Shown: one piece after another, positions 1 through 64,000 of the stretch
Numbering within the stretch: position 1 is the first letter of the stretch
How the letters are laid out: the number at the start of each line of letters is the position of its first letter
Program-made: the position numbers and the translations under genes
Virus record (IMG/VR): IMGVR_UViG_2866816733_000004
Span: 1 to 64,000 of that record
DNA: 64,000 nt
Origin: a virus
Lineage: Duplodnaviria > Caudoviricetes
Direction: 5' to 3' (one strand)
Notes under the pieces: generated by a model
Told to the model about the DNA's origin: nothing
Database searches by the model: none
The model's input: the letters and a program-made list of their open reading frames with translations, nothing else

Positions 1-548
1 GGCATGACGGGCGCGAGGGCGATCCCGACGGCGGTGGCGCTGCCGGCGAGGGGCTGGGTGAGCGCGCCCAGGAGCGGTAGGGGGGACAGCGCGGTCCAGC
101 GGCGCCAGATGTCTCGGAGACGGCGGCGGGTGCCCGGATGCGAGCCGGGCCGGCACAGGTGGACGCGTTCACTGTCACGGATGTAGGTGATTGCGGCGAT
201 CTCACGGGGGAGCTCGGGATGGATGCCGGTGTGATATTCGGCGGCGAGGGCCGCGCGGAACTCTCGCCATGACTCGGCTTCGCGTTGGTAGTCCCAGCAG
301 CAGTCTCGCTTGGAGCGGGCGGCGAGGGTGTAGAAGACGCGGACGCCATCAAGGACGAGGCTGTGGCAGTCGCCGGGTTCGCCGTGTCGGATGGCGTTGC
401 GGTAATCGTGGGGGAGGTTGAGTGAGGTGGCGCCCGCTTTGAAGCGGGCTAGCGCGGTGCGGGGGCGTGGCTCGCCGGTGGCGGCTGGGAGAGCGGGGGT
501 GTCGGGGATGAGTCGGTGGGCGCCGGAGTCATCGACGTTGATGGACAT
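1..548 (-). CDS. Hypothetical protein, truncated by window start
   Basis: Manually read open frame on - strand from ATG at 548 (MSINVDDSGAHRLIPD...) with GAGGTG SD upstream; no stop before position 1. Confidence 0.7.
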   Translation of the reverse strand, partial: MSINVDDSGAHRLIPDTPALPAATGEPRPRTALARFKAGATSLNLPHDYRNAIRHGEPGDCHSLVLDGVRVFYTLAARSKRDCCWDYQREAESWREFRAALAAEYHTGIHPELPREIAAITYIRDSERVHLCRPGSHPGTRRRLRDIWRRWTALSPLPLLGALTQPLAGSATAVGIALAPVM

Positions 549-743
549 GTTTGGCACACCTCGCGCGCGTCTCGTGCGTGTTGCTGGATGCGGTTGTGTG
601 CCAAGGCCCCGTATTAGATGAGACGCGTGCGGGGTTGACTTCGTCGAGTCATTCACGTCACCGTTACGTGTTTGTTACTTAACATCCTGTCGTGGTGAGT
701 TGTGTGCACGACAAGAACGCCAACAGTGAGTCGTAAGGACCGG

Positions 744-1274
744 TCAGCTCACCTTGCCGCGTCCCTTGCGAAGCCTCCGGTTGACGATGCCGTCGACCTC
801 GCTCTTGAGCGCCAACAGGGCATCGATGTCATCCAGTTGATCGCGCACCAGGTAGTTCAAGAAGATCATCATGCGGCGCTCGTCTGTCGTAGTACCTGGG
901 GTGCGCCATACGTACTGCTCCCACAGCGGCCTGGAGCCGATGTCGGACGGCACATCGGGGTCATCGGGTGGTGCGGGAACGAGGGGGCCGAGGCGCGCTG
1001 AGGGAGCGATCTCCTTGGCAGTGGCGACGCCGGCGTGGACGAGCATGTCGCCGAGCGAGTAGCCGAACACCTCGCCTATCGCGCGTAGCGCCTTGATCTC
1101 GGGGACGCGGTCGTCGATCAGGATGCGGGAGATGACAGAGGGGCTGATGCCGGTCTGTTTGGCTAGGCGGGTGCGGCCGCCGGCGCGTGACCCATCGACT
1201 TCGTAGCCGCGTAGTTCCATCTCGCGGCGTAGCCACACACCGAACCTTTTGTCCTCTTCGGTGCCCACGGGCAA
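744..1274 (-). CDS. XRE-family HTH immunity repressor
   Basis: FGVWLRREM...RTRLAKQTGISPSVISRIL..RVPEIKALRAIGEVFG HTH; divergent from Cro-like gene. Confidence 0.88.
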   Translation of the reverse strand: MPVGTEEDKRFGVWLRREMELRGYEVDGSRAGGRTRLAKQTGISPSVISRILIDDRVPEIKALRAIGEVFGYSLGDMLVHAGVATAKEIAPSARLGPLVPAPPDDPDVPSDIGSRPLWEQYVWRTPGTTTDERRMMIFLNYLVRDQLDDIDALLALKSEVDGIVNRRLRKGRGKVS

Positions 1275-1306
1275 GAACTGTATCCCCTCGCGACAGCTAA
1301 GTCACG

Positions 1307-1470
1307 TGCTTGCCGCACAGCAACTAGCAGGTCAGGGGACGGACGCTCAGAAACTCCAAGATCACCGCGTTGACTCGAAAGAAGATTCGACAGCCACATC
1401 CACTGTAATCGCTTTGTCCAACCCCTTGCATGCCGAGCAGCAAGCAAGTTAGCGTGCTGCGTGTGCAGCA
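1307..1470. promoter_or_regulatory. Three putative operators TGCW-N8-AGCA and rightward promoter
   Basis: Sites at 1307-1322, 1427-1442, 1455-1470; TTGCAT(1426)-18nt-TAGCGT(1450). Confidence 0.65.
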
Positions 1471-1717
1471 AATAGAGCCGCGAGTGCAGCTCCGCCACAA
1501 CCAGTACGACAAGTACTGCGCGCTGGCCGAACTCACCACGCAGGCGCAACAGGGCGAGGCGTTCGGGCAGTCGGAGGCATACATCAGCCGTGTCCGACGT
1601 GGCCGCCGTGAGGTCAACGCCGCGTTCATCGCTGGAGTCCTGGCCGCTTTCCCCGACCTCCGCTTCGACGACATGTTCGAGGTCGTTGGCCTCCGCCCTC
1701 TCCGGAGGAGCGCATGA
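1463..1717 (+). CDS. Cro-like HTH regulator (probably leaderless, GTG start)
   Basis: TQAQQGEAFGQSEAYISRVRRG HTH; first gene of early operon; GTG 7 nt after -10. Confidence 0.75.
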   Translation: MQQIEPRVQLRHNQYDKYCALAELTTQAQQGEAFGQSEAYISRVRRGRREVNAAFIAGVLAAFPDLRFDDMFEVVGLRPLRRSA

Positions 1718-1929
1718 GCGCCATGGGTGACTCGACTGCCCCGATGGAGTCGCGGCCCTGGTACCGGCCCGGTATGTCGGCGCGGGACATCGCATGCTGG
1801 GAAGCCGCCGAGCGGTGCGCCGCCGCAGCCCCTGAGATCCGCCGCGGCGATGATGTGTGGCTGGCTTTGCGTCCGCTCGTGGGCGGCATGTGCGCCCACC
1901 CCGACGAGCAGGAGCACCGCGCCGCATAG
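1714..1929 (+). CDS. Hypothetical phage protein
   Basis: ATGA overlap with upstream gene, GGAGGAG SD. Confidence 0.65.
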   Translation: MSAMGDSTAPMESRPWYRPGMSARDIACWEAAERCAAAAPEIRRGDDVWLALRPLVGGMCAHPDEQEHRAA

Positions 1930-2017
1930 ACGACGAGCCCCGGCCGGCTGCGACCCGACCAGGGCTCCACACCAACCGACAACCCCACATCACGAGAAGG
2001 AAGGAAGTCGGCCAGCA

Positions 2018-2200
2018 ATGCCCGAGCCTACCGGCAGTCACTGCCCCTTCTGCTCCACTCCCACGGAACTGCGTGAGGACACCCCGGGTGTCCCTGCCCG
2101 CTGGTACGAGACCGCCACGGACCGGCCGCACACGTGCCCGCCTGGCACGGGCCAGCGACCCGCCGAGATGGCCGTGGAGCCTGCGGGCGGTGCGACATGA
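2018..2200 (+). CDS. Small Cys-containing hypothetical protein
   Basis: MPEPTGSHCPFC...HTC; purine-rich SD; ATGA overlap downstream. Confidence 0.6.
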   Translation: MPEPTGSHCPFCSTPTELREDTPGVPARWYETATDRPHTCPPGTGQRPAEMAVEPAGGAT

Positions 2201-2544
2201 ACGTGTCCCGCGACGAGTACATCACCGGGCTGCGCGCTATCGCGGACCTGCTGGAGAAGATCCCCGAGCTTCCGCACTACGAGTACGGGCACCCCTCGTT
2301 CGCGGTCACCGGGAACGAGGAGGAGGCGTTTGCCGCGATCGGCGCCGCTGCTGACGCTCTGGCCAAGGCCGGGATCCCCTACGAGCGCTACGAGGGTCCA
2401 GGTGCCGTGGGCGTCGAGATCGCTGTCGCCGGGATGCGGTACGCGTTCTCGCGCATCGACGAGCGTCGTAGCGCCGAGGACGAGGCGCGCCGCTCGTACT
2501 GCCACAACGTCCAGGTCGAGGGCGAGGAGGCCGGTGATGCCTGA
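2197..2544 (+). CDS. Hypothetical phage protein
   Basis: MNVSRDEYITGLRAIADLLE, typical actinophage start; coupled. Confidence 0.75.
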   Translation: MNVSRDEYITGLRAIADLLEKIPELPHYEYGHPSFAVTGNEEEAFAAIGAAADALAKAGIPYERYEGPGAVGVEIAVAGMRYAFSRIDERRSAEDEARRSYCHNVQVEGEEAGDA

Positions 2545-2944
2545 GCCGACGCCCGCCGCCGAGCGGCATACCGCTGCCACGAAACTGCGCAAACTGCTGC
2601 CAGGTGACCTGAGCGCGCCGCCGCGTCTGGTGATGACCGACGCCGAGACCATTTCTGGTATCGCGTTCTGCGGCGACCACCTCCTGCCGTTCGACGAGGA
2701 GCACCAGCACTCGGCCTGCGACAAATGCGAGGTCATCGACTGCAAGTATGCGGCGCTCGCCGAACTGGTCCTGGCGCTGCTGCTGGGACGTGAGGCGCAG
2801 GCGGTGTCGCTGGAGACGGTGGCCGCTTCTTGGCCGGTCCACGAGGCACGAACGTCCACGGCGGCGGCAGGTAGCGCCCGCCGTCACGCGCTCCGCATCG
2901 CCCGCGCGGTCAACCACTCCGTGGCTGAGGCGGTGGCGCCGTGA
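2537..2944 (+). CDS. Hypothetical phage protein
   Basis: SD GAGGAGG, overlap coupling, high GC3. Confidence 0.7.
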   Translation: MPEPTPAAERHTAATKLRKLLPGDLSAPPRLVMTDAETISGIAFCGDHLLPFDEEHQHSACDKCEVIDCKYAALAELVLALLLGREAQAVSLETVAASWPVHEARTSTAAAGSARRHALRIARAVNHSVAEAVAP

Positions 2945-3037
2945 CGATCCGGTACGAGTCCCGCCGTCACGCCGCTGCTGACCGGGTGATGGCCGTGTAC
3001 GAGTGGTTGTTGGCCACCACCCGGAAGGCGGTGGCCC

Positions 3038-3436
3038 GTGGCTGACCCGATGACTGATCCTGCGGTGGTCGCGCGTGTCGCCGAGTTGCAGGCCGCGTTG
3101 GACAGGATGCAGGCCGCTGCGCTGGCTGCTCAGAACGAGCGGGACACTGCCCGCGCCGAGGCGGCCGCCACGGTGAAGCTGTGGACCGAGCACGTCGAGA
3201 AGGTGCACGCCAACCACCACGAAACTCAGATCCTGTTGAGCGCGGCTGAGAAGGGGCTCGCTCGGCAGACCGTGATCGCCCGGGCCGAGTACGAGCGGCG
3301 GTGTGCCGCCGAACGGCTAGCCGCTGGCCGCCAGACCGCAATCGAGCGGTTGACCGAACAGCGGGACGCAGCCAGGCGTCAGGTGCTGGAGCTTAACGCG
3401 CGCCTCCTCGACGAGACGGAGGCGGCCGATGCGTGA
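3038..3436 (+). CDS. Coiled-coil hypothetical protein
   Basis: Heptad-rich sequence, phage codon usage. Confidence 0.7.
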   Translation: MADPMTDPAVVARVAELQAALDRMQAAALAAQNERDTARAEAAATVKLWTEHVEKVHANHHETQILLSAAEKGLARQTVIARAEYERRCAAERLAAGRQTAIERLTEQRDAARRQVLELNARLLDETEAADA

Positions 3437-3535
3437 ATCGCTTCGCGTGAAGAAGCCAGTTGCCGGGCTGACCGCGCCCGCCCGGCTGCGCCACCACCGC
3501 GCCCCGGGCCGCCACACCGGACAGGAGGTGTCGGC

Positions 3536-4336
3536 ATGACGCCGATGACCGACAAGATGCTCGCCGAGATCCGCGAGCGCGGCTACGGCCGAGGAGACGT
3601 GCAGGTCCTGCTGGACGAGGTGGACCGGCTCCGCACGGCGTCCGCCCGCTATATCGGGCGGATCGAGGAGTTGGCCGCCGAGAGCCGGTCTGCGCGCGGA
3701 GCGGTGGAGGTGCTCACCGGCCAGCGCGACGACTTCAAGGACCAGCGCGACCGGCTCCGCGCCGAGTTGGCCGAGGTCGCCACCTGGAAGACGCGCGGCG
3801 GAATGCGCGAATTGACCGTCCTGCGCCGGGACATGGGCGCCGTGCAGGCCGAGCGGGACGCAGCGCACGACGACGCCGGAATCGCACGGGACGAGAGCGA
3901 GCGGCTCCGCGACCAGCTGGCCGAGGCGCAGCGCGTCGCGGCGACCCTGCGCGCCAGCCGCACCGAGGTCCGGACCAAGCTTAACGAGGCGCTCAAAGCG
4001 GCCGACGACGACCGGAACCGGCTCGCCGAGCACGAGCACCTGGTCCGGATGCTGCACCCGAAGATCGCACAGCCGCGACACGGCTGCTGTATACCGCCCT
4101 CGACCTGTGGCGGTCATCGTCCAGAGTGCGGCGGGGACCACGGCGGCCAGTGGGTGGCCTGGCCATGCTCCACGATTCGGGCTCTCGACGATCCGGTGAT
4201 CGCCCGGAACAGGATCCGCCATCTCCACAAGGAGTTCCGCGGCCAGGACGCGGTGGAGTCCACGTGTCTGGCTGATCGTGAGCCCTGGCCCTGCCCTACC
4301 ATCTGCGCCCTCGACGGGACGGAGGCGGGCCAGTGA
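3536..4336 (+). CDS. Coiled-coil protein with two C-terminal H..C..WPC.TI.ALD motifs
   Basis: SD AGGAGG; WPCSTIRALD and WPCPTICALD. Confidence 0.75.
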   Translation: MTPMTDKMLAEIRERGYGRGDVQVLLDEVDRLRTASARYIGRIEELAAESRSARGAVEVLTGQRDDFKDQRDRLRAELAEVATWKTRGGMRELTVLRRDMGAVQAERDAAHDDAGIARDESERLRDQLAEAQRVAATLRASRTEVRTKLNEALKAADDDRNRLAEHEHLVRMLHPKIAQPRHGCCIPPSTCGGHRPECGGDHGGQWVAWPCSTIRALDDPVIARNRIRHLHKEFRGQDAVESTCLADREPWPCPTICALDGTEAGQ

Positions 4337-4611
4337 GCGCCGCCGACGCTCTCACTGCGGGCGTGCACATCAACGAGACCCACCTGGCTTTCTACGCCCC
4401 CGACACCGCCACCTACTGGCACACCCACCGGATCCGCTGCGAGGCCAGCGGACTGCTAACCGTCCTGTCCGCCGACGCCTTCGGCGACACCGTCCTCCTC
4501 GGCCCGATGTCAACGGCCGACGCCGACGCCATGCGCGCTCACCTCCACGAGAAGGGCGCGCCCCGGACGGCCGTCACGGTGTGCGACTACGCCAAGGGGG
4601 CGGGCCGGTGA
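4333..4611 (+). CDS. Hypothetical phage protein
   Basis: GTGA coupling, GGAGG SD. Confidence 0.65.
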   Translation: MSAADALTAGVHINETHLAFYAPDTATYWHTHRIRCEASGLLTVLSADAFGDTVLLGPMSTADADAMRAHLHEKGAPRTAVTVCDYAKGAGR

Positions 4612-4868
4612 GCGCCGTGATCACCTGGGGACCGCCCATCGCCCTCGCCATCCTCGGCGTCTGGGCGCTGAAGAAGACCATCGCCGCCGGACCCCGCGTC
4701 GACCGCCTCGCAGACCCGCGTCCCCTGCCAGGCGAGCGCGTCACCCCGCCCGGCTTCACCGCCCCGCCCGCCGACGACCAGGACGGCGAGCACGACATCG
4801 AACCGCGCTGGGACGAGCGCAAGCCCGGCGTCCATGTCCGCCCCTGGAGCCCCGGGGAGGCGCCGTGA
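4608..4868 (+). CDS. Small membrane-anchored hypothetical protein
   Basis: N-terminal hydrophobic stretch PPIALAILGVWAL; GTGA coupling. Confidence 0.6.
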   Translation: MSAVITWGPPIALAILGVWALKKTIAAGPRVDRLADPRPLPGERVTPPGFTAPPADDQDGEHDIEPRWDERKPGVHVRPWSPGEAP

Positions 4869-5356
4869 CCGACGACGCCCTGTGCGCCTGCGGCTGCGGA
4901 CGCCCCAAGGACCCCGAGCGCCGCGGCTGGTCACGCGCCTGCTACTTCCGCTGGTACCGCGCTGGGGCGTGCGAAGGGGAACCCCCGCCGCCCCCGCGTC
5001 GCGGCCCCGAATGGTCAGCCGCCCTGCGTGAGGACCTCCTCTGGCTCGTCCAGGGCGGTGAGTCCGTCGAGCAGGCCGCGGACCGCATCGGCGTGACGGT
5101 CGAGACCGCGGAACGGTATGTGAACCCGCCCCCGCCTAGACCCGGATGTGCCGTGCGGGATTGCAAGGAGGCGCCGACCTACCGCCGGTGGTGCGACACC
5201 CATCGGGACACGCGAGCCGTGTACGAGCAGGCACGCGCGGCAGAGATGTCTCGGCAGGCGGCGGCCTTCTACGTTGGCGTCCACTGGCGCGTGACCTACC
5301 GGTGGGAACCCGGCCAGCCCGGCATCGGCCGGCCCCGGACGCGGAGGGCCGCATGA
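4865..5356 (+). CDS. Zn-binding/HTH-like hypothetical protein
   Basis: CACGCG motif, ESVEQAADRIGVTVETAERY and SRQAAAFYVGVHWRVTYRW HTH-like segments. Confidence 0.65.
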   Translation: MTDDALCACGCGRPKDPERRGWSRACYFRWYRAGACEGEPPPPPRRGPEWSAALREDLLWLVQGGESVEQAADRIGVTVETAERYVNPPPPRPGCAVRDCKEAPTYRRWCDTHRDTRAVYEQARAAEMSRQAAAFYVGVHWRVTYRWEPGQPGIGRPRTRRAA

Positions 5357-5504
5357 CCGCCATCCCCGACCGCCCCGCCGGGACGCGCCCGCCCGCGCGC
5401 CCGGCGGGGCCCCCGCCCGCTACCGCGCAGGACTCCGAGACCCCTGACACCTCTTCACCTGGCCGTGTTCCCCCGGCCACCGAGGGACCCGACGGAGGAT
5501 CCCG

Positions 5505-6284
5505 ATGACCGCGTTCACCCGTCAGCAAGTCGAGCAGCTACTTCGGCCGGTCAACAAGAATCGGGTCCTCCGCGACGGGAAGGGTCACTCCCACGTCTCC
5601 CAGCAGGACGTCACCGCGCATCTGATCCGGATGTTCGGGTTCGGTTCCTTCAACACCGACGTCGTCTCCGTCGAGTGCGTGTACGAGCACGAACGCGTCG
5701 ACAACAAGGGCGTCGCAACTGGGCGGTGGGACTGCTGCTACCGGGCGCTGCTCCGCCTGACGATCAAGGACCAGGCCGGCAAGGAGATCTGCCACTACGA
5801 GGACGGATCCACCGCGACCGCGCAGAACCAGACCCGCGGCGACGCCCACGACCTGGCGTACAAGTCGGCTCTGTCGCTGGCGAAGAAGCGCGCCGCGATC
5901 AACCTCGGTGACCAGTTCGGGCTATCGCTTTACAACAAGGGCCAGCTCGCCGCCCTCGTCCGAGGCACGCTCATCCTGCCGGAGGGGGAGCCGTCCGAGG
6001 GCGACGTTCAGGACGGCGTCCCGCAGCAGGTTTCGCTCGGCAACGACGAGGTCGACCGTGACCTCAACGGCGATGCTCCAACTGCGTCCGCCGAGACGGA
6101 CCCCGGCTGGCTCGCGGCCATCGAGAGCCGCATCACCAGAGCGACCGACCTCGGCGACCTGGAAACGCTTGCTAACGAAGTCGAGAACAAGCGGGCCGCT
6201 GGGCAGTGCGACCAAGCCCAGTACGACCGCCTGTACGCGATCGGGAACCGGCGGCACGCCGAACTGGCGGGGGCGGCTGCCTGA
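5505..6284 (+). CDS. Rad52/Rad22-family (Sak) single-strand annealing recombinase
   Basis: SHVSQQDVTAHLIRMFGFG, AHDLAYKSALSLAKKRAAINLGDQFGLSLY. Confidence 0.88.
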   Translation: MTAFTRQQVEQLLRPVNKNRVLRDGKGHSHVSQQDVTAHLIRMFGFGSFNTDVVSVECVYEHERVDNKGVATGRWDCCYRALLRLTIKDQAGKEICHYEDGSTATAQNQTRGDAHDLAYKSALSLAKKRAAINLGDQFGLSLYNKGQLAALVRGTLILPEGEPSEGDVQDGVPQQVSLGNDEVDRDLNGDAPTASAETDPGWLAAIESRITRATDLGDLETLANEVENKRAAGQCDQAQYDRLYAIGNRRHAELAGAAA

Positions 6285-6631
6285 TGCTTCCTGCCGTCAT
6301 CGCTCAGCAACTCGGCCAACTCGGTGTCGATCTCGACCAAGCCGTTCGCCGGCTCGGTGAGCTCGAACAGACCGCCATCGAGGCCGAGGCCGCCTACAAG
6401 GTCAAGTTCTCGCAGGTCTTTCGTGGCGCGTCGGGCTCGGTGGAGGACCGCAAGCAGCAGGCCGTCGCCGAGTGCGACGCCGAGTGGCGGAATTGGTCGC
6501 TGGCCGCATCGGCGGTGCATGTCCAGAAGGAACACATGAAGGCGTTGCACGCCCGCATCGACGTGGGCCGTTCGTTGGCTTCCACGGCCCGCGCGGAGGC
6601 AAGCCTCGCCGGATCGGGGATCACACCATGA
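6284..6631 (+). CDS. Helical hypothetical protein
   Basis: TGATG coupling; GSVEDRKQQA motif seen in actinophage recombination regions. Confidence 0.7.
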   Translation: MLPAVIAQQLGQLGVDLDQAVRRLGELEQTAIEAEAAYKVKFSQVFRGASGSVEDRKQQAVAECDAEWRNWSLAASAVHVQKEHMKALHARIDVGRSLASTARAEASLAGSGITP

Positions 6632-7134
6632 CCGACATCTCGGCCCGCGAAGCGCGCCTCGCGTACGCGCTGCTGAAGCTCCAGCAGCGTCGCCTGTCCG
6701 CCGCGCTGAAGACGTTCGAGCCGTTCATCGACCAGGAACCAGGCGACAAGAACACCGCACGGCTCGGCGAAGCCAAGCTCGGCAAGGTCGCCAGGACCGA
6801 ACCGGTGGAGAAGCCGATGGTGTCGGATCGGGACGCGTTCACCAAGCATGTCGCGGCCGGTTGGTCGACCGAGGTGGAGCAGGTCGAGACCGTCCGCCCG
6901 GCGTTCGAGCGGAAGCTCCTCGCCGAGATAGAAGCCCGCGGCTGCGCCGTTGATGACAATGGCGAGGTCGTCCCCGGGGTCCGTTTCGACGCGGCGACTC
7001 CGCAGCAGCGGTTCTACCCCGAGGACGGCGCCGAAGACCTCCTCGCCGTGATCGACCTCGACGACCTCCCTGAGGTCGAGGGCTTGGACTGGCGTGAGCT
7101 GCTGCCGATCCGCGCCGATGGCGGTGGGTCGTGA
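6628..7134 (+). CDS. Hypothetical phage protein (Gam/Gp157-like position)
   Basis: VRPAFERKLL...GEVVPGV motif; ATGA coupling. Confidence 0.65.
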   Translation: MTDISAREARLAYALLKLQQRRLSAALKTFEPFIDQEPGDKNTARLGEAKLGKVARTEPVEKPMVSDRDAFTKHVAAGWSTEVEQVETVRPAFERKLLAEIEARGCAVDDNGEVVPGVRFDAATPQQRFYPEDGAEDLLAVIDLDDLPEVEGLDWRELLPIRADGGGS

Positions 7135-7520
7135 AGCGGGGCGGGCGCCTGGAGCGCCGTACCCAGCTCACGTCCACGATGAGGCTCGAGCGGCGTGCGC
7201 CCCTCACCTCAACGATCAGGCTGGCCCGTGTCACGCCGTTGCAGCCGGTCAGCGTGAAGCGCCGCGCAGAGAATCGTGAGCGCCACAAGGTCGTGCACGC
7301 CACGTTCGGCGACGCCCCGCTGTGTAGGGCACCTGGCTGCGGACGGCTCGCCGACGACATCCACGAACCGCTTACTCGCGGCCGTGGGGGATCGGTCACC
7401 GATCCGTCGAACATGGTGCCGCTGTGCCGCACATGCCATGGCCTCGTCCAGCTCGGCCCGCCTTGGGCCTACGAGTTCGGCTTGATGGCTCATTCGTGGG
7501 ATGGCGGCGATGCCGCGTGA
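7131..7520 (+). CDS. HNH endonuclease-like protein
   Basis: CRAPGC..DIHEPLTRGRGGSVTDPSNMVPLCRTCH. Confidence 0.8.
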   Translation: MKRGGRLERRTQLTSTMRLERRAPLTSTIRLARVTPLQPVSVKRRAENRERHKVVHATFGDAPLCRAPGCGRLADDIHEPLTRGRGGSVTDPSNMVPLCRTCHGLVQLGPPWAYEFGLMAHSWDGGDAA

Positions 7521-7867
7521 ACGCCTGCTCCCCAGCCCCTGCCGCAGTCCCTGCCGCGCCTCCCGCCGAAGCAAAGGAAGAGGAGACACCAGTGCTGAAC
7601 GGACTCGCGACCACGGACCTGCCGCTGCTGGTCGACGCACCGGCACGGACGCTGCAGCCGGGCGAGAAGATCTGTCGCCACCCCGACGACGGCTCGGAGG
7701 TGGACTGGCGTGTCGTCGGCCACCACCCCGGCGAGGACGGTGCGGTCGTTGTGGAGTATCACCTCCCGGATGACGCGCCCGGCGCGGACCCGCGCACGTG
7801 GACCGTCACCGACCCCGACGACGAGGACCACTGGTTGACGGTCGAGGTCGGGCAGGTGACCCGATGA
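7517..7867 (+). CDS. Hypothetical protein (alternative start 7592)
   Basis: Coupled ORF, high GC3. Confidence 0.6.
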   Translation: MNACSPAPAAVPAAPPAEAKEEETPVLNGLATTDLPLLVDAPARTLQPGEKICRHPDDGSEVDWRVVGHHPGEDGAVVVEYHLPDDAPGADPRTWTVTDPDDEDHWLTVEVGQVTR

Positions 7868-8535
7868 GCGGTCGGCACGCAGTCCAGCCCAGTCGGGGCC
7901 CGTCGCTTCCGGTGAGGTCGGTCCGGTTCGTCTACGGATGCGTCGCCGCAACTGGCGGCTGGTACACCTCCACGGTCGCCGGGCTCGTCGGCGGGCTGTT
8001 CGACCGGTTCTCCCGGACCGATGTGGCCGAGTATTGCGCGGAGGTCGAGGAGACCCCAGCCGAGCCGATCCGGGTGCCGCATCCGGTGCTGCTCGCCGCG
8101 GCCGGGCACCGGGTTTCCGCCGAGTCGGCCCCTGCGCCGGCGCCGCTCTCCCCGCACGCTGCCCTGCGCCGCCTGCACGGCGAACAACCGGACCTGCCGG
8201 GCGGGCACCTCCGCTGGTCGTTCCCCGGCGACGGCATCCATGGCGAGGTGTACGCCCTGGACGGCAGCGAGGCCGAGCATTGCGCGATCGTCGGGCAGTA
8301 CGCCGCGGCGCTCGGCGCGCCCGTCGACACCCGCGACGACAACCCCGCGGGCCGCGTCCTCGTCGCGACCGCCGGAAACCTTCACGGCTTCTGGGTCCTG
8401 GTGACCACGACCCTGTACACCGCGGTCCCGGAGCTGATCCGCGCCGAGACCGAACGGGACCCGTCGCTGGCGGACGAGACCCAGACCACGGGCGCGATTC
8501 CTCCGGAGGTCCTCCGCGAGGTGATGTCGGCGTGA
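7864..8535 (+). CDS. Hypothetical phage protein
   Basis: ATGA coupling, high GC3. Confidence 0.65.
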   Translation: MSGRHAVQPSRGPSLPVRSVRFVYGCVAATGGWYTSTVAGLVGGLFDRFSRTDVAEYCAEVEETPAEPIRVPHPVLLAAAGHRVSAESAPAPAPLSPHAALRRLHGEQPDLPGGHLRWSFPGDGIHGEVYALDGSEAEHCAIVGQYAAALGAPVDTRDDNPAGRVLVATAGNLHGFWVLVTTTLYTAVPELIRAETERDPSLADETQTTGAIPPEVLREVMSA

Positions 8536-8864
8536 GCGTCCGCATCCCCGCCCGGGTGAACCGGCTCCTCGACTCCGTGTCCCGGCACCGGCTGCCCGCC
8601 GCTGGCGCGGTAGCCGCTACCGCTGGTATCGCGGCAGCAGCGTCGCAGTCGGCTCCGGCTGGCGCCGTGGTAGCCGCAGCGACGTCGGGGGCCGGGTTCC
8701 TCACCGTAATCGTGGTTGAACGGCGACGGCTCCGCGAGGCCCTCAAGCAGGTCCACTACGACAAGGGCGCACTTGAGGCTGAGCTCGCCGAGCGGCGTAT
8801 GGGTGACCCGTCCGCGCCGACCACTGAGCTCCGCACGATCGGTGAGGGCGGTGAGCCGGTGTGA
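8532..8864 (+). CDS. Membrane protein, two hydrophobic segments
   Basis: GTGA coupling; Ala-rich TM-like stretches then coiled coil. Confidence 0.6.
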   Translation: MSVRIPARVNRLLDSVSRHRLPAAGAVAATAGIAAAASQSAPAGAVVAAATSGAGFLTVIVVERRRLREALKQVHYDKGALEAELAERRMGDPSAPTTELRTIGEGGEPV

Positions 8865-9394
8865 GAGACCGAGACACCGACCGGACCGACATCATCCCTG
8901 GCCTGCGGACACACCAGACCCGGGAGCTGGACATGCCGCTACCGGAGCCTTCGCCGTCTGGCAGGCACCGCAGTGGCCGCCGCAGCTTCACGCGGGTGCA
9001 GTGGGTCGCGTTGATCAGCGCCCCGGTCGTCCCGATGGCCGCAGCTGCGGGCTGGATCCTGGGCGGCTCTACCGGCTCTCGTCCACCAACGGTCGCGCCG
9101 CCGTCGTCCACGGAGGCCACACGGCCCAGTGCCGTAGCGCCTGAACCATCACGGTCTGCACCAGCGCGGAGCATCGACCGGCCCCGTCCCCGCAGGACGA
9201 AACCCCCTGCGGCTGCGCCGCCCCCGCCGAAGGCACCGCGTCCGGCAACGCCGTCCCGGTCGACCGGACCCTCCGAAAACCCGTCACCTTCCCCGACCGG
9301 GACGACGCCGTCCCCGTCCCCGAGCCCTTCCGGCTCGCACCCGATCACCCCACCAGCGACCGTGAAACAGAGAGGCGACTGGGATGTCCGATGA
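8861..9394 (+). CDS. Single-pass membrane protein with Pro/Ser/Thr-rich tail
   Basis: VQWVALISAPVVPMAAAAGWILG then PSPSPTGTTPSPSPSPS. Confidence 0.65.
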   Translation: MRDRDTDRTDIIPGLRTHQTRELDMPLPEPSPSGRHRSGRRSFTRVQWVALISAPVVPMAAAAGWILGGSTGSRPPTVAPPSSTEATRPSAVAPEPSRSAPARSIDRPRPRRTKPPAAAPPPPKAPRPATPSRSTGPSENPSPSPTGTTPSPSPSPSGSHPITPPATVKQRGDWDVR

Positions 9395-9680
9395 TCAGCA
9401 GCTCGGCCGGAGCCTGATGCAGGCCGTGGGGTCGGCGTCTGTGGCCGTCACGATGATCGACAACGCCGCCGGCGGTGACCCGTGGAAGGTCCTCGTCGAG
9501 GTCCGTACCGCACTGGTACGCGGCTTCAACGGCCGCCCGCTCGTTCGACCCCAAACGTGCCCGCGTGGCGTGCACCGCGACTGGTGGGCGGACGCCGAGG
9601 ACCTGGTCTGCCCGTGGTGCCGCATCGCCGCCCTCGAAGGCAACCCCGCTGCGGCGGCCGACGAGACGGACGCGGCATGA
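9384..9680 (+). CDS. Hypothetical protein with Zn-ribbon-like motif
   Basis: CPRGVH..WW..CPWC. Confidence 0.65.
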   Translation: MSDDQQLGRSLMQAVGSASVAVTMIDNAAGGDPWKVLVEVRTALVRGFNGRPLVRPQTCPRGVHRDWWADAEDLVCPWCRIAALEGNPAAAADETDAA

Positions 9681-10159
9681 CCAGCGCTCAGACCGTCAAA
9701 CTCAGCGAGAGTCTCCTGCGGATCGTCCCGGTCCGCTTCCAGGACGCCTGTGGATTCGTGGAGATGTGGCATCGCCATCACGCGCCACCGGTCGGCTGCA
9801 AGTTCTGCCTCGGCGTGGCAGACGATGCCGACGTCCTGCGAGGGGTCGCGATCGTCGGTCGTCCTGTCGCCCGGATGTTCGACAACGGGCTCACTCTCGA
9901 AGTCACTCGGACTGCGACGGATGGCACGGCGAACGCCAACTCGATGCTCTATGGCTCGGCATGGCGGGCGGCAAAGGCGCTCGGCTACCGACGCCTGGTC
10001 ACCTACACCCAGCAGGGTGAGGCTGGCACGAGCCTGCATGCCGCTGGATGGCGAGTCCTTGCCGAGCGGCGATCACGCCCCGGCTGGACGTGTCCCTCTC
10101 GCCCGCGTACGCCGAAAGGCACTGAAGGCATCCCGCGGACATTGTGGGAGGCGTCGTGA
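9677..10159 (+). CDS. XF1762-family protein (Mom-like GNAT fold)
   Basis: WHRHH.PP.G.KF, GVAIVGRPVAR, LEVTR.ATDG..NANSMLYG.AWRAAKALGYRRLVTYT, G.SL.AAGW. Confidence 0.85.
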   Translation: MTSAQTVKLSESLLRIVPVRFQDACGFVEMWHRHHAPPVGCKFCLGVADDADVLRGVAIVGRPVARMFDNGLTLEVTRTATDGTANANSMLYGSAWRAAKALGYRRLVTYTQQGEAGTSLHAAGWRVLAERRSRPGWTCPSRPRTPKGTEGIPRTLWEAS

Positions 10160-10440
10160 CCGGCCGCACTGAGCAGCCCCGCCCGCCGCGTATCACCGGC
10201 TCCGCGGCGGGCGGGGCCACCAGCGCCGGGCAGGCGGGTGGGCGGGCCCCCGAGCGTCCCCTGCCTGCCCGGCCCGAAGCCTTCCTCCTCTGCCTGTGCG
10301 GGCATCTCGGACTGCTGCACAACATTGCGACCGACAAGAAGATCCGCACCGCCTGCTCGGTCCACACCGGTACCGCATGTACGCCCTGCGGATGCCGCAA
10401 GTTCGCCCCTCAACCTTCCACTCCAGGAGATCCCTCATGA
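10156..10440 (+). CDS. Small Cys-rich hypothetical protein
   Basis: CLCGH...H...C...C..CGC..F. Confidence 0.6.
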   Translation: MTGRTEQPRPPRITGSAAGGATSAGQAGGRAPERPLPARPEAFLLCLCGHLGLLHNIATDKKIRTACSVHTGTACTPCGCRKFAPQPSTPGDPS

Positions 10441-10489
10441 CTGATCACGGGCGGCGGCCCGTCACCACAACGGCCGAGGAGCGTGCGTC

Positions 10490-10885
10490 GTGATCACTGA
10501 GGCTGTCATCCGGGTCATCCTCCACTGCTCCCGCTGCAACACCCCGTTCGTCGACGACGACGTGGCGCCTGGCGCCCCGATCCTGTGGGCCCCGACCGAG
10601 CTCGTCGAGGTGTTCCCATCCGACATGAACGAGTGGGACGACGTGCAGGGCTGGATGCGCGTTGGCGCCCGGGTCCTGTGCCCCGGCTGTTGGCGCTCGG
10701 ACCGCGAGGACGCTCTCCCCACTGAGATCACGGCGCTGCCTGCGGTGGACGCGGCGAACGTGGTCCGGGAGCAGACCGGCTACACGTCGGTGGAGGCGCT
10801 CGAGCGGGTGTTCTACAACGTCCGCAAGCGGCCTGGGCTGGACGACGGGTGGCGGCCCGTCACCGGGACGGCCGGTACCTCATGA
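10490..10885 (+). CDS. Zn-ribbon hypothetical protein
   Basis: CSRC...GW...LCPGC; SD GAGGAG. Confidence 0.65.
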   Translation: MITEAVIRVILHCSRCNTPFVDDDVAPGAPILWAPTELVEVFPSDMNEWDDVQGWMRVGARVLCPGCWRSDREDALPTEITALPAVDAANVVREQTGYTSVEALERVFYNVRKRPGLDDGWRPVTGTAGTS

Positions 10886-11139
10886 ACCGCCCTGTCCCCA
10901 TGGCGAGGGACCAACTACTCGCGGTCATCGACGACATCCGCACCCGCGTCGCCAACGGCGACTCGTTCGAAGGCTCGATCGAGTACCTGATGCCCGAGAA
11001 CCCGGGCGGGGGCGTCGACTTCGACGTCCGCGCCGGTTACCGGATCGGCAACTCGATGGGCCAGGGCGGCTTCCGACTCATCGCCGCACCGGAGGCCGAC
11101 GACACCATCCACGCCGACACCACGGGAGGCGCGCCGTGA
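10882..11139 (+). CDS. Hypothetical phage protein
   Basis: ATGA coupling; GDSFEG..YRIGN.MGQGG. Confidence 0.7.
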   Translation: MNRPVPMARDQLLAVIDDIRTRVANGDSFEGSIEYLMPENPGGGVDFDVRAGYRIGNSMGQGGFRLIAAPEADDTIHADTTGGAP

Positions 11140-12023
11140 GTGAGTTCAGCAAGATCGAATGGACCACGCACACGTTCAACCCCTGGTGGGGCTGCGTGCG
11201 CGTGTCACCCGCATGCAGGTTCTGCTACGCCGACGGCCAGGCCCGCCGCTACGGCCACCAGGTGTGGCGCAAGCACGGCCCCCGCCGGATGCTGTCGGAC
11301 GCGAACTGGGCGAAGCCCCTCAAGTGGAACCGCGGCGCCGAACGCGCCGGTATCCCCGCGAAGGTGTTCTGCGCGTCAATGGCGGACGTGTTCGAGGACC
11401 ACCCGGATGTGGCCGAACCCCGCAAACGACTCTGGGACCTCATCGAGGCGACGCCGTGGCTACGGTGGCAGCTCCTCACCAAACGCCCCGAGAACGTCGC
11501 CAGCATGGCGCCCTGGGGCCGTGACTGGCCCTCCCATGTGTGGCTCGGAACGAGCGTGGAGAACCAGCGGTTCGCCGAACAGCGCATTCCCACTCTGCTC
11601 CGCATCCCTGCGGCCGTGCTGTTCCTGTCGTGTGAACCGCTCCTCGGCCCGGTGGATCTCCGCAACATCCGAGCCGGCAACGGCGCCCTGGTCGACTGCC
11701 TGTCCGGCGACGTGAAGACCGCCGACGGACGCGAGGTCTACGCCGCCGCACCGAACTCGGTGTCGTGGGTCATCTCAGGTGGAGAGAGCGGCGCCAAAGC
11801 CAGACCGACTGACGTGGCATGGGTCCGGTCACTGATCGCCCAGTGCCGCGACACGCACGCCGCACCGTTCGTGAAGCAGCTCGGTACCGCATGGGCTGCC
11901 GGCATGTTCGTCGGTGGCCGATCTGTCGCCGCTCAGGGAGACCGCAAGGGCGGCGACCCCGAGTACTGGGACGCTGACCTGCGCATCCGTGAGCTGCCGT
12001 ACAACGTCGGGGTGGGTGCGTGA
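11136..12023 (+). CDS. Phage Gp37/Gp68 family (DUF5131) radical-SAM-like protein
   Basis: SKIEWT.HTFNPWWGC.RVSPACRFCYA, VFCASMADVFE, LLTKRPEN, FLSCEPLLGP, WVISGGESG. Confidence 0.92.
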   Translation: MSEFSKIEWTTHTFNPWWGCVRVSPACRFCYADGQARRYGHQVWRKHGPRRMLSDANWAKPLKWNRGAERAGIPAKVFCASMADVFEDHPDVAEPRKRLWDLIEATPWLRWQLLTKRPENVASMAPWGRDWPSHVWLGTSVENQRFAEQRIPTLLRIPAAVLFLSCEPLLGPVDLRNIRAGNGALVDCLSGDVKTADGREVYAAAPNSVSWVISGGESGAKARPTDVAWVRSLIAQCRDTHAAPFVKQLGTAWAAGMFVGGRSVAAQGDRKGGDPEYWDADLRIRELPYNVGVGA

Positions 12024-12676
12024 TGGCCCGCTCCCGTGAGATGGACCCGCAGTGGGCGACCGTCCGCGCCGCACGCCAGGCCGACACCCACAAGCGCCCC
12101 ATCGGCAAGCAGATCGACGCTGAACACATCCTGGTCATGCCGCCCGTGGAGGACACGGTCGAGGCCGCAGAACGGTGGGAGGCCGCAACGAAGGTCACCG
12201 ACCTCGCCGCCGGGCAGCACGCCTGCGAGCTGAACCCGGCGCGCGGGGTGACGCTCTGCACCCACCCCGATCACGACCGGGACGCCGACGCCGCACGAGA
12301 CGCCCTCGACGCGCTGGGCCTCCCCAGCGACCAGAGCGACACAGAAGACACCTACACGCCGCCCGCCAAGCCGAAGGCCCGACTCGGCCGGTCGGCGTCA
12401 CAGCGACCCGACTGGGCCTGGCAGGACCAAGCAGCGTGCCGCGGCAAAGACCTCACCTTCTTCTTCGGCGCCCCCGGCGAACCATCCGCCGACAGGCAAC
12501 TCCGGGAGTTCTACGCGACCAGGTTCTGCCGGTCGTCCTGCCCCGTCCTCGACGCCTGCCGAACGCACGCGTTCGAACGGAACGAACGGGACGGCGTTTG
12601 GGGCGGGCTCACCGAAGACCAACGCAAGGCCGCACGCCGTAACTGGCAGCGCAGGCAGCGGGGGACAGCGGCATGA
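12020..12676 (+). CDS. WhiB-family transcription factor with N-terminal extension
   Basis: WQDQAACRG...FFF...C..CPV...C...GVWGGLTEDQR. Confidence 0.9.
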   Translation: MMARSREMDPQWATVRAARQADTHKRPIGKQIDAEHILVMPPVEDTVEAAERWEAATKVTDLAAGQHACELNPARGVTLCTHPDHDRDADAARDALDALGLPSDQSDTEDTYTPPAKPKARLGRSASQRPDWAWQDQAACRGKDLTFFFGAPGEPSADRQLREFYATRFCRSSCPVLDACRTHAFERNERDGVWGGLTEDQRKAARRNWQRRQRGTAA

Positions 12677-12906
12677 CCTCCTGCCCCCATCCCCTCATCC
12701 AGCAGCTGACCGCCGAACGCATCCGCCGCGGCCTGTCCCAGCGCACCGCAGCTACCCGCGCCGGCGTCTCCGCCTCCACCGTCTGCATGTGGGAGACCGG
12801 CTCTTCACCGTCCCTGACCCTCCTGGAGATTTACGCGGAGTCATTGGGCTTCCACCTCAACCTGGTTGCGGTCGCCCACGCGACACCGGGCGAGGCGACG
12901 CCATGA
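12673..12906 (+). CDS. XRE-family HTH protein
   Basis: ERIRRGLSQRTAATRAGVSASTVCMWETG.SPSL. Confidence 0.85.
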   Translation: MTSCPHPLIQQLTAERIRRGLSQRTAATRAGVSASTVCMWETGSSPSLTLLEIYAESLGFHLNLVAVAHATPGEATP

Positions 12907-13331
12907 CCGCCGCCCACGAACTCGACGCCCTCATCGACGAGGCGCTACCTGCGGCAACCGAGCTGTCGGTGTGCGTCCGCGACCGCGACGCGACCGGCGT
13001 CCACGCCGTCCTCGGTCCCGTCCTGGACACCGGCGACCGCGACCAGGTCGCGGCGCTGATCATCGCACTCGCGGTGATGATCCCCGATGACCTTCCGTTC
13101 GGGGACCTGGTCGCCTGGACACACGGCCCCCACGTCTCACAGGAGGCGTACGCCGAGATCGTCAACCTCGTCCGCCCCGGCCACAAACGCTGCTCAGCGT
13201 GCCGTGAGGTCCAGCCGCTGTCGGAGTTCCGCCGGGACCGCAGGAAACGCGACGGCCACAAGTCCCGCTGCTGCTCCTGCCTGTCCACCGCCTCCCGAAG
13301 CACGGTCGGCAGGAGAGAAGGGGCAGCCTGA
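12903..13331 (+). CDS. Hypothetical protein with C-terminal Zn finger
   Basis: KRCSACREVQPLSEF.RD..K.DG..S.C..C. Confidence 0.7.
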   Translation: MTAAHELDALIDEALPAATELSVCVRDRDATGVHAVLGPVLDTGDRDQVAALIIALAVMIPDDLPFGDLVAWTHGPHVSQEAYAEIVNLVRPGHKRCSACREVQPLSEFRRDRRKRDGHKSRCCSCLSTASRSTVGRREGAA

Positions 13332-13333
13332 TG

Positions 13334-13537
13334 TCAAGAGTCGGCTGTCTCAGCGTTCACGATCTTTCGGACGGTCTCTCGAGACCACCCGGTGACTTCG
13401 GCGACATCTACGATCTGCCATTCGCCGGACTTCACGGCATCACGTACGGCGTCGTCAAGTCTCGCCCGAGCCTCGGTGAGGCGTGTCTCGGCGCGCTTGT
13501 GGGCGCGCATCGCCGCAATGAGGTCTCGCTGAGCCAT
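13334..13537 (-). CDS. Small helix + HTH protein (antisense insert)
   Basis: WQIVDVAEVTGWSRETVRKIV HTH; GACACT -10-like hexamer 6 nt upstream of ATG (leaderless). Confidence 0.75.
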   Translation of the reverse strand: MAQRDLIAAMRAHKRAETRLTEARARLDDAVRDAVKSGEWQIVDVAEVTGWSRETVRKIVNAETADS

Positions 13538-13687
13538 GCGCCCAGTGTCCCACGAGACGCCAACCACACCTACATTGGCGTAGGGTTGCGCAAACTAACT
13601 TGGCATAGTTACATGCTAACTCAATGGCCGCGCTGAGCAGGCCGTAGCCCACCTATCCGCGACCTAGCAGGGGGAGCACCAGCACAG

Positions 13688-14347
13688 ATGGCTGTCAGCA
13701 AGAAGCTCCGCTTCGAGGTCTTCCGGCGGGATGGCTTCACGTGCCGTTACTGCGGGAGGACCGCTGTGGACGGCGCTGTCCTTGAGCCGGACCACGTCGT
13801 TCCCCGCGCACGGGGAGGCAAGGACGTGGCTACCAACCTCGTCACGGCCTGCGAGTCCTGCAACTCCGGCAAGAGCGACACGCCGCTGGAGAGCCCGCCT
13901 ATCGACGATGTCCCCTTCGACCTCTTCCGGCGCGCATGCAACGAGCGGGGGATCACTCCACCTGCGGGCCACCTGATGGACACGGACTCGGCGGTAGATG
14001 AGGACACCACATTCCTGGCCGGTCGGCGCAGCCTGGCCTACCAGGTGCTCGGGATGGCGAACGACTGGGACCGCCGCCACGCAGTCCAGCAAGCACTTCG
14101 AGCTGCGGCGCCGCACGAACCGACGCAGGAGGAACTTGACCTGTGCGCTGGGGTCATCGCCGCCGAGAGCGCGTTCTGTGACCTGGAACGCCTGTGCGAG
14201 ATCCTCATGGGCTTCTTGCACGCGATACCGGGGGGGCGCCAGACCTGGGTGGACGCCGTCGCATTTCTGAAGGAGACCAAGGACGGACATCTTCGCCCGA
14301 CGGACATCATTGAGGAAGCCGTCAACCGCATCCTGACGAGCGTCTGA
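13688..14347 (+). CDS. HNH endonuclease-domain protein (replication-associated)
   Basis: MAVSKKLRFEVFRRDGFTCRYCG...DHVVP...GG...NLVTACESCNSGKS. Confidence 0.88.
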   Translation: MAVSKKLRFEVFRRDGFTCRYCGRTAVDGAVLEPDHVVPRARGGKDVATNLVTACESCNSGKSDTPLESPPIDDVPFDLFRRACNERGITPPAGHLMDTDSAVDEDTTFLAGRRSLAYQVLGMANDWDRRHAVQQALRAAAPHEPTQEELDLCAGVIAAESAFCDLERLCEILMGFLHAIPGGRQTWVDAVAFLKETKDGHLRPTDIIEEAVNRILTSV

Positions 14348-15390
14348 TGGCCTGGGCTCGCGTCGACGACGGTTTCGACGACCACCCCAAGATTCTCGGG
14401 CTCCTTGAGGAGGAGCAGGGACCAGCGGCTATCGGACTGTGGACGCTGTGCCTGACTTGGGCGCACCGCAATACGAGACGCAAGGGCAAGACCCCGGGTC
14501 TCATCCCGGTCGGCCTGCCGCGACGCTACGTCGGGCCAGCAGGCAGGGAACTCGCGAAACTGCTTGTCGCCCATGAACTGTGGGATGAGCACGACAGCGG
14601 TTGGATGATCCACGACTTTTCCGAGTACCTGCCGACCGAGGAGACCAAGGCAGCGCGTTCCGCCGCAGGAAAGAAGGGCGCGGCGAAGCGCTGGGCTGGC
14701 AAGCGCGCGTCAGATGCCAGAGCCGACGAAGCAGAAGCAAAGCAAACCGATGGCAACTTGCCATCCGATAGCCATGACGGCGCTAGCAACGACGTAGCAA
14801 CCGATGGCTCGCGCGCGCCTGCGCACCGGGCTATCCCTTACGGGATAGCACCCACCCCCACCCCCGAACCCGGTGATGAACCTTCGGTTCACCACGACAC
14901 GTCGGACGGCGGCGCCGCCGACGATCCCGATGACGATTCCGACGAAGACGAGGAGCAGGACGACCAGCGAGACGACGTCGAACGTGTCTGCCGGCACCTC
15001 GCCGATCGCGTCCAAGGCAATGGCTCAAAGCGCCCCCGAGTGTCCAAGACCTGGCGGCGAGAAGCCCGACTGCTGATGGACAGCGACGGGCGCACCGAAG
15101 AACAGGTTCACCGCGCGATCGACTGGTGCCAGGACAGCAAATTCTGGCGACGCAACGTGATGTCGATGCCGAAGCTGCGCGCTCAGTACGACCGCATGCG
15201 CCTCGAAGCCGAAGAGCAACGAGATCGAGCCTCGCCTGATCAGCGCGATCCCGGGCCGGGACGTTCGACCACAGATGAGCGTGTCGCCCAAGCCCAAGCG
15301 CTCAAGGAACGCCGCCGCGCTCGCGCCGAAGGGGCCAACCCTGACGGCACCCTCATCCCCCCGAACACCATCCTCGGAGAGGTGGTCTGA
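14347..15390 (+). CDS. Phage replication initiator-like protein
   Basis: MAWARVDDGFDDHPK N-terminus, GWMIHDF, C-terminal AIDWCQDSKFWRRNVMSMPKLRAQYD; internal iteron-like repeats. Confidence 0.8.
   Translation: MAWARVDDGFDDHPKILGLLEEEQGPAAIGLWTLCLTWAHRNTRRKGKTPGLIPVGLPRRYVGPAGRELAKLLVAHELWDEHDSGWMIHDFSEYLPTEETKAARSAAGKKGAAKRWAGKRASDARADEAEAKQTDGNLPSDSHDGASNDVATDGSRAPAHRAIPYGIAPTPTPEPGDEPSVHHDTSDGGAADDPDDDSDEDEEQDDQRDDVERVCRHLADRVQGNGSKRPRVSKTWRREARLLMDSDGRTEEQVHRAIDWCQDSKFWRRNVMSMPKLRAQYDRMRLEAEEQRDRASPDQRDPGPGRSTTDERVAQAQALKERRRARAEGANPDGTLIPPNTILGEVV
14728..14810. repeat. Putative replication origin iterons within initiator gene
   Basis: AGCAA(A)CCGATGGC x2, TAGCAAC x2, palindrome GATGGCAA-C-TTGCCATC at 14749-14765. 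Confidence 0.5.
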
Positions 15391-15977
15391 TGACTGACGA
15401 TGAGGTCGTTGACCTGCTGACCCTGATGGCGTCGTTCGACCGCCGCACCGTCGGCGACGCTGATGTCGACGCTTGGCTCATGGCCGTCGGTGATCTCCCG
15501 TTCGCCGACGCAAAGGTCGCCGTCGTAAAGCACTACCGCGAGTCGCGGGAATGGTTGATGCCAGCCGACGTGCGACGCGCTGTCCGCGCGATCCGCGAGG
15601 AGCGGATCAAGGTACGGCCTCTGCCCGCGCCAACGCCTGATGAGGCCGTCGATCCTCGGGTCTACAAACAGCGGATGGCAGACATCATCCACCGCGTCGG
15701 TAACGGCAAGATGCCGTTCCGTGCGATCACCGCTGGTGGCGGCGCAGAGCCCTCAACCGAGTACCAGGAGGCGCGGTCGCAGGAAGACCGCGACCGGGTG
15801 CTCGCTCAGACAGTGCCCTGTCCGGTCGATTGGTGCCCGGCGCTCGCGGGAGAACCGTGTCGGCCGTCGCCGACGCAGGAGCCCCTGACGACGTGGCACC
15901 CGTCGCGCCTCCAGGTCGCCCGTGGTGAAGAGCCTAGGCCGATCAACAAGCAGAGCACTGCGGGTGAGGCGTCATGA
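15390..15977 (+). CDS. Helicase loader/inhibitor-like protein with C-terminal Zn finger
   Basis: LLTLMASFDRRTVGDADVDAW...AVVKHYRESREWLMPADV; CP..WC.A..GEPC...H.SR. Confidence 0.7.
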   Translation: MTDDEVVDLLTLMASFDRRTVGDADVDAWLMAVGDLPFADAKVAVVKHYRESREWLMPADVRRAVRAIREERIKVRPLPAPTPDEAVDPRVYKQRMADIIHRVGNGKMPFRAITAGGGAEPSTEYQEARSQEDRDRVLAQTVPCPVDWCPALAGEPCRPSPTQEPLTTWHPSRLQVARGEEPRPINKQSTAGEAS

Positions 15978-16336
15978 CGCCCGCGGAGGTCCAGGACCTT
16001 CTGGTTGAGGTATGCCGTGTGTTTCCGCGTCAGGCCGATGAGGCGATGGATCCCGAGCAGTGGCGGAAGGGGCTCGAAGGCGTTCGGTACGCGGAGGCGC
16101 TGATCGCGGTGGCGATGTTGCGACTGTTTCGGCACAGGGTCAAGCCGAGCCATGTCCTTGACCGCGTGATCCTTACCCGGAGGAATGTCCAAGAGCCGTC
16201 CGGTGCTGCTTGGGAGGCTCGCCGAGCACGCCACAACGGCGTGGAGTACCAGGGCGGCCCGGTCTGTTGGCCGCCGGACATCTGCGTTGGGTCGTGCGCC
16301 ACTTGCCCGAACGATCCGGCGGCGGTGGCCCCGTGA
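15974..16336 (+). CDS. Hypothetical protein, weakly similar to the upstream loader-like domain
   Basis: MTPAEVQDLL...W..GL..V.YAEAL.AV pattern. Confidence 0.6.
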   Translation: MTPAEVQDLLVEVCRVFPRQADEAMDPEQWRKGLEGVRYAEALIAVAMLRLFRHRVKPSHVLDRVILTRRNVQEPSGAAWEARRARHNGVEYQGGPVCWPPDICVGSCATCPNDPAAVAP

Positions 16337-16602
16337 GCGATGTCGAGATCCAGGCGGCGGAGAACCGTGCCGCAGGTGAACTTGAGCGGCGGCTCCGCCC
16401 GATCGTGACGATCCAGGACGTGCGGGCGTTCGCTGAGCGGTTCATTGCGGACCTGCGTGCGGAGGGCTGGCGTCCGCCGCTGCGCCCGAACCCGGGCTGG
16501 AAGCAGCACGCGGCCCAGCCGGGTGCTGGCCCGAATGACGACTGGCGGGCGGCGAAGGAAGCGCTGCTCCGCGACACCCAGGGAGGCTCTGATGGCGCGT
16601 GA
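16333..16602 (+). CDS. Hypothetical phage protein
   Basis: GTGA coupling. Confidence 0.65.
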   Translation: MSDVEIQAAENRAAGELERRLRPIVTIQDVRAFAERFIADLRAEGWRPPLRPNPGWKQHAAQPGAGPNDDWRAAKEALLRDTQGGSDGA

Positions 16603-17005
16603 GCCGCATCCCCTGGTCGCCGAACTCAAATCGGTTCGTGAGGGCGCTGGGCTGTCGGTGTGGGAAGCCGCGCGCCGCGCTGGTCTGGCGACTGCGGTGG
16701 TCCGGGATTGGGAGTCGGGGCGCAGCGAGCCGACCGTGGTCGCGTTGGAGAAGTACCTGGCGGTGTTCGGGCGGCGGCTGTGGTCGGCCGGCGCCGAAGC
16801 TGAGGTGCTCCACGCGGAGGCGGTCCGCCGGCTGGAGTTGGAGACGCTGCCGGACCGACCGACACAGCCCGAGCTCCCGCCGGTGACGCCCGACCAGGCC
16901 GCGGAGAACCGGCGCGTCTTGGCGGCGGCGCTCGGGATCACCGATGACCTGCCGTTGTCGCCCGCCGCGATCGTTGAGGAGTTCAACCGGAGGGCAGCGG
17001 CATGA
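16592..17005 (+). CDS. XRE-family HTH protein
   Basis: LKSVREGAGLSVWEAARRAGLATAVVRDWESGRSEPT. Confidence 0.82.
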   Translation: MAREPHPLVAELKSVREGAGLSVWEAARRAGLATAVVRDWESGRSEPTVVALEKYLAVFGRRLWSAGAEAEVLHAEAVRRLELETLPDRPTQPELPPVTPDQAAENRRVLAAALGITDDLPLSPAAIVEEFNRRAAA

Positions 17006-17343
17006 CGGCGTTGTGGCTGGTGAAGACGCTTCCCGCTGTCGACTATCCGGAGCATGCCGGGCTGCCGGTGACGTGGAGGCCGTGGCAGCTGCCGCAGCGG
17101 TTCTCGAAGCTTGTACTCGGCTGTGAGGCGTGCGGCACGGACGGGCAGGTGTGGTCAACGACCGGGCTCGTCGGCCCACCGTCGGAGGTGCTACCGCCGC
17201 AGCGGACGTGGCGGACACCGCGCCTGTATGCGTTCCGGTGCGCGCCGTGCGGAGCGATGACGGCCTACGACTCAGGCTCGTCGGGCGCTGATTGGACTGA
17301 GATCGACCTTCAGAGCCCGGCAGCCGAGGGCGTGATCGCGTGA
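17002..17343 (+). CDS. Zn-ribbon hypothetical protein
   Basis: CEACG...RCAPCG. Confidence 0.65.
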   Translation: MTALWLVKTLPAVDYPEHAGLPVTWRPWQLPQRFSKLVLGCEACGTDGQVWSTTGLVGPPSEVLPPQRTWRTPRLYAFRCAPCGAMTAYDSGSSGADWTEIDLQSPAAEGVIA

Positions 17344-17470
17344 CCGCTTTGGCTGTGGGTGTGTTCGCCGGGTTCACGGTGCAGTCGCTGGTGTTCCCGT
17401 TCTCGCTTCCTCCGACCCGTCCGCGGCCTGCAGCTGCGGTGGTGGAAGACAACGGGCCTGGGAGGCGACC

Positions 17471-17770
17471 GTGACCACATCGAGAGAGCTGCGCTGCACG
17501 TGGATCGCGCCGTCGGAAGACCCCGACGCCAGGCTGCTGGTGCCGGGCTGCATGGAACGGGTCCAGGACTGGGACGCCGACTGCACCTGCAAGTCCAGCG
17601 CGGAGGAGCTCGACGAGTTGGAGGCGCGCGTCGCCGAACTCGAACAGCAACTCGATGCGCAGCGGGACCGCTACTCGTCGCTGCACAGCGCGGACTTCCG
17701 CGAGTGGCGCAAGCAGAAGGCGGCTGTACGCAAAGCCAACGACATGCACGGAACGGAGATCCCCTCATGA
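17471..17770 (+). CDS. Hypothetical protein (Cys motif + coiled coil)
   Basis: LVPGCM..DCTC; SD GGAGG. Confidence 0.65.
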   Translation: MTTSRELRCTWIAPSEDPDARLLVPGCMERVQDWDADCTCKSSAEELDELEARVAELEQQLDAQRDRYSSLHSADFREWRKQKAAVRKANDMHGTEIPS

Positions 17771-18138
17771 GCGACACCTTGAATGACCTCGCCCCGTGGC
17801 CAGCGACCGAGGCCGACGTGACCGCAGAGTCCTTGGCCCGGTACCTGGCGGTCCGCGCACAGGCACACCAGACCCACCGGAAGACGGCGTCGTCTCCGGA
17901 GGGCCGGGAGTGGGCGACGTCGGCGACCGTGGACATGTTCGGGCTCGTGAAATTGCTGCGGATTCTGCAGGAGGTCGCGCCGGAGACGGCGGACGAGGCC
18001 GCGAAGGGCTTGTGGTCGGACTGGCAGGACGGCGCCCCAGTCGACGAGTGGCTGTGGTCGTGGCTGACGGAGTACGGCATCGACCCGGAGGCTGTGAACC
18101 GGGCCGCGGTTGACCTGTCTCGGACGGAGGCGGCGTGA
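17767..18138 (+). CDS. Hypothetical phage protein
   Basis: ATGA coupling, high GC3. Confidence 0.65.
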   Translation: MSDTLNDLAPWPATEADVTAESLARYLAVRAQAHQTHRKTASSPEGREWATSATVDMFGLVKLLRILQEVAPETADEAAKGLWSDWQDGAPVDEWLWSWLTEYGIDPEAVNRAAVDLSRTEAA

Positions 18139-18368
18139 GCGCGCCGAAGCCGAAGACCGGTACCTGCGGCAAGTGTGAGCAGGCCCGGCCGCTGTTCCCC
18201 GCGAGGAAGGAATGGGGCGACGTCCCTGAGTCGATGTGCTCGCCCTGTTGGCAGGTCTTCGCGGAGGCCCGCGCGAACGGCACGTTCGTGGATTGGGGTG
18301 ACGCGTTCGACAACGCCACTGACGAGCAGCTCAACGAGCACGTCTCCGGCTACGAGGTGGGGCCGTGA
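18135..18368 (+). CDS. Small Zn-ribbon protein
   Basis: CGKC...CSPC. Confidence 0.6.
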   Translation: MSAPKPKTGTCGKCEQARPLFPARKEWGDVPESMCSPCWQVFAEARANGTFVDWGDAFDNATDEQLNEHVSGYEVGP

Positions 18369-18808
18369 TGCGGATTCTCGTCACCGGCTCCCGCGCCTGG
18401 CAAGACGTGGACGCGATCGTCGACGCTCTCGACGAGGCGTACTTCGGTAGTCAGTGCCAGGAGCCTGTCACGGTCGTTCACGGTGGATGCCCGGACGGCG
18501 CCGACATCATGGCTGCTGCCTGGATTCGTCGCACCCGTGACGCGGGCTGGGCTATCACCGAGGAACGCCATCCCGCGGATTGGCAGAAGCACGGGAAGGC
18601 GGCTGGGTTTCGGCGGAACGCTGAGATGGTCGACGCCGGCGCGGACCTCTGCCTGGCGTTCATCAACCCGTGCTCGAAGCGCGGCTGCCCTGACCCGCAG
18701 CCGCACGGGTCGCATGGCGCATCACATACCGCGGACTTGGCGGAGAAGGCGGGGATCCCGGTGCGCCGGTTCCCGGCCCGGGACACCCGCGGTGGTGATG
18801 CCGCGTGA
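18365..18808 (+). CDS. SLOG-family (DUF2493/YspA-like) protein
   Basis: RILVTGSR.W.D, VVHGGCP.GAD, HPADW..HGKAAG..RN.EMV..GADLCLAF. Confidence 0.88.
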   Translation: MMRILVTGSRAWQDVDAIVDALDEAYFGSQCQEPVTVVHGGCPDGADIMAAAWIRRTRDAGWAITEERHPADWQKHGKAAGFRRNAEMVDAGADLCLAFINPCSKRGCPDPQPHGSHGASHTADLAEKAGIPVRRFPARDTRGGDAA

Positions 18809-19614
18809 GCACCATCACCAAGCAGCTCCTCGCCCGACTGAAGGACCACTACCGAAAGCCCGGTACGGCGCAGGACGGCGAGATCCTGGTGACCGAGGTG
18901 ACGGCGCCAGGCTCGAACCGGTCATGTGATCTGCTCCGCGTTGGGATGTGGCAGTCCCGCGGGCTCGGCATCGGCGTCCACGAGTTGAAGGTGTCCCGGT
19001 CGGACTGGCTCCGGGAACTTGACGACCCGGGGAAGGCGGACGCGTGGTGGCGGTTCTGCTCCCGGTTCTGGGTGGTCGCGATGCCTGGCGTGGTGAACGC
19101 GTCGGAGTTGCCGGAGGGGTGGGGGCTGATGCTTCCACCGAATCGGGCGAACGGACGCCGGTTCCGGCCGGTGGTCCCGGCGGCGTCGAGGGAGCCGGAG
19201 GTGTCGCTGCCTCTGCTGGTGGAGATCCTGCGCCGCGCTGACAACATCCGCGTCGCCGAGATGCAGCAGATGCGGATGGTTCACCGCCGCGACCTGTACA
19301 CCAAGGTTGAGCAAGCCCGGCGGACAGCGAACGCCGACGCCCTCGACCTGGTCACCAAGCAGAGCTTGGAGAAGCTGGAGCAGGTCCTCGGTGCGCGTAT
19401 CTCCGACTTTGCCTGGGGCACCGACCTCCCCCTGACGGAGATCACTTCCGGCGAACTCGCGATTGCAGTCTGCGAGTACACGCACCAGCACGTCGCCTTG
19501 CAGCGCCGGGAGGTCGAGCTCGGCCGGATCGAGAGTCGGTTGCAGGGGGTGGCGCAGCGCGTTCTCCGGGATCTGCCGTCGGTGGCTGCGTTGAAGCGTG
19601 GTGATGCGGCGTGA
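18805..19614 (+). CDS. MmcB-like PD-(D/E)XK nuclease-domain protein
   Basis: R.CDLL..G.W.SRG..I..HELKVSRSDWLREL..P.KA..W, ELPEGWGL. Confidence 0.78.
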   Translation: MSTITKQLLARLKDHYRKPGTAQDGEILVTEVTAPGSNRSCDLLRVGMWQSRGLGIGVHELKVSRSDWLRELDDPGKADAWWRFCSRFWVVAMPGVVNASELPEGWGLMLPPNRANGRRFRPVVPAASREPEVSLPLLVEILRRADNIRVAEMQQMRMVHRRDLYTKVEQARRTANADALDLVTKQSLEKLEQVLGARISDFAWGTDLPLTEITSGELAIAVCEYTHQHVALQRREVELGRIESRLQGVAQRVLRDLPSVAALKRGDAA

Positions 19615-19850
19615 TCACTGCACCGGAGACGCTGCCGAACCTGCTGCGGGCCGCAGCGACGATCGCGCGGGTCACGCACAGCCCGGGCTGCCCTGACTTC
19701 GCTGTGCATCGTCGGGCGGCGGAGCTGATGGACCGGGTCGCCGAGGCGGAGGAGTCCGGCGCCCGGCTGCGGGTAGGGGAGCGGGACGCGGCTCTGCGTG
19801 CGGCGGTCACTTACCTGGACACCAAGGACCGGGCGGAGGCGCTGGCGTGA
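19611..19850 (+). CDS. Hypothetical phage protein
   Basis: GTGA coupling. Confidence 0.6.
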   Translation: MITAPETLPNLLRAAATIARVTHSPGCPDFAVHRRAAELMDRVAEAEESGARLRVGERDAALRAAVTYLDTKDRAEALA

Positions 19851-20542
19851 CCCGGGTTCGCGAGCACGGTACCTACGCCAAGTATCGGTTGGAGAACTGC
19901 CGGTGCTACCCCTGCGCAGCGGCGCGCAGCGCCTACGACGAGAACAGGAACCGTGCCATCGCTTACGGGCGGTGGAGCCCGTGGGTGGACGCGGACCCGG
20001 TACGTGTCCATGTCCGGCAGTTGCAGGCGTGTGGGCTGGGTCTCCGGCGTGTCGCTGTCGCCGGTGGCATCGAACGGTCGGTGCTCATCGGCCTGATGAA
20101 CGGCAAGCCGGGGCGGGCACCAGCCCGGAAGGTCCGGCCGCAGACGGCGCTGCGGATCCTTGGAGTGCAGCCGACCCTGGACAACCTGGGCGCGTCCACG
20201 GTCATCGACGCGACCGGCACAGTGCGGAGGCTCCGCGCACTGGTTGCCCAGGGCTGGTCACAGGCCAAACTCGCTGGCCAGTTGGGTATCGCGCCCCGCA
20301 ACTTCACCCAGACGATCAGCGCTGAGCGTGTGATCGTGCGGACAGCCCGCGCGGTTTGCCGCCTGTACGACGAGCTGTGGGACCAACCACCGCCGGAGGA
20401 AGGCCATCGGGACAAGATCGCGGCGTCCCGCGCCCGCAACCACGCACGCGCGCACGGCTGGGCGGGGCCGCTTGCGTGGGATGACCGGGAGCTGGACGAC
20501 CCGGAGGCGCGGCCTCGAGGCGTGCGGCGGGCGGCGGCATGA
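19847..20542 (+). CDS. DNA-binding protein (Zn motif + two HTH-like segments)
   Basis: HGT...Y...CRC..C; VDA.PVR.HV..L...G; RRLRALVAQGWS...LA. Confidence 0.75.
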   Translation: MTRVREHGTYAKYRLENCRCYPCAAARSAYDENRNRAIAYGRWSPWVDADPVRVHVRQLQACGLGLRRVAVAGGIERSVLIGLMNGKPGRAPARKVRPQTALRILGVQPTLDNLGASTVIDATGTVRRLRALVAQGWSQAKLAGQLGIAPRNFTQTISAERVIVRTARAVCRLYDELWDQPPPEEGHRDKIAASRARNHARAHGWAGPLAWDDRELDDPEARPRGVRRAAA

Positions 20543-20775
20543 CCGCAGACCCGTGGAGCGCGTTCCTCGCCGCCCCTGACGCCATACCCCGCGATCGGCT
20601 GGTGGCCGCGGTGAAGGCCGCCTACGCCCTTCACGAGCCGACGACGACCACGAACGGCGTGATCTTGTGCCCGTTCTGTACCCGCTCGTTTGGCGTACTC
20701 ATCTCTGCCCCGTGCGACGCGGCGAAGGACATCCTCGCTGCCCTCAACCCCTCGAAGGAGAGCCGGGATGGCTGA
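20539..20775 (+). CDS. Small Zn-binding hypothetical protein
   Basis: LHEP...CPFC...APC. Confidence 0.6.
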   Translation: MTADPWSAFLAAPDAIPRDRLVAAVKAAYALHEPTTTTNGVILCPFCTRSFGVLISAPCDAAKDILAALNPSKESRDG

Positions 20776-21370
20776 TCTTCTGACCGAGCCGCGAAGCGGT
20801 GACCTCGCGAGTGAGGAGATCGCCGCCCGGTTGGTGGCGATTACCGCGAACCTCGACGCGCACATCGAGGAGAGGGCAATTGTGATAGCGGCCGAGCGGA
20901 TCACTGCCGCCGAGGACGCCGCCGAGCAGAAGGTCGCCGGCCTCATGGCCAGCCACGCGTCCGAAGTCCAGCGGCTCGAAGACCTGATCAAGGAACTGCG
21001 GCGGCAACTCAAGCCGCTCAGACGCCACATCGAGGAGACCTGCCCGGAGGTGAAGGAGCGGAGAGCCCGCTTCGAGGCGGAGCGCACCGGACGCCTCGAC
21101 CTCGACGTCGGCCACGACCGGGACCTTCTCCTGGACGCAGCCCGGGTGGTCATCGAGACCCAGCGTGCGGACCGCACCACCATCCAGCGGAAGGCCCGTG
21201 TCGGGTTCGCGAAGGCAGGGCGGTTGCTGGAGCTGCTTGAGCAATTCCGGGTAATCGGACCCGTCCCGGCGACGACGAGCGGGAAACGGCCAGTGCTGCT
21301 GCCGAAGGAGGAGACAGACGGGGCGCTGAAGCGGCTACGCAAGGAGATCGGAGAGGCCAGCAATGGCTGA
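20768..21370 (+). CDS. Coiled-coil protein with C-terminal FtsK-gamma domain
   Basis: DLLLDAARVVIETQ.A..TTIQRK.RVGFAKAGRLLELLEQ..VIGP...K.R.VL. Confidence 0.85.
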   Translation: MADLLTEPRSGDLASEEIAARLVAITANLDAHIEERAIVIAAERITAAEDAAEQKVAGLMASHASEVQRLEDLIKELRRQLKPLRRHIEETCPEVKERRARFEAERTGRLDLDVGHDRDLLLDAARVVIETQRADRTTIQRKARVGFAKAGRLLELLEQFRVIGPVPATTSGKRPVLLPKEETDGALKRLRKEIGEASNG

Positions 21371-21824
21371 GCGGATCCAGCGGCGACGAGTCCGCGGCTG
21401 GCGGCTTCCCGAGGGCGCGGTGGTGGTGGACCGTACATCCCGGTTCGGGAACCCGTTCACCGAGGCCGCTGCCGAGGCGGCCGGTGAGGAAGGCCCGCGG
21501 GGTGCGGTGGTCGACGCGTACGCCGAGTGGCTGTCGGGCTGCGAGACCTACGAGGACGTGTACATGCTGCATCGCCGTAGCTTCGACCGGCTGTGGGTGT
21601 GGGATCACCTACCTGATCTGGCCGGTAAGGACCTGGCGTGCTGGTGCCCGCTGCCCGCGGACGGTGAGCCGGACATCTGCCATGGCGCGGTTCTCCTGGC
21701 CGCTGTGGAGCAGGCTGCGGCGGTGGAGAAGGGGTGCCGGGGCGGTGCTGGGGCGTGGGTTCCTGAGCGGCGTCGGCATTGGCGGTCGATGAAGGACGTG
21801 CCCGTGACGGGAGCGCTTCTGTGA
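21363..21824 (+). CDS. DUF4326 domain protein
   Basis: RIQRRR.RGWRLPEGAV.VDR.SRFGNPF...LAGKDLACWCP...CH..VLL. Confidence 0.9.
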   Translation: MAERIQRRRVRGWRLPEGAVVVDRTSRFGNPFTEAAAEAAGEEGPRGAVVDAYAEWLSGCETYEDVYMLHRRSFDRLWVWDHLPDLAGKDLACWCPLPADGEPDICHGAVLLAAVEQAAAVEKGCRGGAGAWVPERRRHWRSMKDVPVTGALL

Positions 21825-22072
21825 GGCGCCTTCGCCGACCTGGCTCGCCGTGGCGTCTCCTCGTCGACCTGCTGGTTGCCGTTGTGGCTCGCCGTCCCCG
21901 CTGGCATCGGACGCCATGCATGGCCGCGGCCCGACACGCGCCACGTCCGCCGGTGCGGTCCTACACAGCGCCGTCGGATGATCCTGCGCTGGATCGCCTT
22001 GCAGCGGCGGGTGGGGATCTGGACGCGCACCGGATCGTGCACGCCCAGAGTAGAGGTGACCGTGATGGCTGA
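21821..22072 (+). CDS. Hypothetical protein
   Basis: GTGA coupling; weak. Confidence 0.4.
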   Translation: MRRLRRPGSPWRLLVDLLVAVVARRPRWHRTPCMAAARHAPRPPVRSYTAPSDDPALDRLAAAGGDLDAHRIVHAQSRGDRDG

Positions 22073-22301
22073 CGCCGACCGCCCCACCGTCGTGGCGACC
22101 GCCCCGCAACTGCTGTGCGCTGCGGCGGGAGACGTGGTTGTGGTGCACATGCTGGAGGGCGGCGAGGCGCTGCTGCGGCTACCGACGGCCGCGGAGTTCC
22201 TCGCCCTGTGGGGTGTGCAGGTCCCGAGCCGGGCTGACGCGGCGATGGCCGAGCGGATCGTCGCCCCGCACATCCAGCGACGGGACGGCATCCATGGCTG
22301 A
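22065..22301 (+). CDS. Hypothetical protein
   Basis: SD GAGGTG; high GC3. Confidence 0.6.
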   Translation: MADADRPTVVATAPQLLCAAAGDVVVVHMLEGGEALLRLPTAAEFLALWGVQVPSRADAAMAERIVAPHIQRRDGIHG

Positions 22302-22358
22302 GTGCCCAGCGATCGCCCCGCACGCCCCCACAGACCCGCTCAGCCCCACGGAGGACAG

Positions 22359-22640
22359 ATGAAGCCCGCCGCCTCACCTGAGCCCGCACCGCGCTTTGCC
22401 ACCATCCACGTGCGCCGCTTCGGCGAGCACGAGCGGATCCCGATCGTGCTGAACGACCGCGGGGCCTGCGGCCTCCCGAGCGACCACCGAAGGCGAGGCT
22501 GCATCGGCCTGAACATCCAGGGCGGCGGGTCTCACCAGCTCGTTCACCTGACGGCCGACGAGGCGCTGCGGCTATCGGACCTGCTGCGCGCGATGGCCGA
22601 AGCGGACACCGCCCACGACGAGGAGCCCGACCATGCCTGA
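22359..22640 (+). CDS. Hypothetical protein
   Basis: SD GGAGG. Confidence 0.65.
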   Translation: MKPAASPEPAPRFATIHVRRFGEHERIPIVLNDRGACGLPSDHRRRGCIGLNIQGGGSHQLVHLTADEALRLSDLLRAMAEADTAHDEEPDHA

Positions 22641-22995
22641 CGTGCCCAGCACACCACCGCTCACGCCCACCCTGCCCGAGGACGTGCCCACACTCCAGTC
22701 CCGCCTGCCCGCGCATCAGCAGGCGGGCTACGACGCCGTCTACGCGGTGATCCGCTCCACACCCGGCGACGCCTGGCGCAACGCGCTCATCTGGCGGGCC
22801 GTCGAGGCGTACCGCACCGCCGCCGAGCCCAAGCACGACCGGTGGGTCCGCGAGCAGGTCGCCGCCGAGGACAAGCGCGACCGGTCCGACGCGCTCAACC
22901 GAGTCATCGCAGTGATCGAGGGTTACGAGTGCGTCCCGTGGGACGTGCCCGTTCCCGTGAGCCTTTTCCGCAAGGCCGTGGAGGGACGCCGATGA
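22633..22995 (+). CDS. Hypothetical protein
   Basis: SD GAGGAG; YDAVY..IR...RNA.IWRAV. Confidence 0.7.
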   Translation: MPDVPSTPPLTPTLPEDVPTLQSRLPAHQQAGYDAVYAVIRSTPGDAWRNALIWRAVEAYRTAAEPKHDRWVREQVAAEDKRDRSDALNRVIAVIEGYECVPWDVPVPVSLFRKAVEGRR

Positions 22996-23183
22996 GCATC
23001 CGCGCGATCAAGATCGGCTGCGATACCCCCGCCTGCTGGGCGTTCTGCAAGATCGATCAACCCACCGCCGACAAAGCCCGCGAGTACGCCGCCGAACGGT
23101 GGGGCTGGACGCGCCGCGACGGCCTCGACATCTGCGACCCGTGCAGCCGGGGCAACACCCCGCAGGCGCGGGGCGAGTCGTGA
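22992..23183 (+). CDS. Small Zn-ribbon protein
   Basis: CD..AC...AR..A...GW...D.C..C. Confidence 0.65.
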   Translation: MSIRAIKIGCDTPACWAFCKIDQPTADKAREYAAERWGWTRRDGLDICDPCSRGNTPQARGES

Positions 23184-24517
23184 CCGGCGACCGCACGCCC
23201 ACCGGCGACTGCCCGACGGCGCACCGCCTCATGCTGGCCCGCCAGCACGCCCACGACGGCGAGGCAACCCAGGAGGACGCCCGCATCCTCGCCGACGTGA
23301 TCGCGGACTGGCTGGCCCCGCCCACCGGCGACACACCAACGCCCGTCCGCTGGAACGTCTGTCCTGACTGCGGCGACCGCCACCCCGGCGGTGCCGCATG
23401 CCACGACACCCCGCCGGACGCGACTACGCCCGATTCGACCGTTTCCGCAGCCCAGACGCCGGACAGCACCGCGCCTTTGGGCCAGGCATTGGAACAACGG
23501 GAGCCTCAAAGCAGCCTCAAAGGCGCGCCCACCGAGGACCTGCGCGGGCGGCTGATCGCCGCGATAGACGACGAGCCGCACTTCAGCTCAGCCGAAATCG
23601 TCACCACCGTGATGCGCGTCCTGGCCGAGCCGCGGCAAGGCGACCTGAGCGAGCGGCTCTCCGCCGCCCTGCTCACCGACACCTGGGGAGACGACAGTCC
23701 CCGCGTCGCACACGGCCAGCACATCCACGACCGCGCATGCGCCATCTGCCACGGCGACGTGGACGCCATCGCCCGCGTCGTCATGCGCGTGGTCGAGCAC
23801 GACATCCTCGCCGCCTGGGTCCAGGGCTTCCACGCGCCTGACCGAACCGTTTCCGAACAGGAAACAGTTCGCCCTGACCTGCGCGACCAGATCGCCGAGG
23901 CACTGCTGAACGTCGACGCCTGGGCCCAATTGAAACGCCGGGACGACCGCGAGCGCTTCGCCGACGCCGTCCTGCCCATCGTCGAGGCCGAAATCGCAGG
24001 GCTGCGCCAGCGCGCCCAGGACGCCGAGGAGGACGCCGCCTACCTCAACGAGGAGATCATCACCCCGGAGCGCGCCCTGCACGAGCAGACCATCATGCGC
24101 GCCGAGGAGGCCGAGGCCGTCGTCGAGCGGGCTACGTTCGTCCGCCAGGTGCTCGACCTGTTCGACAAGGCAGACATCCACTCGGAACTGCTCTGGCGCG
24201 TCCAGGACGACACCGTCCGGCTGTACGCCAACGTCAGCGACACCTTCGACTGGGCTACCGCGGACCTCGAAGAGATCACCGTCGAGCGGCTGCCCGTTCT
24301 CCAGCAGGCGTACGACGACCTGATCGCGATCGACTCGGCAGAGGAAACCGCGACCTTGTTCGCCGCCCGCGTCCGTGGCGTGCGCCCGCAGGGTGCCGCC
24401 CATCCGGATCACCCGACCGTGTGCAGGCTGCTGGACGAATGCGGCCCCGAGCGTCAGCTCGGCCTCGCTAATCCGAAGCCGCCGGCCGCCCTCGACGACG
24501 TGGAGGCCGCGCCGTGA
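23180..24517 (+). CDS. Mosaic multi-module hypothetical protein
   Basis: Repeated DLR..IA.A modules, coiled coil, C-terminal R..RPQGA...CGPER domain. Confidence 0.75.
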   Translation: MTGDRTPTGDCPTAHRLMLARQHAHDGEATQEDARILADVIADWLAPPTGDTPTPVRWNVCPDCGDRHPGGAACHDTPPDATTPDSTVSAAQTPDSTAPLGQALEQREPQSSLKGAPTEDLRGRLIAAIDDEPHFSSAEIVTTVMRVLAEPRQGDLSERLSAALLTDTWGDDSPRVAHGQHIHDRACAICHGDVDAIARVVMRVVEHDILAAWVQGFHAPDRTVSEQETVRPDLRDQIAEALLNVDAWAQLKRRDDRERFADAVLPIVEAEIAGLRQRAQDAEEDAAYLNEEIITPERALHEQTIMRAEEAEAVVERATFVRQVLDLFDKADIHSELLWRVQDDTVRLYANVSDTFDWATADLEEITVERLPVLQQAYDDLIAIDSAEETATLFAARVRGVRPQGAAHPDHPTVCRLLDECGPERQLGLANPKPPAALDDVEAAP

Positions 24518-24644
24518 CGCAACCCGACCACACCCCGCCGCCCACCTACGTCTGCGACAACACCCCGCCGCCCCGCAGCAGGGTCACCGGCTGGTACCGC
24601 GTCCTCCGCTGGTGGGCGGGCGCCCTCGCCGCAAGGTGGCGCCG

Positions 24645-24827
24645 ATGATCTGCCCGCCCTGCCGCGACCGCGACCACCTCGCCTGCGTGTCGGGCGACTG
24701 CACCTGCGGCCACGCCGGAACCCCCGTCCGCGCGCTCACCGGCGCCGAGCGGCAGGCCGTCCGCGACGGCACCCTCACCGCCCACGTCATGCCCCGCGAG
24801 ACCACCCAGGAGATGCCCGATGCCTGA
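24645..24827 (+). CDS. Small Cys-rich protein
   Basis: MICPPCR..H..C...CTCGH. Confidence 0.6.
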   Translation: MICPPCRDRDHLACVSGDCTCGHAGTPVRALTGAERQAVRDGTLTAHVMPRETTQEMPDA

Positions 24828-25140
24828 CACCGCCCGCCGCGTGAACGTCTCGCTCACGTTCGCCACCGACGTGTTGCCTCATCACGCCCTGATGAGAGTG
24901 ACCGCCTGTCTGCCCGACGAGTACTCCGTCCGTTTGGAGTCCACCAGCGTCCACGCCTTCGACCTCGCCGAGGACGACGCGGACGAGCCGTGCGTGCAGC
25001 TCGTCGTGGACGCCACGGCAGGGCTGCTGAAGGCGTACGTGGACAACCCGCAGCGAGCGGAGGAGTTCGCGACCCATACGGGCGCGGTCGTCGACGAGCT
25101 GCCGATCACCGCCGACCACCGGGGCGAGGCGACCGCGTGA
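24820..25140 (+). CDS. Hypothetical protein
   Basis: SD AGGAG; VVDELPI..DHR. Confidence 0.65.
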   Translation: MPDTARRVNVSLTFATDVLPHHALMRVTACLPDEYSVRLESTSVHAFDLAEDDADEPCVQLVVDATAGLLKAYVDNPQRAEEFATHTGAVVDELPITADHRGEATA

Positions 25141-25379
25141 GGGACGACCGGACGACGCTCACGATCCCAGGGATGCGCGCCGGCGCACTGTGGCGCCGTT
25201 CCGTCCGCGCGGCCATTCGCAACGCCTGCGTGCTCGGCGCCGAGGTCCACGTCAACGAGGAGTGGCACCTGCTCGACTCGCGGTTCACCATCCGCGCGGT
25301 GGGCAACCTCCGTGAGCTGGCCCCGCTGGTGGAGCTGCTCAAGGCAGCTCAGGCGCGCGAAGCCAAGGAGGCCCGTTGA
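25137..25379 (+). CDS. Hypothetical protein
   Basis: GTGA coupling. Confidence 0.6.
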   Translation: MRDDRTTLTIPGMRAGALWRRSVRAAIRNACVLGAEVHVNEEWHLLDSRFTIRAVGNLRELAPLVELLKAAQAREAKEAR

Positions 25380-25660
25380 ACGTCATCACCCTCGCCTGCG
25401 ACTGCCGCGACCGGCTCGAACGCTTCTTCCGCTGGAGGGCCGTCCACCGCGTCGGCTACGACCCGGCGCCCGCCCTCGGCGGCGGCCGGTACTACCTGGC
25501 CATCGGCACCCGAGGCTGGCGAACCGAGCACGAGTACGAGCTGTCTCGCGACGACATGGAGATGCTCGGCGAGGCCATCAGCGACCTGCTCGCCACTACC
25601 CGCCCCAACGACCGGGGCGGATGGCAGTGGTTCGACCCCGAGACCGAGGAGACCCGATGA
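25376..25660 (+). CDS. Hypothetical protein
   Basis: TTGA coupling, SD AGGAGG. Confidence 0.6.
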   Translation: MNVITLACDCRDRLERFFRWRAVHRVGYDPAPALGGGRYYLAIGTRGWRTEHEYELSRDDMEMLGEAISDLLATTRPNDRGGWQWFDPETEETR

Positions 25661-25702
25661 TCGGCCGCACCCTGCTCGCCCGCACCATCAGGGAGAAATG
25701 AC

Positions 25703-26284
25703 ATGCGCAAGATTCCGACGGTCTTCCTCAGGGACTGGGACAACAACCCCAAACACGTCACCCGCGAACCCAACCCGGAATGCGCCTGGGTGTTCGCCGG
25801 CGCCGGCGACGCGACCCGCAAATACGACGGGACCTGCGTGATGCTCGACGAGCACGGCGACTGGTGGGCACGTCGCGAGGTCAAGCCAGGCAAGACCCCT
25901 CCGCCCGGTTTCGTTGAAGTCGGCCGCGATGAGGAGACCGGCAAGGCGATGGGCTGGGAACCCATCGCACAGTCCGGATTCGCCAAGCATTTCGAGCAGG
26001 CCCTGGACCATCTCCGCGGGAGCTCCGCGCCGACGCCGCCCGGCACCTATGAGCTCATCGGCCCGAAGATCAACGGCAACCCCGAACACCGCGACACCCA
26101 CACCCTGGTCTGCCACGCCCACGCTGAGATCAGCCCCGACGACCGCGACCACGACTTGCGTACCTACGACACCATCCGCGATCTAGTAGCCGGTCTCGCA
26201 ACCCAGAACGGCTGGGAAGGGCTGGTCTACCACGCGCCGGACGGACGCATGGCCAAGATCAAAGCCAAGGACTTCCCCGCGTGA
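25703..26284 (+). CDS. RNA ligase-like nucleotidyltransferase (DUF5565-like)
   Basis: Motif I ATRKYDGT, GTYELIGPKINGNPE, EGLVY, MAKIK. Confidence 0.85.
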   Translation: MRKIPTVFLRDWDNNPKHVTREPNPECAWVFAGAGDATRKYDGTCVMLDEHGDWWARREVKPGKTPPPGFVEVGRDEETGKAMGWEPIAQSGFAKHFEQALDHLRGSSAPTPPGTYELIGPKINGNPEHRDTHTLVCHAHAEISPDDRDHDLRTYDTIRDLVAGLATQNGWEGLVYHAPDGRMAKIKAKDFPA

Positions 26285-26457
26285 CCACCGAGAAGACCGT
26301 CAAACATGACGCCGCCGACCCCAAACACGGCATGACCCTCGACGAACTCGCCGCGTTCATCCAGGAAGCAATGCGCGCCGAGATCCCCGGCGACACCATC
26401 GTCCACTCCACGGCGACGTGGCGATCCAGCATCAAGCGCATCGAAGTCAAGGGCTGA
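26281..26457 (+). CDS. Small hypothetical protein
   Basis: GTGA coupling; GMTLDELAAF. Confidence 0.6.
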   Translation: MTTEKTVKHDAADPKHGMTLDELAAFIQEAMRAEIPGDTIVHSTATWRSSIKRIEVKG

Positions 26458-26482
26458 CGCCTGCACAACCCATGGGGGGATT

Positions 26483-27361
26483 ATGACGAACACCGACGAC
26501 GGGATGCACGACTGTGCGCGTGGGGAGCGCTGCGCAGCCCGCAAGACTATCGCAGGGGACGGCGGGGAACGGATCATCGTCCCGGCACAGACGTACCGGG
26601 TGTTCTGCGACGGCGACCGCGACCGTGTCCGAGTCTGCGTCGCCGAGCTACCGAACCGGTACACCGAACTCCGCACACGCATCGGCGACCGCCGCATCGT
26701 CGACGGCCCCCGGGTGTCCGGCGGGGGCCGGTCAGCGCCCGTCCCCATCAACCTCGGTGTCGACGCGCTCCTCCGGCAGATCGAAGAGATCACCCTGTCG
26801 TGGGACGAACGCGTCCGGGTCCTCGCCCGCCTCGCCGACCTCACCGCACCCTCCCACGCCCATGCGGTCACTGCGGCATGCGGGATGCTCACCGCCCACG
26901 TCGACGTCCTCCTCGGCCTCGACGCCGACGACATGACCCGCACCATGGACCTCACCCGCCGCGAGTACCTCCCCGACGACGCGACCGGCTGGGTGTTCCC
27001 CGCTGGCGGCTGGATCCTCTACTACGCTGCGCTCGGCGCGGCTGAGGCGGGCCGTGAGGTCCTCAACCTGCATCACCGGTCCCTGGCGATGCTTGGGTAC
27101 GCGCCCCAACATCACGACCTGATTGTGGCGTGCTGGGAGTGCGGGGAACGGTCGCTGCGCCGCCACGACGGCACTGCCGGCCTCGCCGACCACGTGGAGT
27201 GTCTCCGCTGCCGGGAGCAGTACCTCGGGTCACGGCTTCGGTCGCTGATGGTGGAGGAGGAGCAGGCGCAGCTGCGGAAGGCGGGCCGGGAACGCCGCCG
27301 CACCGACCCGGGCCGGGTAGTGCTGGCAGGCAGCCGTGACGGCACAGGAGGCAGGGCATGA
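26483..27361 (+). CDS. Zn-ribbon protein at end of early operon (putative late transcription regulator)
   Basis: Cys pairs, PVPINL, CWECG..L.R...VEC.RC; position typical of actinophage late regulators. Confidence 0.55.
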   Translation: MTNTDDGMHDCARGERCAARKTIAGDGGERIIVPAQTYRVFCDGDRDRVRVCVAELPNRYTELRTRIGDRRIVDGPRVSGGGRSAPVPINLGVDALLRQIEEITLSWDERVRVLARLADLTAPSHAHAVTAACGMLTAHVDVLLGLDADDMTRTMDLTRREYLPDDATGWVFPAGGWILYYAALGAAEAGREVLNLHHRSLAMLGYAPQHHDLIVACWECGERSLRRHDGTAGLADHVECLRCREQYLGSRLRSLMVEEEQAQLRKAGRERRRTDPGRVVLAGSRDGTGGRA

Positions 27362-27732
27362 CCGATTCGCGCGAGACCCTCGCCGCGATCGACACCGCAG
27401 TAGACGCGTGGAGTGACTACGACGAGACCGTCAGCAACGACGCGATGCGGTGGGCGCCCGAACCGCCTGTTGAGGATCACCCCCACACGCAGCCGCGTCC
27501 GCGGATCGAGGCCGTCGAAGTCAGGGTGAGAACCAGCGACGGTGTTGAGCACATCTACACCATGCCGGACGCGCGAGATGTCACCATAGACATGGACTTG
27601 GAGGATCCCTATCTGGACGATCCATGGTCCCTGTCTTCCCCGGCGCAGTTCGTGGGGTCGCTGCGAGTCGAGCTGTTCAGCTTGACCGTCCGCTGCCCTC
27701 GCGAAGTGAACGAGACACGCCGAGAGATCTGA
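27358..27732 (+). CDS. Hypothetical protein
   Basis: ATGA coupling; VS.DAMRW.P motif. Confidence 0.65.
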   Translation: MTDSRETLAAIDTAVDAWSDYDETVSNDAMRWAPEPPVEDHPHTQPRPRIEAVEVRVRTSDGVEHIYTMPDARDVTIDMDLEDPYLDDPWSLSSPAQFVGSLRVELFSLTVRCPREVNETRREI

Positions 27733-27827
27733 TCGAAGCGCTGGTCAAGAGATCGGGGCACACCCAAGTAGCGTTTCCGGACGCTGCGTGCAAGAATTCA
27801 AGCCTAGCTTGGTGGATGTCTGCCCCA

Positions 27828-27857
27828 GAGGCCCCGTGCCCTGGGGCTTTCCGTTTC
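27828..27857 (+). terminator. Terminator-like hairpin
   Basis: GGCCCC-gtgccct-GGGGCT followed by TTCCGTTTCT. Confidence 0.45.
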
Positions 27858-27869
27858 TCAGGGGGTGAC

Positions 27870-28151
27870 ATGCCCCCCGCGCTCAAGCCCGTTCCGGTCA
27901 CCGCGGTCGAGGCAGCTGGCCGCCTCGACCGCTCGGTCGGAACCGTCTACTCATGGGTGACCCGCCACGGCGCCCGGCGCCTCAAGCGCATCAACCGGAG
28001 GATGTACTACGACCTGAACGATCTCCGCGTGATCGAGCGGGAGATCGGTCACGGCCACCCGGTCCCGGCGACACCGGAGGCACGCGCTGAGATCGCGGAC
28101 GGCTGCCCGCTCCGCCGACAGGAACTGGCCGTCCGCTCGACTGCCGCCTGA
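27870..28151 (+). CDS. MerR/Xis-like HTH DNA-binding protein
   Basis: VTAVEAAGRLDRSVGTVYSWVTR...YYDLNDL. Confidence 0.72.
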   Translation: MPPALKPVPVTAVEAAGRLDRSVGTVYSWVTRHGARRLKRINRRMYYDLNDLRVIEREIGHGHPVPATPEARAEIADGCPLRRQELAVRSTAA

Positions 28152-28358
28152 TCCCCAAGACGCACACCCGGGCCTCAGCTCACAGCGCCCCGGCGCGCCC
28201 CCTGGCGTGCCCACACCCCGCGCAGTTCGGCGTCCCCGTCCGTCTGCGCAAGGCCGGGAGCCCGCACCGTAGAGCGCGTGGGGTGTCCACGATGCGGGCT
28301 CCCGGTCCACCTCCGGCCTGTCGGCCGTTCACGACACGACCAGCAGCCGGGAGGCGCC

Positions 28359-28805
28359 GTGGCCGATCTAGTGATGAATCTGGTCAAGGGGAAGGTGCGT
28401 CAGTACACGGCGCTGCCCGGCACGAATGACGCGCTGATCGTCGTGCCGCTGGAAGCGACCGGCCTCGAGGCCGACGCGACGCTGAAGGACTACGACACCC
28501 TCGCCGCGCTCCTCGCCGGTTCGACCAACGAGCAGACCACCCTCGGCAGGAAAACGGTCACAGCGTCGATCACCGAGAACGTCGACGACACCAACGACCG
28601 CGTCGACGTCGACATGCCGGACATCGTCTGGGCCGCTACCGCGGGCAACCCGGTGGGCGCAGTACTGATCTGCTACGACCCGGACACCACGGGCGGCACC
28701 GACGCTGACATCGTCCCGCTGGTCAAGCTGGACACTCCGTTCACCCCGGACGGCACTGAGGTAACGATCTCCCTGAACGCCGCCGGGTTCTACCGGGCCG
28801 CGTAA
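28359..28805 (+). CDS. Small beta-rich virion structural protein (fibre/minor tail-like)
   Basis: VDDTNDRV.VD.PD..W, ICYDPDTT.GTD.DI.PL, TPDG...AGFYRA; SD GGGAGG. Confidence 0.7.
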   Translation: MADLVMNLVKGKVRQYTALPGTNDALIVVPLEATGLEADATLKDYDTLAALLAGSTNEQTTLGRKTVTASITENVDDTNDRVDVDMPDIVWAATAGNPVGAVLICYDPDTTGGTDADIVPLVKLDTPFTPDGTEVTISLNAAGFYRAA

Positions 28806-28818
28806 GGCCCCGATCCCC

Positions 28819-30018
28819 GTGCCGGCTCTGCTGCTCGACTCCGACACCTTCCCGTTCGCCGACGGCAACGCCGGACACCTCTGCGACCTCGGCGCCGCGC
28901 CCGCGGTCGGGGACCTGGACGTGCTGTGCGTCAACTCCGACACGGTCGTCACCATGCCGTCGGGGTTCTCGGCAGCAACATCCCGCGTCGCGAACCAAGG
29001 CAGCTACCTCTGGTACCGGAAGGCTGTCGGCGGCGAGGCCGCAACGGTCACGATCACCACAAGCGGCAACTTCAACTGCCAGGTGTCGTGGTCACGCTGG
29101 CGAGGGGTCGACGCGTTCGACAAGTCCGCTGTCGCCGGCGCGGACGCTTCCGCAGGGTCGGCGACCCCGACCGCAACCACAGCCGGGCTGGCCGCGACGA
29201 ACGAGCTCTCCATCGGGTTCGGCGCGATCCACGGCGCGGTCACCTCCAGCCCTGTCTGGTCGTCCGGGTACACGCCTCTGTCGGCGGTGACGCAGGGCAC
29301 CGGAGTCGGCGCCTCGACCGGGTACGTCGCGTACCGCACGGACGCCGGGACCGCGGCAGAGGCCCCGTCGGTGTCGTGGACGACCCCGGCACCCGACCGG
29401 TACATGCTGGTCGCGACGTTCACGACGGTCGCCGCGACGACAGTGAACGCCGGTCAGGCCACCGAAACAGACACTGCGCTTCCCGCGTCGCCGCGTAAAG
29501 CCCGTACCGCGGGCCAGGCCGTCGAGGCTGACTCAGCACTCGCCGTCCAGGCCATCACCAAGCTCGCCGTCGCAGGGATGGCGACAGAGACGGACACGGC
29601 GCTCCCAGCCGCGCTCCGGAAGACCCTGACGGCCGGACAAGCGACCGAGACCGACTCCGCGTTCCCGGCCACGGCCCGCAAGGTCGTGTACGCGAGCATC
29701 GCAGTCGACACCGAGACGGCGCTGCCGGCCACGCGCACGAAGCGGCTCGCAGCCGGGCAGGCAGTCGAAGCCGACTCGGCGCCGGCGCCCGCGGTCACGA
29801 AAACCATCGCCACTGGCCTCGCCGTTGAGACCGACACCGCCCGCCCCGCCACGGCCCTCAAGGTCCGCCGCGCGGGGATCGCCGTAGAGACGGACACGGC
29901 ACTGCACGCCACCGCCGGGGAGCTCGTTGACATCACCGTCACGGTTGGGCCGCTAGCACGCGGTTGGACGGTGGGGGAGCCGGCGCGGGGCTGGTCAGTC
30001 GGGGCGCCTACGACGTGA
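28819..30018 (+). CDS. Fibre-like protein: N-terminal beta domain + eight 20-aa repeats
   Basis: Repeats AG.A.E.D.A.P...K at ~29449-29916. Confidence 0.75.
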   Translation: MPALLLDSDTFPFADGNAGHLCDLGAAPAVGDLDVLCVNSDTVVTMPSGFSAATSRVANQGSYLWYRKAVGGEAATVTITTSGNFNCQVSWSRWRGVDAFDKSAVAGADASAGSATPTATTAGLAATNELSIGFGAIHGAVTSSPVWSSGYTPLSAVTQGTGVGASTGYVAYRTDAGTAAEAPSVSWTTPAPDRYMLVATFTTVAATTVNAGQATETDTALPASPRKARTAGQAVEADSALAVQAITKLAVAGMATETDTALPAALRKTLTAGQATETDSAFPATARKVVYASIAVDTETALPATRTKRLAAGQAVEADSAPAPAVTKTIATGLAVETDTARPATALKVRRAGIAVETDTALHATAGELVDITVTVGPLARGWTVGEPARGWSVGAPTT

Positions 30019-30027
30019 GGGAGTCCG

Positions 30028-30309
30028 ATGCTGTCGATCCCCTCGACGTCCAAGGAGTACCTCCACATCCCGGTCACCGGCGGGACGTTGTCCACGCCTG
30101 TGGATATCGCTGTGATCGCCGCAACCGCGGAGGAACCCACCTCGGGGGATTGGAAGCCCGCAGACGTGTGGGACGGCGCCGTCGCCAAGCTCCTCATCGG
30201 GCCGGGCGGCACGGTGCCCCTCGCCGACGGCGTGTACCGGGTGTGGGTGCGTGTCACCGCCACCCCGGAGATTCCAGTGCTCCGCTCCGGGCTTTTGGAG
30301 ATCACCTAA
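30028..30309 (+). CDS. Small beta-sandwich structural protein (BppU-like C-terminus)
   Basis: LLIGP.G...L..GVY.VWVRVT..PEIPV. Confidence 0.65.
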   Translation: MLSIPSTSKEYLHIPVTGGTLSTPVDIAVIAATAEEPTSGDWKPADVWDGAVAKLLIGPGGTVPLADGVYRVWVRVTATPEIPVLRSGLLEIT

Positions 30310-30779
30310 TGCAGGGTGACCCCCGCCAGGTCCCGTACGACATGCGCCCACACAGGGACGCCGTCCATGCCTGGTTCAGCCTGTCGTACAGCAACTACGC
30401 CGTCCTGCCCCGCACGCTGCTCCAGTCGATGCCCGACGAGTGGCAGAAACGCTTCGTGGAGCTCCTTGAGGAACTGCACACCGAGTTCGCCCACGTGGAG
30501 CAGGCCGACGGCTACGAAGTCACCGCAGGCTCGTGGCTGTACGCCAACGAATGCAGCTCAGCTCAACTCAAGGCGGCAGGCGTCAAGATTGTCGAGACCG
30601 ACGACGAAGACGGCACCGACGACGAGACCTGCTACGTCAACCGCGACGGCGACGAGATCGACGGCCACCAGTACGTGTTCGTGCCGGGCACCGAACCGAT
30701 CCCGCACTACAGCCGAGGACGCACCTACGTGCCTCCCGCCAGCGTCCTCAAAACGCTCAGGATAGAACCCGGCGAGTGA
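30309..30779 (+). CDS. Hypothetical phage protein
   Basis: H.WF.LSY.NY.VLPR.LLQSMP.EWQ.RFV motif; TAATG coupling. Confidence 0.75.
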   Translation: MQGDPRQVPYDMRPHRDAVHAWFSLSYSNYAVLPRTLLQSMPDEWQKRFVELLEELHTEFAHVEQADGYEVTAGSWLYANECSSAQLKAAGVKIVETDDEDGTDDETCYVNRDGDEIDGHQYVFVPGTEPIPHYSRGRTYVPPASVLKTLRIEPGE

Positions 30780-30788
30780 GGAGACTCG

Positions 30789-31484
30789 GTGCCCGCCGAC
30801 CTGCTGATCATCGTTCCGTCCCGTGGACGCCCCCACAACATCGCCGCCCTGTGGGACGCCTGGCAGGCCACGACCACCGGCGCCGCTGAACTCCTCGTCG
30901 CAGCGGACGACGATGACCCCACACTCCCCGGCTACCGGCAGGTGTGCGGAGAGCGGGGCATCGAGCTGCGGATCGGACCGCGGCGCCGCATGGTCCCGAC
31001 GCTCAACGAGGTCGCGCTCGAGCGGGCGACGCGACACTTCGCGCTCGGCTTCCTCGGAGACGACCACCGTCCCCGGACTCTGGGCTGGTCGGCGCACTAC
31101 CTCGCCCATCTCCAGTCCCTCGGCAGCGGCTTCGTTTACGGCAACGACCTGGTCGCCAAGGACCGGCTCCCGACGCAGTGGGCGCAGACCTCGGACATCG
31201 TCCAGACGCTCGGCGCGATGATCCCGGCGCACGTCACCCACCTCTGGGCCGACAATCAGATCTGGGATCTCGGTCACGCGATCGACCGGATCCGCTACCT
31301 CCCGGACGTCATCGTCGAGCATTGCCATCCGCTCGCCGGCACTGCCGACGACGATGACCGCTATCAGGAGGTGAACCACCCGGACGCCTTCGAGGCTGAC
31401 CGGCTGGTGTACGCCGACTGGTACGCCAACCAGTTCCCTGCGGATGCTGAGAAGCTCCGGACGCTGATCGGGGCGTCCAGGTGA
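30789..31484 (+). CDS. Glycosyltransferase (GT-A fold, GT2-like)
   Basis: LLIIVPSRGRP, VAADDDDP, FLGDDHRPRT.GW, H.WADN, VEH.HP. Confidence 0.8.
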   Translation: MPADLLIIVPSRGRPHNIAALWDAWQATTTGAAELLVAADDDDPTLPGYRQVCGERGIELRIGPRRRMVPTLNEVALERATRHFALGFLGDDHRPRTLGWSAHYLAHLQSLGSGFVYGNDLVAKDRLPTQWAQTSDIVQTLGAMIPAHVTHLWADNQIWDLGHAIDRIRYLPDVIVEHCHPLAGTADDDDRYQEVNHPDAFEADRLVYADWYANQFPADAEKLRTLIGASR

Positions 31485-32053
31485 CGGAGTGGCGGCTGTT
31501 CGACGGCGACCGACCGCACGTGTCAACGCTCGATTTCCATCGCGACCGGGAGCGTGCACCGCACCTGGAGCAGCCCGCCCATCACGACCGGCTCCACCGC
31601 GCCGCCGAGCACGTCCGCGGACTGCGGCCGACGAGTGTCGTTGACCTCGGCTGCGGCGACGGCGGGCTCCTGTCGCTGATCCGGGACATCCCGTCGTGGG
31701 GGTACGACTGGCAGCCGTCCAACGCCGCTGGCTGGGCCGCGCGCGACGTAACCGCGGAGACCCGCGACGTGTTCGAGTCCCGAGACGCGCCCCGCTGGGG
31801 CGAGTGCGCGGTCGCCACGGAAGTTCTGGAGCACCTCGCCGATCCCCATGGCACGGTCGCGTGGATCGCCGCCCATGCCCGCTACATCGTTGCGTCCTCG
31901 CCGGCGTTCGAGACCGGTGACTCGGCCAGCGAGTGTCACGCATGGGCGTGGGACGTCGACGGGTACGCCGACCTGATTTCCCCAAGCTTCACGATCTTGT
32001 CGCATGAGGTCGTCGGCTGGACACAACTGCTCGTCGGGGAGGCGCGGCGCTGA
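31481..32053 (+). CDS. Class I SAM-dependent methyltransferase
   Basis: VVDLGCGDGGLL, TEVLEHL.DP. Confidence 0.88.
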   Translation: MTEWRLFDGDRPHVSTLDFHRDRERAPHLEQPAHHDRLHRAAEHVRGLRPTSVVDLGCGDGGLLSLIRDIPSWGYDWQPSNAAGWAARDVTAETRDVFESRDAPRWGECAVATEVLEHLADPHGTVAWIAAHARYIVASSPAFETGDSASECHAWAWDVDGYADLISPSFTILSHEVVGWTQLLVGEARR

Positions 32054-32946
32054 TGGACGTCGTTGTGACCGGCGCGCGGGGCTTTCTAGGCCGACACCTC
32101 CAAGCGGCCCTGGAAGCACGCGGCGACTATGTCCTCGACATCGATGTGGATCCCGACCAGGAGTGCAACCGGGACGCGTTGGAGTTCTTCCGCGACGACC
32201 CGCACATGTGGGATCTAGCGATCCACTGCGCTGCGGTGGAGCCCCACCGCTCGGCGATCGACGGACGCGCCCTCGCGGTAGGCGCCGGAAACCTTGAACT
32301 GGATGCGGCGATGTTCGGGTGGGCGGCGCGTGTCCACCCAGGCCGCCTGGTCTACCTCTCCAGCTCGGCCGCGTACCCGGTGTACCTGCAGACCGGCGAC
32401 TACCGGGTGCCGCTGCGGGAGCACGACACGTGGGAACAGCCTGGTGAGGCCGACGCGATTTACGGCGCGGTGAAGGTGATGGGGGAGCGCCTCGCTCGCC
32501 TGTACCGGGAACAGGGCGGCGCTGTGACGGTTGTGCGGCCTTTCAGCGGCTACGGCGAGGACCAGTCCTCCGACTTCCCGTTTGGGGCATTCCGCGATCG
32601 CGCGCGGCGACGTGAGGACCCGTTCGTGGTCTGGGGCGATGGCACCCAGGTCCGCGATTGGATCCACGTGGACGATGTGGTGGGCGCTGTGCTCGCCGCG
32701 GTAGACGCCGCCGTGGACGGCCCGGTGAACATTGCTACCGGGATCGGGACGAGCATGGCGGAGCTCGCCGAGATGTTCTGCGCTCAGGTCGGCTACGACC
32801 CGCCTTTCGAGTACCTTACGGACCGGCCTGCCGGGGTGGCGTACCGCGTCGGTGACCCCACCGTCCTCAACGAGTTCTACAGGCCGAAGGTGACGCTCGC
32901 GGAGGGCGTGAAAAGAGCGCTCGCAAGGCAGCCCGTCAACATGTGA
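32053..32946 (+). CDS. NAD-dependent nucleotide-sugar epimerase/dehydratase (extended SDR)
   Basis: VTGARGFLG, YLSSSAAY, YGAVK, RPFSGYG, WGDGTQVRDWIHVDD. Confidence 0.93.
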   Translation: MDVVVTGARGFLGRHLQAALEARGDYVLDIDVDPDQECNRDALEFFRDDPHMWDLAIHCAAVEPHRSAIDGRALAVGAGNLELDAAMFGWAARVHPGRLVYLSSSAAYPVYLQTGDYRVPLREHDTWEQPGEADAIYGAVKVMGERLARLYREQGGAVTVVRPFSGYGEDQSSDFPFGAFRDRARRREDPFVVWGDGTQVRDWIHVDDVVGAVLAAVDAAVDGPVNIATGIGTSMAELAEMFCAQVGYDPPFEYLTDRPAGVAYRVGDPTVLNEFYRPKVTLAEGVKRALARQPVNM

Positions 32947-32974
32947 TCAACGTTCCGGTCTGGACAATAGACGC

Positions 32975-33211
32975 GTGAGCAACCGTGACGCCGAAAACTT
33001 CTGGACCGGGAACGGCGGCCACCTCTGGAAGACCGACCGGGGACCGGACAGCGCCTGCGCCCGCCCCGAGTGCGGCCTGTCCTATGCGCGGTGGAGCGGC
33101 GACCGGTGCCCGGCTGCGCCGGACTGTGACGCTGTGTTCGAGGGCGCGCGGTGCGGGCTTGAGCAGGGCCACGACGGCGACCACGAAGCCACGCTGGTGT
33201 GGGCGTCGTGA
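32975..33211 (+). CDS. Small Cys/His-rich protein
   Basis: C...C..C; CGL..GH.GDH. Confidence 0.55.
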   Translation: MSNRDAENFWTGNGGHLWKTDRGPDSACARPECGLSYARWSGDRCPAAPDCDAVFEGARCGLEQGHDGDHEATLVWAS

Positions 33212-33483
33212 CGAGCCTCAGCGACCTCAACCGCGAAGAGTGGGCGGACAAGCCGTACTTGATCGAACTTCGCGGCGGCAGGATGGACGGCAACCGCTTC
33301 CGCAGGAACAAGTTGGCGATCACCTGGTGCGTCCCTGAGATCGTAGAGCCCAGCCTCGTAACTGACGCGGACGGGATCTTCCGACCAGAACTCGTCCCGC
33401 TCTCGATCTACCGGCGGACAGGGATAGTCACCGACGACGGCGTCCACATCTACCAGTTCGAGGGCATCGAGCTGATCAACTGA
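33208..33483 (+). CDS. Hypothetical protein
   Basis: L.GG.MDG motif; GTGA coupling. Confidence 0.6.
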   Translation: MTSLSDLNREEWADKPYLIELRGGRMDGNRFRRNKLAITWCVPEIVEPSLVTDADGIFRPELVPLSIYRRTGIVTDDGVHIYQFEGIELIN

Positions 33484-33492
33484 CGGATCGGG

Positions 33493-34206
33493 GTGACCGT
33501 GCCCTCTCCGATCCCGTTGCTGGTCCTGACGAACGGCCGCCCGGACTGCATCACCAAGACGCTCCGCTCCGCGGCCGAGCATCTTCGCGGTGCCGCCCCG
33601 ATGGTGATCCTCGACGACTCCGGCGACGATGTGTACGGTCGGTGGCTGGAGGACGAGTTCATCGGCGGCCCGCTGGACGGCCACGTCCTCCACCTCAACA
33701 ACCAAGAGCGCGGCTACTGGCGGGCAATGCAGGCCGTGTGGCGGTACGCCCGCTACGTCTTCGACTACATGGGCGTGGACAAGGCTTTCTTCCTCGAGGA
33801 CGACTTCACGTTCAACGGGGACGTGCACGTCGACGATCTCGCCGGCGTGCTGGACGCGCACCCGCACCTGATCCAGATGGCTCTGTTGCGGCAGCCTTGG
33901 TTCGGCAACGAGGTCCGGCTCGGCGGGCTGATCGAAGCCCTCGAAGCGGGCGGCCAGGAGTTCACCGAGACCACCGACGGCACCCACTCGTGGGTCGAGC
34001 ACCGGGCCTGCTTCACTGGCAACCCGTCGCTGATCCCGCGACGCACGTTCGAGCGGGACTGGCCGGAAGGCAACTGGTCGGAGAGCAGGTTCGGCCGGGC
34101 GTTGTTCGCGGCCGAACCGGACGCGCATGGGGCGTACTGGGGCCGCCGCACCGACGCCCCTCGCGTGGAGCACATCGGCCACGAACGAGCCGGGTCCGAC
34201 TACTGA
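33493..34206 (+). CDS. Glycosyltransferase (GT-A fold)
   Basis: VLTNGR..C, ILDDSGD, FFLEDDF, QMAL.RQPW, FT.NPSL, VEHIG. Confidence 0.8.
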   Translation: MTVPSPIPLLVLTNGRPDCITKTLRSAAEHLRGAAPMVILDDSGDDVYGRWLEDEFIGGPLDGHVLHLNNQERGYWRAMQAVWRYARYVFDYMGVDKAFFLEDDFTFNGDVHVDDLAGVLDAHPHLIQMALLRQPWFGNEVRLGGLIEALEAGGQEFTETTDGTHSWVEHRACFTGNPSLIPRRTFERDWPEGNWSESRFGRALFAAEPDAHGAYWGRRTDAPRVEHIGHERAGSDY

Positions 34207-34499
34207 ACCTCGTTGCTCTCGCCGAGCATGTTGTAGACGGTCTGCCGGGCCAGCCCACTGTGGTTGATGATCGCCTGAGGCTGGGTGTCGCCTTCACCGT
34301 TGTGCCGCGCAGCGCGGACGGCGGCGTCCATGTACCGCATGATGTGTCGGACCTGCTCGCGTGCGGCCTTGAGGTCTTCGCCGAGGAACTGGAGCGTCTG
34401 TAGCGCATCGACCTCGGTCTCGAACTCGAAGACGGGCTCCTTGGTCCAGTCGAGGTCGGTCTCGATGTCGATCGGGCCGGTGAAGGTGATCTTGGCCAT
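34200..34499 (-). CDS. Small helix + HTH protein (antisense insert)
   Basis: AAVRAAR...QPQAIINHSGLARQTVYNML; SD GGGAG. Confidence 0.78.
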   Translation of the reverse strand: MAKITFTGPIDIETDLDWTKEPVFEFETEVDALQTLQFLGEDLKAAREQVRHIMRYMDAAVRAARHNGEGDTQPQAIINHSGLARQTVYNMLGESNEVQ

Positions 34500-34516
34500 G
34501 GTCGCTCCCATGCATT

Positions 34517-34571
34517 GTGTCTAATAGTAGACACTTTAGATTGTGAGCGGCGACCTGTCTAGTGCTAGACA
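34517..34571 (-). promoter_or_regulatory. Two TGTCTA-N4-TAGACA palindromes overlapping a - strand promoter
   Basis: 34517-34534 and 34556-34571; - strand TAGACA-17nt-TAAAGT. Confidence 0.72.
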
Positions 34572-34660
34572 CCTCCAAGCCCCCGGTCTGTCGTCGCCTC
34601 GTGGAGTGGGGTCGCCACGGCAGACCGGGCCCACCCACTCCACCCGAGGGACCCCGGAAG

Positions 34661-35224
34661 ATGCGCTTCTTCTACGACACCGAATTCATCGAGCGAGGCC
34701 CCACCTACCCGCTCGACCTAGTCTCGATTGGGATCGTCGCCGACGACGGCCGAGAGTTCTACGCCGTGAGCGCCGAGTTCGACCAGCGCGCACTGCTGTC
34801 CAACCCGTGGCTCGCCGAGAACGTCTGGCCGTCGCTGCCCACGACGGAGCCGCGCCAGTACCGCGACAGGCTCGCCCCGCATGGGCGCCTCGACCTCGAC
34901 GACCCAACGGTCCGGACCCGCGCCCAGATCGCCCGCGCAGTCCGCTCCTTCATCCTCGGCGACCACCCCGACGAACTGCCGTACGTGGAGCTGTGGGCAA
35001 ACTACGGCGCCTACGACCACGTCGCTTTGTGTCAACTGTTCGGGTCGATGGTGGACCTGCCCGATGGCATGCCGATGTTTACTCGCGACCTCCAGCAGGA
35101 GGCCGCACGGCTCGGTCTCAAGGACGCTGACCTTCCCAAGCAGTCTGAGGGGCTCCACAACGCGCTGGCCGACGCCCGCCACAACAAGGTGGTCGCGGAG
35201 TTCCTCAACGCTCAGGTTGCATGA
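34661..35224 (+). CDS. DEDDh 3'-5' exoribonuclease (RNase AS/Rv2179c-like)
   Basis: FFYDTEFIE, SIGIVADDGREFYAV, LWA.YGAYDHV.LCQLFG.M, HNALADAR. Confidence 0.9.
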   Translation: MRFFYDTEFIERGPTYPLDLVSIGIVADDGREFYAVSAEFDQRALLSNPWLAENVWPSLPTTEPRQYRDRLAPHGRLDLDDPTVRTRAQIARAVRSFILGDHPDELPYVELWANYGAYDHVALCQLFGSMVDLPDGMPMFTRDLQQEAARLGLKDADLPKQSEGLHNALADARHNKVVAEFLNAQVA

Positions 35225-35613
35225 TGATCCGCGCCTTCATCCGCGAGGACCTCCCCGGCATGTTCCTGGAGATCGCTCTCATCCAGGTGTCGGACGACAT
35301 GCCTCGCCGGATCCTGCGCATCGATGAGGCCGGCGCGAACACGACCTACCGGTGGGAGGACCTACCGGACCGTCCCACGAACGTCGCCCCGACGCTCCAA
35401 CTCGGTGACAGCGAGGCCCGCGCGCTGCTGGAGGCGCTGGGACGCCACTACAGCGGCGGCTCCGACGTCCGTGCCCTCCGAGCCGACCTGGACTACGAAC
35501 GCAAGCGCGTAGACGAGCTGATTGCCCTCATGGGCGCCGTCATCGCCAACGGGATACAACGACCGCCGCGCCGCCCGCCGGATCCGCTGATTCGGAAACT
35601 GGCCGGGGAGTAG
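35221..35613 (+). CDS. Hypothetical protein
   Basis: ATGA coupling; high GC3. Confidence 0.65.
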   Translation: MMIRAFIREDLPGMFLEIALIQVSDDMPRRILRIDEAGANTTYRWEDLPDRPTNVAPTLQLGDSEARALLEALGRHYSGGSDVRALRADLDYERKRVDELIALMGAVIANGIQRPPRRPPDPLIRKLAGE

Positions 35614-35615
35614 AC

Positions 35616-35795
35616 GTGACCACCGCCGACGAGGCCCATGTCGTCCCGCTCAACGACCTGATCGAACACGACACCGAAGGCGACTGCGTCTGCGTACCCG
35701 AGGCACGCCCGGTGACCCGCGATGACGGTTCGATTGCATGGCTGATGGTGCACCACTCGTTGGACGGGCGCGAGACCTCGGAGCAACTGCAGTGA
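35616..35795 (+). CDS. Small His/Cys hypothetical phage protein
   Basis: HVVPLNDLIEH...C.C.P...VHHSLDGRE, read manually. Confidence 0.7.
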   Translation: MTTADEAHVVPLNDLIEHDTEGDCVCVPEARPVTRDDGSIAWLMVHHSLDGRETSEQLQ

Positions 35796-36493
35796 CCCGC
35801 GTCCTCGTTGGCATTCCGTGGCGCCACCAGCCGCACCGCGTCTACGCCCACGACCTGACCGTCCAGCGCTACGAGGAACTGCTGCCGGACGCGACGGTCC
35901 TGGACTTCGACACCGAGCACGAGCAATTCTGTCTGGCTGGCGCGAGGAACTTGGCGGTCCGCTTCGGCGAGCGCGTCAGAGCCGACGTCATCGTCCTCGC
36001 CGACGCAGACACCCTCCCGGAGCGAGAGCCGCTCCTCGCCGCGATCGAAGGCGCCGCTCACAGCAGCGTGGTGCATCTGCCGTACACCGAGTACCGGTCG
36101 CTGCGCCGCGACGGCACCGACCAGTTCCTCGTCGGCGTCCCGTTGCAGGAGTGCAGCCACCTGGTCGTGGACGGCGCCTGCTCCGGCGTCTACGTCACCA
36201 CACCCGCCACCTGGGGGGCCCACGGCGGCCAAGACGAGCGATTCCGCGGCTGGTCGCCAGAGGACGCTGCCTGGATGGCCGCACACACGACCCTCCTCGG
36301 CGACCCGGTCCGCCACAGCGGACGCGTCTACGCCCTCCACCACGACTCACCACCGAAGACCGGCCCCGACCACGAAGCCGGCTACGCGCTGGTCTACCGC
36401 TACCACCAAGCCCAGGGCGACCTGGCCGCGATGCGCCGCCTGATCGCCGAGGCCGAGACCTGCAACAAGTCAACATCCGCCACCGGCGGGTAA
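35792..36493 (+). CDS. Glycosyltransferase (GT-A, galactosyltransferase/GT7-like C-terminus)
   Basis: IPWR, ARNLAV, DxD motif ADADT, GGQDERFRGW.PED. Confidence 0.85.
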   Translation: MTRVLVGIPWRHQPHRVYAHDLTVQRYEELLPDATVLDFDTEHEQFCLAGARNLAVRFGERVRADVIVLADADTLPEREPLLAAIEGAAHSSVVHLPYTEYRSLRRDGTDQFLVGVPLQECSHLVVDGACSGVYVTTPATWGAHGGQDERFRGWSPEDAAWMAAHTTLLGDPVRHSGRVYALHHDSPPKTGPDHEAGYALVYRYHQAQGDLAAMRRLIAEAETCNKSTSATGG

Positions 36494-36519
36494 GAGTGAT
36501 CATGGGCAGGTGATCCACG

Positions 36520-36753
36520 ATGGCCACCGAGGAGACCAGTCCCAGCGCAGCCGCAGCAACTCAACGCCTCCTGACCTATTGGGCGCATGGACCGGGCCGA
36601 GCAAAGATCATGCCTGAGGTTGAGGGCGCTTGGGATCGCTGCCATGTCGAGCTCGGCAAGTACATCCAGGGTCGGCAGCTCGATGGCTTCTGTGCCCGCG
36701 TGATTCATGAGGCCACGGGCCGCTGGCCTGGTCAGCATCGCGACAAGGACTGA
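36520..36753 (+). CDS. Conserved actinophage small protein
   Basis: L..YW..G.G.AKI...RC..EL.KY...G.CA..H.ATG.WPG. Confidence 0.7.
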   Translation: MATEETSPSAAAATQRLLTYWAHGPGRAKIMPEVEGAWDRCHVELGKYIQGRQLDGFCARVIHEATGRWPGQHRDKD

Positions 36754-36759
36754 CTGGCC

Positions 36760-37071
36760 ATGGCGTACGGTCCACGCTCCGCCCGCACATCCCCGCTGCC
36801 ATCGGACTGGGAAAGTTATCGTCGGCCAGCTGTGCTCGAGCGCGACGGGTACGTATGCCAGTGGGAGATCAGCAGGGACGGCACGAGGTGCGGCCGTCCA
36901 GCGACGGACGTCGACCACATGGGTGCGGCCGATGACCACCGCCTCGAGCTCCTGCGTGCGCTGTGCGGGCCGCATCATCGGCGTCGCTCCGGCGCGCAGG
37001 GTGCCGAGGCGATGCACGCGCGGAAGATCCCTCGGCAGCGGCCAGTGGAGCGGCATCCGGGTCTGCTGTGA
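36760..37071 (+). CDS. Packaging-associated HNH endonuclease
   Basis: LP.DW...R..VL.RDGY.CQ...C...ATDVDH...L..LC..HH; directly upstream of TerS. Confidence 0.85.
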   Translation: MAYGPRSARTSPLPSDWESYRRPAVLERDGYVCQWEISRDGTRCGRPATDVDHMGAADDHRLELLRALCGPHHRRRSGAQGAEAMHARKIPRQRPVERHPGLL

Positions 37072-37099
37072 CCGGGTCCCGCCTGCCTATGCGGCCTTT

Positions 37100-37448
37100 G
37101 GTGATCATGGTGAGGCGATGGGCTGGCGCCAGTACGTTGAGGACGTCGTGAGGCATGCGGCGATCACGGCCGGGTGATCACGGCGGTGGCGATCTTGAAG
37201 GAGTGATCATGGCGACGATGACCCAAGATCAACTCTGTCAAGATCAAAGTCACGCTCCATGCAACCGGGCAAACCGAACATTTCTCGCACCAAGATCATA
37301 ACCTGGGGGATATCCCCAAGATCATCCACTTCCCGCTCCGGCAGGGTATTGGCGCCGCCCACGCCTACGGGTCTGGGGCCTTGATCAACTAGCATCCATT
37401 TGATCATCATCGTTCCTTGATCTTGTTTCGGAGGGATGGTGACTGATC
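37100..37448. other. Probable cos/packaging region with 13 GATC motifs
   Basis: Non-coding gap between HNH and TerS; CAAGATCA x4, GGGGATATCCCC palindrome, TTGATC x3. Confidence 0.55.
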
Positions 37449-37904
37449 ATGGCTGGACGCGGCCCCGCCCCCAAGCCCGCTGATCGCCGGGCACGCGCCA
37501 ACAAGGACACCGTCGGGCAGACGGTGCTGCGGTTCGAGCGCGCCGCACAGCCCGAGCTTCCCGACGACGTGGACTGGCATGACCGGACCCGGGACTGGTG
37601 GGCGATGTGGGGCCGGTCGGCGCAAGCCGAGACGTTCACCGCGACCGACTGGTCGTTTCTGCTGGACACGGCACTGATGCATCACGCGATGTGGAGCAAG
37701 GGGCAGTGGACCCTCGCTGCTGAGGTCCGGCTGCGGGTCGCGAAGTACGGGGCGACCCCTGAGGATCGCGCGAGGCTGAGGATGGTCTTCGCGGACGCGG
37801 ATGAGAAGGACGAGAAGCGTGCTGCGAAGGCGGGCGCGTCGGCGCGGGAGCGGTACGGGAAGCTGCGGGTGCTGCCGGCCGGTAAGGCGTCCGGGGGCGA
37901 GTAG
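37449..37904 (+). CDS. terS: Terminase small subunit
   Basis: MAGRGPAPKP, WH..T..WW, AEVRLR.AKYGATPEDRARLR. Confidence 0.88.
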   Translation: MAGRGPAPKPADRRARANKDTVGQTVLRFERAAQPELPDDVDWHDRTRDWWAMWGRSAQAETFTATDWSFLLDTALMHHAMWSKGQWTLAAEVRLRVAKYGATPEDRARLRMVFADADEKDEKRAAKAGASARERYGKLRVLPAGKASGGE

Positions 37905-39577
37905 TGCCCTGGCGCGGCCCGGAGTACCCGGGGGAGCTCCCGACGCTCGGCTACTACGCGCTGGACTGGTTCGCGGAGATGCTGATCGTCCCGGATGGTC
38001 CGGCGGCGGGGCAGCCGCTGGTGTTCACGCCGGAGCAGGCGCAGTTCGTTCTGGATTTCTACGCGGTGGATCCGCGGTTCGAGGGACCCGCGATCCGCGG
38101 CAGGGCGCTGGTGAACGCGCGGCGGATCCGGCGGGCGGTGTTGTGCCGGCCGAAGGGGCACGGGAAGTCGCCGCTGCTGGGTGCGCTGTGTCTGCTGGAG
38201 ACGCTCGGCGAGGTGGTGCTGGACGGCTGGGACGCCGATGGGGAGCCGGTGGCGCGGCCGTGGACGTCGCTGGGCTTCAAGGCCAAAGCACAGATCGTCG
38301 CTGTCAGCGAGGACCAGACGACGAATACGTGGGATCCGCTGCTGGAGATGGCCCGGAATGGGCCGGTGTACGACGAGTACGACATCGAGCCGATGGAGAC
38401 GTTTGTGAACGTCCCGCGCGGCCGGATCGAGTACACGACGTCGTCGGCGGTGTCGCGTGAGGGGTTCCGGCCGGTGTTCGCGGCGATGGACCAAACCGAG
38501 TCGTGGGTGAAGTCGAACGGCGGGCTGAACTTGGCGGCGTCGATCCGCCGGAACCTGGCGAAGGTGAACGGGTCGTCGGTGGAGACCCCGAACGCGTGGG
38601 TGCCTGGTCTGGACAGCGTCGCGGAGAAGTCGCATCAGGCGTGGCAGCAGCAGGTCGAAGGCCGCCTGAAGGGCGACGACGGGATCCTGTTCGACCACCG
38701 CGAGGCGCCACCGGACACCAACCCGGCCGACCGGGACTCGCTGATGGCGGGCCTGCGGGTCGCCTACGGCGATTCCGGGGACCTCAACGGCGGGCACGTG
38801 AACCTTGAGCGGATCTTGCAGGACTACTGGGATCCGGCGACGGACCCCGGTGAGGCCCGCCGGTTCTACCTGAATCAGATCGCGCCGGCGACGGACGCAT
38901 GGTCGACGCCACAGGAGTGGGCGGCGTGCGCCGACCCGACTGTGGTGGTCCCAGACAGCGCCGAGATCGTGCTGTTCTTCGACGGGTCCAAGTCCTCCGA
39001 CGCCACGGCGCTGATCGGATGCGACATGGAGACAGGGCATGTCTTCGACGCGGGCGTGTGGGAACCCGACCCCGGCGACCTGGACGACCAGGTGCCGGTG
39101 CATGAGGTCGACGCTGCGGTCGCGCGGGCGTTCGAACGGTGGCAGCCGGTGGCGTTCTTCGGCGACGTGCGGGAGTGGGAGTCGTTCGTCCACACGCTGT
39201 GGCCGGAACGGTACGGCGACCGGCTGCTGGTGATGGCGAACCCGCGGGGTCGGAACGCGGGGCCGGTCGCGTGGGACATGCGGTCGCGGACGCGGGACTT
39301 CACGCTCGCCGCGGAGACGTGCCACACCGAGATCGAGCAGCGGCAGTTCACTCATGACGGGTCGTCGCCGGTGGCGAGGCATGTGGCGAATGCGCGGCGG
39401 CGCCCGAATCGGTACGGCGTGTCGGTCGGGAAGGAGTCGCCGCGCTCGCCGTTGAAGATCGACGCGGCGGTGTGCGTGATCGGCGCGCGGATGGTCCGCC
39501 GGATCGTGCTGACCTCCCCTGAGTGGGCGAAGCGGACGAAGAAGAAAACCCGGACCGGCCGCGTCTACGGGTTCTAG
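37904..39577 (+). CDS. terL: Terminase large subunit
   Basis: Walker A RPKGHGKS, AVSEDQT.NT, FFDGSKSSDATAL, KIDAAV. Confidence 0.93.
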   Translation: MPWRGPEYPGELPTLGYYALDWFAEMLIVPDGPAAGQPLVFTPEQAQFVLDFYAVDPRFEGPAIRGRALVNARRIRRAVLCRPKGHGKSPLLGALCLLETLGEVVLDGWDADGEPVARPWTSLGFKAKAQIVAVSEDQTTNTWDPLLEMARNGPVYDEYDIEPMETFVNVPRGRIEYTTSSAVSREGFRPVFAAMDQTESWVKSNGGLNLAASIRRNLAKVNGSSVETPNAWVPGLDSVAEKSHQAWQQQVEGRLKGDDGILFDHREAPPDTNPADRDSLMAGLRVAYGDSGDLNGGHVNLERILQDYWDPATDPGEARRFYLNQIAPATDAWSTPQEWAACADPTVVVPDSAEIVLFFDGSKSSDATALIGCDMETGHVFDAGVWEPDPGDLDDQVPVHEVDAAVARAFERWQPVAFFGDVREWESFVHTLWPERYGDRLLVMANPRGRNAGPVAWDMRSRTRDFTLAAETCHTEIEQRQFTHDGSSPVARHVANARRRPNRYGVSVGKESPRSPLKIDAAVCVIGARMVRRIVLTSPEWAKRTKKKTRTGRVYGF

Positions 39578-39601
39578 CGACCCATCCTGCGAGGGGGTGC
39601 T

Positions 39602-42337
39602 GTGGCGCTCTCCGACGTGGAAGCACCGGATACGGCGAAGAGTCTGCTGGCGTTGCGGGAGGACGAGCAGCGCCGCCTGTCGAAGATTACCGCGTACATG
39701 GGTGGCAGGCAGGACAGCGTGTACGTGCCGCGCGGCGCCCGGCAGGAGTACCGGTGGCTGATCAAACGCGCGAAGGTCAACATTCTGCCGCTTGTGGTGA
39801 CGGTGGTCGCCCAATCGCTGTTCGTGGACGGGTACCGGCCAGAGCGCACTGATAAGAACGCGAGGGCTTGGGAGTACTGGCAGGCCAACCGGATGGACGG
39901 TCGGCAGCACGGCTTGCATCGGGCGACGTTGAAGTACGGGGTGGCGTACACGCTGGTGCTTCCGGGGCAGCTCGCGGAGCAGCCGATGCCGGTGATCACG
40001 CCGAAGTCGCCGCGGCGGTTGACGGCGTTCTACGCCGACCCTGTCGAGGATGAGTGGCCGCTTTACGCGGTCGAGGTGAAGGTCGAGAACCAGTCGAACG
40101 GTAAGAAGCGGCAGGTCGTGTACCTGTATGACGAGAAGTCGCGGTTCACGCTCGTCGGTGATGGGAGGCCCGGCACGCCATTGGTTCTGGCCAGCGAGGA
40201 CGCGGTCGCCGAGCACGGCCTTGGCGTGTGCCCGGTGGTGCGGTACCTGAACGGCGACGACCTGGACGGCGACGAATGTGTCACCGGTGAGGTCGAACCG
40301 CTGTTCGACATGCAGGACCAGCTGAACTCGACGACGTTCGGCCGGATGATGGCCGAGCAGTTCGCGGCGTTCCGGCAGCGTTACGTGTCGGGGATGGTCG
40401 CTGAGGACGAGGAAGGCCGACCGCGGGCCCCCTTCCAGTCGGCAGTGGACCGGCTGTGGGTGGCTGAAGACGCCGATACCAAGTTCGGGGAGTTCGATCA
40501 AACCGAGCTCGGCGGATACCTGAAGAGCGCTGAGGAGACGATCCGGCACATCGCGACGGTGTCACAGACCCCACCCCACAACCTCCTCGGGCAGATGGCC
40601 AATTTGCCTCTGGCGCTCGACACGCCTGTTTTGTCACCCCACGGCCGTAGGGTGATGGGTGTGTTGAAGCCGGGTGATGAGGTATTTGCTCCTGACGGAA
40701 GCGTGGTCAGAGTCAAGGCTGTGTCGCCGGTGTTCCACGACCACGAGTGCTATCGAATGCGGTTCGACGATGGTACTGAGGTGGTCGCTGACGCTCAGCA
40801 CCGCTGGACGACGACGCACTTTGTGAACCCGGCCAATCCGTATGGCCCGGCAAGGCATCTCACGTGCCCGGAATGCGGTTGGGTTCCGCGAGCCCGGAAG
40901 GCGCCAGCGCGTGGAGTCGCGCTCCACAGGTCCCGCTCGCACGGAATCTCCGCAGTGGCGGCGCCCAAGGGGGGTGCTCGCGAGACGTCGGTTGTGACGA
41001 CCGCCCAGATCGCTGCCAGCCTGCGCACGTCGATGGGGACGTACAACCACTTCATTCCGGTTGCCAAGCCATGGGACGGGCCTGAGCGGGACTACAGCAT
41101 CGACCCGTATGCGCTGGGGGTCTTCCTTGGTGATGGCGACCATATCCACGGCGCGATCACCAGCCACAAAGATGACGCGGAGGAGATGGCCGCTCACCTA
41201 CGTGCCTGCGGCGAGTTCGTTGATGTCTGTCCCTATGCTGACGGCAGCGATAGGCGCTACATCCGGATCCGTAATGACCGGGAGCGTTGCCCCTACGGTC
41301 ACGAACGTCCCCGCGGAACGCGTTCGGACACTGCGCGGTGCCACGAGTGCCGACGCATACGTGACCGTGGCGACTCAGAGACTCGGATCAGGGTCAACTC
41401 GACATTCAGATGGCGCTTCATGGCCCTGGACCTTCGACGGAACAAGCACATCCCGGAGGAGTACTTCCGTGGCTCCTTGAAGCAGCGCCTCGCCCTGCTC
41501 CAAGGGCTGATGGACACCGACGGGACTGTGAACCGCGGGCAAGGGTCGGTTGCAATCACCTTGCACGACGAGCGGCTGGCGCGCGACCTCTACCGGCTAG
41601 TCTGCTCTTTGGGGCACAAGGTAGTCCTCCGCGAACGCCCGTGGACGTCGAAGCAACTCGTTAAGTCGGGTATCTGCTGGCGTATGACATGGGCAGCACC
41701 TGACATAGTCTTCCGCCTGGCGCGGAAGGTGGCGTTGCAGCGTACCGACTTCGGTGATGGTGACGGTGACGGGAAATCCAACAGCCCGTTCCGGCGCTAC
41801 GTTGTCGCTTGCGACCTCATACCTTCGGTCCCAGTCCGCTGTATCACCGTGGACTCTGACGATCACCAGTTCTGTGTAACTGATTCCTTTGTCCCGACCT
41901 GCAACTCAGCTGAAGCTTTGAACGCCGCGCGTGACGGGTTGAACTCTAAGGTCGCCGAGCGGAAGAGCACGACGGGGGAGTCGCATGAGCAGACGCTTAG
42001 GCTCGCGTCGCTAGCTGCTGGGGACCAGGCGGGCTGGAGGGACACCGCAGCGCAGGTCGTGTGGCGCGACACTGAGTCCCGAAGCCTGGCGCAGACGGTT
42101 GATGCGCTCGGGAAGCTCGTGCAGATGCTGGGTGTACCTCCCGAGGTGCTCTGGGAGCGGATCCCGAACGTCACCCAGCAGGACGTGGAGCGGTGGAAGG
42201 CCGCGGCAGAGAAGGGTGACGCGATCGGCCAGCTCAACAAGATCGTCGCGAAGCAGACCGGTCGGGTCGCTGAGCTGACCGCAGCCGCGACAAGCCCCGC
42301 GCCGGTGGCGGCGGCGAACGGTGCCGTCCCAGGCTGA
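39602..42337 (+). CDS. Portal protein (SPP1 Gp6-like) interrupted by an intein
   Basis: WQANRMD, GVCPVVRY, GEVEPL..QD, AFRQR, NL|SAEAL, WRDTE.RSLAQ.VDALGK. Confidence 0.93.
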   Translation: MALSDVEAPDTAKSLLALREDEQRRLSKITAYMGGRQDSVYVPRGARQEYRWLIKRAKVNILPLVVTVVAQSLFVDGYRPERTDKNARAWEYWQANRMDGRQHGLHRATLKYGVAYTLVLPGQLAEQPMPVITPKSPRRLTAFYADPVEDEWPLYAVEVKVENQSNGKKRQVVYLYDEKSRFTLVGDGRPGTPLVLASEDAVAEHGLGVCPVVRYLNGDDLDGDECVTGEVEPLFDMQDQLNSTTFGRMMAEQFAAFRQRYVSGMVAEDEEGRPRAPFQSAVDRLWVAEDADTKFGEFDQTELGGYLKSAEETIRHIATVSQTPPHNLLGQMANLPLALDTPVLSPHGRRVMGVLKPGDEVFAPDGSVVRVKAVSPVFHDHECYRMRFDDGTEVVADAQHRWTTTHFVNPANPYGPARHLTCPECGWVPRARKAPARGVALHRSRSHGISAVAAPKGGARETSVVTTAQIAASLRTSMGTYNHFIPVAKPWDGPERDYSIDPYALGVFLGDGDHIHGAITSHKDDAEEMAAHLRACGEFVDVCPYADGSDRRYIRIRNDRERCPYGHERPRGTRSDTARCHECRRIRDRGDSETRIRVNSTFRWRFMALDLRRNKHIPEEYFRGSLKQRLALLQGLMDTDGTVNRGQGSVAITLHDERLARDLYRLVCSLGHKVVLRERPWTSKQLVKSGICWRMTWAAPDIVFRLARKVALQRTDFGDGDGDGKSNSPFRRYVVACDLIPSVPVRCITVDSDDHQFCVTDSFVPTCNSAEALNAARDGLNSKVAERKSTTGESHEQTLRLASLAAGDQAGWRDTAAQVVWRDTESRSLAQTVDALGKLVQMLGVPPEVLWERIPNVTQQDVERWKAAAEKGDAIGQLNKIVAKQTGRVAELTAAATSPAPVAAANGAVPG
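40607..41905 (+). mobile_element. Class 3 intein (433 aa) with LAGLIDADG endonuclease
   Basis: Starts PLALDTPV; block B ADAQHRW; YALGVFLGDG and LLQGLMDTDG; block F VRCITVD; ends VPTCN|S. Confidence 0.9.
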
Positions 42338-43370
42338 GCAGGCGGCGCTCACCGCCGCCTATGTCGCCGAGCAGAGGCTGCTGGCGGCGTCGCTGTCCCG
42401 TGACCTGGTGCTGCTTGTACGGCAGATCTTCAGCGTCGCTGATCCGGGGCAGTCGTGGCCGACGACGAAGCTGGCACTCGACACGCTTATACGGGAGCGG
42501 CGCCGCCAGTCAGCGAACCTGGCAGCGCGCTACTACGTCGACCTGCGGCAGCTGGCTGTCCCGCAGTCACCGCTGAGGCGCGAGGCGGCGATCTACGAGG
42601 CGCGCAGGCGCCAGTTCCGACCAGAGGTGCGCGTGGATCCCGGAACGGGACTCGTACACACCCGGCTCGCGTCCGCCGCCGAAGTCTCGGAGGCGACTCG
42701 GACCATTGAGGCTCCTCTGCCTGAACAGCCTCGCCCAGAGGGTGCGCCTGCCGAACTGGACGGTTTCGCGGACATCAGCGAGGAAGACGCGTGGGCGGAA
42801 CTGGAGAAAATCGCACCGATCACGCTTGAGGACATCGAAGAGCTCGACGAGGATCGGGTCGACGCGAACCTCAACGCCACGGGGGTCGCCTCCTACAAGA
42901 AGGCGATCCGGGCGGGGCAGCCCCCGGAGAGGGCCCGCGACACCATGGCGGTCAACCTGGCGGGGTCGGCGGCCACGCTGGCCCTTGAGGGCGGACGCGA
43001 AACCATCCGCAGCGCCGTCCTGGGCGACGACGAAGCCATCGGCTGGGCGCGTGTTACCGACGCCGACCCGTGTGCTTTCTGCGCGATGCTCGCTTCCCGC
43101 GGCGCCGTCTACCGGTCCAGGCAGACCGCGGGCGGGGCGAAGAACAAGCAGTTCGAGGGCGAAGGAATGTTCAAGTTCCACAATCATGACGGCTGCTCCG
43201 CGGTCCCGGTCTTTGACGCCGATGATCCCGTCCTCGAGGAAGCCGAACGGCTGTACGACAAGTGGCTTGAGGTCACCCGCGCAGCTCCAGGCGAGAAGAT
43301 GATCGACGCGTGGACGAAGTACTGGGATAACCGTGAAGACAAACCCAGACCCGAAACAGCCACCGGGTGA
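42321..43370 (+). CDS. Minor capsid/head morphogenesis protein (VG15/MuF-like)
   Basis: GWARVTDADPCAFCAMLASRGAVY...FH.H..C..VPV. Confidence 0.8.
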   Translation: MPSQAEQAALTAAYVAEQRLLAASLSRDLVLLVRQIFSVADPGQSWPTTKLALDTLIRERRRQSANLAARYYVDLRQLAVPQSPLRREAAIYEARRRQFRPEVRVDPGTGLVHTRLASAAEVSEATRTIEAPLPEQPRPEGAPAELDGFADISEEDAWAELEKIAPITLEDIEELDEDRVDANLNATGVASYKKAIRAGQPPERARDTMAVNLAGSAATLALEGGRETIRSAVLGDDEAIGWARVTDADPCAFCAMLASRGAVYRSRQTAGGAKNKQFEGEGMFKFHNHDGCSAVPVFDADDPVLEEAERLYDKWLEVTRAAPGEKMIDAWTKYWDNREDKPRPETATG

Positions 43371-43788
43371 ACGGATCCTGGTGTGCGGGCCGCCCGCGGC
43401 CGGGAAATCGACCTGGGTGCGCAGCCAGGCGCGTCCCGGTGACCAGGTCATCGACTTCGACGCGTTGTGTCGTACCCTCGGGTCCCGGTCGCATCACGAT
43501 CACCCGCCGCACGTCCGTGCGCTCGCCAAGTCAATGCGCCGCAGCCTCGAAGAGCAGGCCACAACGCATCCCGGCCGCACGTTCGTGATCCGATCCCTCG
43601 CAGACCCTTCCGACCGCGCCGCCGTCGCTGAACGGCTCGGCGCCCGTGTGGTCATGTTCGCTGTCCCCGCTGCGGAGGCGCTTGAGCGCGCCCGCGGCGA
43701 CAACCGGCCTGAGTGGACCGATCAGGCGATCCGTTCCTGGTGGGACCGGTACCGGCCGTCTCCGGCCGACGAATCACCCGAGACCTGA
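43333..43788 (+). CDS. P-loop NTPase/kinase (AAA_33-like)
   Basis: LVCGPPAAGKSTWV...GD.VIDFDAL. Confidence 0.8.
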   Translation: MKTNPDPKQPPGERILVCGPPAAGKSTWVRSQARPGDQVIDFDALCRTLGSRSHHDHPPHVRALAKSMRRSLEEQATTHPGRTFVIRSLADPSDRAAVAERLGARVVMFAVPAAEALERARGDNRPEWTDQAIRSWWDRYRPSPADESPET

Positions 43789-43810
43789 CGCGGCATCGCC
43801 TGCGTCTGGA

Positions 43811-43910
43811 GCCGTCCCGACGTGGGCGGTTTTTCATGCCCGGACGCCGACATGGCGCCGGGCCCGCAACACCACGCGGCCCCGGCATGGGGTCGGTCCC
43901 GACATGGGAG
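43811..43910 (+). promoter_or_regulatory. Four-hairpin leader array with CCGRCRTGG apices; first hairpin is terminator-like
   Basis: Motifs at 43817, 43847, 43882, 43899, each in a stem; hairpin 1 followed by TTTTT; hairpin 4 contains SD GGGAG. Confidence 0.7.
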
Positions 43911-43915
43911 ACGCA

Positions 43916-44536
43916 TTGTCCGAGAACGCCCCCGAGCCTGTCGCGCCCGCTGAACCGGCGCAGCCGGCAGAGCCCGCCACCGAGCCCGCGCCAGCACAAC
44001 CCGGCGAGGTCGAGCAGCCGTCCACCGACCCCGGCAAGGGCGAGGAGAAGGACTGGGAGGCCGAGGCCGCCAAGTGGAAGAGCATGGCCCGCAAGCACGA
44101 AACCGAGGCCAAGAAGAACGCCACCGCGGCGCAGAAATACGCCGAGTGGGAGGACACCCAGAAGTCCGAGCAGCAGCGGCTTGCCGACAGGGTCGCCGCC
44201 GCTGAGGCCGAACGGGACGACGCTCGCCGCAGCCACGCCCAGCTCATGGCCGCGGCAACGCACAACGTCCCTCCGTCGCTCATCGACCGGATCGGCGGAT
44301 CGACTGCCGACGAGATCAACGAGTCGGCGGAGGCGCTGGCCGCTGAGATCACCCGCCTGGTGCAGGAACGCGCGTCTGGGATCGCTCCAGCGCCTGCACC
44401 GGCGCCGGAGCCCAAGTCGGCTCCGGCCGCGACGCGGCCAGTGGAATCGCTAACACCCGGTGCGCGACCGGCAAACGAGGCACCTGCTGACCCCAACGAG
44501 GCGTTCCGCAGCTTCTTGACGAGCCGCCGCACCTGA
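43916..44536 (+). CDS. Head scaffolding protein (TTG start; alternative ATG 43904)
   Basis: Acidic Pro-rich N-terminus, KWK.MARKHE coiled coil, RPVESL.PG; between minor and major capsid. Confidence 0.85.
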   Translation: MSENAPEPVAPAEPAQPAEPATEPAPAQPGEVEQPSTDPGKGEEKDWEAEAAKWKSMARKHETEAKKNATAAQKYAEWEDTQKSEQQRLADRVAAAEAERDDARRSHAQLMAAATHNVPPSLIDRIGGSTADEINESAEALAAEITRLVQERASGIAPAPAPAPEPKSAPAATRPVESLTPGARPANEAPADPNEAFRSFLTSRRT

Positions 44537-44613
44537 TCACTGACCGCAGCTACCGGATCCTGCATGCCACGGGGCCCGGGGCCGCTGCATACCTGAAAGT
44601 GAGGTAACGCCCC

Positions 44614-45576
44614 GTGGCCTACAACGACATCATCAGCCGGGACGCGTCCAACGACCCGCTGATCCCGACCCCGGTCTCCGCGCAGATCCTGCAGGAGATG
44701 CCGACCGAGTCGTTCATCCTGCAGCGGGCCGGCCAGGTCCGCATGTCCACAAAGTCTCAGCGGCAGCCGGTCCTGGACGTGCTTCCTCGCGCCTACTGGG
44801 TGTCGGGCGACACCGGCCTGAAGCAGACCAGCGCGGTCGACTGGAAGAACGTGACCCTGGTCGCCGAAGAACTCGCGGTGATCGTCCCGATCCCCGAGGC
44901 ATATCTCGACGACGCGCAGGTCCCAATCTGGGATGAGGTCCGACCCCGGATCGTGGAAGCGCTCGGCAAGGCGATCGACTCGGCCTGCCTGTTCGGAGTC
45001 GACAAGCCCTCCTCATGGCCGGCCGACATCTACTCCTCCGTGGTCGCGGCCGGTAACACGGTCCGGATCGGCACGGGAGAGGACTTCGGCGTCGACGTCG
45101 CAAACCTCGGCGAGAAGATCGCCAAGGACGGCTTCGCCGTCAACGGGTTCGCATCACGGCCTGGCCTGAAGTGGAAGCTGGTGGGGCTCCGTTCCACGGA
45201 CGGGATCCCAATCTACCAGCCGGACCTGCAGAACGGCGGCGGCGGAAACCTATACGGATACGGCCTGTCGGAAGTCATCAACGGATCCTGGGACTCCGAC
45301 GAGGCCGAACTGATCGCTGGCGACTGGTCCAAGTGCGTGATCGGCATGCGGCAGGACATGAGCTGGAAGACCTTCACCGAGGGCGTCATCTCTGACGCCG
45401 ACGGCAAGGTCATCCTGAACCTCATGCAGCAGGACTCGATGGCGCTGCGAGTCGTCATGCGGCTGGGATACGCGACGTCCAACCCTGTGACGGCGCTGAA
45501 CACCGACGCCAACACTCGCTTCCCGTTCGGCGCGGTCCAGGCGGCCACCGCCGACAACGTCGCCGGCTCGGCCTGA
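44614..45576 (+). CDS. Major capsid protein (HK97 fold)
   Basis: LIP.PVS.QI, PVL..LP.AYWV.GDTGLKQT, EELAVIVPIPE, NLMQQD..ALRV..R. Confidence 0.93.
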   Translation: MAYNDIISRDASNDPLIPTPVSAQILQEMPTESFILQRAGQVRMSTKSQRQPVLDVLPRAYWVSGDTGLKQTSAVDWKNVTLVAEELAVIVPIPEAYLDDAQVPIWDEVRPRIVEALGKAIDSACLFGVDKPSSWPADIYSSVVAAGNTVRIGTGEDFGVDVANLGEKIAKDGFAVNGFASRPGLKWKLVGLRSTDGIPIYQPDLQNGGGGNLYGYGLSEVINGSWDSDEAELIAGDWSKCVIGMRQDMSWKTFTEGVISDADGKVILNLMQQDSMALRVVMRLGYATSNPVTALNTDANTRFPFGAVQAATADNVAGSA

Positions 45577-45656
45577 CCCGACCGTCTTACGATGCCCGCT
45601 GGGCGGCATGATCCTTCGCGGCCTCTCGCCGCCCAGCTGGCAGCGGGGAGGACAAC

Positions 45657-46652
45657 ATGCGGGTCATGGCGATGATCCCCGACTACCCGCCCCGCGGGGT
45701 CGGGTCATGGGTCATGACACACAACCTGCTGAGGGCACTGGTGGAGCGCGGCCACCAGGCCGACGTGGTTCTGTCGGCGGCCGATGGCGACCCCTACGAG
45801 CTCGACGGAGTGCGGGTCTGGCCGCTGGTGGACAAGTCGGACCCGTTCCGATTCATTGACGACGCCCATGTCATCGTCGCGCACGTTGAGAGCGCAAGCC
45901 GGGCGCTGATGCTAGGAGAGATCCGCGGTGTGCCGGTCGCGCAGATCGCGCACAACGCCAACGCGTTCACTGAGGCGGCGCTGCGGAAACGCCCGGCCAG
46001 CCTCACGGTGTTCAACTCTGTGCAGGTGTCGGAGAAGCTGGCGGGGCTGTGCTGCCGATCCATCATTGTGCGGCCACCCGTCCGCGCCGAGGACTACGAA
46101 ACCGTCCCCGGCGGTGCCGTCACACTGATCAATCTCAGTGAAGACAAGGGCGCCGAGACGTTCTACCAGCTCGCCGAACGCCTCCCTAAGACGGCGTTCT
46201 TGGGTGTCCGGGGAGGCTACGGCGTTCAGGTGCTCCCGCGCGGACCTGAGGACCTCCCGAACGTGGAGATCCTCGGACACGTCCGGCCGGACCAGATGCG
46301 GGACCGGGTGTACGCCCGCACCCGGGTCCTGCTGATGCCGTCGGCTCACGAATCGTGGGGCCGCACCGGTGTGGAAGCGATGACCAGCGGCATTCCCGTG
46401 CTCGCGCATCCAGCTCCGGGACTGCGCGAGTCGCTCGGCGCCGCTGGCACATTCGTCGACCGCGACGACCTTGACGGTTGGGAGCGGTCGTTGCGGCTTC
46501 TGCTGGACGGGCGCCGCTGGCGTGCGGCGTCCCGGCGGGCGAAGGCGCGGGCAGTGGAACTCGACCCCACGGCGGACCTGGACCGGTGGTGCACCGAGAT
46601 CGAAGCCCTCGGCCGGAGGAGGCTGCGTGTCCGCTCTCGCGTCGCAGGCTGA
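45657..46652 (+). CDS. Glycosyltransferase family 4 (GT-B)
   Basis: YPP...GS, VTLINL..DKG, VYARTRVLLMPS..ESWGR.GVEAM.SGIPV (E-X7-E). Confidence 0.9.
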   Translation: MRVMAMIPDYPPRGVGSWVMTHNLLRALVERGHQADVVLSAADGDPYELDGVRVWPLVDKSDPFRFIDDAHVIVAHVESASRALMLGEIRGVPVAQIAHNANAFTEAALRKRPASLTVFNSVQVSEKLAGLCCRSIIVRPPVRAEDYETVPGGAVTLINLSEDKGAETFYQLAERLPKTAFLGVRGGYGVQVLPRGPEDLPNVEILGHVRPDQMRDRVYARTRVLLMPSAHESWGRTGVEAMTSGIPVLAHPAPGLRESLGAAGTFVDRDDLDGWERSLRLLLDGRRWRAASRRAKARAVELDPTADLDRWCTEIEALGRRRLRVRSRVAG

Positions 46653-47244
46653 CATTGAACGGCGCCTCGGACGGGGACTCACCGCGCCCGAGGCCGCACG
46701 AGTTGCTGCGCTTCTGGACGACGCTTCGGCGCTGGTCCGCGCCTACACAGGGCAGGCGTTCGAACTGGTCGAGGACGATGAGGTGGTGCTGCGCGCGTCC
46801 GGCGGGGCCATCGTCCTGCCGCAGCGGCCCGTTTCGGCGGTCTCGTCTGTGGTCGCGGTCGGAGGGTCTGAAGCCCTTCCCGACTTCACCGTTGTGGACT
46901 GGATGTTCGACGAGATCGACACGATCCGGATTGGTGAGGGTGCCTGCGTCATCAACCTGCCCGAGGTGTGGTGGGACGACGACGGCTACCCCGGCACTTA
47001 CCGGGTCACCTACTCCCACGGCTACGCGGCGGTGCCCGGCGATGTGCTGAGCGTCGTGTGCGGGGTCCTGATGCGGTCTTTCGGGAACCCGCAAGGGTTG
47101 CGGAGCGAGACGGTCGGGTCGTACTCCATCACCTACGCGGTCCCCGCCACCGGCGAAGCCCTCGGCCTCAACCTGACCCGCTACGAGCAGAGGGCCCTGG
47201 ACCGGTACCGGCGGAAGGCCGCCACGATCAGGGTGACCCGCTGA
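46627..47244 (+). CDS. Head-tail adaptor
   Basis: LAS.ADIE.RLGR.LT..E..R...LL.DAS, LPQRPV, VTYSHGY, ETVGSYS. Confidence 0.82.
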   Translation: MSALASQADIERRLGRGLTAPEAARVAALLDDASALVRAYTGQAFELVEDDEVVLRASGGAIVLPQRPVSAVSSVVAVGGSEALPDFTVVDWMFDEIDTIRIGEGACVINLPEVWWDDDGYPGTYRVTYSHGYAAVPGDVLSVVCGVLMRSFGNPQGLRSETVGSYSITYAVPATGEALGLNLTRYEQRALDRYRRKAATIRVTR

Positions 47245-47558
47245 TGCTCGGCCCGCACACCGTCACGGTTCGACGCCCGGCAGGCAGGGACGGGTGGGGG
47301 AACACTGTCGCCGGCGCCGCCGAGACCCCTGTCCCCGGATGCTTCTGGCAGCCGGTGTCGACCGATGAGCAGCTCAACGCCGCGGACACCGTCACCGTCG
47401 TCGCCCGGGTGTTCATGCCACCCGCAGCGGACGTGAAGGCCACTGACCGCATCCGGTTCGAGGGCCGCGACTACGCCATCGAGGGACGCCCCGAACTGCA
47501 CCACACCCCAGCAGGCCCGCACCACTACGAGGTCAACCTCAAAGAGATCGAGGGGTGA
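47244..47558 (+). CDS. Head closure/stopper protein
   Basis: TVTVRRP...D.WGN, DV.ATDR...G.DY.IEG.P. Confidence 0.8.
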   Translation: MLGPHTVTVRRPAGRDGWGNTVAGAAETPVPGCFWQPVSTDEQLNAADTVTVVARVFMPPAADVKATDRIRFEGRDYAIEGRPELHHTPAGPHHYEVNLKEIEG

Positions 47559-47562
47559 ACCG

Positions 47563-47877
47563 ATGGCCAGTGCCAAGATCCGCTACGAGATGAACTTCGC
47601 GGGCCTCGGCAAGATCATGAGGGGGAAGCAGATGGAGGCGATGCTGCGCGGCGAAGCCCAGAAGGGCAAGCAGTACGCCGAACTCATCGCCCCCGTCGAG
47701 ACCGGCGACTACAAGTCACGGTTCCGGGTGTCGTCGGCGCCACGCGGCGCCGGCCGGTGGGCAGACCGCGCCGCCGGCTACCTCCACAACGACTCCGACC
47801 ATGCCCTGCATGTGGAGTACACCGACGACTACCGGACCCTCGGTGTCGTCGCCAGCATCATCGAAACCGGCCTCTGA
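47563..47877 (+). CDS. Neck protein (HK97 gp10-like)
   Basis: APVETG.Y, HALHVEY; position. Confidence 0.75.
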   Translation: MASAKIRYEMNFAGLGKIMRGKQMEAMLRGEAQKGKQYAELIAPVETGDYKSRFRVSSAPRGAGRWADRAAGYLHNDSDHALHVEYTDDYRTLGVVASIIETGL

Positions 47878-47878
47878 C

Positions 47879-48271
47879 GTGCCGGTCCTCGCCGCGTGGC
47901 CACCCGCCGCGCGGATCGTCGGAGCGGTCGTCGACGACGTCGGAACGGTGGTCGGGGAGACCGGAACCGACCTCCTCGTCCTGCTGCAGGGCGGGCAGCG
48001 TGTGATCCGCGTCAGGCGGATCGGCGGCACCGACGACCGCGTCACTGACATCGCCCGGATCGACGTCCGCGTGTACGCGGTCGACCTGTCGAACGCGGAG
48101 GTCGGCTCGGAGTCAGTGCGGCAGTGCCTGCTGTCCGGGCCGGTCGCGACGGCCCATGGTGTCCTCGACCGCGCCGAGACCGAGGTCGGCCCGCAAGAGG
48201 TGCCGAGCCCGGACCCGGAGAACTACCGCGTCGTGTCCGCCACCTACCGGGTCAGCGTGCGACGCCGCTGA
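47879..48271 (+). CDS. Tail terminator protein
   Basis: VRRIGG.DD..TD...IDV; position before major tail. Confidence 0.75.
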   Translation: MPVLAAWPPAARIVGAVVDDVGTVVGETGTDLLVLLQGGQRVIRVRRIGGTDDRVTDIARIDVRVYAVDLSNAEVGSESVRQCLLSGPVATAHGVLDRAETEVGPQEVPSPDPENYRVVSATYRVSVRRR

Positions 48272-48352
48272 CCTTCTTCTCTCGACTAGGCCCGCCAGCC
48301 TGTCCAGCCCCGCAAGCGGGGCCATTCGTGTCCCGCAAAGAGAGGGATCCTC

Positions 48353-49024
48353 GTGGCTGGTTCTGCCTACGACGACATTCAGCAGCGGAACGCCGCGCTG
48401 ATCTTCAAGGCCCTGCAGGGGTCGGTGTTCACCGCGCCGTCCACCGCAGCGGCCATCACCAACCTCACCGACTCCGGTGACAAGCTCCTGAAGGCGCTGC
48501 CCACCGGATACGAGGATGTCGGCTGGACGTCCGATGACGGCGCCCAGTTCGGCCGCGACGTCGACACTTCCGACATCACCGGCTGGGGCAGCGTGGAGCC
48601 GCTGCGGTCCGACGTCAACTCCGATGTGACGACGTTGCAGATCGCGTGCCTGGAGACCAAGAAGGCCACAATCGGGCTGTACACGGGCGCGGACATGGCC
48701 GCTGCGACCCCGGATCCTGTGTCCGGTGAGCTCAGCATCGAGAAGCCGGCCCGTCCCTCGTTCCGCTACTACCGGGTCATCGCGATTGCGGTGGACCTCA
48801 CCGACGACGGCGAATACTACGTCGCACGGTTCCTCCCGCGCGCCCGCGTCACCGACTTCGATGAGCAGGCGATGCAGTCCAGCGACGACAGCCCTCTGAC
48901 CTGGGCCGTCACCCTCACCTCGTACCAGGACGCCACGCTCGGCTACAGCGAGCGGTACATCTTCGGTGGGCCGGGCTGGGCGACGCGCTTGGCCTCGATG
49001 GGCTTCGACGCCCTCGCCAGCTGA
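48353..49024 (+). CDS. Major tail (tube) protein
   Basis: LP.GY.DVGW..DDG, WG..EP.RSD, LET, LPRA.VT, GGPGW. Confidence 0.88.
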   Translation: MAGSAYDDIQQRNAALIFKALQGSVFTAPSTAAAITNLTDSGDKLLKALPTGYEDVGWTSDDGAQFGRDVDTSDITGWGSVEPLRSDVNSDVTTLQIACLETKKATIGLYTGADMAAATPDPVSGELSIEKPARPSFRYYRVIAIAVDLTDDGEYYVARFLPRARVTDFDEQAMQSSDDSPLTWAVTLTSYQDATLGYSERYIFGGPGWATRLASMGFDALAS

Positions 49025-49103
49025 TCGTCGCGGCGGCCGGGCAGAGCTGGCGGGCCCCCGGCCGCCGCGACATCCAGGCCCGCCGCCGAGCCAGGAGAAG
49101 CCG

Positions 49104-49277
49104 ATGGCGTCCACGCCTGCCTACCCGGTGTACCGCAGCCCCGACGGCAAGTCGGAACAGATCGCGTCTACGCCAGCGCGGGAGGTGCAGCTCAAGCATG
49201 CCGGGTGGCGCAAGGTCACCCAGCCCAGGAGGAAGACCGATGCCCGCCAGCATAAGCCCGCGCCCGCGGGCGAGTAG
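49104..49277 (+). CDS. Small basic hypothetical protein
   Basis: SD AGGAG; SPDG...EV.L...GW. Confidence 0.55.
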   Translation: MASTPAYPVYRSPDGKSEQIASTPAREVQLKHAGWRKVTQPRRKTDARQHKPAPAGE

Positions 49278-49296
49278 ATCACGGAAGGCCCGCCGC

Positions 49297-49572
49297 ATGC
49301 CCAGCAAGAAGTACCAGCTCGACAAGTACCGCAACGAGGCTGTGAAGCCCGACTTCGAAATCGTGGTCGACGCGGAGACCAGCATCCTCATCAGGATGCC
49401 GACGGTGGATGAGGTCATCGACCTCAACGACATCACCGACATCCGCGCGCAGCTGCAGATCCTGGCGAAGGACCAGTACGAACGGCTGATGGAGGTCATC
49501 AGCGACGACCCGGGCGCGATGCTGCAGCCGCTGATGAACGACATGCTGAAGCACTTCGGCCTGGGGAAATAA
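49297..49572 (+). CDS. Tail assembly chaperone (G)
   Basis: Position; ends CTG GGG AAA TAA. Confidence 0.82.
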   Translation: MPSKKYQLDKYRNEAVKPDFEIVVDAETSILIRMPTVDEVIDLNDITDIRAQLQILAKDQYERLMEVISDDPGAMLQPLMNDMLKHFGLGK

Positions 49573-50021
49573 CGAAGGTCGCTGACCTGATCGACAGGTA
49601 CGGCGACGCGATCCGCTACGACCTGCGCCATGAACTCGGCGTCGACATGCTCGACTTCTTCCGCGGCTCCCTGTCCGCTGAGGCGATCCTCGACTTCCTC
49701 CAGCACCTGCCGTCTACGTCGGCGTACAGCGCCGCGCTGGCTGAGGACGAGGACCTGGCGAAGGAACTGCTGGACGAGCCCGACAGGGCGCCGAGCCCGC
49801 CGCGGCTCACCGAGTTCGGCCCCGAGGTCCAGGCCCTCGCAGAGGTCCGTGACCTGCTGGCCTCCGTCCTCGCGGTGCTGGTGAAGGCGAACGGCGGGAA
49901 GCCGCAGAAGCCCAAGCCGTATCCCCGGCCGGTGACGGCGCTGCAGAAGTTGAAGCGGCGAATGCGGTACTCGCGGCACCTGGACGTGGTTCGTCGCGTC
50001 CTGCCGGGCCGTTCCTCCTGA
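49563..50021 (+). CDS. Tail assembly chaperone extension (T), reached by -1 frameshift
   Basis: -1 frame open from GGGGAAA: LIDRYGDAIRYDL...LP..S.Y..AL..D...PYPRP. Confidence 0.78.
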   Translation, partial: GEITKVADLIDRYGDAIRYDLRHELGVDMLDFFRGSLSAEAILDFLQHLPSTSAYSAALAEDEDLAKELLDEPDRAPSPPRLTEFGPEVQALAEVRDLLASVLAVLVKANGGKPQKPKPYPRPVTALQKLKRRMRYSRHLDVVRRVLPGRSS

Positions 50022-50087
50022 TCTTTGTGAGGCTTTCGGTCTCCTCCCTGAAGGGTGCCCTGGGTCGGGCAGGGAGGAGCGCCTGCC

Positions 50088-53000
50088 GTGGCTGTCGAAG
50101 TGGGCGGCGCGTTCATCTCCGTCCGCCCTGACCTCAAGGGCTTCCATACCAAGATCAAGACCGAGTTGCGGTCGATGGCGCCGTCGATGGTGTCGATCGG
50201 CCGTGAGTGGGGGACCGCGCTCCAGCGGGGGATCAAGGAGAAGCTCACCCCGATCGAGGTTCGCCTCGAAGCTGGCGCAACGGCCGCCCAACTGGCCACG
50301 TTGAATCGGGCCGTCGACAAGCTCGACGGCCGGGTCATCAACATTCAGGTCAACGCTGATGTGTCCGCTGCGGCGGCGCGCCTGGTGTCATTCGAGCAGA
50401 CTCTGTCGCGACTGGACGGCCGCAAGGTCAACGTCCAGATCAACGTCGACATGGCTGGCGCGGTCAGCGAACTGCTCGCGTTGGAGCAGGTTCTGGCCAG
50501 AATCGATGGCCGCCGCGTCAGCGTGCAGGTCGACGTTCAGATCGCGGGCGCTCTCGCCCAACTCGCCGCAGTGCGAGGCGCGGTCACGAACATCGACAAC
50601 CGCCGCACGATCAACATCGATGTCGATATCGGGTCGGCGATGGCCGGCCTTGGTGCGCTGCGCGCAGCGCTGATCGGCCTCGCTGTGGTGGCATCGCCGG
50701 CCCTGGTGGGGATCGGTGCCGGTGTTGTGGGTCTAGCTGGCCCGCTTGCTGCGGCGGGCGCGGGTTTCGCGGGGTTCGGGGCGGTGGCGCTGCCGGCGAT
50801 CAGCCACGTTTCCAAGGCACTGCAGCAGGAGAAGCAGGCCAGTCAGCAGTCTGCCGCCGCGTCGGGTCAGGCGGCGCAGCAGGCGTTCGCGGCTGCGTCG
50901 GCGCGGCAGCAGTTGGCGTCAGCGGTCCGCAACGCCGCGTACGCCCATCAGCAGGCCGTGGATCAGGTGCGGCAGGCCGAGCAGCAGTATCAGCAGGCGC
51001 TTCAGGGTGAGGCGGAAGCGCAGCGGGCGGTGACGCAGGCGCGGCTCGCGGCGCGCCGCGCGATCGAGGATCTACACAACCAGGTCGCCAGCGCCCGGCT
51101 GGGGTTGGAGGAGGCGCGGCTCGGGGTCGAGCAGTCCCGGGCGGCGTGGGACCAGATGGCCGCGGCGGCGAAGGCCGCCGCCGACAAGGTCGCGTCCGCT
51201 CAGTCGGCGCTGGCAGCCGCGCAAGCCGCGCAGGCGACGGTGCTGGGGAACCCCGCTGCGACGGACGCGGCGAAGAAGCAGGCCCAAACCGGCGTCGACG
51301 CCGCCCAGCAAGCGCTGAAGAACGCCCAGGCCCAGAAGAAGGCCGCCGATTTGGCGGCGCGGCAGGCCGAGCTGAACTACCGGCAGTCGATCCAGCGGGT
51401 GAAGGAGCAACAGCTTCAGCTGCGGCGGCTGGAGCAAGACGAGAGGTCCGCGTCCAAGGCCGGGGTTGAGGGGTCGGACCAGGTCAGGCAGGCACGGCAG
51501 CGTCTCGCGCAAGCCAACCAGCAGATCGCCAGCAGCGAACTTGCGTTGCGGCGGGCGCGGGAGAACGTCACCCGCACTGATCAGCAGTCTGCGGATCAAA
51601 TCGCGTCGGCGCGGCGGGCGCTGGCGCAGGCGACGTCGCAGGCGGCGGCGTCGACGGGCGCGCTCGGGCAGCAGCTGGTGAAGCTGACGCCGCTGGAGCG
51701 CCAGCTCGCGAACGCATGGAAAGACCTGACCGCGGTGTTCGGGGCATGGTCGAAGAGCCTGCAGCCGGCTGTCATCCCGGCACTGATCAAGGGCATCGGG
51801 TTCCTCAAGGCACTGCTGCCCACCTTCACGCCGATCGTGAAGGGCGCCGCGGCGGGGATCGGGACGCTGTTCGACCGAGCGACGCAGGCGGCGAAGTCGC
51901 CATTCTGGGCACAGTTCTCGCAGTTCCTGGGGCAGTCCGCCGGTCCGGCGATCTTGGGGCTCGGGTCGCTGCTGGGGAACCTCCTCAAGAGCCTCGCCGG
52001 GCTGGCTCAGTCGTTCGCGCCGATCGGGTTCGCGTTCCTGCAAGTCCTCAACGCGATCGCGGCACGGTTCGCGGCGTTCACCACGGGGCTGGCGAACAAC
52101 CCGGCCTTCCAAGCCTTCACCAAGCAGTTCATTGCGCTGGCGCCGCTGATGGCGCAGACGTTCATCAGCCTCGGCAGTCTTCTCGGTTCGCTGTTCGCAG
52201 CGCTCGCCCCGGCGCTACAGCCGATCCTCGGACTGATCAACACGCTGGCGTCGTCGCTGGCGGGTGTCCTGCGACAGGCCGGGCCAGCGATCGCTTCGGT
52301 GTTCTCCGCGCTCGGCTCCGGACTGTCCGCAGTGATCGTTGCGCTCGCGCCGGTGGTGACGCAGCTGGTGCAGGCGCTCGCACCGCTCCTCGTCCAACTG
52401 ATCAACGGGCTGAAGCCCATCCTGATCTCGCTCGTTCCCGTGCTCGGGCAGATCATTTCCGGTCTCGCCCCGGTCATCTCGGCTCTGCTGTCGGGGCTGC
52501 AGCCCGCGATCCAGTCGCTTGTGCCTGTGGTGTCGCTGCTGGTCGGCGCGATCGCGAAGATCCTGTTCGCGTTGGCGCCGGTGCTGCCTCTGGTCGGCCA
52601 GTTCATCGCACAGCTCGTCGCGGGCCTAATGCCGGTCCTGACGCCGATCGTGAACGCGATCGCGTTGATGGCGCAGCAGATCGCCGGAACGCTCATTCAG
52701 GCGCTTCAACAGTCCGCGCCAGCCCTCCAGCAGATGCTGCTGGCGGTTGCGAGTCTGCTTCCCGAACTGCTGCCGCTGGTGCCGTTGTGGGCCGAGTGGT
52801 TCAAGGCGATCGCTCCGCTGCTGCCGGTCATCATCCAGCTGGCCGCGGTGATCGTGCAGGCACTCGTGCCCGTCCTTCGCATCGCCATCAAGATCGTCGT
52901 CTGGTACTGGACGACGATCGCGCACCTGCTGCTACCGGTGTTCCGGCTGCTCGTCACCGTGATCACGTGGGTCGCGGGGATCCTCACGCCGATCATCCAG

Positions 53001-54977
53001 GCGATCGGGTGGCTGATCCGCGGCATCGGTACCGCCGCGATGTTCGTGTGGAACATCATCAAGATCGCGTTCGCGGGGATCGTGTTCGCCGCGAAGATCC
53101 TCGCCGCCGTGATCTTCGTGGTGGTCGTCGCGCCGCTATTGATCGCTTTCAAGCTCCTGCAGATCGCCTTGATGGCGCTCTGGCAGCACGTGTTCGTGCC
53201 CGCCTGGCACGGCATCTCCTGGGCCGCGCAGCAGGCATGGAAGCTCCTGCAGCCGCTATTCGGGCTGATCCGGGCAGGAATGCGGCTCCTTGGCTCTGTC
53301 ATGTCCTGGCTCTGGCGCAACATCGCCGTCCCCACCTGGAACGGCATCCGCGCCGCGATCAGCGTCGCATGGGGGGCCATCCGCGGAATCTTCAACGCCG
53401 TCGTGGGGTTCCTCCGCGTCACCCTCGGCCCGATCTTCACCTGGCTGCGCGACAAGGTCATCCGCCCGGTCTGGAACGCGGTCGGCTCTGTCATCAGGGC
53501 CGCGTGGACCGGAGCGATCCGCCCCACCTTCGACGCGGTCAAAAACGCGGTCGGGAAGGTCCGCGACGCGTTCAAGACCGCGGTCGACGGAATCGGCCGC
53601 ATCTGGGACGGCCTGAAGAAGATCACCAAGGGACCCGTCCAGTTCGTTGTCAACACGGTCTACAACAAGGGCATCCGGGCGGCGTGGAACACCATCGCCG
53701 GCCTGGTGAAGCTCCCTGGCCTCCCGGAACTGAAGTTCGCGGCCGGCGGTGTCGTCCCGGGCGGCGCCTACGGAGTACTGCCCGGCTACGCGCCAGGCCG
53801 GGACACGATGCTCGCGGCGGTGTCGCCGGGCGAGGCATGGATCCGGCCCGACGCCACGCGTGCCCTCGGGTCGAACTTCATCTACGGCCTGAACGCCGCG
53901 GCGGCGTCCGGAGGGACTACCGCCGCAGCGCGGTTCCTGTCGCAGGCGGGCGGCCCGCAGTTCGCGTTCGGCGGCATCGTCGGGAAGATCAAGGACGCTG
54001 TCGGCGGCGCGAAGAACCTGGTCGTGAAGGGCGCCTCGGACCTGCTGTCCAAGGGCGCGTCTTTCGCCGCCCGCAAGATCCTCGACCCGATCCTCGGGCA
54101 GCTCAACGAGGTCGCTGGCGACTCCAACTGGGTCAAGGCGATGACCCGGCTGCCGCGGCGGATGATCGACGGGTTCATCGGCTGGCTCAAGAAGGCCATC
54201 GACCCCAAGCTCGGCGGCGACGCCACCGGGGTCGTCGCGGCGGCGAAGAAGTACCTGGGTGTCGGTGACGACCGTGGCCGTGACAACGACAACCCGTTCA
54301 CCCGCCACTACGGGTGGCCGGCCGGTACGCCGTGGTGCGCGCTCTTCGCCTCGAAGGCGATCGAGGACGCGCACGCCACCAAGAAGTACTCGGGCGCACC
54401 CACCGCCGCGGTCGCCACGTTCAACGCGCAGATGCAACACGTTCCTGTCTCCGCAGGCCGCCCAGGTGACTTGGCGACCTACCGCGGGAACGGGCACGTC
54501 AACATCATCGAGAAGAAGGCCGCTGGCGGCTACATGACCATCGGCGGCAACCAAGGGCCCAAGGTCAACCGGTACGTGCGTGGCGGGCAGACCGCTGTGC
54601 TGCGTCCGAAGTTCGCGACCGGCGGGATCGTGCCGAGCATGGCGCGGCAGGTGTTCGGCAAGGAGTGGCTGCACGCCGACGACCCGGCCGACCGGCGAGA
54701 CCCGCTCGCCGCGATGTACAACCAGCTCGTCCGTCCGACCCTGTTCGACACCGGCGGTTGGCTCCCGCCCGGAGTCAGCACCGTCGCGAACTTCACCGGA
54801 CGTCCCGAGGCCGTACTCACCGACGGGCAACTCCGCCGCATCACCGCGGCGGAGGGCCGCGGCGACAGGCACGTGTCGGTCATGGACCACGCAACCGTGG
54901 TCGTGCAGGACCCGGTCGACATCGACATGCTCGCGCAGCGGCAAGAGTTCGCCGCCCGCAGCGCCTCCTTCGGATGA
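50088..54977 (+). CDS. Tape measure protein with C-terminal CHAP-like domain
   Basis: VGGAFISVRP start, long helical/W-periodic repeats, TPWCALF...GHV.I...TIGGNQ. Confidence 0.92.
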   Translation: MAVEVGGAFISVRPDLKGFHTKIKTELRSMAPSMVSIGREWGTALQRGIKEKLTPIEVRLEAGATAAQLATLNRAVDKLDGRVINIQVNADVSAAAARLVSFEQTLSRLDGRKVNVQINVDMAGAVSELLALEQVLARIDGRRVSVQVDVQIAGALAQLAAVRGAVTNIDNRRTINIDVDIGSAMAGLGALRAALIGLAVVASPALVGIGAGVVGLAGPLAAAGAGFAGFGAVALPAISHVSKALQQEKQASQQSAAASGQAAQQAFAAASARQQLASAVRNAAYAHQQAVDQVRQAEQQYQQALQGEAEAQRAVTQARLAARRAIEDLHNQVASARLGLEEARLGVEQSRAAWDQMAAAAKAAADKVASAQSALAAAQAAQATVLGNPAATDAAKKQAQTGVDAAQQALKNAQAQKKAADLAARQAELNYRQSIQRVKEQQLQLRRLEQDERSASKAGVEGSDQVRQARQRLAQANQQIASSELALRRARENVTRTDQQSADQIASARRALAQATSQAAASTGALGQQLVKLTPLERQLANAWKDLTAVFGAWSKSLQPAVIPALIKGIGFLKALLPTFTPIVKGAAAGIGTLFDRATQAAKSPFWAQFSQFLGQSAGPAILGLGSLLGNLLKSLAGLAQSFAPIGFAFLQVLNAIAARFAAFTTGLANNPAFQAFTKQFIALAPLMAQTFISLGSLLGSLFAALAPALQPILGLINTLASSLAGVLRQAGPAIASVFSALGSGLSAVIVALAPVVTQLVQALAPLLVQLINGLKPILISLVPVLGQIISGLAPVISALLSGLQPAIQSLVPVVSLLVGAIAKILFALAPVLPLVGQFIAQLVAGLMPVLTPIVNAIALMAQQIAGTLIQALQQSAPALQQMLLAVASLLPELLPLVPLWAEWFKAIAPLLPVIIQLAAVIVQALVPVLRIAIKIVVWYWTTIAHLLLPVFRLLVTVITWVAGILTPIIQAIGWLIRGIGTAAMFVWNIIKIAFAGIVFAAKILAAVIFVVVVAPLLIAFKLLQIALMALWQHVFVPAWHGISWAAQQAWKLLQPLFGLIRAGMRLLGSVMSWLWRNIAVPTWNGIRAAISVAWGAIRGIFNAVVGFLRVTLGPIFTWLRDKVIRPVWNAVGSVIRAAWTGAIRPTFDAVKNAVGKVRDAFKTAVDGIGRIWDGLKKITKGPVQFVVNTVYNKGIRAAWNTIAGLVKLPGLPELKFAAGGVVPGGAYGVLPGYAPGRDTMLAAVSPGEAWIRPDATRALGSNFIYGLNAAAASGGTTAAARFLSQAGGPQFAFGGIVGKIKDAVGGAKNLVVKGASDLLSKGASFAARKILDPILGQLNEVAGDSNWVKAMTRLPRRMIDGFIGWLKKAIDPKLGGDATGVVAAAKKYLGVGDDRGRDNDNPFTRHYGWPAGTPWCALFASKAIEDAHATKKYSGAPTAAVATFNAQMQHVPVSAGRPGDLATYRGNGHVNIIEKKAAGGYMTIGGNQGPKVNRYVRGGQTAVLRPKFATGGIVPSMARQVFGKEWLHADDPADRRDPLAAMYNQLVRPTLFDTGGWLPPGVSTVANFTGRPEAVLTDGQLRRITAAEGRGDRHVSVMDHATVVVQDPVDIDMLAQRQEFAARSASFG

Positions 54978-54990
54978 GGGGAGCGGCGCT

Positions 54991-55854
54991 GTGAAGACCG
55001 CGGTGCGGCTTGTCGACGGCGCGCGGCAGCTGAACCTGCACCCCTCTCTCGATTACATCCCGCAAAAGCTCAGTGTGACCTCACCGCCGGTGCGTGAAGC
55101 CACCGAGCCCCGGACCGACGACGACGGGGAGCGCGACTCCACGACCCTGTTCGGCGGCCGCGCGGTGTCGCTTGAAGTCGTGGTCGTCGACGAGCAGGTC
55201 GACTGCGAGGTTCTCCTCGACCAGCTCAAACAGTTCCTGCATCCCCGCAGCAGGCCGTACCTGTATGTCACCGATGACGGCTGGTCGCAGGAGCGGCGGA
55301 TCCGGCTGCGCGTCGACCAGTGGGACGAACCCTACGAGGGATACAAGGCGTCACAGTCACGGCCGGTGCAACTGCAGTGGAAGGCGCCCGACGGGATCTG
55401 GGAGGCCGTCGCCACGGTCGAGGAGACCGTGAACGCCGACCTCGCCGGCGACCCGGTCGGGTTCACCTTCCCGGTGACCTTCCCGGTGACGGCGACGGCG
55501 ACGATGTCGGCTGGCGCGTCCACGGTCGTCAACCTCGGTGGCGTCCCGTCGCACTTCAGCGCCCTGCTGTACGGCCCCTGCACAGGTCCGCGGCTGATCA
55601 ACGAGACGACCGGTGAGCAGATCGCCTTCACCGAGTCGCTAGTGCTTGGCCCGGGGGAGTACGTGGAGATCGCCACGCGGGAGCGGACCGCGTGGCTGAA
55701 CTCCGAAACCAGCCAGTCACGGCTGAACTTCATCGATTTCGACTCCACGTCCTGGTGGCGGATCGAGCCGGGCGACCAGCAGATCCGTTACGCGCCGCTC
55801 GACACGGCGGGTGCAGCCGCTGCCGTCATTACCTACCGGCCCGCGTGGCTATGA
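54991..55854 (+). CDS. Distal tail (Dit-like) protein
   Basis: Follows TMP; W.APD, F.FP..FP, N.G, GP...P.L.N.TTG. Confidence 0.8.
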   Translation: MKTAVRLVDGARQLNLHPSLDYIPQKLSVTSPPVREATEPRTDDDGERDSTTLFGGRAVSLEVVVVDEQVDCEVLLDQLKQFLHPRSRPYLYVTDDGWSQERRIRLRVDQWDEPYEGYKASQSRPVQLQWKAPDGIWEAVATVEETVNADLAGDPVGFTFPVTFPVTATATMSAGASTVVNLGGVPSHFSALLYGPCTGPRLINETTGEQIAFTESLVLGPGEYVEIATRERTAWLNSETSQSRLNFIDFDSTSWWRIEPGDQQIRYAPLDTAGAAAAVITYRPAWL

Positions 55855-55864
55855 GGAGGACGCC

Positions 55865-56944
55865 GTGACGCTGAAGCGGCCCCTGTACATGCAGGCGGGC
55901 GGCGGCGATACACCCTTCTCCTACGACGCGGTCGACTTCCGTGCGATCCTCGCTTCGGTCTTCAACGTCGGGGGCGTCTGCAACACCAGCCCCGCCGACC
56001 TGAAGGTGACCCAGCGCAGCGCTGGCGCCAACTTCTCCGTGGACGTGGCGGCCGGGTATGCGGTCATCGCCGGAACCGACGTAGCCGGGCAGGGGTTCTA
56101 CCTGGTCCAGAGCACCGCCACGGTGAACCTGGTGGTGCCGCCGCCGCCGGTGTCCGGGACGCGGGTTCACCGGGTGGTGGCGCAGGTCCGCGACAAGCTC
56201 CACAACGGGGCGTTGGCGGCGAACACCTACGACTTTGTGCTGAGCGTGCTGGAGGACACCGGGTCGGGGACGCCAGCGACGCCCGCGTCGGCGCTGAGCC
56301 TGGCGACGGTGAGCGTCGCGTCCACAGCACTCAATGTGAGCGACAGCAACATCACCGACACGCGGGTGAATGCGGTCTCCACGATAGGCATCGGCCGGTG
56401 GGTCGGGTCTGATGCGCTTCGCCCTCCCGCTCCGGTGGACGGCGAGCTGATCTGGCGGACGGACAAGAGCTACTACGAGGTCGCGGTTTCCGGGTCGTGG
56501 CGGCCTATCGGCCTCGCCGCACCCGCCGCGCGCCTCGGCCGCGTCACCACCAACCAGTCGATCACCAACAACACGACGACGCCACTCCAATGGAATTCGG
56601 AGTTCGAGGACACCCACGGCGGCCACGACAACTCCACCAACAACAGCCGTTACACCGCGCCGATCGACGGGCTGTACCAGGTGACGGCGACCGTCGCGTG
56701 GGACTCCAACTCCAGCGGAATCCGGGAGATCTCGCTGCGCGTCAACGGATCCACGATCTTGGACGGTAACCGGATCGGTGCCGGTTTCAACATCACCTTG
56801 ACGCAGACCGTGAGCCACCTCGTGCGGCTCACCGCAGGCCAGTACGTCGAGGCGATCGTGTGGCAGAACACCGGCGGGTCGCTGGCCATCGACAGGACGT
56901 TCCACGCCGGCCCGCTGATGGACGTCGTCTGGATGCGCCCGTGA
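55865..56944 (+). CDS. Minor tail protein with C-terminal C1q-like beta domain
   Basis: SVDVAAG.A.I, SRYTAP..GLY.V, LTAGQYVE..VWQN.G. Confidence 0.75.
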   Translation: MTLKRPLYMQAGGGDTPFSYDAVDFRAILASVFNVGGVCNTSPADLKVTQRSAGANFSVDVAAGYAVIAGTDVAGQGFYLVQSTATVNLVVPPPPVSGTRVHRVVAQVRDKLHNGALAANTYDFVLSVLEDTGSGTPATPASALSLATVSVASTALNVSDSNITDTRVNAVSTIGIGRWVGSDALRPPAPVDGELIWRTDKSYYEVAVSGSWRPIGLAAPAARLGRVTTNQSITNNTTTPLQWNSEFEDTHGGHDNSTNNSRYTAPIDGLYQVTATVAWDSNSSGIREISLRVNGSTILDGNRIGAGFNITLTQTVSHLVRLTAGQYVEAIVWQNTGGSLAIDRTFHAGPLMDVVWMRP

Positions 56945-56963
56945 CCATGCGAAGGGGAGCCTG

Positions 56964-57311
56964 ATGTTCACCCCGGCCACCCGCGATGCCGTCATGGACG
57001 GCACGTCGATCGCCGCGCTGTGCACGCACGCGAGCCTGCACACGGCAGACCCGGGCGGGACCGGCGCGAGCGAGGTGGCGGGCGGCTCGTACGCGCGCGT
57101 CGCGGTCACGTGGGCGGCGTCGTCCGGCGGCACGAAGACCCTCACGGCCGCCGTGACGCTGCAGATCCCGGCAGGGACGACGTTCACCCACTTCGGCCTG
57201 TGGTCAGCCGTCAGCGGTGGGACGTTCCGAGGCGGCGAACTGCTCAGCGCGTTGCAGTCGTATCCGACCGGCGGCACCTTCGACCTGTCGATTTCAATCC
57301 CGTCGACGTAG
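56964..57311 (+). CDS. Small tail fibre-associated protein
   Basis: SLHTADPG.TG.SE..GGSYAR, THFGLWSA.SGGTF. Confidence 0.8.
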   Translation: MFTPATRDAVMDGTSIAALCTHASLHTADPGGTGASEVAGGSYARVAVTWAASSGGTKTLTAAVTLQIPAGTTFTHFGLWSAVSGGTFRGGELLSALQSYPTGGTFDLSISIPST

Positions 57312-57426
57312 GAGCGCTCACAGTGACATTCACCGCCCAGGCGACGATGGCCGCCGCCGAGGCGTTCTGCGCAAGGGACATCAACGCCTCGCGGGACGAC
57401 CTCGCCGAAGTAGGGATCAGCGCCTG

Positions 57427-57897
57427 ATGGCCAAGGCTGGATATGCCGTCGTCACCGGGGGCGCGGTTGCCCTGTCGGCGGCGACCGCCAAGAGCGTCCT
57501 GGGCGTGAAGGCGCCGTCCGGGAACGGCATCGACCTCAAGAAGTTTCGGGTCGCCTTCGACGGCGTGACCGCGACGAACGTCCCGGTGCTGGTCGAGCTG
57601 TGCGCGGCGACGTTCGCGACGAACTCGCCCGGCACCAACAGCACCAGCGTGACGCCTGTGCAGGTGTACGGCCGGGCCGTCACGGTTGGTGCGACGGCGG
57701 CCAGGACCTGGACCACGGAGCCAACGGTACTCACGGTGATCGGCGAGTTCCTGCTGTCGCCTGCCGGGGGCGTGGTCTTCTACGACTTCCCGCTCGGCGA
57801 CACTCCGGACTCGGCGGTGTCCGAGGGGTTCGTGATCCGCTGCAACGCGCCCGCTGTTGTGAACGTCAGGGCCAGCCTCGAATTCGAGCGCTGCTAG
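57427..57897 (+). CDS. Minor tail/structural beta protein
   Basis: FDGVTA..VPVLVEL, T.EPT.LT; TGATG coupling. Confidence 0.7.
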   Translation: MAKAGYAVVTGGAVALSAATAKSVLGVKAPSGNGIDLKKFRVAFDGVTATNVPVLVELCAATFATNSPGTNSTSVTPVQVYGRAVTVGATAARTWTTEPTVLTVIGEFLLSPAGGVVFYDFPLGDTPDSAVSEGFVIRCNAPAVVNVRASLEFERC

Positions 57898-58331
57898 GGC
57901 CGCCACTCGTCCCGGTAGTCGCGATGGTCGGCGTACGGCAGAGTGAGCAGGCGCATGGTGGTGCACGGCCACTCTCCGATGATCTCTTCTCTAACATGGC
58001 ACGTCGCGCAGTAGCGCCAGCGGAGCGGTTCTGACCCTCCCAGCACGGCACCGCCCTCCATCGGGTGCTCCGCGAAGATCCGCCGCTTGGCCTCGACGTC
58101 GGCCAGCACGTGGTCAGGGTCGTGGCGGGCGGCATGGTCGAGCACGTCCGCCTCGTTCTTGTCAGCGGTGGCGATGACGTGGCCGCTCTGCGGATCGTCG
58201 TAGCTGGCGTACAGATCGCCAAGGATGCCGTCTGTGCGCCAGGCCCCCGAGTGGGCTGCGGCCAGCGCGCGCTGGGCCAGGGCGGCATCCTCGTCCAGCC
58301 GCTCGTTCAGGAATCTCACCAGGTCGTCCAC
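57894..58331 (-). CDS. DUF6221-family protein (antisense insert)
   Basis: DLV.FL..RLDED, H.ARHDP..VLADVEAKRRI, WPC.T.RLL.LPYADH.DYR.EWRP. Confidence 0.85.
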   Translation of the reverse strand: MDDLVRFLNERLDEDAALAQRALAAAHSGAWRTDGILGDLYASYDDPQSGHVIATADKNEADVLDHAARHDPDHVLADVEAKRRIFAEHPMEGGAVLGGSEPLRWRYCATCHVREEIIGEWPCTTMRLLTLPYADHRDYRDEWRP

Positions 58332-58360
58332 GTCTCCAGCATCGCACCGACGGGAGGACC

Positions 58361-59056
58361 GTGGAGCTGAATAACGGCGCCGAAGGCGGGACGAACACCA
58401 CCACGGTCTCTGCCGCCAACAGCGGCGGCGCCAGCGGCAACCCGTTCGACTCCGTGGTCGGCACCCCGACGATCACGTTCGACAACACGCACGCGCTCGG
58501 GAACTTGAGCTACAAGGTCGTCGCCGGGGCCAGCGCGCAGCAGATGGTGTGGTCGTCGGCCAGCCACGGCACGCAGTCCGAGACGTGGGGCCGCCTCTAC
58601 CTGTACTCGTCCGGCGCGCCGTCCGCAGTGACCGGTATCGTCCGCTGGCTCGTCGGCGTCGGCCAGACCGCACGGCTCCGCTACGAGTCCACCGGCGTCC
58701 TCACCCTGTCCGACGTGGGCAACAACCCAGAGTTCGCCACCGCCAACCCGATCCCGACTGGGCAGTGGGTGCGCCTCGAGTGGCACATCCTGTTCCAGGC
58801 CGGGACCGGAGTGTGCGACTTGCGGACCTACAACAACGCCGACAGCACGACGCCTACCGAGTCGCTGTCGTCGGCGACCCTGAACGCGGCGGCGGGCTGC
58901 GACACCGTGCAGTGGGGATCGTTCAACGCGGTCACGTGGACGGGCTGGCTCGATGGTCTGCAGGTGAACAACACCGGCTTCCCCGGGCCCATCACCGCCC
59001 GCCCCGCCGTCACCGTCGCCAACCGCGCCGCCGTCGTGCGCGCGGCGGGGTGGTGA
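58361..59056 (+). CDS. Minor tail protein, ConA/lectin-like beta domain
   Basis: AEGGT..TTVS.ANSGG.SG.PFD, GQWVRLEW. Confidence 0.7.
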   Translation: MELNNGAEGGTNTTTVSAANSGGASGNPFDSVVGTPTITFDNTHALGNLSYKVVAGASAQQMVWSSASHGTQSETWGRLYLYSSGAPSAVTGIVRWLVGVGQTARLRYESTGVLTLSDVGNNPEFATANPIPTGQWVRLEWHILFQAGTGVCDLRTYNNADSTTPTESLSSATLNAAAGCDTVQWGSFNAVTWTGWLDGLQVNNTGFPGPITARPAVTVANRAAVVRAAGW

Positions 59057-59059
59057 CCA

Positions 59060-60463
59060 GTGGCACGACTCGGTCGCGGCCAGCCCAACCGGCCTGTCGT
59101 CACCCGTACCTCGGTCAAGGGCCCGCTCCCCGGCACCGGGACGATCCAGGTCAACTTCACGCTGACCGGCACCGGCACCAAGCACGCGTCCGGAACCGGG
59201 ACCATCGCGCTCGGGCTCGCGCTCACGGGCACGGGCGTCAAGCACGCGCCCGGGGCGGGCGCCGTCGCCATCGCGTTCACCCTCACCGGCAGCGGCACGA
59301 AACAGACCGGTATCGGGTTGCCGCCGAGACCGCGGACCCGCTGGCAACTCATCCTTGGCCCCGCGTCGGGCGGCCATGAGCTCGCGTTGACGGAGGCGAC
59401 CGGCCGCCGCTACACGGCGCGGCTGACGGACGCGTCAGAGCTGGCGTTCTCTCTGGATGGACGGCACTCGCAGGCCGCGGCGGTCGAAGAGCTCGCTACC
59501 GATGTGCACGTGTTGTGGACCTCTGATGCGGGGGACAGTCGGCTGCTGGACCGGTGCCGGGTCGGTTCGACGCAGGACACCCTGGATGACGCCAAGCACA
59601 CGATGTCGGTTGGCTGCCTGGACTACAAGGCAGTGTTGAATCGGCGTCGGCTGTACTCCGACGCGACCCTCACCTACACCGCCAGCGATCAGGCCGAGAT
59701 CGCTTGGGCCCTGATCAACTACACGCAGGGCCTAGCCGGTGGTGCCCTCGGCATCGCCAAAGGATGGGTTGGGACAACACCGACGGGCGTGGTCCGTGAC
59801 CGGACGTACGAGGTCGGCGATTCCGTCGGCGAACGCGTCCAGGAGCTCAGCGAGGTCATCGACGGTTTCGACTGGGACGTCACGCCGGTCAGCGCGTCCG
59901 CTCTGCGGCTGGACGTGTGGTCACCGCAGCGGGGCTCTGATCGGGGCGTGGTTCTGGAGTTCGGCGGGATCGTCGCTGCGGCGACCAGGGACACCAACCC
60001 TGCCGACTACGCCAACGCGCTCCGGTATACCGGCGCTGCCGGTGATGACGTGGCCCCGGGCCCGACGGCTCAGGAGAGACAGGCCGGCGACATCGGCTCC
60101 GTCTTGCAGGGTCGCTGGGATGCGGTGTTCGGCGACGACGGCCTCACCACCCAGTCCGCGCTTGACGACCGCGCGGACTGGCAGCTGGCGCAGTCGCAGG
60201 TGGTCCGCCCGGTCTGGACGGTCACGCTGCGCGCCGGCGCGTGGGATGGGCCCGACCACATCTGGCTGGGTGACCCAGTCCGGTTGATTGTCAGATCCGG
60301 GCGGCTCGCCGTCGACACCACACTCCGGGTGTTCGAGGTCGAGATCGGGCTGGACGGCAACGGCGGCGAGTCAGTGCAGCTCGCGCTTGGCGGACCACGT
60401 CCAGACTACCGGAGGCGCCCGTCGCTGGTGGATCGGCGGCTGACGAACCTGGAGAGGCGGTAG
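59060..60463 (+). CDS. Minor tail/baseplate hub-like protein with three N-terminal 20-aa repeats
   Basis: GTG.I.....LTG.G.K repeats 59132-59311; C-terminal LGD.V...R Gp37-like domain. Confidence 0.72.
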   Translation: MARLGRGQPNRPVVTRTSVKGPLPGTGTIQVNFTLTGTGTKHASGTGTIALGLALTGTGVKHAPGAGAVAIAFTLTGSGTKQTGIGLPPRPRTRWQLILGPASGGHELALTEATGRRYTARLTDASELAFSLDGRHSQAAAVEELATDVHVLWTSDAGDSRLLDRCRVGSTQDTLDDAKHTMSVGCLDYKAVLNRRRLYSDATLTYTASDQAEIAWALINYTQGLAGGALGIAKGWVGTTPTGVVRDRTYEVGDSVGERVQELSEVIDGFDWDVTPVSASALRLDVWSPQRGSDRGVVLEFGGIVAAATRDTNPADYANALRYTGAAGDDVAPGPTAQERQAGDIGSVLQGRWDAVFGDDGLTTQSALDDRADWQLAQSQVVRPVWTVTLRAGAWDGPDHIWLGDPVRLIVRSGRLAVDTTLRVFEVEIGLDGNGGESVQLALGGPRPDYRRRPSLVDRRLTNLERR

Positions 60464-60466
60464 GGA

Positions 60467-60757
60467 GTGACGGCTGCCTTGGCCCAGGTTCCGTGGCAGA
60501 CGCTGCTGGCTAGCGGTCTGGTGGCGGGCCTGCTCGCCACGATCGTGCTGATCGTCCGGTCGATCATCCAAGGCGCGCTTGTTCCCCGCCAGCATCTGCT
60601 GGACGTGCAGGCCGAGCGCGACAAATGGGAGGCCGCATGGCGGGTACAGCAGGAGACGCTCGCCGAGATCGATGGCCGGCTGGACGCCAACACCGAGGCG
60701 CTGAGGCTCATGCAGCAGCTGGTGGACGCGCTGGCGACGAAGGGGTCGGCGCGGTGA
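60467..60757 (+). CDS. Membrane protein (lysis region)
   Basis: One TM, G.LVPR, coiled coil. Confidence 0.7.
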   Translation: MTAALAQVPWQTLLASGLVAGLLATIVLIVRSIIQGALVPRQHLLDVQAERDKWEAAWRVQQETLAEIDGRLDANTEALRLMQQLVDALATKGSAR

Positions 60758-60957
60758 GGCTGCCGTGGCGGCGACGCCGCGATGACGCCATTCCCTCCGA
60801 CGCCGACGAAGCGTTGGAGCTCAGCGAGCAGCGGCGGGAGCAGGCCGTCGAGCGACGTGCGGAGTTCGACCGGCTCGCCGAGCGGATGCGGCGTATGCGG
60901 ACGACCAACCATTTGGCGGAGCGGTTCGCGCAGGCTTTGAGGGAGGGGCGTCGTTGA
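60754..60957 (+). CDS. Small hypothetical protein (lysis region)
   Basis: RR.R..NH.AE.F motif; GTGA coupling. Confidence 0.7.
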   Translation: MRLPWRRRRDDAIPSDADEALELSEQRREQAVERRAEFDRLAERMRRMRTTNHLAERFAQALREGRR

Positions 60958-61277
60958 TCCAGTTGCTCGGCACCATCGGCCTGGTCGCGGGCGCCGTGGC
61001 GGCCACCGCGTTCGTGGGGCTGTACCACCTGTCGGCGCGCTGGTGGCGCAGCGAGGAGGGCATTCACCTGATGGCGTTCACCGGTGCGCTGGCGGTGGTG
61101 TTCGACTGGCAGTCGGTGCGGGCGCTCATCGTCGGCATGCGGCAGGTGTCGCTGGGTGTGGAGATCACGCGTGCCGCCATCTACTGCACGGTGGCGGCCC
61201 TGCTGGTGTGGCGGCTGTGGCTGCTGTACCGGCTGCAGATTCGGCCGGGGATGAAGCGTGAGAGGGGCAGGCAGTGA
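60954..61277 (+). CDS. Putative holin-like 3-TM protein
   Basis: Three hydrophobic helices, WWRS..G..LM. Confidence 0.7.
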   Translation: MIQLLGTIGLVAGAVAATAFVGLYHLSARWWRSEEGIHLMAFTGALAVVFDWQSVRALIVGMRQVSLGVEITRAAIYCTVAALLVWRLWLLYRLQIRPGMKRERGRQ

Positions 61278-61414
61278 GCGAGATCGAGCACATGGGCGAG
61301 GTCGACCGGCATCCGGGCGTGCACCGGGCGACGGAGGCCGACGAGGAGCAGGTGCTGCGGGGGCTGTACGGCGAGCCCGACCAGTACGGCGTGTTCCAGG
61401 GGGTGGAGGGCTGA
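61274..61414 (+). CDS. Small acidic hypothetical protein
   Basis: TEADEEQVLRGLYGEPD..GVF.G, read manually. Confidence 0.6.
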   Translation: MSEIEHMGEVDRHPGVHRATEADEEQVLRGLYGEPDQYGVFQGVEG

Positions 61415-61893
61415 TGACCCGGGGTCCTGATTTGAGGCAACGAAAGAAGCGCGCAGACAGCGGCCGGGTTTCCTGGCCGCTCTTCTTTTCCCATATTGCG
61501 CTTCCGGATGAAAACAACTGCATGGAGTGGGTGGGCCCGGCAGGTGAAGCGACCCTCGGCTTCAAGTACGGACGCCATGGAGCGCGCACCGCGCACCGGA
61601 TGGCCTACGAGTACTGGCACGGCCCCATCCCCCACGGCCTGGTCATCGACCACGTGTACGCCTGGGGGTGCCGGAGCACCTTGTGCTGTGCACCTGACCA
61701 TCTCGAAGCCGTCACGCAGGCCGAGAACGTCGCACGCGGCCATAAGGGTGCCCTGTTCACGCACTGCCAGAGCGGCCACGAGATGACTTCGGCGAACACC
61801 TATGTCCGGAAGGACGGACGCGGTCGACAGTGCCGTCGGTGCAAGGCCGACCGCGAACGCATCCGGCAGCGCGCCTTGAAGGAGGCGGGCTGA
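61414..61893 (+). CDS. Free-standing HNH homing endonuclease
   Basis: C.EW.G, AHR.AYE...GPIP.GL.IDH..C....C..PDHLEAVT..EN, THC..GH...NT...R.CR.C. Confidence 0.88.
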   Translation: MTRGPDLRQRKKRADSGRVSWPLFFSHIALPDENNCMEWVGPAGEATLGFKYGRHGARTAHRMAYEYWHGPIPHGLVIDHVYAWGCRSTLCCAPDHLEAVTQAENVARGHKGALFTHCQSGHEMTSANTYVRKDGRGRQCRRCKADRERIRQRALKEAG

Positions 61894-62663
61894 TGACCGT
61901 AAGCAGCATGCTGGCCGAGGCGCGACGATGGCTCGGTACTAATGGCCGGCCGAACGCTCTGACGATGGCGTATGCCTCTCGGCACGGTGCCGACTATCGC
62001 AGCACGGCATGGTGTGACATCGCCGTGACTGAGTGGGCCCGCCGCTCCGGCAACACCGCCGCCGTCCTGCCAGGCGGGGATCGGGCCTACACGGTGTGGC
62101 ACGCGGAGGACTTCCAGAAGGCCGGACGCTGGCACACCGGCACCACGGCCGAGGTGAACGCGGCCAAGCCGGGCGACATCGTGTTCTTCGACTGGGGCGC
62201 GACCAACTCGATGGACGCCATCGACCACGTGGGCGTCATCGAGAGGGTGCTCGGTGACGGGCGGGTTCAGACGATCGAGGGCAACACCTCCGACCAGTGC
62301 CTGCGGCGCGTGCGCTCGGCCGACGTCATCGCCGGGTACGGCCGCCCGGCCTACAGCAACGAGGAGGACGACATGCCGCTCAGCGACGCCGACCTGAACA
62401 AGATCCGCGACATCGTGTGGAACACCGACACCGCCCCGGCTCCGACCGGCTCGGCGACCAAGGACAACCCGACGTGGCGGCACGTCAACCTGATGCGCGA
62501 CACCTACAGCGCGGTCCGCGAGGTGCAGGCGCTGGTGGCCGCGCTGGCCGGCCAGGTGCCCGACGTGGACGAGGCCGCGATCGCCCAGCACGTCGTGAAC
62601 GCGCTCCCCGAGACGCTCGCCCAGCAGGTGCTCGACGGGCTGAAGACCCGGCTGGAGAGCTGA
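61893..62663 (+). CDS. Endolysin, CHAP domain
   Basis: AWCD, PGDIVFFDW, DHVGVIE, TIEGNT. Confidence 0.9.
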   Translation: MTVSSMLAEARRWLGTNGRPNALTMAYASRHGADYRSTAWCDIAVTEWARRSGNTAAVLPGGDRAYTVWHAEDFQKAGRWHTGTTAEVNAAKPGDIVFFDWGATNSMDAIDHVGVIERVLGDGRVQTIEGNTSDQCLRRVRSADVIAGYGRPAYSNEEDDMPLSDADLNKIRDIVWNTDTAPAPTGSATKDNPTWRHVNLMRDTYSAVREVQALVAALAGQVPDVDEAAIAQHVVNALPETLAQQVLDGLKTRLES

Positions 62664-62734
62664 CCAGTCTTTATGCCGGATCCGGCAAGAACGTGGCGGC
62701 ATCCGTCGCCCGGTGACCCGAGGAGGTCGCACCC

Positions 62735-63079
62735 ATGAAGGTCTTCGGATATGAACCGGCCGTCATCGCCTACGCGGTGAACGCCGCCGTGGCGCTGCTG
62801 GTCGCCTACGGGCTGGACCTGTCGCAGGGCCAGGTGGAGGCCGTCGCCGTCATCACCACGGGCGTCCTGGCGGCGGTCGCGGCCGTGATGACCCGCCCGG
62901 TCGTGGTGTCCACCATCACCGGCGCTGCGGCCACCATCCTGACCGCGTTGGCCGCCTTCAAGATCGAGCTGACCGCCGACCAGATCGGCGCGACCGTCAC
63001 GGGGCTGTCCATCGTGCTTGCGCTGCTGCTGCGGCAAAACGTGTCCCCGGCGCCGGGCGTGACGGCGAGGCGCCCTTGA
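62735..63079 (+). CDS. Holin
   Basis: MK.FG.EP, four TMs, RQ.V.P; follows endolysin. Confidence 0.8.
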   Translation: MKVFGYEPAVIAYAVNAAVALLVAYGLDLSQGQVEAVAVITTGVLAAVAAVMTRPVVVSTITGAAATILTALAAFKIELTADQIGATVTGLSIVLALLLRQNVSPAPGVTARRP

Positions 63080-63172
63080 GCCCGGCGTTCGTCGGCCGGA
63101 TCCGGACCGGCGCGGGCACCCCTGACCCATAGACTGATTCTGCCCGGTATCCGGGCGTGGGGACAGCGCACG

Positions 63173-63212
63173 AACGCCCGCCTTCCTTCGGGAGGGCAGG
63201 CGTTTCGTCGTT
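63173..63212 (+). terminator. Intrinsic terminator-like hairpin (cTTCGg loop)
   Basis: AACGCC.GCCTTCC-TTCG-GGAGGGC.GGCGTT then TCGTCGTT. Confidence 0.7.
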
Positions 63213-63270
63213 CTCTTGAGACGGTTTCAAGTGCGGGCTCGCCGATCAAGGTCCTTCAGGTTCCCGCGCA

Positions 63271-63318
63271 ACGACGCCTCGTCCTCTGCTTCGGCGGAGG
63301 GCGGGGCGTTTCGTCGTG
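63271..63318 (+). terminator. Second paralogous terminator-like hairpin (cTTCGg loop)
   Basis: ACGCCTCGTCCTCTGC-TTCG-GCGGAGGGCGGGGCGT then TTCGTCGT. Confidence 0.7.
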
Positions 63319-63325
63319 TGCGAGG

Positions 63326-63547
63326 TCAGGTGGGCTCCTCGTAGAAGCCGTCCAGATGTTGATCCAGCTCAGCCAGATCCGGGTGCGCTGCGATCTCGCG
63401 CCGATCCGCTTCTCGCATTGCCGCCTCGGCTACCAGGGTCGTAGCCGCCGCCTCCAGCATCTCCGCGTCCCCGCGTAGGAGGGCGGCCCTGAGGCGCATC
63501 ATGGCAGCACGGAACTCGGGATCATCCGGGGATGTCGTGGCGCTCAC
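63326..63547 (-). CDS. Small hypothetical protein
   Basis: GTGA-coupled to 63544-63909. Confidence 0.6.
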   Translation of the reverse strand: MSATTSPDDPEFRAAMMRLRAALLRGDAEMLEAAATTLVAEAAMREADRREIAAHPDLAELDQHLDGFYEEPT

Positions 63548-63909
63548 TGTTCCGGGCCTTCTGGGCGCGGTGCCCCGGCCAGGGCCTTCCGCATCGAGGC
63601 GGCCATCTCCGTGACCGCTGCGCTGAGCCGCTCGAACTGGGGAGCGAGTTCCGCGAACTTCTTGGCCGACCGGGCCAGCGCGACCGACTGCAGGCGCTTC
63701 AGGGTGGTGGGCCGGGACGCGATCCCGGCGGCGTGCACGCGGCGGGCGATCTCGTTGACGGACACGCCTGAGCGGTGGATCACGAACAGGTACTGCCAGA
63801 ACGCCTGATCGACTTCGTCCTTTCGGGCGTCGAGTTCGAGCTTCGTGGCGATGATGGCGTCCACGTCGTCGGTGGTGAGCTGGCGGGCGGGTTCGATGTG
63901 GGTGTCCAT
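63544..63909 (-). CDS. Helical protein with HTH-like segment
   Basis: SD AGGAGG; HRSGVSVNEIARRV...SRPT. Confidence 0.7.
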   Translation of the reverse strand: MDTHIEPARQLTTDDVDAIIATKLELDARKDEVDQAFWQYLFVIHRSGVSVNEIARRVHAAGIASRPTTLKRLQSVALARSAKKFAELAPQFERLSAAVTEMAASMRKALAGAPRPEGPEQ

Positions 63910-63923
63910 GCGGGCCTCCTGAT

Positions 63924-63984
63924 GGTCAAAGGACTTGACCTCTACTATGCAGTCAAATCCTTTGACCGGTCAAGATATTTGACC
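63924..63984 (-). promoter_or_regulatory. Three RGTCAA-N5-TTGACC palindromes over a - strand promoter
   Basis: 63924-63940, 63951-63967, 63968-63984; - strand TTGACC-18nt-CATAGT. Confidence 0.78.
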
Positions 63985-64000
63985 GAAGAATCTGAGGTGT

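Follow-up and report, generated by a model that had tools for sequence, protein, structure and literature searches.

A phage gene set of glycosyltransferases, a methyltransferase and a sugar-nucleotide enzyme as a candidate virion O-glycosylation system in an actinomycete phage

Positions 30789 to 36493 of the window, the 64,000-nucleotide stretch of viral DNA analysed here, encode three GT-A-type glycosyltransferases (GT1, GT2 and GT3), a methyltransferase (MT) and an extended-SDR enzyme, and a fourth glycosyltransferase (GT4) is encoded directly behind the major capsid gene. With a probability of roughly 0.6, these enzymes O-glycosylate the virion proteins of the phage itself, as in phages Che8 and Corndog, and the gene set is most likely a richer version of the system already demonstrated in those two mycobacteriophages. 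The analysis shows the folds and families of the enzymes, the linkage of their genes and the conserved Ser termini; we infer the target, the order of the steps, the sugars and the timing as follows. During lytic growth, soluble cytoplasmic glycosyltransferases would build a short glycan on the major capsid and tail-tube subunits, on a serine that is C-terminal or adjacent to the C-terminus. Of the partners of the Ser-terminated capsid, GT4 is the best conserved, and it is the leading candidate for priming; GT1, GT2 and GT3 would then extend the glycan, the MT that is coupled (elsewhere fused) to GT1 would O-methylate a sugar, and the SDR enzyme would turn a host NDP-sugar into the donor for GT1.

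GT1 (30789..31484, + strand) is the signature gene of a GT1-(MT)-SDR module. It matches phrog_14945 “glycosyltransferase” (6e-44) and no Pfam family, and its AlphaFold model (pLDDT 95) adopts a GT-A fold with AvpGT, PcManGT, WrtF, SpsA and TarP as top Foldseek matches. Its motifs DxDD and GDDH, the latter an acidic DXD-type motif, are invariant, and GT1 has 1747 relatives. The MT (31481..32053, + strand) is a class I SAM-dependent methyltransferase that scores above the cut-off for PF13489 Methyltransf_23 (4.6e-10), and in the related contig L030 a single 445-aa protein consists of a GT1 domain fused to a methyltransferase. GT2 (33493..34206, + strand) is a GT-A enzyme resembling the GT2 family (phrog_3047, 3e-17; ESM Atlas neighbours with PF00535). 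Its model (pLDDT 92) also has the GT-A fold, with GnT-I, POMGnT1 and ppGalNAc-T as top matches, and its motifs are IVDDSGD and EDD. The models of GT1 and GT2 return hundreds of GT-A structural matches. GT3 (35792..36493, + strand; 233 aa; phrog_1721, 4.6e-21) is, by homology only, a predicted GT-A enzyme; PF02709 or PF10111 is found in homologues that are about 61-65% identical to it, and its DAD motif is invariant. The true start of GT3 is at 35792, where it overlaps the preceding ORF by GTGA.

The extended-SDR protein (32053..32946, + strand; PF01370, 6.8e-35) is an NDP-sugar epimerase/reductase-type enzyme; in the PDB, GDP-mannose 3,5-epimerase matches it best (2e-20). Across 29 homologues the GxxGxxG motif of the dinucleotide fold (TGxxGFxGRH) and the SS and YGxxK motifs of the Ser/Thr-Tyr-Lys catalytic residues are conserved, and so is D31. 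NDP-hexose 4,6-dehydratases carry an Asp-Glu pair after the catalytic Thr (TDE motif). A dehydratase of the RmlB/Gmd type is rejected, as the protein has SSSAAY in place of this motif, and the NCBIfam dehydratase models score far under their cut-offs. GDP-mannose 3,5-epimerase, which uses a Cys plus a Lys/His as acid-base pair for C3/C5 epimerisation, is rejected on alignment, where the Cys of that enzyme is replaced by a conserved Ala and Lys217 by Phe, and GDP-fucose synthase is rejected with an Fcl model score of 64.6 bits where the cut-off is 500. The likeliest activity of the protein is that of an NAD+-dependent C4-type epimerase; a 4-ketoreductase is less likely. No homologue of it was found in isolated actinophages, and it is a new element for actinophage virion glycosylation sets.

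All five enzymes of the block are encoded by high-GC3 ORFs on the + strand. GT1 and the MT overlap by GTGA and the MT and SDR genes by TGATG, which indicates translational coupling. The remainder of the block comprises two small high-GC3 ORFs of 78 and 94 aa (32975..33483, + strand; no Pfam or PHROG match), an antisense ORF of 103 aa (34200..34511, - strand) with no family match that falls outside the enzyme pathway, an exonuclease, and two further called ORFs of 130 and 59 aa (35221..35795, + strand), the shorter in phrog_2864. A promoter-like site, TAGACA-17-TAAAGT, lies by the antisense ORF on the - strand at 34561-34533, and a scan of the + strand of the cluster found no separate promoter-like site or terminator. 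The exonuclease (34562..35224, + strand) is of the DnaQ/Rv2179c-like 3'-5' type (PF16473, 5e-13; phrog_2259, 2e-50) and is a homologue of Che8 gp101 at 41% identity. Downstream of the block, an HNH endonuclease with HNH-type Cys/His motifs in its translation (36760..37071, + strand) precedes cos and the terminase genes terS and terL (37449..39577, + strand; phrog_1897 and phrog_226), terL being 51% identical to annotated terminases. The block is the last part of a non-structural arm whose genes also include a recombinase, WhiB and an RNA ligase.

The original prediction, made from the window sequence, had named the three GT-A enzymes, the MT, the SDR enzyme and GT4, and Pfam, PHROG and the two high-confidence models bear these calls out. 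The overlaps likewise confirm the coupled GT-MT-SDR run that it described, and the position of the fourth glycosyltransferase behind the capsid gene was also correct. Its placement of the genes in a “late block” was overstated, as they end the non-structural arm in the same way as Che8 gp108-110, and the “fibre-like structural module” beside them lacks family support and shows no conservation alongside the cluster. The host was expected to be a non-mycobacterial actinomycete; the nearest homologues occur in Actinomadura, Nonomuraea, Streptosporangium and Spirillospora, which points to an Actinomadura-like host of this kind.

The proposed acceptors and GT4 lie in the structural region. The major capsid protein (44614..45576, + strand; phrog_10, 5e-47) ends in ATADNVAGSA, and directly 3' of its gene is GT4 (45657..46652, + strand), a GT4-family (GT-B) glycosyltransferase above the cut-offs for PF13692 (1.3e-11; 45.4 bits, cut-off 27) and PF00534 (7e-11; 42.4 bits, cut-off 26.4). 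A GT4 gene directly follows the capsid gene in 36 of 47 capsid relatives. The capsids with an adjoining GT4 end in Ser in 32 of 36 cases, after tails that are otherwise variable, and three more end in GSA or GSN; on the other side, 10% of all predicted proteins of the element have Ser as last residue in any case. Six capsid homologues from isolated phages with no adjacent glycosyltransferase terminate in E, E, P, P, F and K. The capsid of the window itself ends in GSA, so that its Ser is penultimate and not terminal, which weighs against virion glycosylation of the Che8/Corndog kind. The second proposed acceptor, the major tail (tube) protein (48353..49024, + strand), has the C-terminus ...GGPGWATRLASMGFDALAS with Ser as its last residue, and seven of nine tail-tube homologues also end in Ser. 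This protein matches the Che8 major tail protein gp11 with a pairwise E of 0.002; GGPGWA occurs in both, and both have a short Ser-terminated tail.

The distribution of the module in relatives provides further evidence for the target. A GT1 homologue is directly upstream of the SDR gene in 31 of 34 viral contigs. The GT1-(MT)-SDR module stands between the capsid and adaptor genes in at least 12 of the contigs, in the order protease, major head protein, GT, GT1, MT, SDR, (GT), head-tail adaptor, tail terminator. This placement in the head operon argues for a virion target. Capsid, GT1, SDR and GT4 form a single run in contig L025, and GT2 and GT3 homologues lie inside the structural operon of contig L131. 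A hydrophobicity check of all cluster proteins gave zero membrane segments, and Streptomyces phages of the BE cluster, taken to be lytic, also carry GT1 homologues; both suggest a virion role. Other relatives weigh against it: a terminal Ser on the capsid is not universal in the phages with the head-operon arrangement, the GT1-SDR pair of the ~90-kb Streptomyces elements has a C5 DNA methylase nearby and belongs to a non-structural region, and the BE-cluster GT1 homologue is located among DNA-metabolism genes. Virion glycosylation, the function originally proposed, nevertheless remains the best reading on comparative evidence.

The enzymes could instead serve lysogenic conversion, with the glycosyltransferases of the element altering a cell-envelope glycan of the host, e.g. 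a wall teichoic-acid-like polymer, an arabinogalactan decoration or a surface glycolipid, and thereby blocking superinfection or changing the surface. Prophage TarP in Staphylococcus aureus and the Gtr operons of enterobacteria are precedents. This explanation is unlikely here. In its favour, the element appears temperate or integrative, since its terL is closest to those of Mycobacteroides prophages, the antisense ORF has its own promoter-like site within the block, and homologues of the glycosyltransferases are sometimes annotated “cell wall biosynthesis”. The structural neighbours of GT1 and GT2 include TarP, TarS and RmlT, but these are generic GT-A matches. Against it, all cluster genes point the same way as the lytic genes and are in part coupled to them, no + strand promoter or terminator was found that would be the cluster's own, and the cluster includes no membrane protein, flippase or polyprenol-linked step. 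The module within the head operons of many relatives and the GT1 homologues of the presumably lytic BE-cluster phages also disfavour a change of the host surface.

It is distinctly improbable that two systems are present, in which GT4 glycosylates the virion and the GT1-MT-SDR-GT2-GT3 set has a different substrate, for example a nucleoside, some other small molecule, or a further protein of the phage or host. Several GT4-bearing relatives are without the upstream cluster, so GT4 and the cluster could have different targets; in contigs L091, L109 and L128, GT4 and a Ser-terminated capsid occur with the upstream block absent within 4-5 kb of terL. Many contigs conversely have GT1-SDR without GT4, and the top structural match of GT1, AvpGT, is a nucleoside glycosyltransferase. 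Against separate targets, the single run of L025 joins the capsid with both GT1-SDR and GT4, the structural operon of L131 holds GT2 and GT3 homologues, the GT1-MT-SDR module has its head-operon placement in relatives, and the block includes GT3, a homologue of Corndog gp37.

DNA hypermodification (T4-type glucosyl-hmC and relatives), whereby the glycosyltransferases would place sugars (possibly methylated) on modified phage bases to evade restriction, is very unlikely, as was originally judged: the block does end the replication/recombination arm and adjoin an exonuclease, the DNA-metabolism genes around the BE-cluster GT1 homologue include a cytidylyltransferase-like enzyme, and the ~90-kb Streptomyces elements have their C5 DNA methylase nearby, but the 10.2-Mb assembly (96.7% complete, this contig included) has no ThyA-family hydroxymethylase (PF00303) that would supply the acceptor base, the sampled ORFs included no other recognisable base-modifying enzyme, at least 12 relatives have the module embedded between the genes for capsid and adaptor, and the well-known DNA glucosyltransferases are GT-B or of another type.

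The virion glycosylation reading draws on the closest known systems, those of Che8 and Corndog. Che8 gp108-gp110 are described in PMC12363180 and PMC11600133 as the virion O-glycosylation genes reported by Freeman et al. (2023, Cell Host Microbe 31:1216), and the GT25-like Che8 gp110 and Corndog gp38 are termed essential in PMC12363180. The right end of Che8 (gp101, gp108-110, gp111, gp112 HNH, cos, gp1-2) is collinear with the window, where the order is exonuclease, glycosyltransferases, small ORF, HNH, cos, terS and terL; the HNH protein of the window matches gp112 weakly and occupies the equivalent position. Che8 and the window both have several soluble GT-A enzymes and a methyltransferase joined to a glycosyltransferase: Che8 gp108 is a fusion of a GT2-type domain with a TylF-like methyltransferase, which parallels the GT1/MT coupling and the L030 fusion. 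In Che8 and Corndog, the capsid and tube proteins have the C-termini TGS, DGS, VGS and GDS.

At the level of single enzymes, GT3 is a remote homologue of Corndog gp37 and Che8 gp109, which are 56% identical to each other. The GT3 profile gives a full-length alignment with gp37 (hhalign probability 93.9%, E 1.7e-7, 207 columns; BLASTP 7e-6) and a weaker one with gp109 (E 1.6e-3). On the opposing side, no homologue of Che8 gp110 or Corndog gp38 was found among the window proteins by BLASTP, the GT2 profile reaches 4% probability against gp38, and no sequence relation was found between GT1 or GT2 and the Che8 and Corndog enzymes. The MT of the window belongs to Methyltransf_23 whereas that of Che8 is TylF/Methyltransf_24, and unlike Che8 the window adds the extended-SDR sugar-nucleotide enzyme and the capsid-adjacent GT4, and has an Actinomadura-like predicted host. 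A pathway fuller than glycosyltransferases alone had been predicted, and this holds only for the SDR enzyme and GT4; the MT is an already known element of such systems, as Che8 gp108 and Corndog gp35 already contain a sugar-type O-methyltransferase (PMC11600133). In Corndog, gp35-gp38 (the O-methyltransferase and three GT-type genes) are inside the head operon, where the relatives of the window also put the GT1-MT-SDR module. In the window, by contrast, GT4 alone belongs to the head operon while most of the genes precede terS, and the window has the SDR enzyme and lacks homologues of gp36 and gp38.

Other systems share parts of the set. In Actinoplanes phage phiAsp2, the N-terminal domain of Pas34 (AY576796) is 41% identical to GT1 and fused to a methyltransferase, and Pas34 is flanked by the GT2-family Pas33 and the Che8 gp110-like Pas35 directly after the structural genes. 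The Pas34 methyltransferase is however a Methyltransf_24 member, phiAsp2 has neither SDR nor GT4, the last residue of its head protein is not Ser, and the function of Pas33-Pas35 is predicted. Among isolated phages, only Streptomyces phage TurkishDelight has a protein homologous to the capsid-adjacent GT4, namely gp20 (annotated glycosyltransferase), at 37% identity. Its gene lies between those of a capsid ending in GSTS and a major tail/tube protein ending in VAS. TurkishDelight differs from the window in the size of gp20, a 678-aa protein matched at two places of the record, and in an unrelated capsid type, and no GT1-MT-SDR module was seen in the region around gp20. Chlorovirus PBCV-1 glycosylates its capsid with virus-encoded glycosyltransferases and sugar-nucleotide enzymes. 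Unlike the window, it comes from a giant virus of eukaryotes, its glycans are atypical and N-linked, and its proteins are unrelated, but the concept is the same, in that a virus supplies both the glycosyltransferases and the donor-making enzymes for decoration of its capsid.

The enzymes listed in the original prediction are all borne out at their coordinates in the window by PHROG and Pfam matches and by structural models. GT1 (30789-31484) matches phrog_14945, "glycosyltransferase", at 6e-44 and has no Pfam match; its DxDD and GDDH motifs are invariant in an alignment of 28 homologues, and its model (pLDDT 95) adopts a GT-A fold whose best matches include AvpGT, PcManGT, WrtF, SpsA and TarP. 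The methyltransferase MT (31481-32053) exceeds the PF13489 threshold, and the extended-SDR enzyme, SDR (32053-32946), matches PF01370 at 6.8e-35. GT1 and MT overlap by GTGA, MT and SDR by TGATG. GT2 (33493-34206, phrog_3047) has PF00535 among its ESM Atlas neighbours, and its model (pLDDT 92) is also of the GT-A fold, resembling GnT-I, POMGnT1 and polypeptide GalNAc-transferases. Searches of PDB chains with GT1, GT2 and GT3, by sequence and by profile, gave no glycosyltransferase match, and the folds of GT1 and GT2 are therefore taken from models. GT3 (phrog_1721) starts at 35792, as predicted, in a GTGA overlap with the preceding stop, and its homologues (~61-65% identity) carry PF02709 or PF10111. 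The GT4-family gene 3' of the capsid gene (45657-46652) exceeds Pfam thresholds. No membrane-like segment is found in GT1, MT, SDR, GT2, GT3 or GT4. The block also includes a DnaQ/Rv2179c-like exonuclease (34562-35224), four small unknown ORFs and, on the - strand, a 103-aa antisense ORF (34200-34511) with no family match. The antisense ORF has a promoter-like TAGACA-17-TAAAGT at 34561-34533 within an AT-rich patch, and may be a moron expressed in the lysogen.

SDR is matched best by GDP-mannose 3,5-epimerase (2e-20), a UDP-glucose 4-epimerase and GDP-fucose synthase, and falls far below the cut-off of every curated NCBIfam model. The features conserved in 29 homologues are the Rossmann motif, an Asp ending strand 2, an SS pair and YGxxK. 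An Asp at this position in SDR enzymes points to NAD, not NADP, and its conservation suggests NAD as the cofactor here. Assignment as a GME/GMER-type 3,5-epimerase is rejected, as the catalytic Cys and Lys of GME are replaced by a conserved Ala and a Phe, and a 4,6-dehydratase is rejected on the absence of the dehydratase-type Asp-Glu pair. Because the residues of both activities are missing, SDR is read as a predicted C4-type epimerase, a 4-ketoreductase being less likely. The host genome encodes many NDP-sugar dehydratases, which could supply the precursor. Among 50,697 phage records, no SDR homologue is found in isolated actinophages, and matches are limited to cyanophage and marine enzymes at no more than 30% identity. 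The closest non-actinobacterial relatives (L146-L156; 41-45% identity over residues 56-288) are chromosomal, in Ignavibacteriota and Melioribacter MAGs.

The window covers 64 kb from the start of a 104,490-bp contig, part of an assembly of 10.2 Mb (805 contigs, ~68% GC). Nearly all its genes lie on the + strand, with non-structural genes at 1-28 kb (recombinase/DNA-repair protein, Gam-like protein, WhiB, HNH, RNA ligase and DNA-binding protein) and terS, terL, portal, major capsid protein and tail genes from 37.4 kb. TerL is 51% identical to annotated terminases from Mycobacteroides prophages. The host most likely belongs to the Streptosporangiales, because the cluster enzymes have their closest named homologues in Actinomadura, Nonomuraea, Streptosporangium, Spirillospora and Sphaerisporangium. 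The portal ORF (39602-42337, 911 aa) also matches "terminase" PHROGs in its middle part, which fits an inserted element. The "fibre-like structural module" proposed at 28.3-30.8 kb lacks support: Pfam and PHROG searches gave zero family matches for the proteins at 28278-30779, and since relatives do not conserve these together with the cluster, they are excluded from the system. One of them (28819-30018) is a 399-aa Thr-rich protein with ~8-10 repeats of AGQAxExDxALPAxxxK, for which neither Pfam nor PHROG offers a family and which relatives do not keep beside their GT cluster; it is a candidate fibre, or may itself be glycosylated. The gene call at 29964-30779, immediately 5' of GT1, is uncertain, as a 271-aa ORF, a 93-aa high-GC3 ORF (30028-30309) and a 149-aa ORF overlap there. 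A PHROG match of the 271-aa frame is confined to residues 124-176, a part whose place ahead of GT1 is conserved in two records (L007 and L138).

The C-termini of the structural proteins bear on the likely acceptors. In Che8 the capsid ends ...KTGS and the tube ...SDGS, and in Corndog ...LVGS and ...KGDS; in the window the capsid (44614-45576) ends ...NVAGSA and the tube protein (48353-49024) ...DALAS. Che8 gp11 is a distant relative of the tube protein, and in both GGPGWA precedes a short tail ending in Ser. The GT4 gene lies immediately 3' of the capsid gene in 36 of 47 IMG/VR capsid relatives (50-80% identity), and Ser is the last residue in 32 of these 36 capsids (three others have GSA or GSN ends, and one is broken), an association that is suggestive but below statistical proof because the relatives are not independent. 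The Ser-ended tails otherwise vary (AGS, GGGSS, YTYS, TTSS, TTVS, TAAS, GSAS, YGS). In six capsid homologues from isolated phages with no adjacent GT (Muddy, FF47, JacoRen57, ReT1v-2, Eileen and Bbif-1), the last residues are E, E, P, P, F and K. Tube homologues are Ser-terminated in 7/9 cases, against a background of 9/86 predicted window proteins. Among isolated phages, a GT4 homologue occurs only in the culturable Streptomyces phage TurkishDelight (L215, MW291017, 12983-19302), where a 678-aa GT4-type protein, matched at two places in the record, sits between an unrelated capsid (...GSTS) and the major tail/tube protein (...CVAS). There are exceptions: capsids of relatives with the cassette in the head operon are not all Ser-terminated, nor is the phiAsp2 head protein. 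The capsid relative L131 has no GT4 3' of its capsid gene, and carries GT2 and GT3 homologues in its structural operon (11190-15200), after an adaptor-like gene; its capsid still ends ...VTGS.

The GT1-(MT)-SDR module is recurrent. Among 34 IMG/VR contigs with an SDR homologue of at least 45% identity, GT1 is directly upstream in 31, and ~20 contain an MT homologue; in one contig (L030) the GT1 and MT domains form a single 445-aa protein. At least 12 contigs run from head protease and major head protein through two small genes, a GT, GT1, MT, SDR and sometimes another GT to head-tail adaptor and tail terminator, and in L025 the order is capsid, GT1, SDR, GT4. The window's arrangement 5' of the terminase recurs in other contigs and in named genomes, among them Actinomadura sp. 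CNU-125 (L138) and that of Streptomyces sp. R302. In a third group, ~90-kb Streptomyces-associated elements (L015, L018, L021, L027, L028, L038, L140, L141 and L145, some of them whole contigs), which may be phages, plasmids or hybrids, GT1-SDR lies among non-structural genes, following an FtsK-like protein of 700 aa, with a C5 DNA methylase and a DUF6919 protein nearby; Pfam annotation around it is uninformative except for the methylase. In BE-cluster phages such as Streptomyces phage Annadreamy (L004, 57524-59248), a GT1 homologue (40% identity), another GT and a cytidylyltransferase-like nucleotidyltransferase lie among genes for recombination and nucleotide metabolism. A region of Annadreamy examined for structural-protein termini contains only tRNAs and non-structural genes.

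Conversion of the host surface, plausible for a temperate element and in keeping with the TarP-like fold matches, is unlikely given that membrane components are absent, the cluster is coupled to lytic genes, the module sits in the head operons of relatives, and GT1 homologues occur in BE-cluster phages, which we take to be lytic. A split in which GT4 acts on the virion and the upstream block on another target draws on the absence of that block from some GT4-bearing relatives, and appears somewhat less probable still. Glycosylation of phage DNA, called less likely in the original prediction, is very improbable, since no ThyA-type hydroxymethylase is found anywhere in the assembly.

The original interpretation, in which the phage's own enzymes would glycosylate its virion, is partly supported; the proposed late block and fibre module are not supported. 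A more far-reaching and speculative reading, to which we give a probability of roughly 0.3, is that a portable GT1-(MT)-SDR sugar cassette and a capsid-adjacent GT4 recognising a Ser tag constitute a widespread virion-glycosylation class in Streptosporangiales and Streptomyces phages, in which the cassette may make and transfer a phage-specific, probably methylated sugar. If so, the virion glycan would include a sugar not made by the host itself, and the terminal Ser would be a general, transferable acceptor signal in at least four unrelated capsid lineages. To our knowledge, phage virion glycosylation has been demonstrated only in a few mycobacteriophages, and some Gordonia and Streptomyces phages reportedly also have putative GTs. 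Mycobacteriophage virion glycans shield particles against antibodies, and we know of no encounter of soil phages with antibodies. From sequence comparison, the locus and its ~80 relatives suggest that virion glycosylation is broader among actinomycete phages, and modular, with a capsid-linked GT4 accompanied by Ser-terminated capsid and tube as one module and a mobile GT-methyltransferase-SDR cassette as the other, and that the phage's own sugar-nucleotide tailoring step is part of the set in some phages. Confirmation would provide a sequence rule for glycosylated virions (a structural-gene-linked GT with C-terminal Ser on capsid and tube), point to a new SDR clade and offer parts for engineered glycan coats on therapeutic phages.

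Compared with the known systems, the pathway is fuller only in part. Che8 gp108 fuses a GT2-family domain to a TylF-like methyltransferase, followed by GT2-like gp109 and GT25-like gp110; Corndog has a free TylF-like methyltransferase (gp35) and orthologues of gp109 and gp110 (gp37 and gp38) in its head operon. Che8 gp110 and Corndog gp38 have been called essential (PMC12363180). Because Che8 and Corndog have a methyltransferase, and virion glycosylation in Rhodococcus phages has already been inferred from GT plus methyltransferase (PMC13313380), MT is not a new element; the additions are SDR, with no isolated-actinophage counterpart, and GT4. The full length of the GT3 profile aligns with Corndog gp37 (hhalign 93.9%, E 1.7e-7); the alignment with Che8 gp109 is weaker. 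No sequence relation to any Che8 or Corndog enzyme is found for GT1 or GT2, including by hhalign for GT1 with Che8 gp108 and GT2 with Corndog gp36 and gp38, and a homologue of Che8 gp110/Corndog gp38 is absent. GT1 shares 41% identity with the N-terminal domain of Pas34 of Actinoplanes phage phiAsp2, which is fused to a methyltransferase and followed by Pas35, a relative of Che8 gp110. The supposed lateness of the block is not demonstrated; the window order corresponds to the right end of Che8 joined to its left end. Exonuclease, GTs, small ORF, HNH, cos, terS and terL are collinear with Che8 gp101 exonuclease, gp108-110, gp111, gp112 HNH, cos, gp1 and gp2; the two exonucleases are 41% identical, and the window HNH endonuclease (36760-37071), between GT3 and terS and directly 5' of the cos-like region, occupies the position of Che8 gp112.

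What the first reader, a model, noticed from the sequence alone, without database searches (positions are those of the whole stretch)
43811..43918. Array of four hairpins with a shared CCGRCRUGG apex in the scaffold leader; the last one hides the SD
Seen: CCGACGTGG (43817), CCGACATGG (43847), CCGGCATGG (43882) and CCGACATGG (43899), each capping a stem of different sequence. Hairpin 1 is followed by a U-run. The 3' arm of hairpin 4 is the GGGAG SD in front of the TTG at 43916. Conserved loops on variable stems are the signature of protein-binding RNA sites. Established: P22 scaffold autoregulates its own translation. Inference: a multi-site RNA operator (autorepression or antitermination) that sets the scaffold:capsid ratio.
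Basis: partly seen in the sequence, partly recalled or inferred. Interest (0 to 1): 0.7.

Follow-up and report, generated by a model that had tools for sequence, protein, structure and literature searches.

The report
Shared-loop hairpin leader of phage scaffold gene
The gap before this prophage's scaffold gene encodes a conserved RNA leader of small hairpins that share one tip sequence, the last hiding the ribosome-binding site; about 20 related actinobacterial phages have it, also before other late genes, it is in no RNA catalogue, and its binding partner is unknown.

Summary
Four CCGRCRTGG copies lie on the + strand within 91 nt (43817, 43847, 43882, 43899), about 0.007 expected per 100 nt. 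Copies 2-4 cap clear hairpins. The last (UCCC-GACAU-GGGA, 43897-43909) holds the SD GGGAG, 5 nt before TTG 43916.

About 20 distinct homologous scaffold leaders from prophages and metagenomes share a three-part layout:
- A: a terminator-like hairpin with the motif at its tip, then a U-tract and a conserved AUGCCC box.
- B: one or two short hairpins.
- C: the SD hairpin (U/A)CCCGRCAYGGGAG, 5-11 nt before the start.

In 60 distinct units, C, C, G, C, G, G of the motif never vary, while the next pair out is always paired in four versions (CG 29, GC 26, GU 4, AU 1). G-U far outnumbers A-C, so the sense-strand RNA folds. Rfam has no match.

The element is not scaffold-specific. The B+C module (one with an A-like hairpin) precedes terS in two relatives, and an A module precedes a major tail gene. 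This weakens scaffold autoregulation.

Best reading (about 0.4): operator sites for an unidentified loop-specific RNA-binding factor acting on late-gene translation. Rivals are RNase E-type processing, antitermination and passive structure.

A second covarying helix hides the capsid start codon. This scan also noted hairpin-array capsid leaders in unrelated prophages.

The parts
43795..43834 (+). Module A of the window: a terminator-like hairpin (H1) followed by a U5 run. Two competing folds end at the same 3' base. One is a 12+3 bp fold (43795-43830). The other puts the motif at the tip (43812-43829, apex CCGACGUGG at 43817-43825).
   Evidence: Homologous A hairpins carry CCGACAUGG at the tip and are followed by 2-6 U.
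43835..43841 (+). Conserved linear box CAUGCCC (consensus YUUYGYAUGCCC with the U-tract), lying 5-8 nt after hairpin A. Function unexplained.
   Evidence: Present in most homologous leaders, including ones that lack the apex motif (L015, L024, L031), and in the major tail leader of G103.
43838..43863 (+). Hairpin H2 (B-type): GCCCGG-A-CGCC-GACAU-GGCG-CCGGGC.
   Evidence: -20.2 kcal/mol, z -4.7. Best hit of covariance model R1 in the window, 23.7 bits.
43877..43895 (+). Hairpin H3 (B-type): CGGCCCC-GGCAU-GGGGUCG.
   Evidence: -12.1 kcal/mol. R1 hit of 21.6 bits.
43897..43910 (+). Hairpin H4 (C-type): UCCC-GACAU-GGGA. Its 3' arm overlaps the SD GGGAG (43906-43910).
   Evidence: -4.3 kcal/mol. 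(U/A)CCCGRCAYGGGAG is present in 22/22 distinct C units, 5-11 nt before the start.
43916..44536 (+). Scaffold gene, TTG start, 206 aa.
   Evidence: phrog_1793 head scaffolding protein, E 9e-16. DUF4355 match is weak. Start aligns with ATG TCC GAA of homologues.
44546..44618 (+). Second conserved RNA element, between scaffold and capsid genes. The arms GCAGC (44546-44550) and GCUGC (44584-44588) are nearly invariant. A helix GCCACGGGGC (44566-44575) / GCCCCGUGGC (44609-44618) contains the capsid GUG start (44614-44616).
   Evidence: An 8-11 bp helix covers or abuts the capsid start in 19 of 20 distinct loci, in at least 7 sequence versions.

Best explanation
The region 43795-43915 is the transcribed 5' leader of the scaffold-capsid mRNA of an actinobacterial siphovirus-type prophage.

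Shown:
- It is a modular RNA element: A, a terminator-like hairpin plus U-tract and AUGCCC box; one or two B hairpins; and C, a hairpin holding the SD.
- All hairpins present the same top, stem C-C-G / loop N-C-A / stem Y-G-G.
- The top is sequence-invariant, while the stems below it covary.

Inferred:
- The identical tops are operator sites for one loop-specific RNA-binding factor. It is most likely phage-encoded and remains unidentified.
- Binding at C would clamp the weak (-4.3 kcal/mol) stem over the SD and lower translation initiation.
- The adjacent B sites, 17-24 nt away, would provide cooperative loading.
- The site on A could link the same signal to termination or 3'-end formation upstream.
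- Because the same module precedes terS and a major tail gene in relatives, the factor would regulate late genes in general rather than report on the scaffold alone.
For: 1. Clustering far above chance.
2. The same layout occurs in about 20 distinct scaffold leaders whose scaffold proteins share only 32-59% identity and whose upstream genes differ: an AAA_33 kinase-like gene, a small unknown protein, or a MuF-like gene.
3. In alignment A1 (60 distinct units), C9, C10, G11, C13, G16 and G17 are invariant and A14 is 59/60. Pair 8:18 is paired in 60/60 units (CG 29, GC 26, GU 4, AU 1), and in 38/38 among A/B units alone. Overall 70.5% of cells are paired against 33-46% with slid partners. The covariation score is 0.377 against 0.184 in shuffles (0/500 reach it).
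4. A top that could covary but never does, above a stem that does, points to base-specific recognition.
5. Strand asymmetry: 31 G-U against 13 A-C in the variable stem, and 43 G-U against 0 A-C at the closing pair. All units lie on the coding strand. The sense RNA therefore folds.
6. The C hairpin contains the SD in every case.
7. No genome-wide enrichment of such hairpins in the host (7.2% against 5.5-7.1% in controls). The only all-hairpin cluster in 10.2 Mb is this one, so the signal is phage-specific.
8. The B+C composite was found in 3 of 401 genomes of the class, with 0 forward and 1 reverse match to the reversed control pattern. One of the two new hits again precedes a scaffold-like gene.
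Against: - No binding protein was identified and no expression data could be obtained.
- The C stem is weak and might matter little.
- The scaffold is needed in large amounts, so a repressing default state seems counter-intuitive.
- The conservation pattern G-N-C-A-Y also fits the mycobacterial RNase E preference RN|CNU (PMC10641625).
- The conserved AUGCCC box is not explained by this model.
- The hairpin units come from related phages, so they are not fully independent observations.
Confidence: 0.4

Rival explanations
1. Processing and stability element. Host RNase E (or another endonuclease) cuts in the GA|CAU loops. Cleavage in hairpin C would separate the anti-SD arm UCCC from GGGAG and activate translation. 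The remaining hairpins would protect the mRNA ends. Together these would raise scaffold, capsid and tail-tube output relative to the upstream genes of the same operon.
For: - The loop conservation (G invariant, N variable, C invariant, A, then U in 43/60) fits RN|CNU, the mapped preference of mycobacterial RNase E (PMC10641625).
- The modules sit exactly where expression must rise: before scaffold and capsid, before the major tail protein, and at the operon start.
- No sigma-70-type promoter was found between A and the start.
Against: - RNase E acts on single-stranded RNA, and a 3-5 nt loop closed by G-C-rich pairs is a poor substrate.
- The invariant CC/GG pairs and A14 exceed what RN|CNU requires.
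- 15/60 units have C rather than U at the +3 position.
- The preference was measured in Mycolicibacterium, not in this host.
Confidence: 0.2
2. Antitermination signal of the lambda/P22 nut type. A linear box (UUUYGYAUGCCC) followed by a hairpin with a fixed loop would recruit a phage factor to RNA polymerase, so that late transcription reads through terminators inside the late operon.
For: - The arrangement of a linear conserved box, a spacer and a conserved-loop hairpin resembles boxA-boxB.
- From my own knowledge, the P22 boxB loop is GACAA; here it is GACAU.
- Terminator-like hairpins occur inside the late operon.
Against: - The box follows terminator A rather than preceding it.
- The last site overlaps the SD, which a nut site does not need.
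- No N-like protein was sought or found.
- The box also occurs without B/C hairpins.
Confidence: 0.12
3. Scaffold-protein autoregulation. Free scaffold protein binds the loops and represses its own translation, as reported for P22.
For: - The element lies in front of the scaffold gene in most loci.
Against: - The same module precedes terS in L091 and L092, and an A module precedes a major tail gene.
- Nothing in the data links the scaffold protein to RNA binding.
Confidence: 0.1
4. Passive structure with no trans factor. A would be an ordinary intrinsic terminator or 3' stabiliser, and B/C would simply tune ribosome access. The shared loop would be inherited by duplication.
For: - A is replaced by a canonical terminator in L038.
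- Leaders without the motif keep a hairpin plus U-tract.
Against: Simple inheritance does not explain an invariant 9-nt top in 60 units at three positions, kept across leaders of different genes, while everything around it diverges.
Confidence: 0.12
5. Double-stranded DNA sites, for example direct repeats bound by TerS or by a late transcription activator.
For: Direct repeats upstream of terS in two relatives resemble TerS-binding repeat layouts.
Against: - The flanks are variable yet complementary, which a DNA-binding protein would not select for.
- G-U pairs greatly outnumber A-C pairs.
- All copies are on the sense strand.
- The main location is 4-6 kb from terS.
Confidence: 0.04

Closest known systems
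Start-associated sequences (SAS/ESAS) of Cluster K mycobacteriophages (PMC3203893)
   Same: A conserved 13-14 nt sequence that includes the SD, lies a few nt before the starts of a subset of actinophage genes, occurs in one orientation only, is absent from the host genome, and has an unknown partner.
   Different: - SAS is GGGATAGGAGCCC and marks non-structural genes. Its associated inverted repeats do not covary and were judged to be DNA sites.
- Here the sequence is (U/A)CCCGRCAYGGGAG. It marks structural and packaging genes, forms a hairpin, and comes with covarying upstream hairpins.
Coat-protein operator hairpins of ssRNA phages (MS2, Qbeta, PP7)
   Same: A small hairpin with a sequence-specific loop and top that holds the translation initiation signals of a phage gene. 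A structural protein binds it and represses translation.
   Different: Those are single sites in RNA phages that cover the replicase start codon, with bulged-A stems. Here there is an array of 3-4 sites in a dsDNA phage, the SD is covered rather than the start codon, and the binder is unknown.
CsrA/RsmE target leaders
   Same: Several hairpins show the same apical motif, and the last overlaps the SD.
   Different: The Csr motif is GGA in the loop. Here the loop is N-C-A and GGGA lies in the stem. From my own knowledge, actinobacteria lack CsrA.
Lambda/P22 nut sites (boxA + boxB bound by N)
   Same: A conserved-loop pentaloop hairpin next to a conserved linear box, with more than one copy per phage genome. 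From my own knowledge, the P22 boxB loop GACAA resembles GACAU.
   Different: Nut sites sit in early operons upstream of terminators and do not overlap an SD. No N-like protein is known here.
P22 scaffold translational autoregulation
   Same: Post-transcriptional control of a scaffold gene.
   Different: No RNA operator has been defined for P22, and the element here is shared with terS and tail-gene leaders.

Membership tests
Any Rfam 15 family | Covariance-model match at or near the gathering score | tested here: not met
   cmscan of 43000-45000 at E<=10 gave only two unrelated sub-threshold hits elsewhere in that stretch.
Cluster K SAS | Match to GGGATAGGAGCCC with at most 2 deviations, 3-7 nt before a start codon | tested here: not met
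   The sequence here is UCCCGACAUGGGAG and shares only GGAG. The position relative to the start is similar, at 5-11 nt.
Intrinsic terminator (hairpin A / H1) | G+C-rich stem followed directly by a U-tract | tested here: met
   The 43795-43830 fold gives -23.5 kcal/mol and is followed by U5. The scanner's stem/loop limits missed it. Homologous A hairpins are followed by 2-6 U. Actual termination was not measured.
Lambda/P22 boxB nut site | GNRA-like pentaloop (GAAAA/GACAA) on a 5-bp stem, preceded by boxA, with an N protein encoded by the phage | tested here: inconclusive
   The loop GACAY is similar but ends in Y, which pairs with G11. No boxA-like sequence was seen. An N homologue was not searched for.
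CsrA/Rsm binding site | GGA in the hairpin loop (A(N)GGA) | tested here: not met
   The loop is N-C-A, and GGGA forms the 3' stem arm.
Protein-binding RNA operator (generic) | Direct binding of a protein, with loss of regulation in loop mutants | not testable with these tools
   Only the sequence signature is shown, namely an invariant top on covarying stems.
Mycobacterial RNase E site | Cleavage 5' of C in RN|CNU within single-stranded RNA | tested here: inconclusive
   The sequence fits in 43/60 units (U at +3), but it sits in a 3-5 nt loop. Cleavage was not measured.

The most novel reading that the evidence does not exclude
A clade of actinobacterial phages may use one loop-specific RNA-binding protein, possibly a virion or assembly protein. 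It would read identical CCG-NCA-YGG hairpin tops placed on terminators and on SD-occluding hairpins in front of terS, scaffold/capsid and tail-tube genes. That would couple late-gene termination and translation to one signal. A second, pseudoknot-like start-codon helix would set capsid output relative to scaffold. This would be a late-gene post-transcriptional regulon of a kind not described for dsDNA phages of Gram-positive hosts.
Probability: 0.25. Interest if true: 0.8.

Novelty: new variant of a known kind. Interest (0 to 1): 0.6.

Why it matters
Tailed phages must make hundreds of scaffold, capsid and tail-tube copies but only a few portal and terminase copies, all from one late operon. 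How actinobacteriophages achieve this is largely unknown.

This element is a concrete, conserved RNA signal placed exactly at those transitions, and it can be tested by mutation. It offers a handle for finding a new RNA-binding regulator or a processing pathway. It could also be added to RNA family catalogues to improve annotation of actinophage late operons.

Such operons include relatives of the Muddy/FF47 capsid lineage, which have a different conserved box at the same place.

Tried and rejected
- A nucleotide search of 43300-44700 against 50,697 phage records found no match. Rfam gave no match.
- Sequencing runs: none was listed, and no RNA holder was listed.
- A family-wide search for the 13-mer CCCGACAYGGGAG hit 132 of 301 genomes. 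The 30 loci inspected were almost all chance matches inside coding sequence, so this search says little.
- A kissing interaction between the GACAU loop and the AUGUC of the scaffold start was considered. Leaders whose genes start AUGGCC, AUGGCU, AUGCCA, AUGAGU, GUGUCU or UUGUCC keep the same loop, so it is not supported.
- A small ORF starting at the conserved AUGCCC was considered. Its frame relative to the motifs and the scaffold start differs between loci, so it is rejected (sequences).
- The promoter scan of 43000-45000 found none. The scan covers sigma-70-type promoters only.
- Model R1 gave extra hits in the window (57669, 44176). Both lie inside coding sequence and were treated as chance or unresolved.
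- A second motif pair in the own genome (C19) lies before hisD and is coincidental.
- RNAalifold on the MAFFT alignment of the scaffold-capsid gap recovered only the GCAGC/GCUGC helix. The start-codon helix had to be shown by an anchored search.
- Co-occurrence analysis to find the binder was not attempted. Motif-bearing phages form a clade, so the result would be confounded.

Full report
CONTEXT. The window is contig C222 of a 10.2 Mb actinobacterial genome with 65-71% G+C. The finding lies in the head module of a prophage:
- terS (Terminase_7), 37449-37904
- portal carrying a LAGLIDADG intein, 39602-42337
- VG15/MuF-like gene, 42321-43370
- AAA_33 kinase-like gene, 43333-43788
- scaffold, TTG 43916-44536 (phrog_1793, E 9e-16)
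- major capsid protein, 44614-45576
- GT4 glycosyltransferase, 45657-46652

OBSERVATION. CCGRCRTGG occurs at 43817, 43847, 43882 and 43899, all on the + strand. The window has 14 matches on both strands against 9.35 expected. That is about 0.007 per 100 nt of one strand, so four in 91 nt is far beyond chance (about 1e-10).

H2 (43838-43863, -20.2 kcal/mol), H3 (43877-43895, -12.1) and H4 (43897-43909, -4.3) fold with the motif at the tip. H1 has two folds. The motif-tip fold gives -8.4 kcal/mol. A 12+3 bp fold (43795-43830) gives -23.5 kcal/mol and places the motif in its 3' arm. Both end just before UUUUU. The 3' arm of H4 overlaps the SD GGGAG (43906-43910), 5 nt before TTG 43916.

RELATED SEQUENCES. 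DNA searches of phage records found nothing. Capsid-protein searches did find relatives:
- prophages in Microtetraspora, Nonomuraea, Actinophytocola and Kutzneria
- 47 viral contigs and 32 metagenome contigs
- more distant relatives such as Rhodococcus phage ReT1v and Mycobacterium phages Muddy and FF47

About 20 distinct scaffold leaders show one architecture:
- After the upstream stop codon comes a pyrimidine-rich tract.
- Module A follows: a long G+C hairpin tipped by CCGACAUGG, then 2-6 U and a conserved AUGCCC box.
- Module B follows: one short hairpin tipped by CCGACAYGG. The window has two.
- Module C comes 17-24 nt later: (U/A)CCCGRCAYGGGAG, then 5-11 nt, then the start (mostly ATG TCC GAA).

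The upstream gene differs between loci (kinase-like, a small unknown protein, or MuF-like), so the leader travels with the scaffold gene. Scaffold proteins share only 32-59% identity. Roughly as many related loci lack the motif. Many of those still have a hairpin, a U-tract and (C/T)ATGCCC (L015, L024, L031). Muddy and ReT1v instead share GCCGACGGGCUUA before the scaffold SD.

STRUCTURE TEST. Sixty distinct hairpin units were aligned without gaps (A1).
- C9, C10, G11, C13, G16 and G17 are invariant. A14 is 59/60. Position 12 varies (A 45, U 8, G 6, C 1). Position 15 is U 43, C 15, G 2.
- G11 pairs with Y15 (GU 43, GC 15), so the true loop may be the triloop N-C-A.
- The next pair out (8:18) is paired in 60/60 units, as CG 29, GC 26, GU 4 and AU 1. 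Within A/B units alone it is 38/38, with four pair types.
- Overall 70.5% of cells pair, against 33-46% when partners are slid. The covariation score is 0.377 against 0.184 in shuffles (0/500 reach it).
- G-U pairs outnumber A-C pairs by 31 to 13 in the variable stem and by 43 to 0 at the closing pair. Every unit lies on the coding strand.

Sense-strand RNA folding explains this pattern and a duplex DNA site does not. The units come from related phages, so the shuffle statistic overstates independence. The four pair types at 8:18 and the slid controls do not depend on that.

NOT SCAFFOLD-SPECIFIC. In two proviruses (G101 and G102), the C hairpin and an upstream motif hairpin sit directly before terS. 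The terS identity is confirmed by Terminase_7 matches of 1e-15 to 4e-28. In L092 an A-like hairpin also lies upstream.

In G103, an A module (tip CCGCCAUGG, then UUUUGCAUGCCC) lies before the major tail protein gene (phrog_117, E 1e-34). In the window the tail-tube leader (48272-48352) has the same syntax without the motif: a CU-rich tract, the hairpin 48307-48322, then CAUUCGUGUCCC.

The host genome shows no general enrichment of such hairpins, and the only cluster in which every copy sits in a hairpin is this one. A B+C composite pattern hit 3 of 401 genomes of the class, with 0 forward and 1 reverse match to the reversed control. One new hit again precedes a scaffold-like gene.

MECHANISM. 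The following is shown:
- The element is a conserved, modular, folded RNA.
- Its top is sequence-invariant.
- The last unit contains the SD.
- It is placed where late-gene output must change.

The following is inferred. The three top pairs could covary but never do, while the fourth pair does so freely. That points to base-specific recognition of loop and upper stem, as in known protein-RNA operators. I therefore favour a loop-specific RNA-binding factor (confidence about 0.4) that clamps the weak C stem over the SD. The B sites would provide cooperativity, and the site on A would link the signal to termination or 3'-end formation.

The main rival (0.2) is processing. The pattern G-N-C-A-U fits the RN|CNU preference of mycobacterial RNase E (PMC10641625). 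Cutting the C loop would free the SD. A 3-5 nt loop is a poor RNase E substrate, however, and the invariant stem pairs exceed that motif.

The other rivals are nut-like antitermination (0.12), passive structure (0.12), scaffold autoregulation specifically (0.1) and DNA sites (0.04). The AUGCCC box remains unexplained under all of these models.

KNOWN SYSTEMS. There is no Rfam match. The closest described analogue in actinophages is the Cluster K start-associated sequence (PMC3203893). It differs in sequence, in the class of gene it marks and in lacking RNA pairing support. Functionally the array resembles MS2-type operators, CsrA target leaders and boxB sites. It fails the sequence definitions of those that could be tested.

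This scan has noted hairpin-array leaders before capsid genes in unrelated prophages. One has ACGUCAC-type loops (e1-5931722). I did not check those notes.

SECOND ELEMENT. The scaffold-capsid gap is also conserved.
- GCAGC (44546-44550) and GCUGC (44584-44588) are nearly invariant.
- In 19 of 20 distinct loci an 8-11 bp helix pairs an upstream segment with the segment holding or abutting the capsid GUG. In the window the arms are 44566-44575 and 44609-44618.
- At least seven sequence versions keep the pairing.
- The 5' arm lies inside the GCAGC/GCUGC helix and the 3' arm lies outside it. The two helices therefore form either a pseudoknot or alternative folds.

This element is a better candidate than the leader for setting capsid output relative to scaffold.

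VERDICT. The element is real and conserved, and I found no description of it in Rfam or in the papers searched. The scaffold-autoregulation reading is weakened, and the binder and mode of action remain open.

Noticed in passing
window 44546-44618: The scaffold-capsid intergenic region is a second conserved RNA element. GCAGC/GCUGC arms are nearly invariant. An 8-11 bp helix contains or abuts the capsid GUG start (44614) and is kept through at least 7 compensatory sequence versions in 19 of 20 loci. The topology is a pseudoknot or alternative folds. It is a candidate for scaffold-to-capsid translational coupling.
   Followed up: partly
window 37180-37450: A lower-G+C stretch just upstream of terS holds about ten copies of (A/T)(A/T)GATCA (AAGATCA, TTGATCA, TGATCA). 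It is a candidate packaging-site or TerS-binding repeat array.
   Followed up: no
window 48272-48352: The major tail protein leader has a CU-rich tract, the hairpin GCCCCGCAAGCGGGGC (48307-48322), then CAUUCGUGUCCC. This is the same syntax as module A but without the apex motif.
   Followed up: partly
window 43835-43841 and homologous leaders: A conserved box (Y)UUYGYAUGCCC lies 5-8 nt after hairpin A. It is identical (TTTTGCATGCCC) in three different phages and in a tail-gene leader. It is not a conserved ORF start and does not look like a sigma-70 -10 element. It remains unexplained.
   Followed up: partly
L010 2470-2510 and L011 2320-2360: Rhodococcus phage ReT1v-2 and Mycobacterium phage Muddy share a different conserved box, GCCGACGGGCUUA, just before the scaffold SD. 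It may be a distant counterpart of the C hairpin.
   Followed up: no
window 44184-44192; L004 3395; L005 3459; L084 763: Further CCGACAYGG/CCGACAGGG copies lie about 100-270 nt inside the scaffold coding region in several loci, some with pairing flanks. These may be chance, coding constraint or extra sites; this is unresolved.
   Followed up: no
window 39602-42337: The portal gene is interrupted by a LAGLIDADG/Hom_end intein (Pfam matches at residues 617-712).
   Followed up: no
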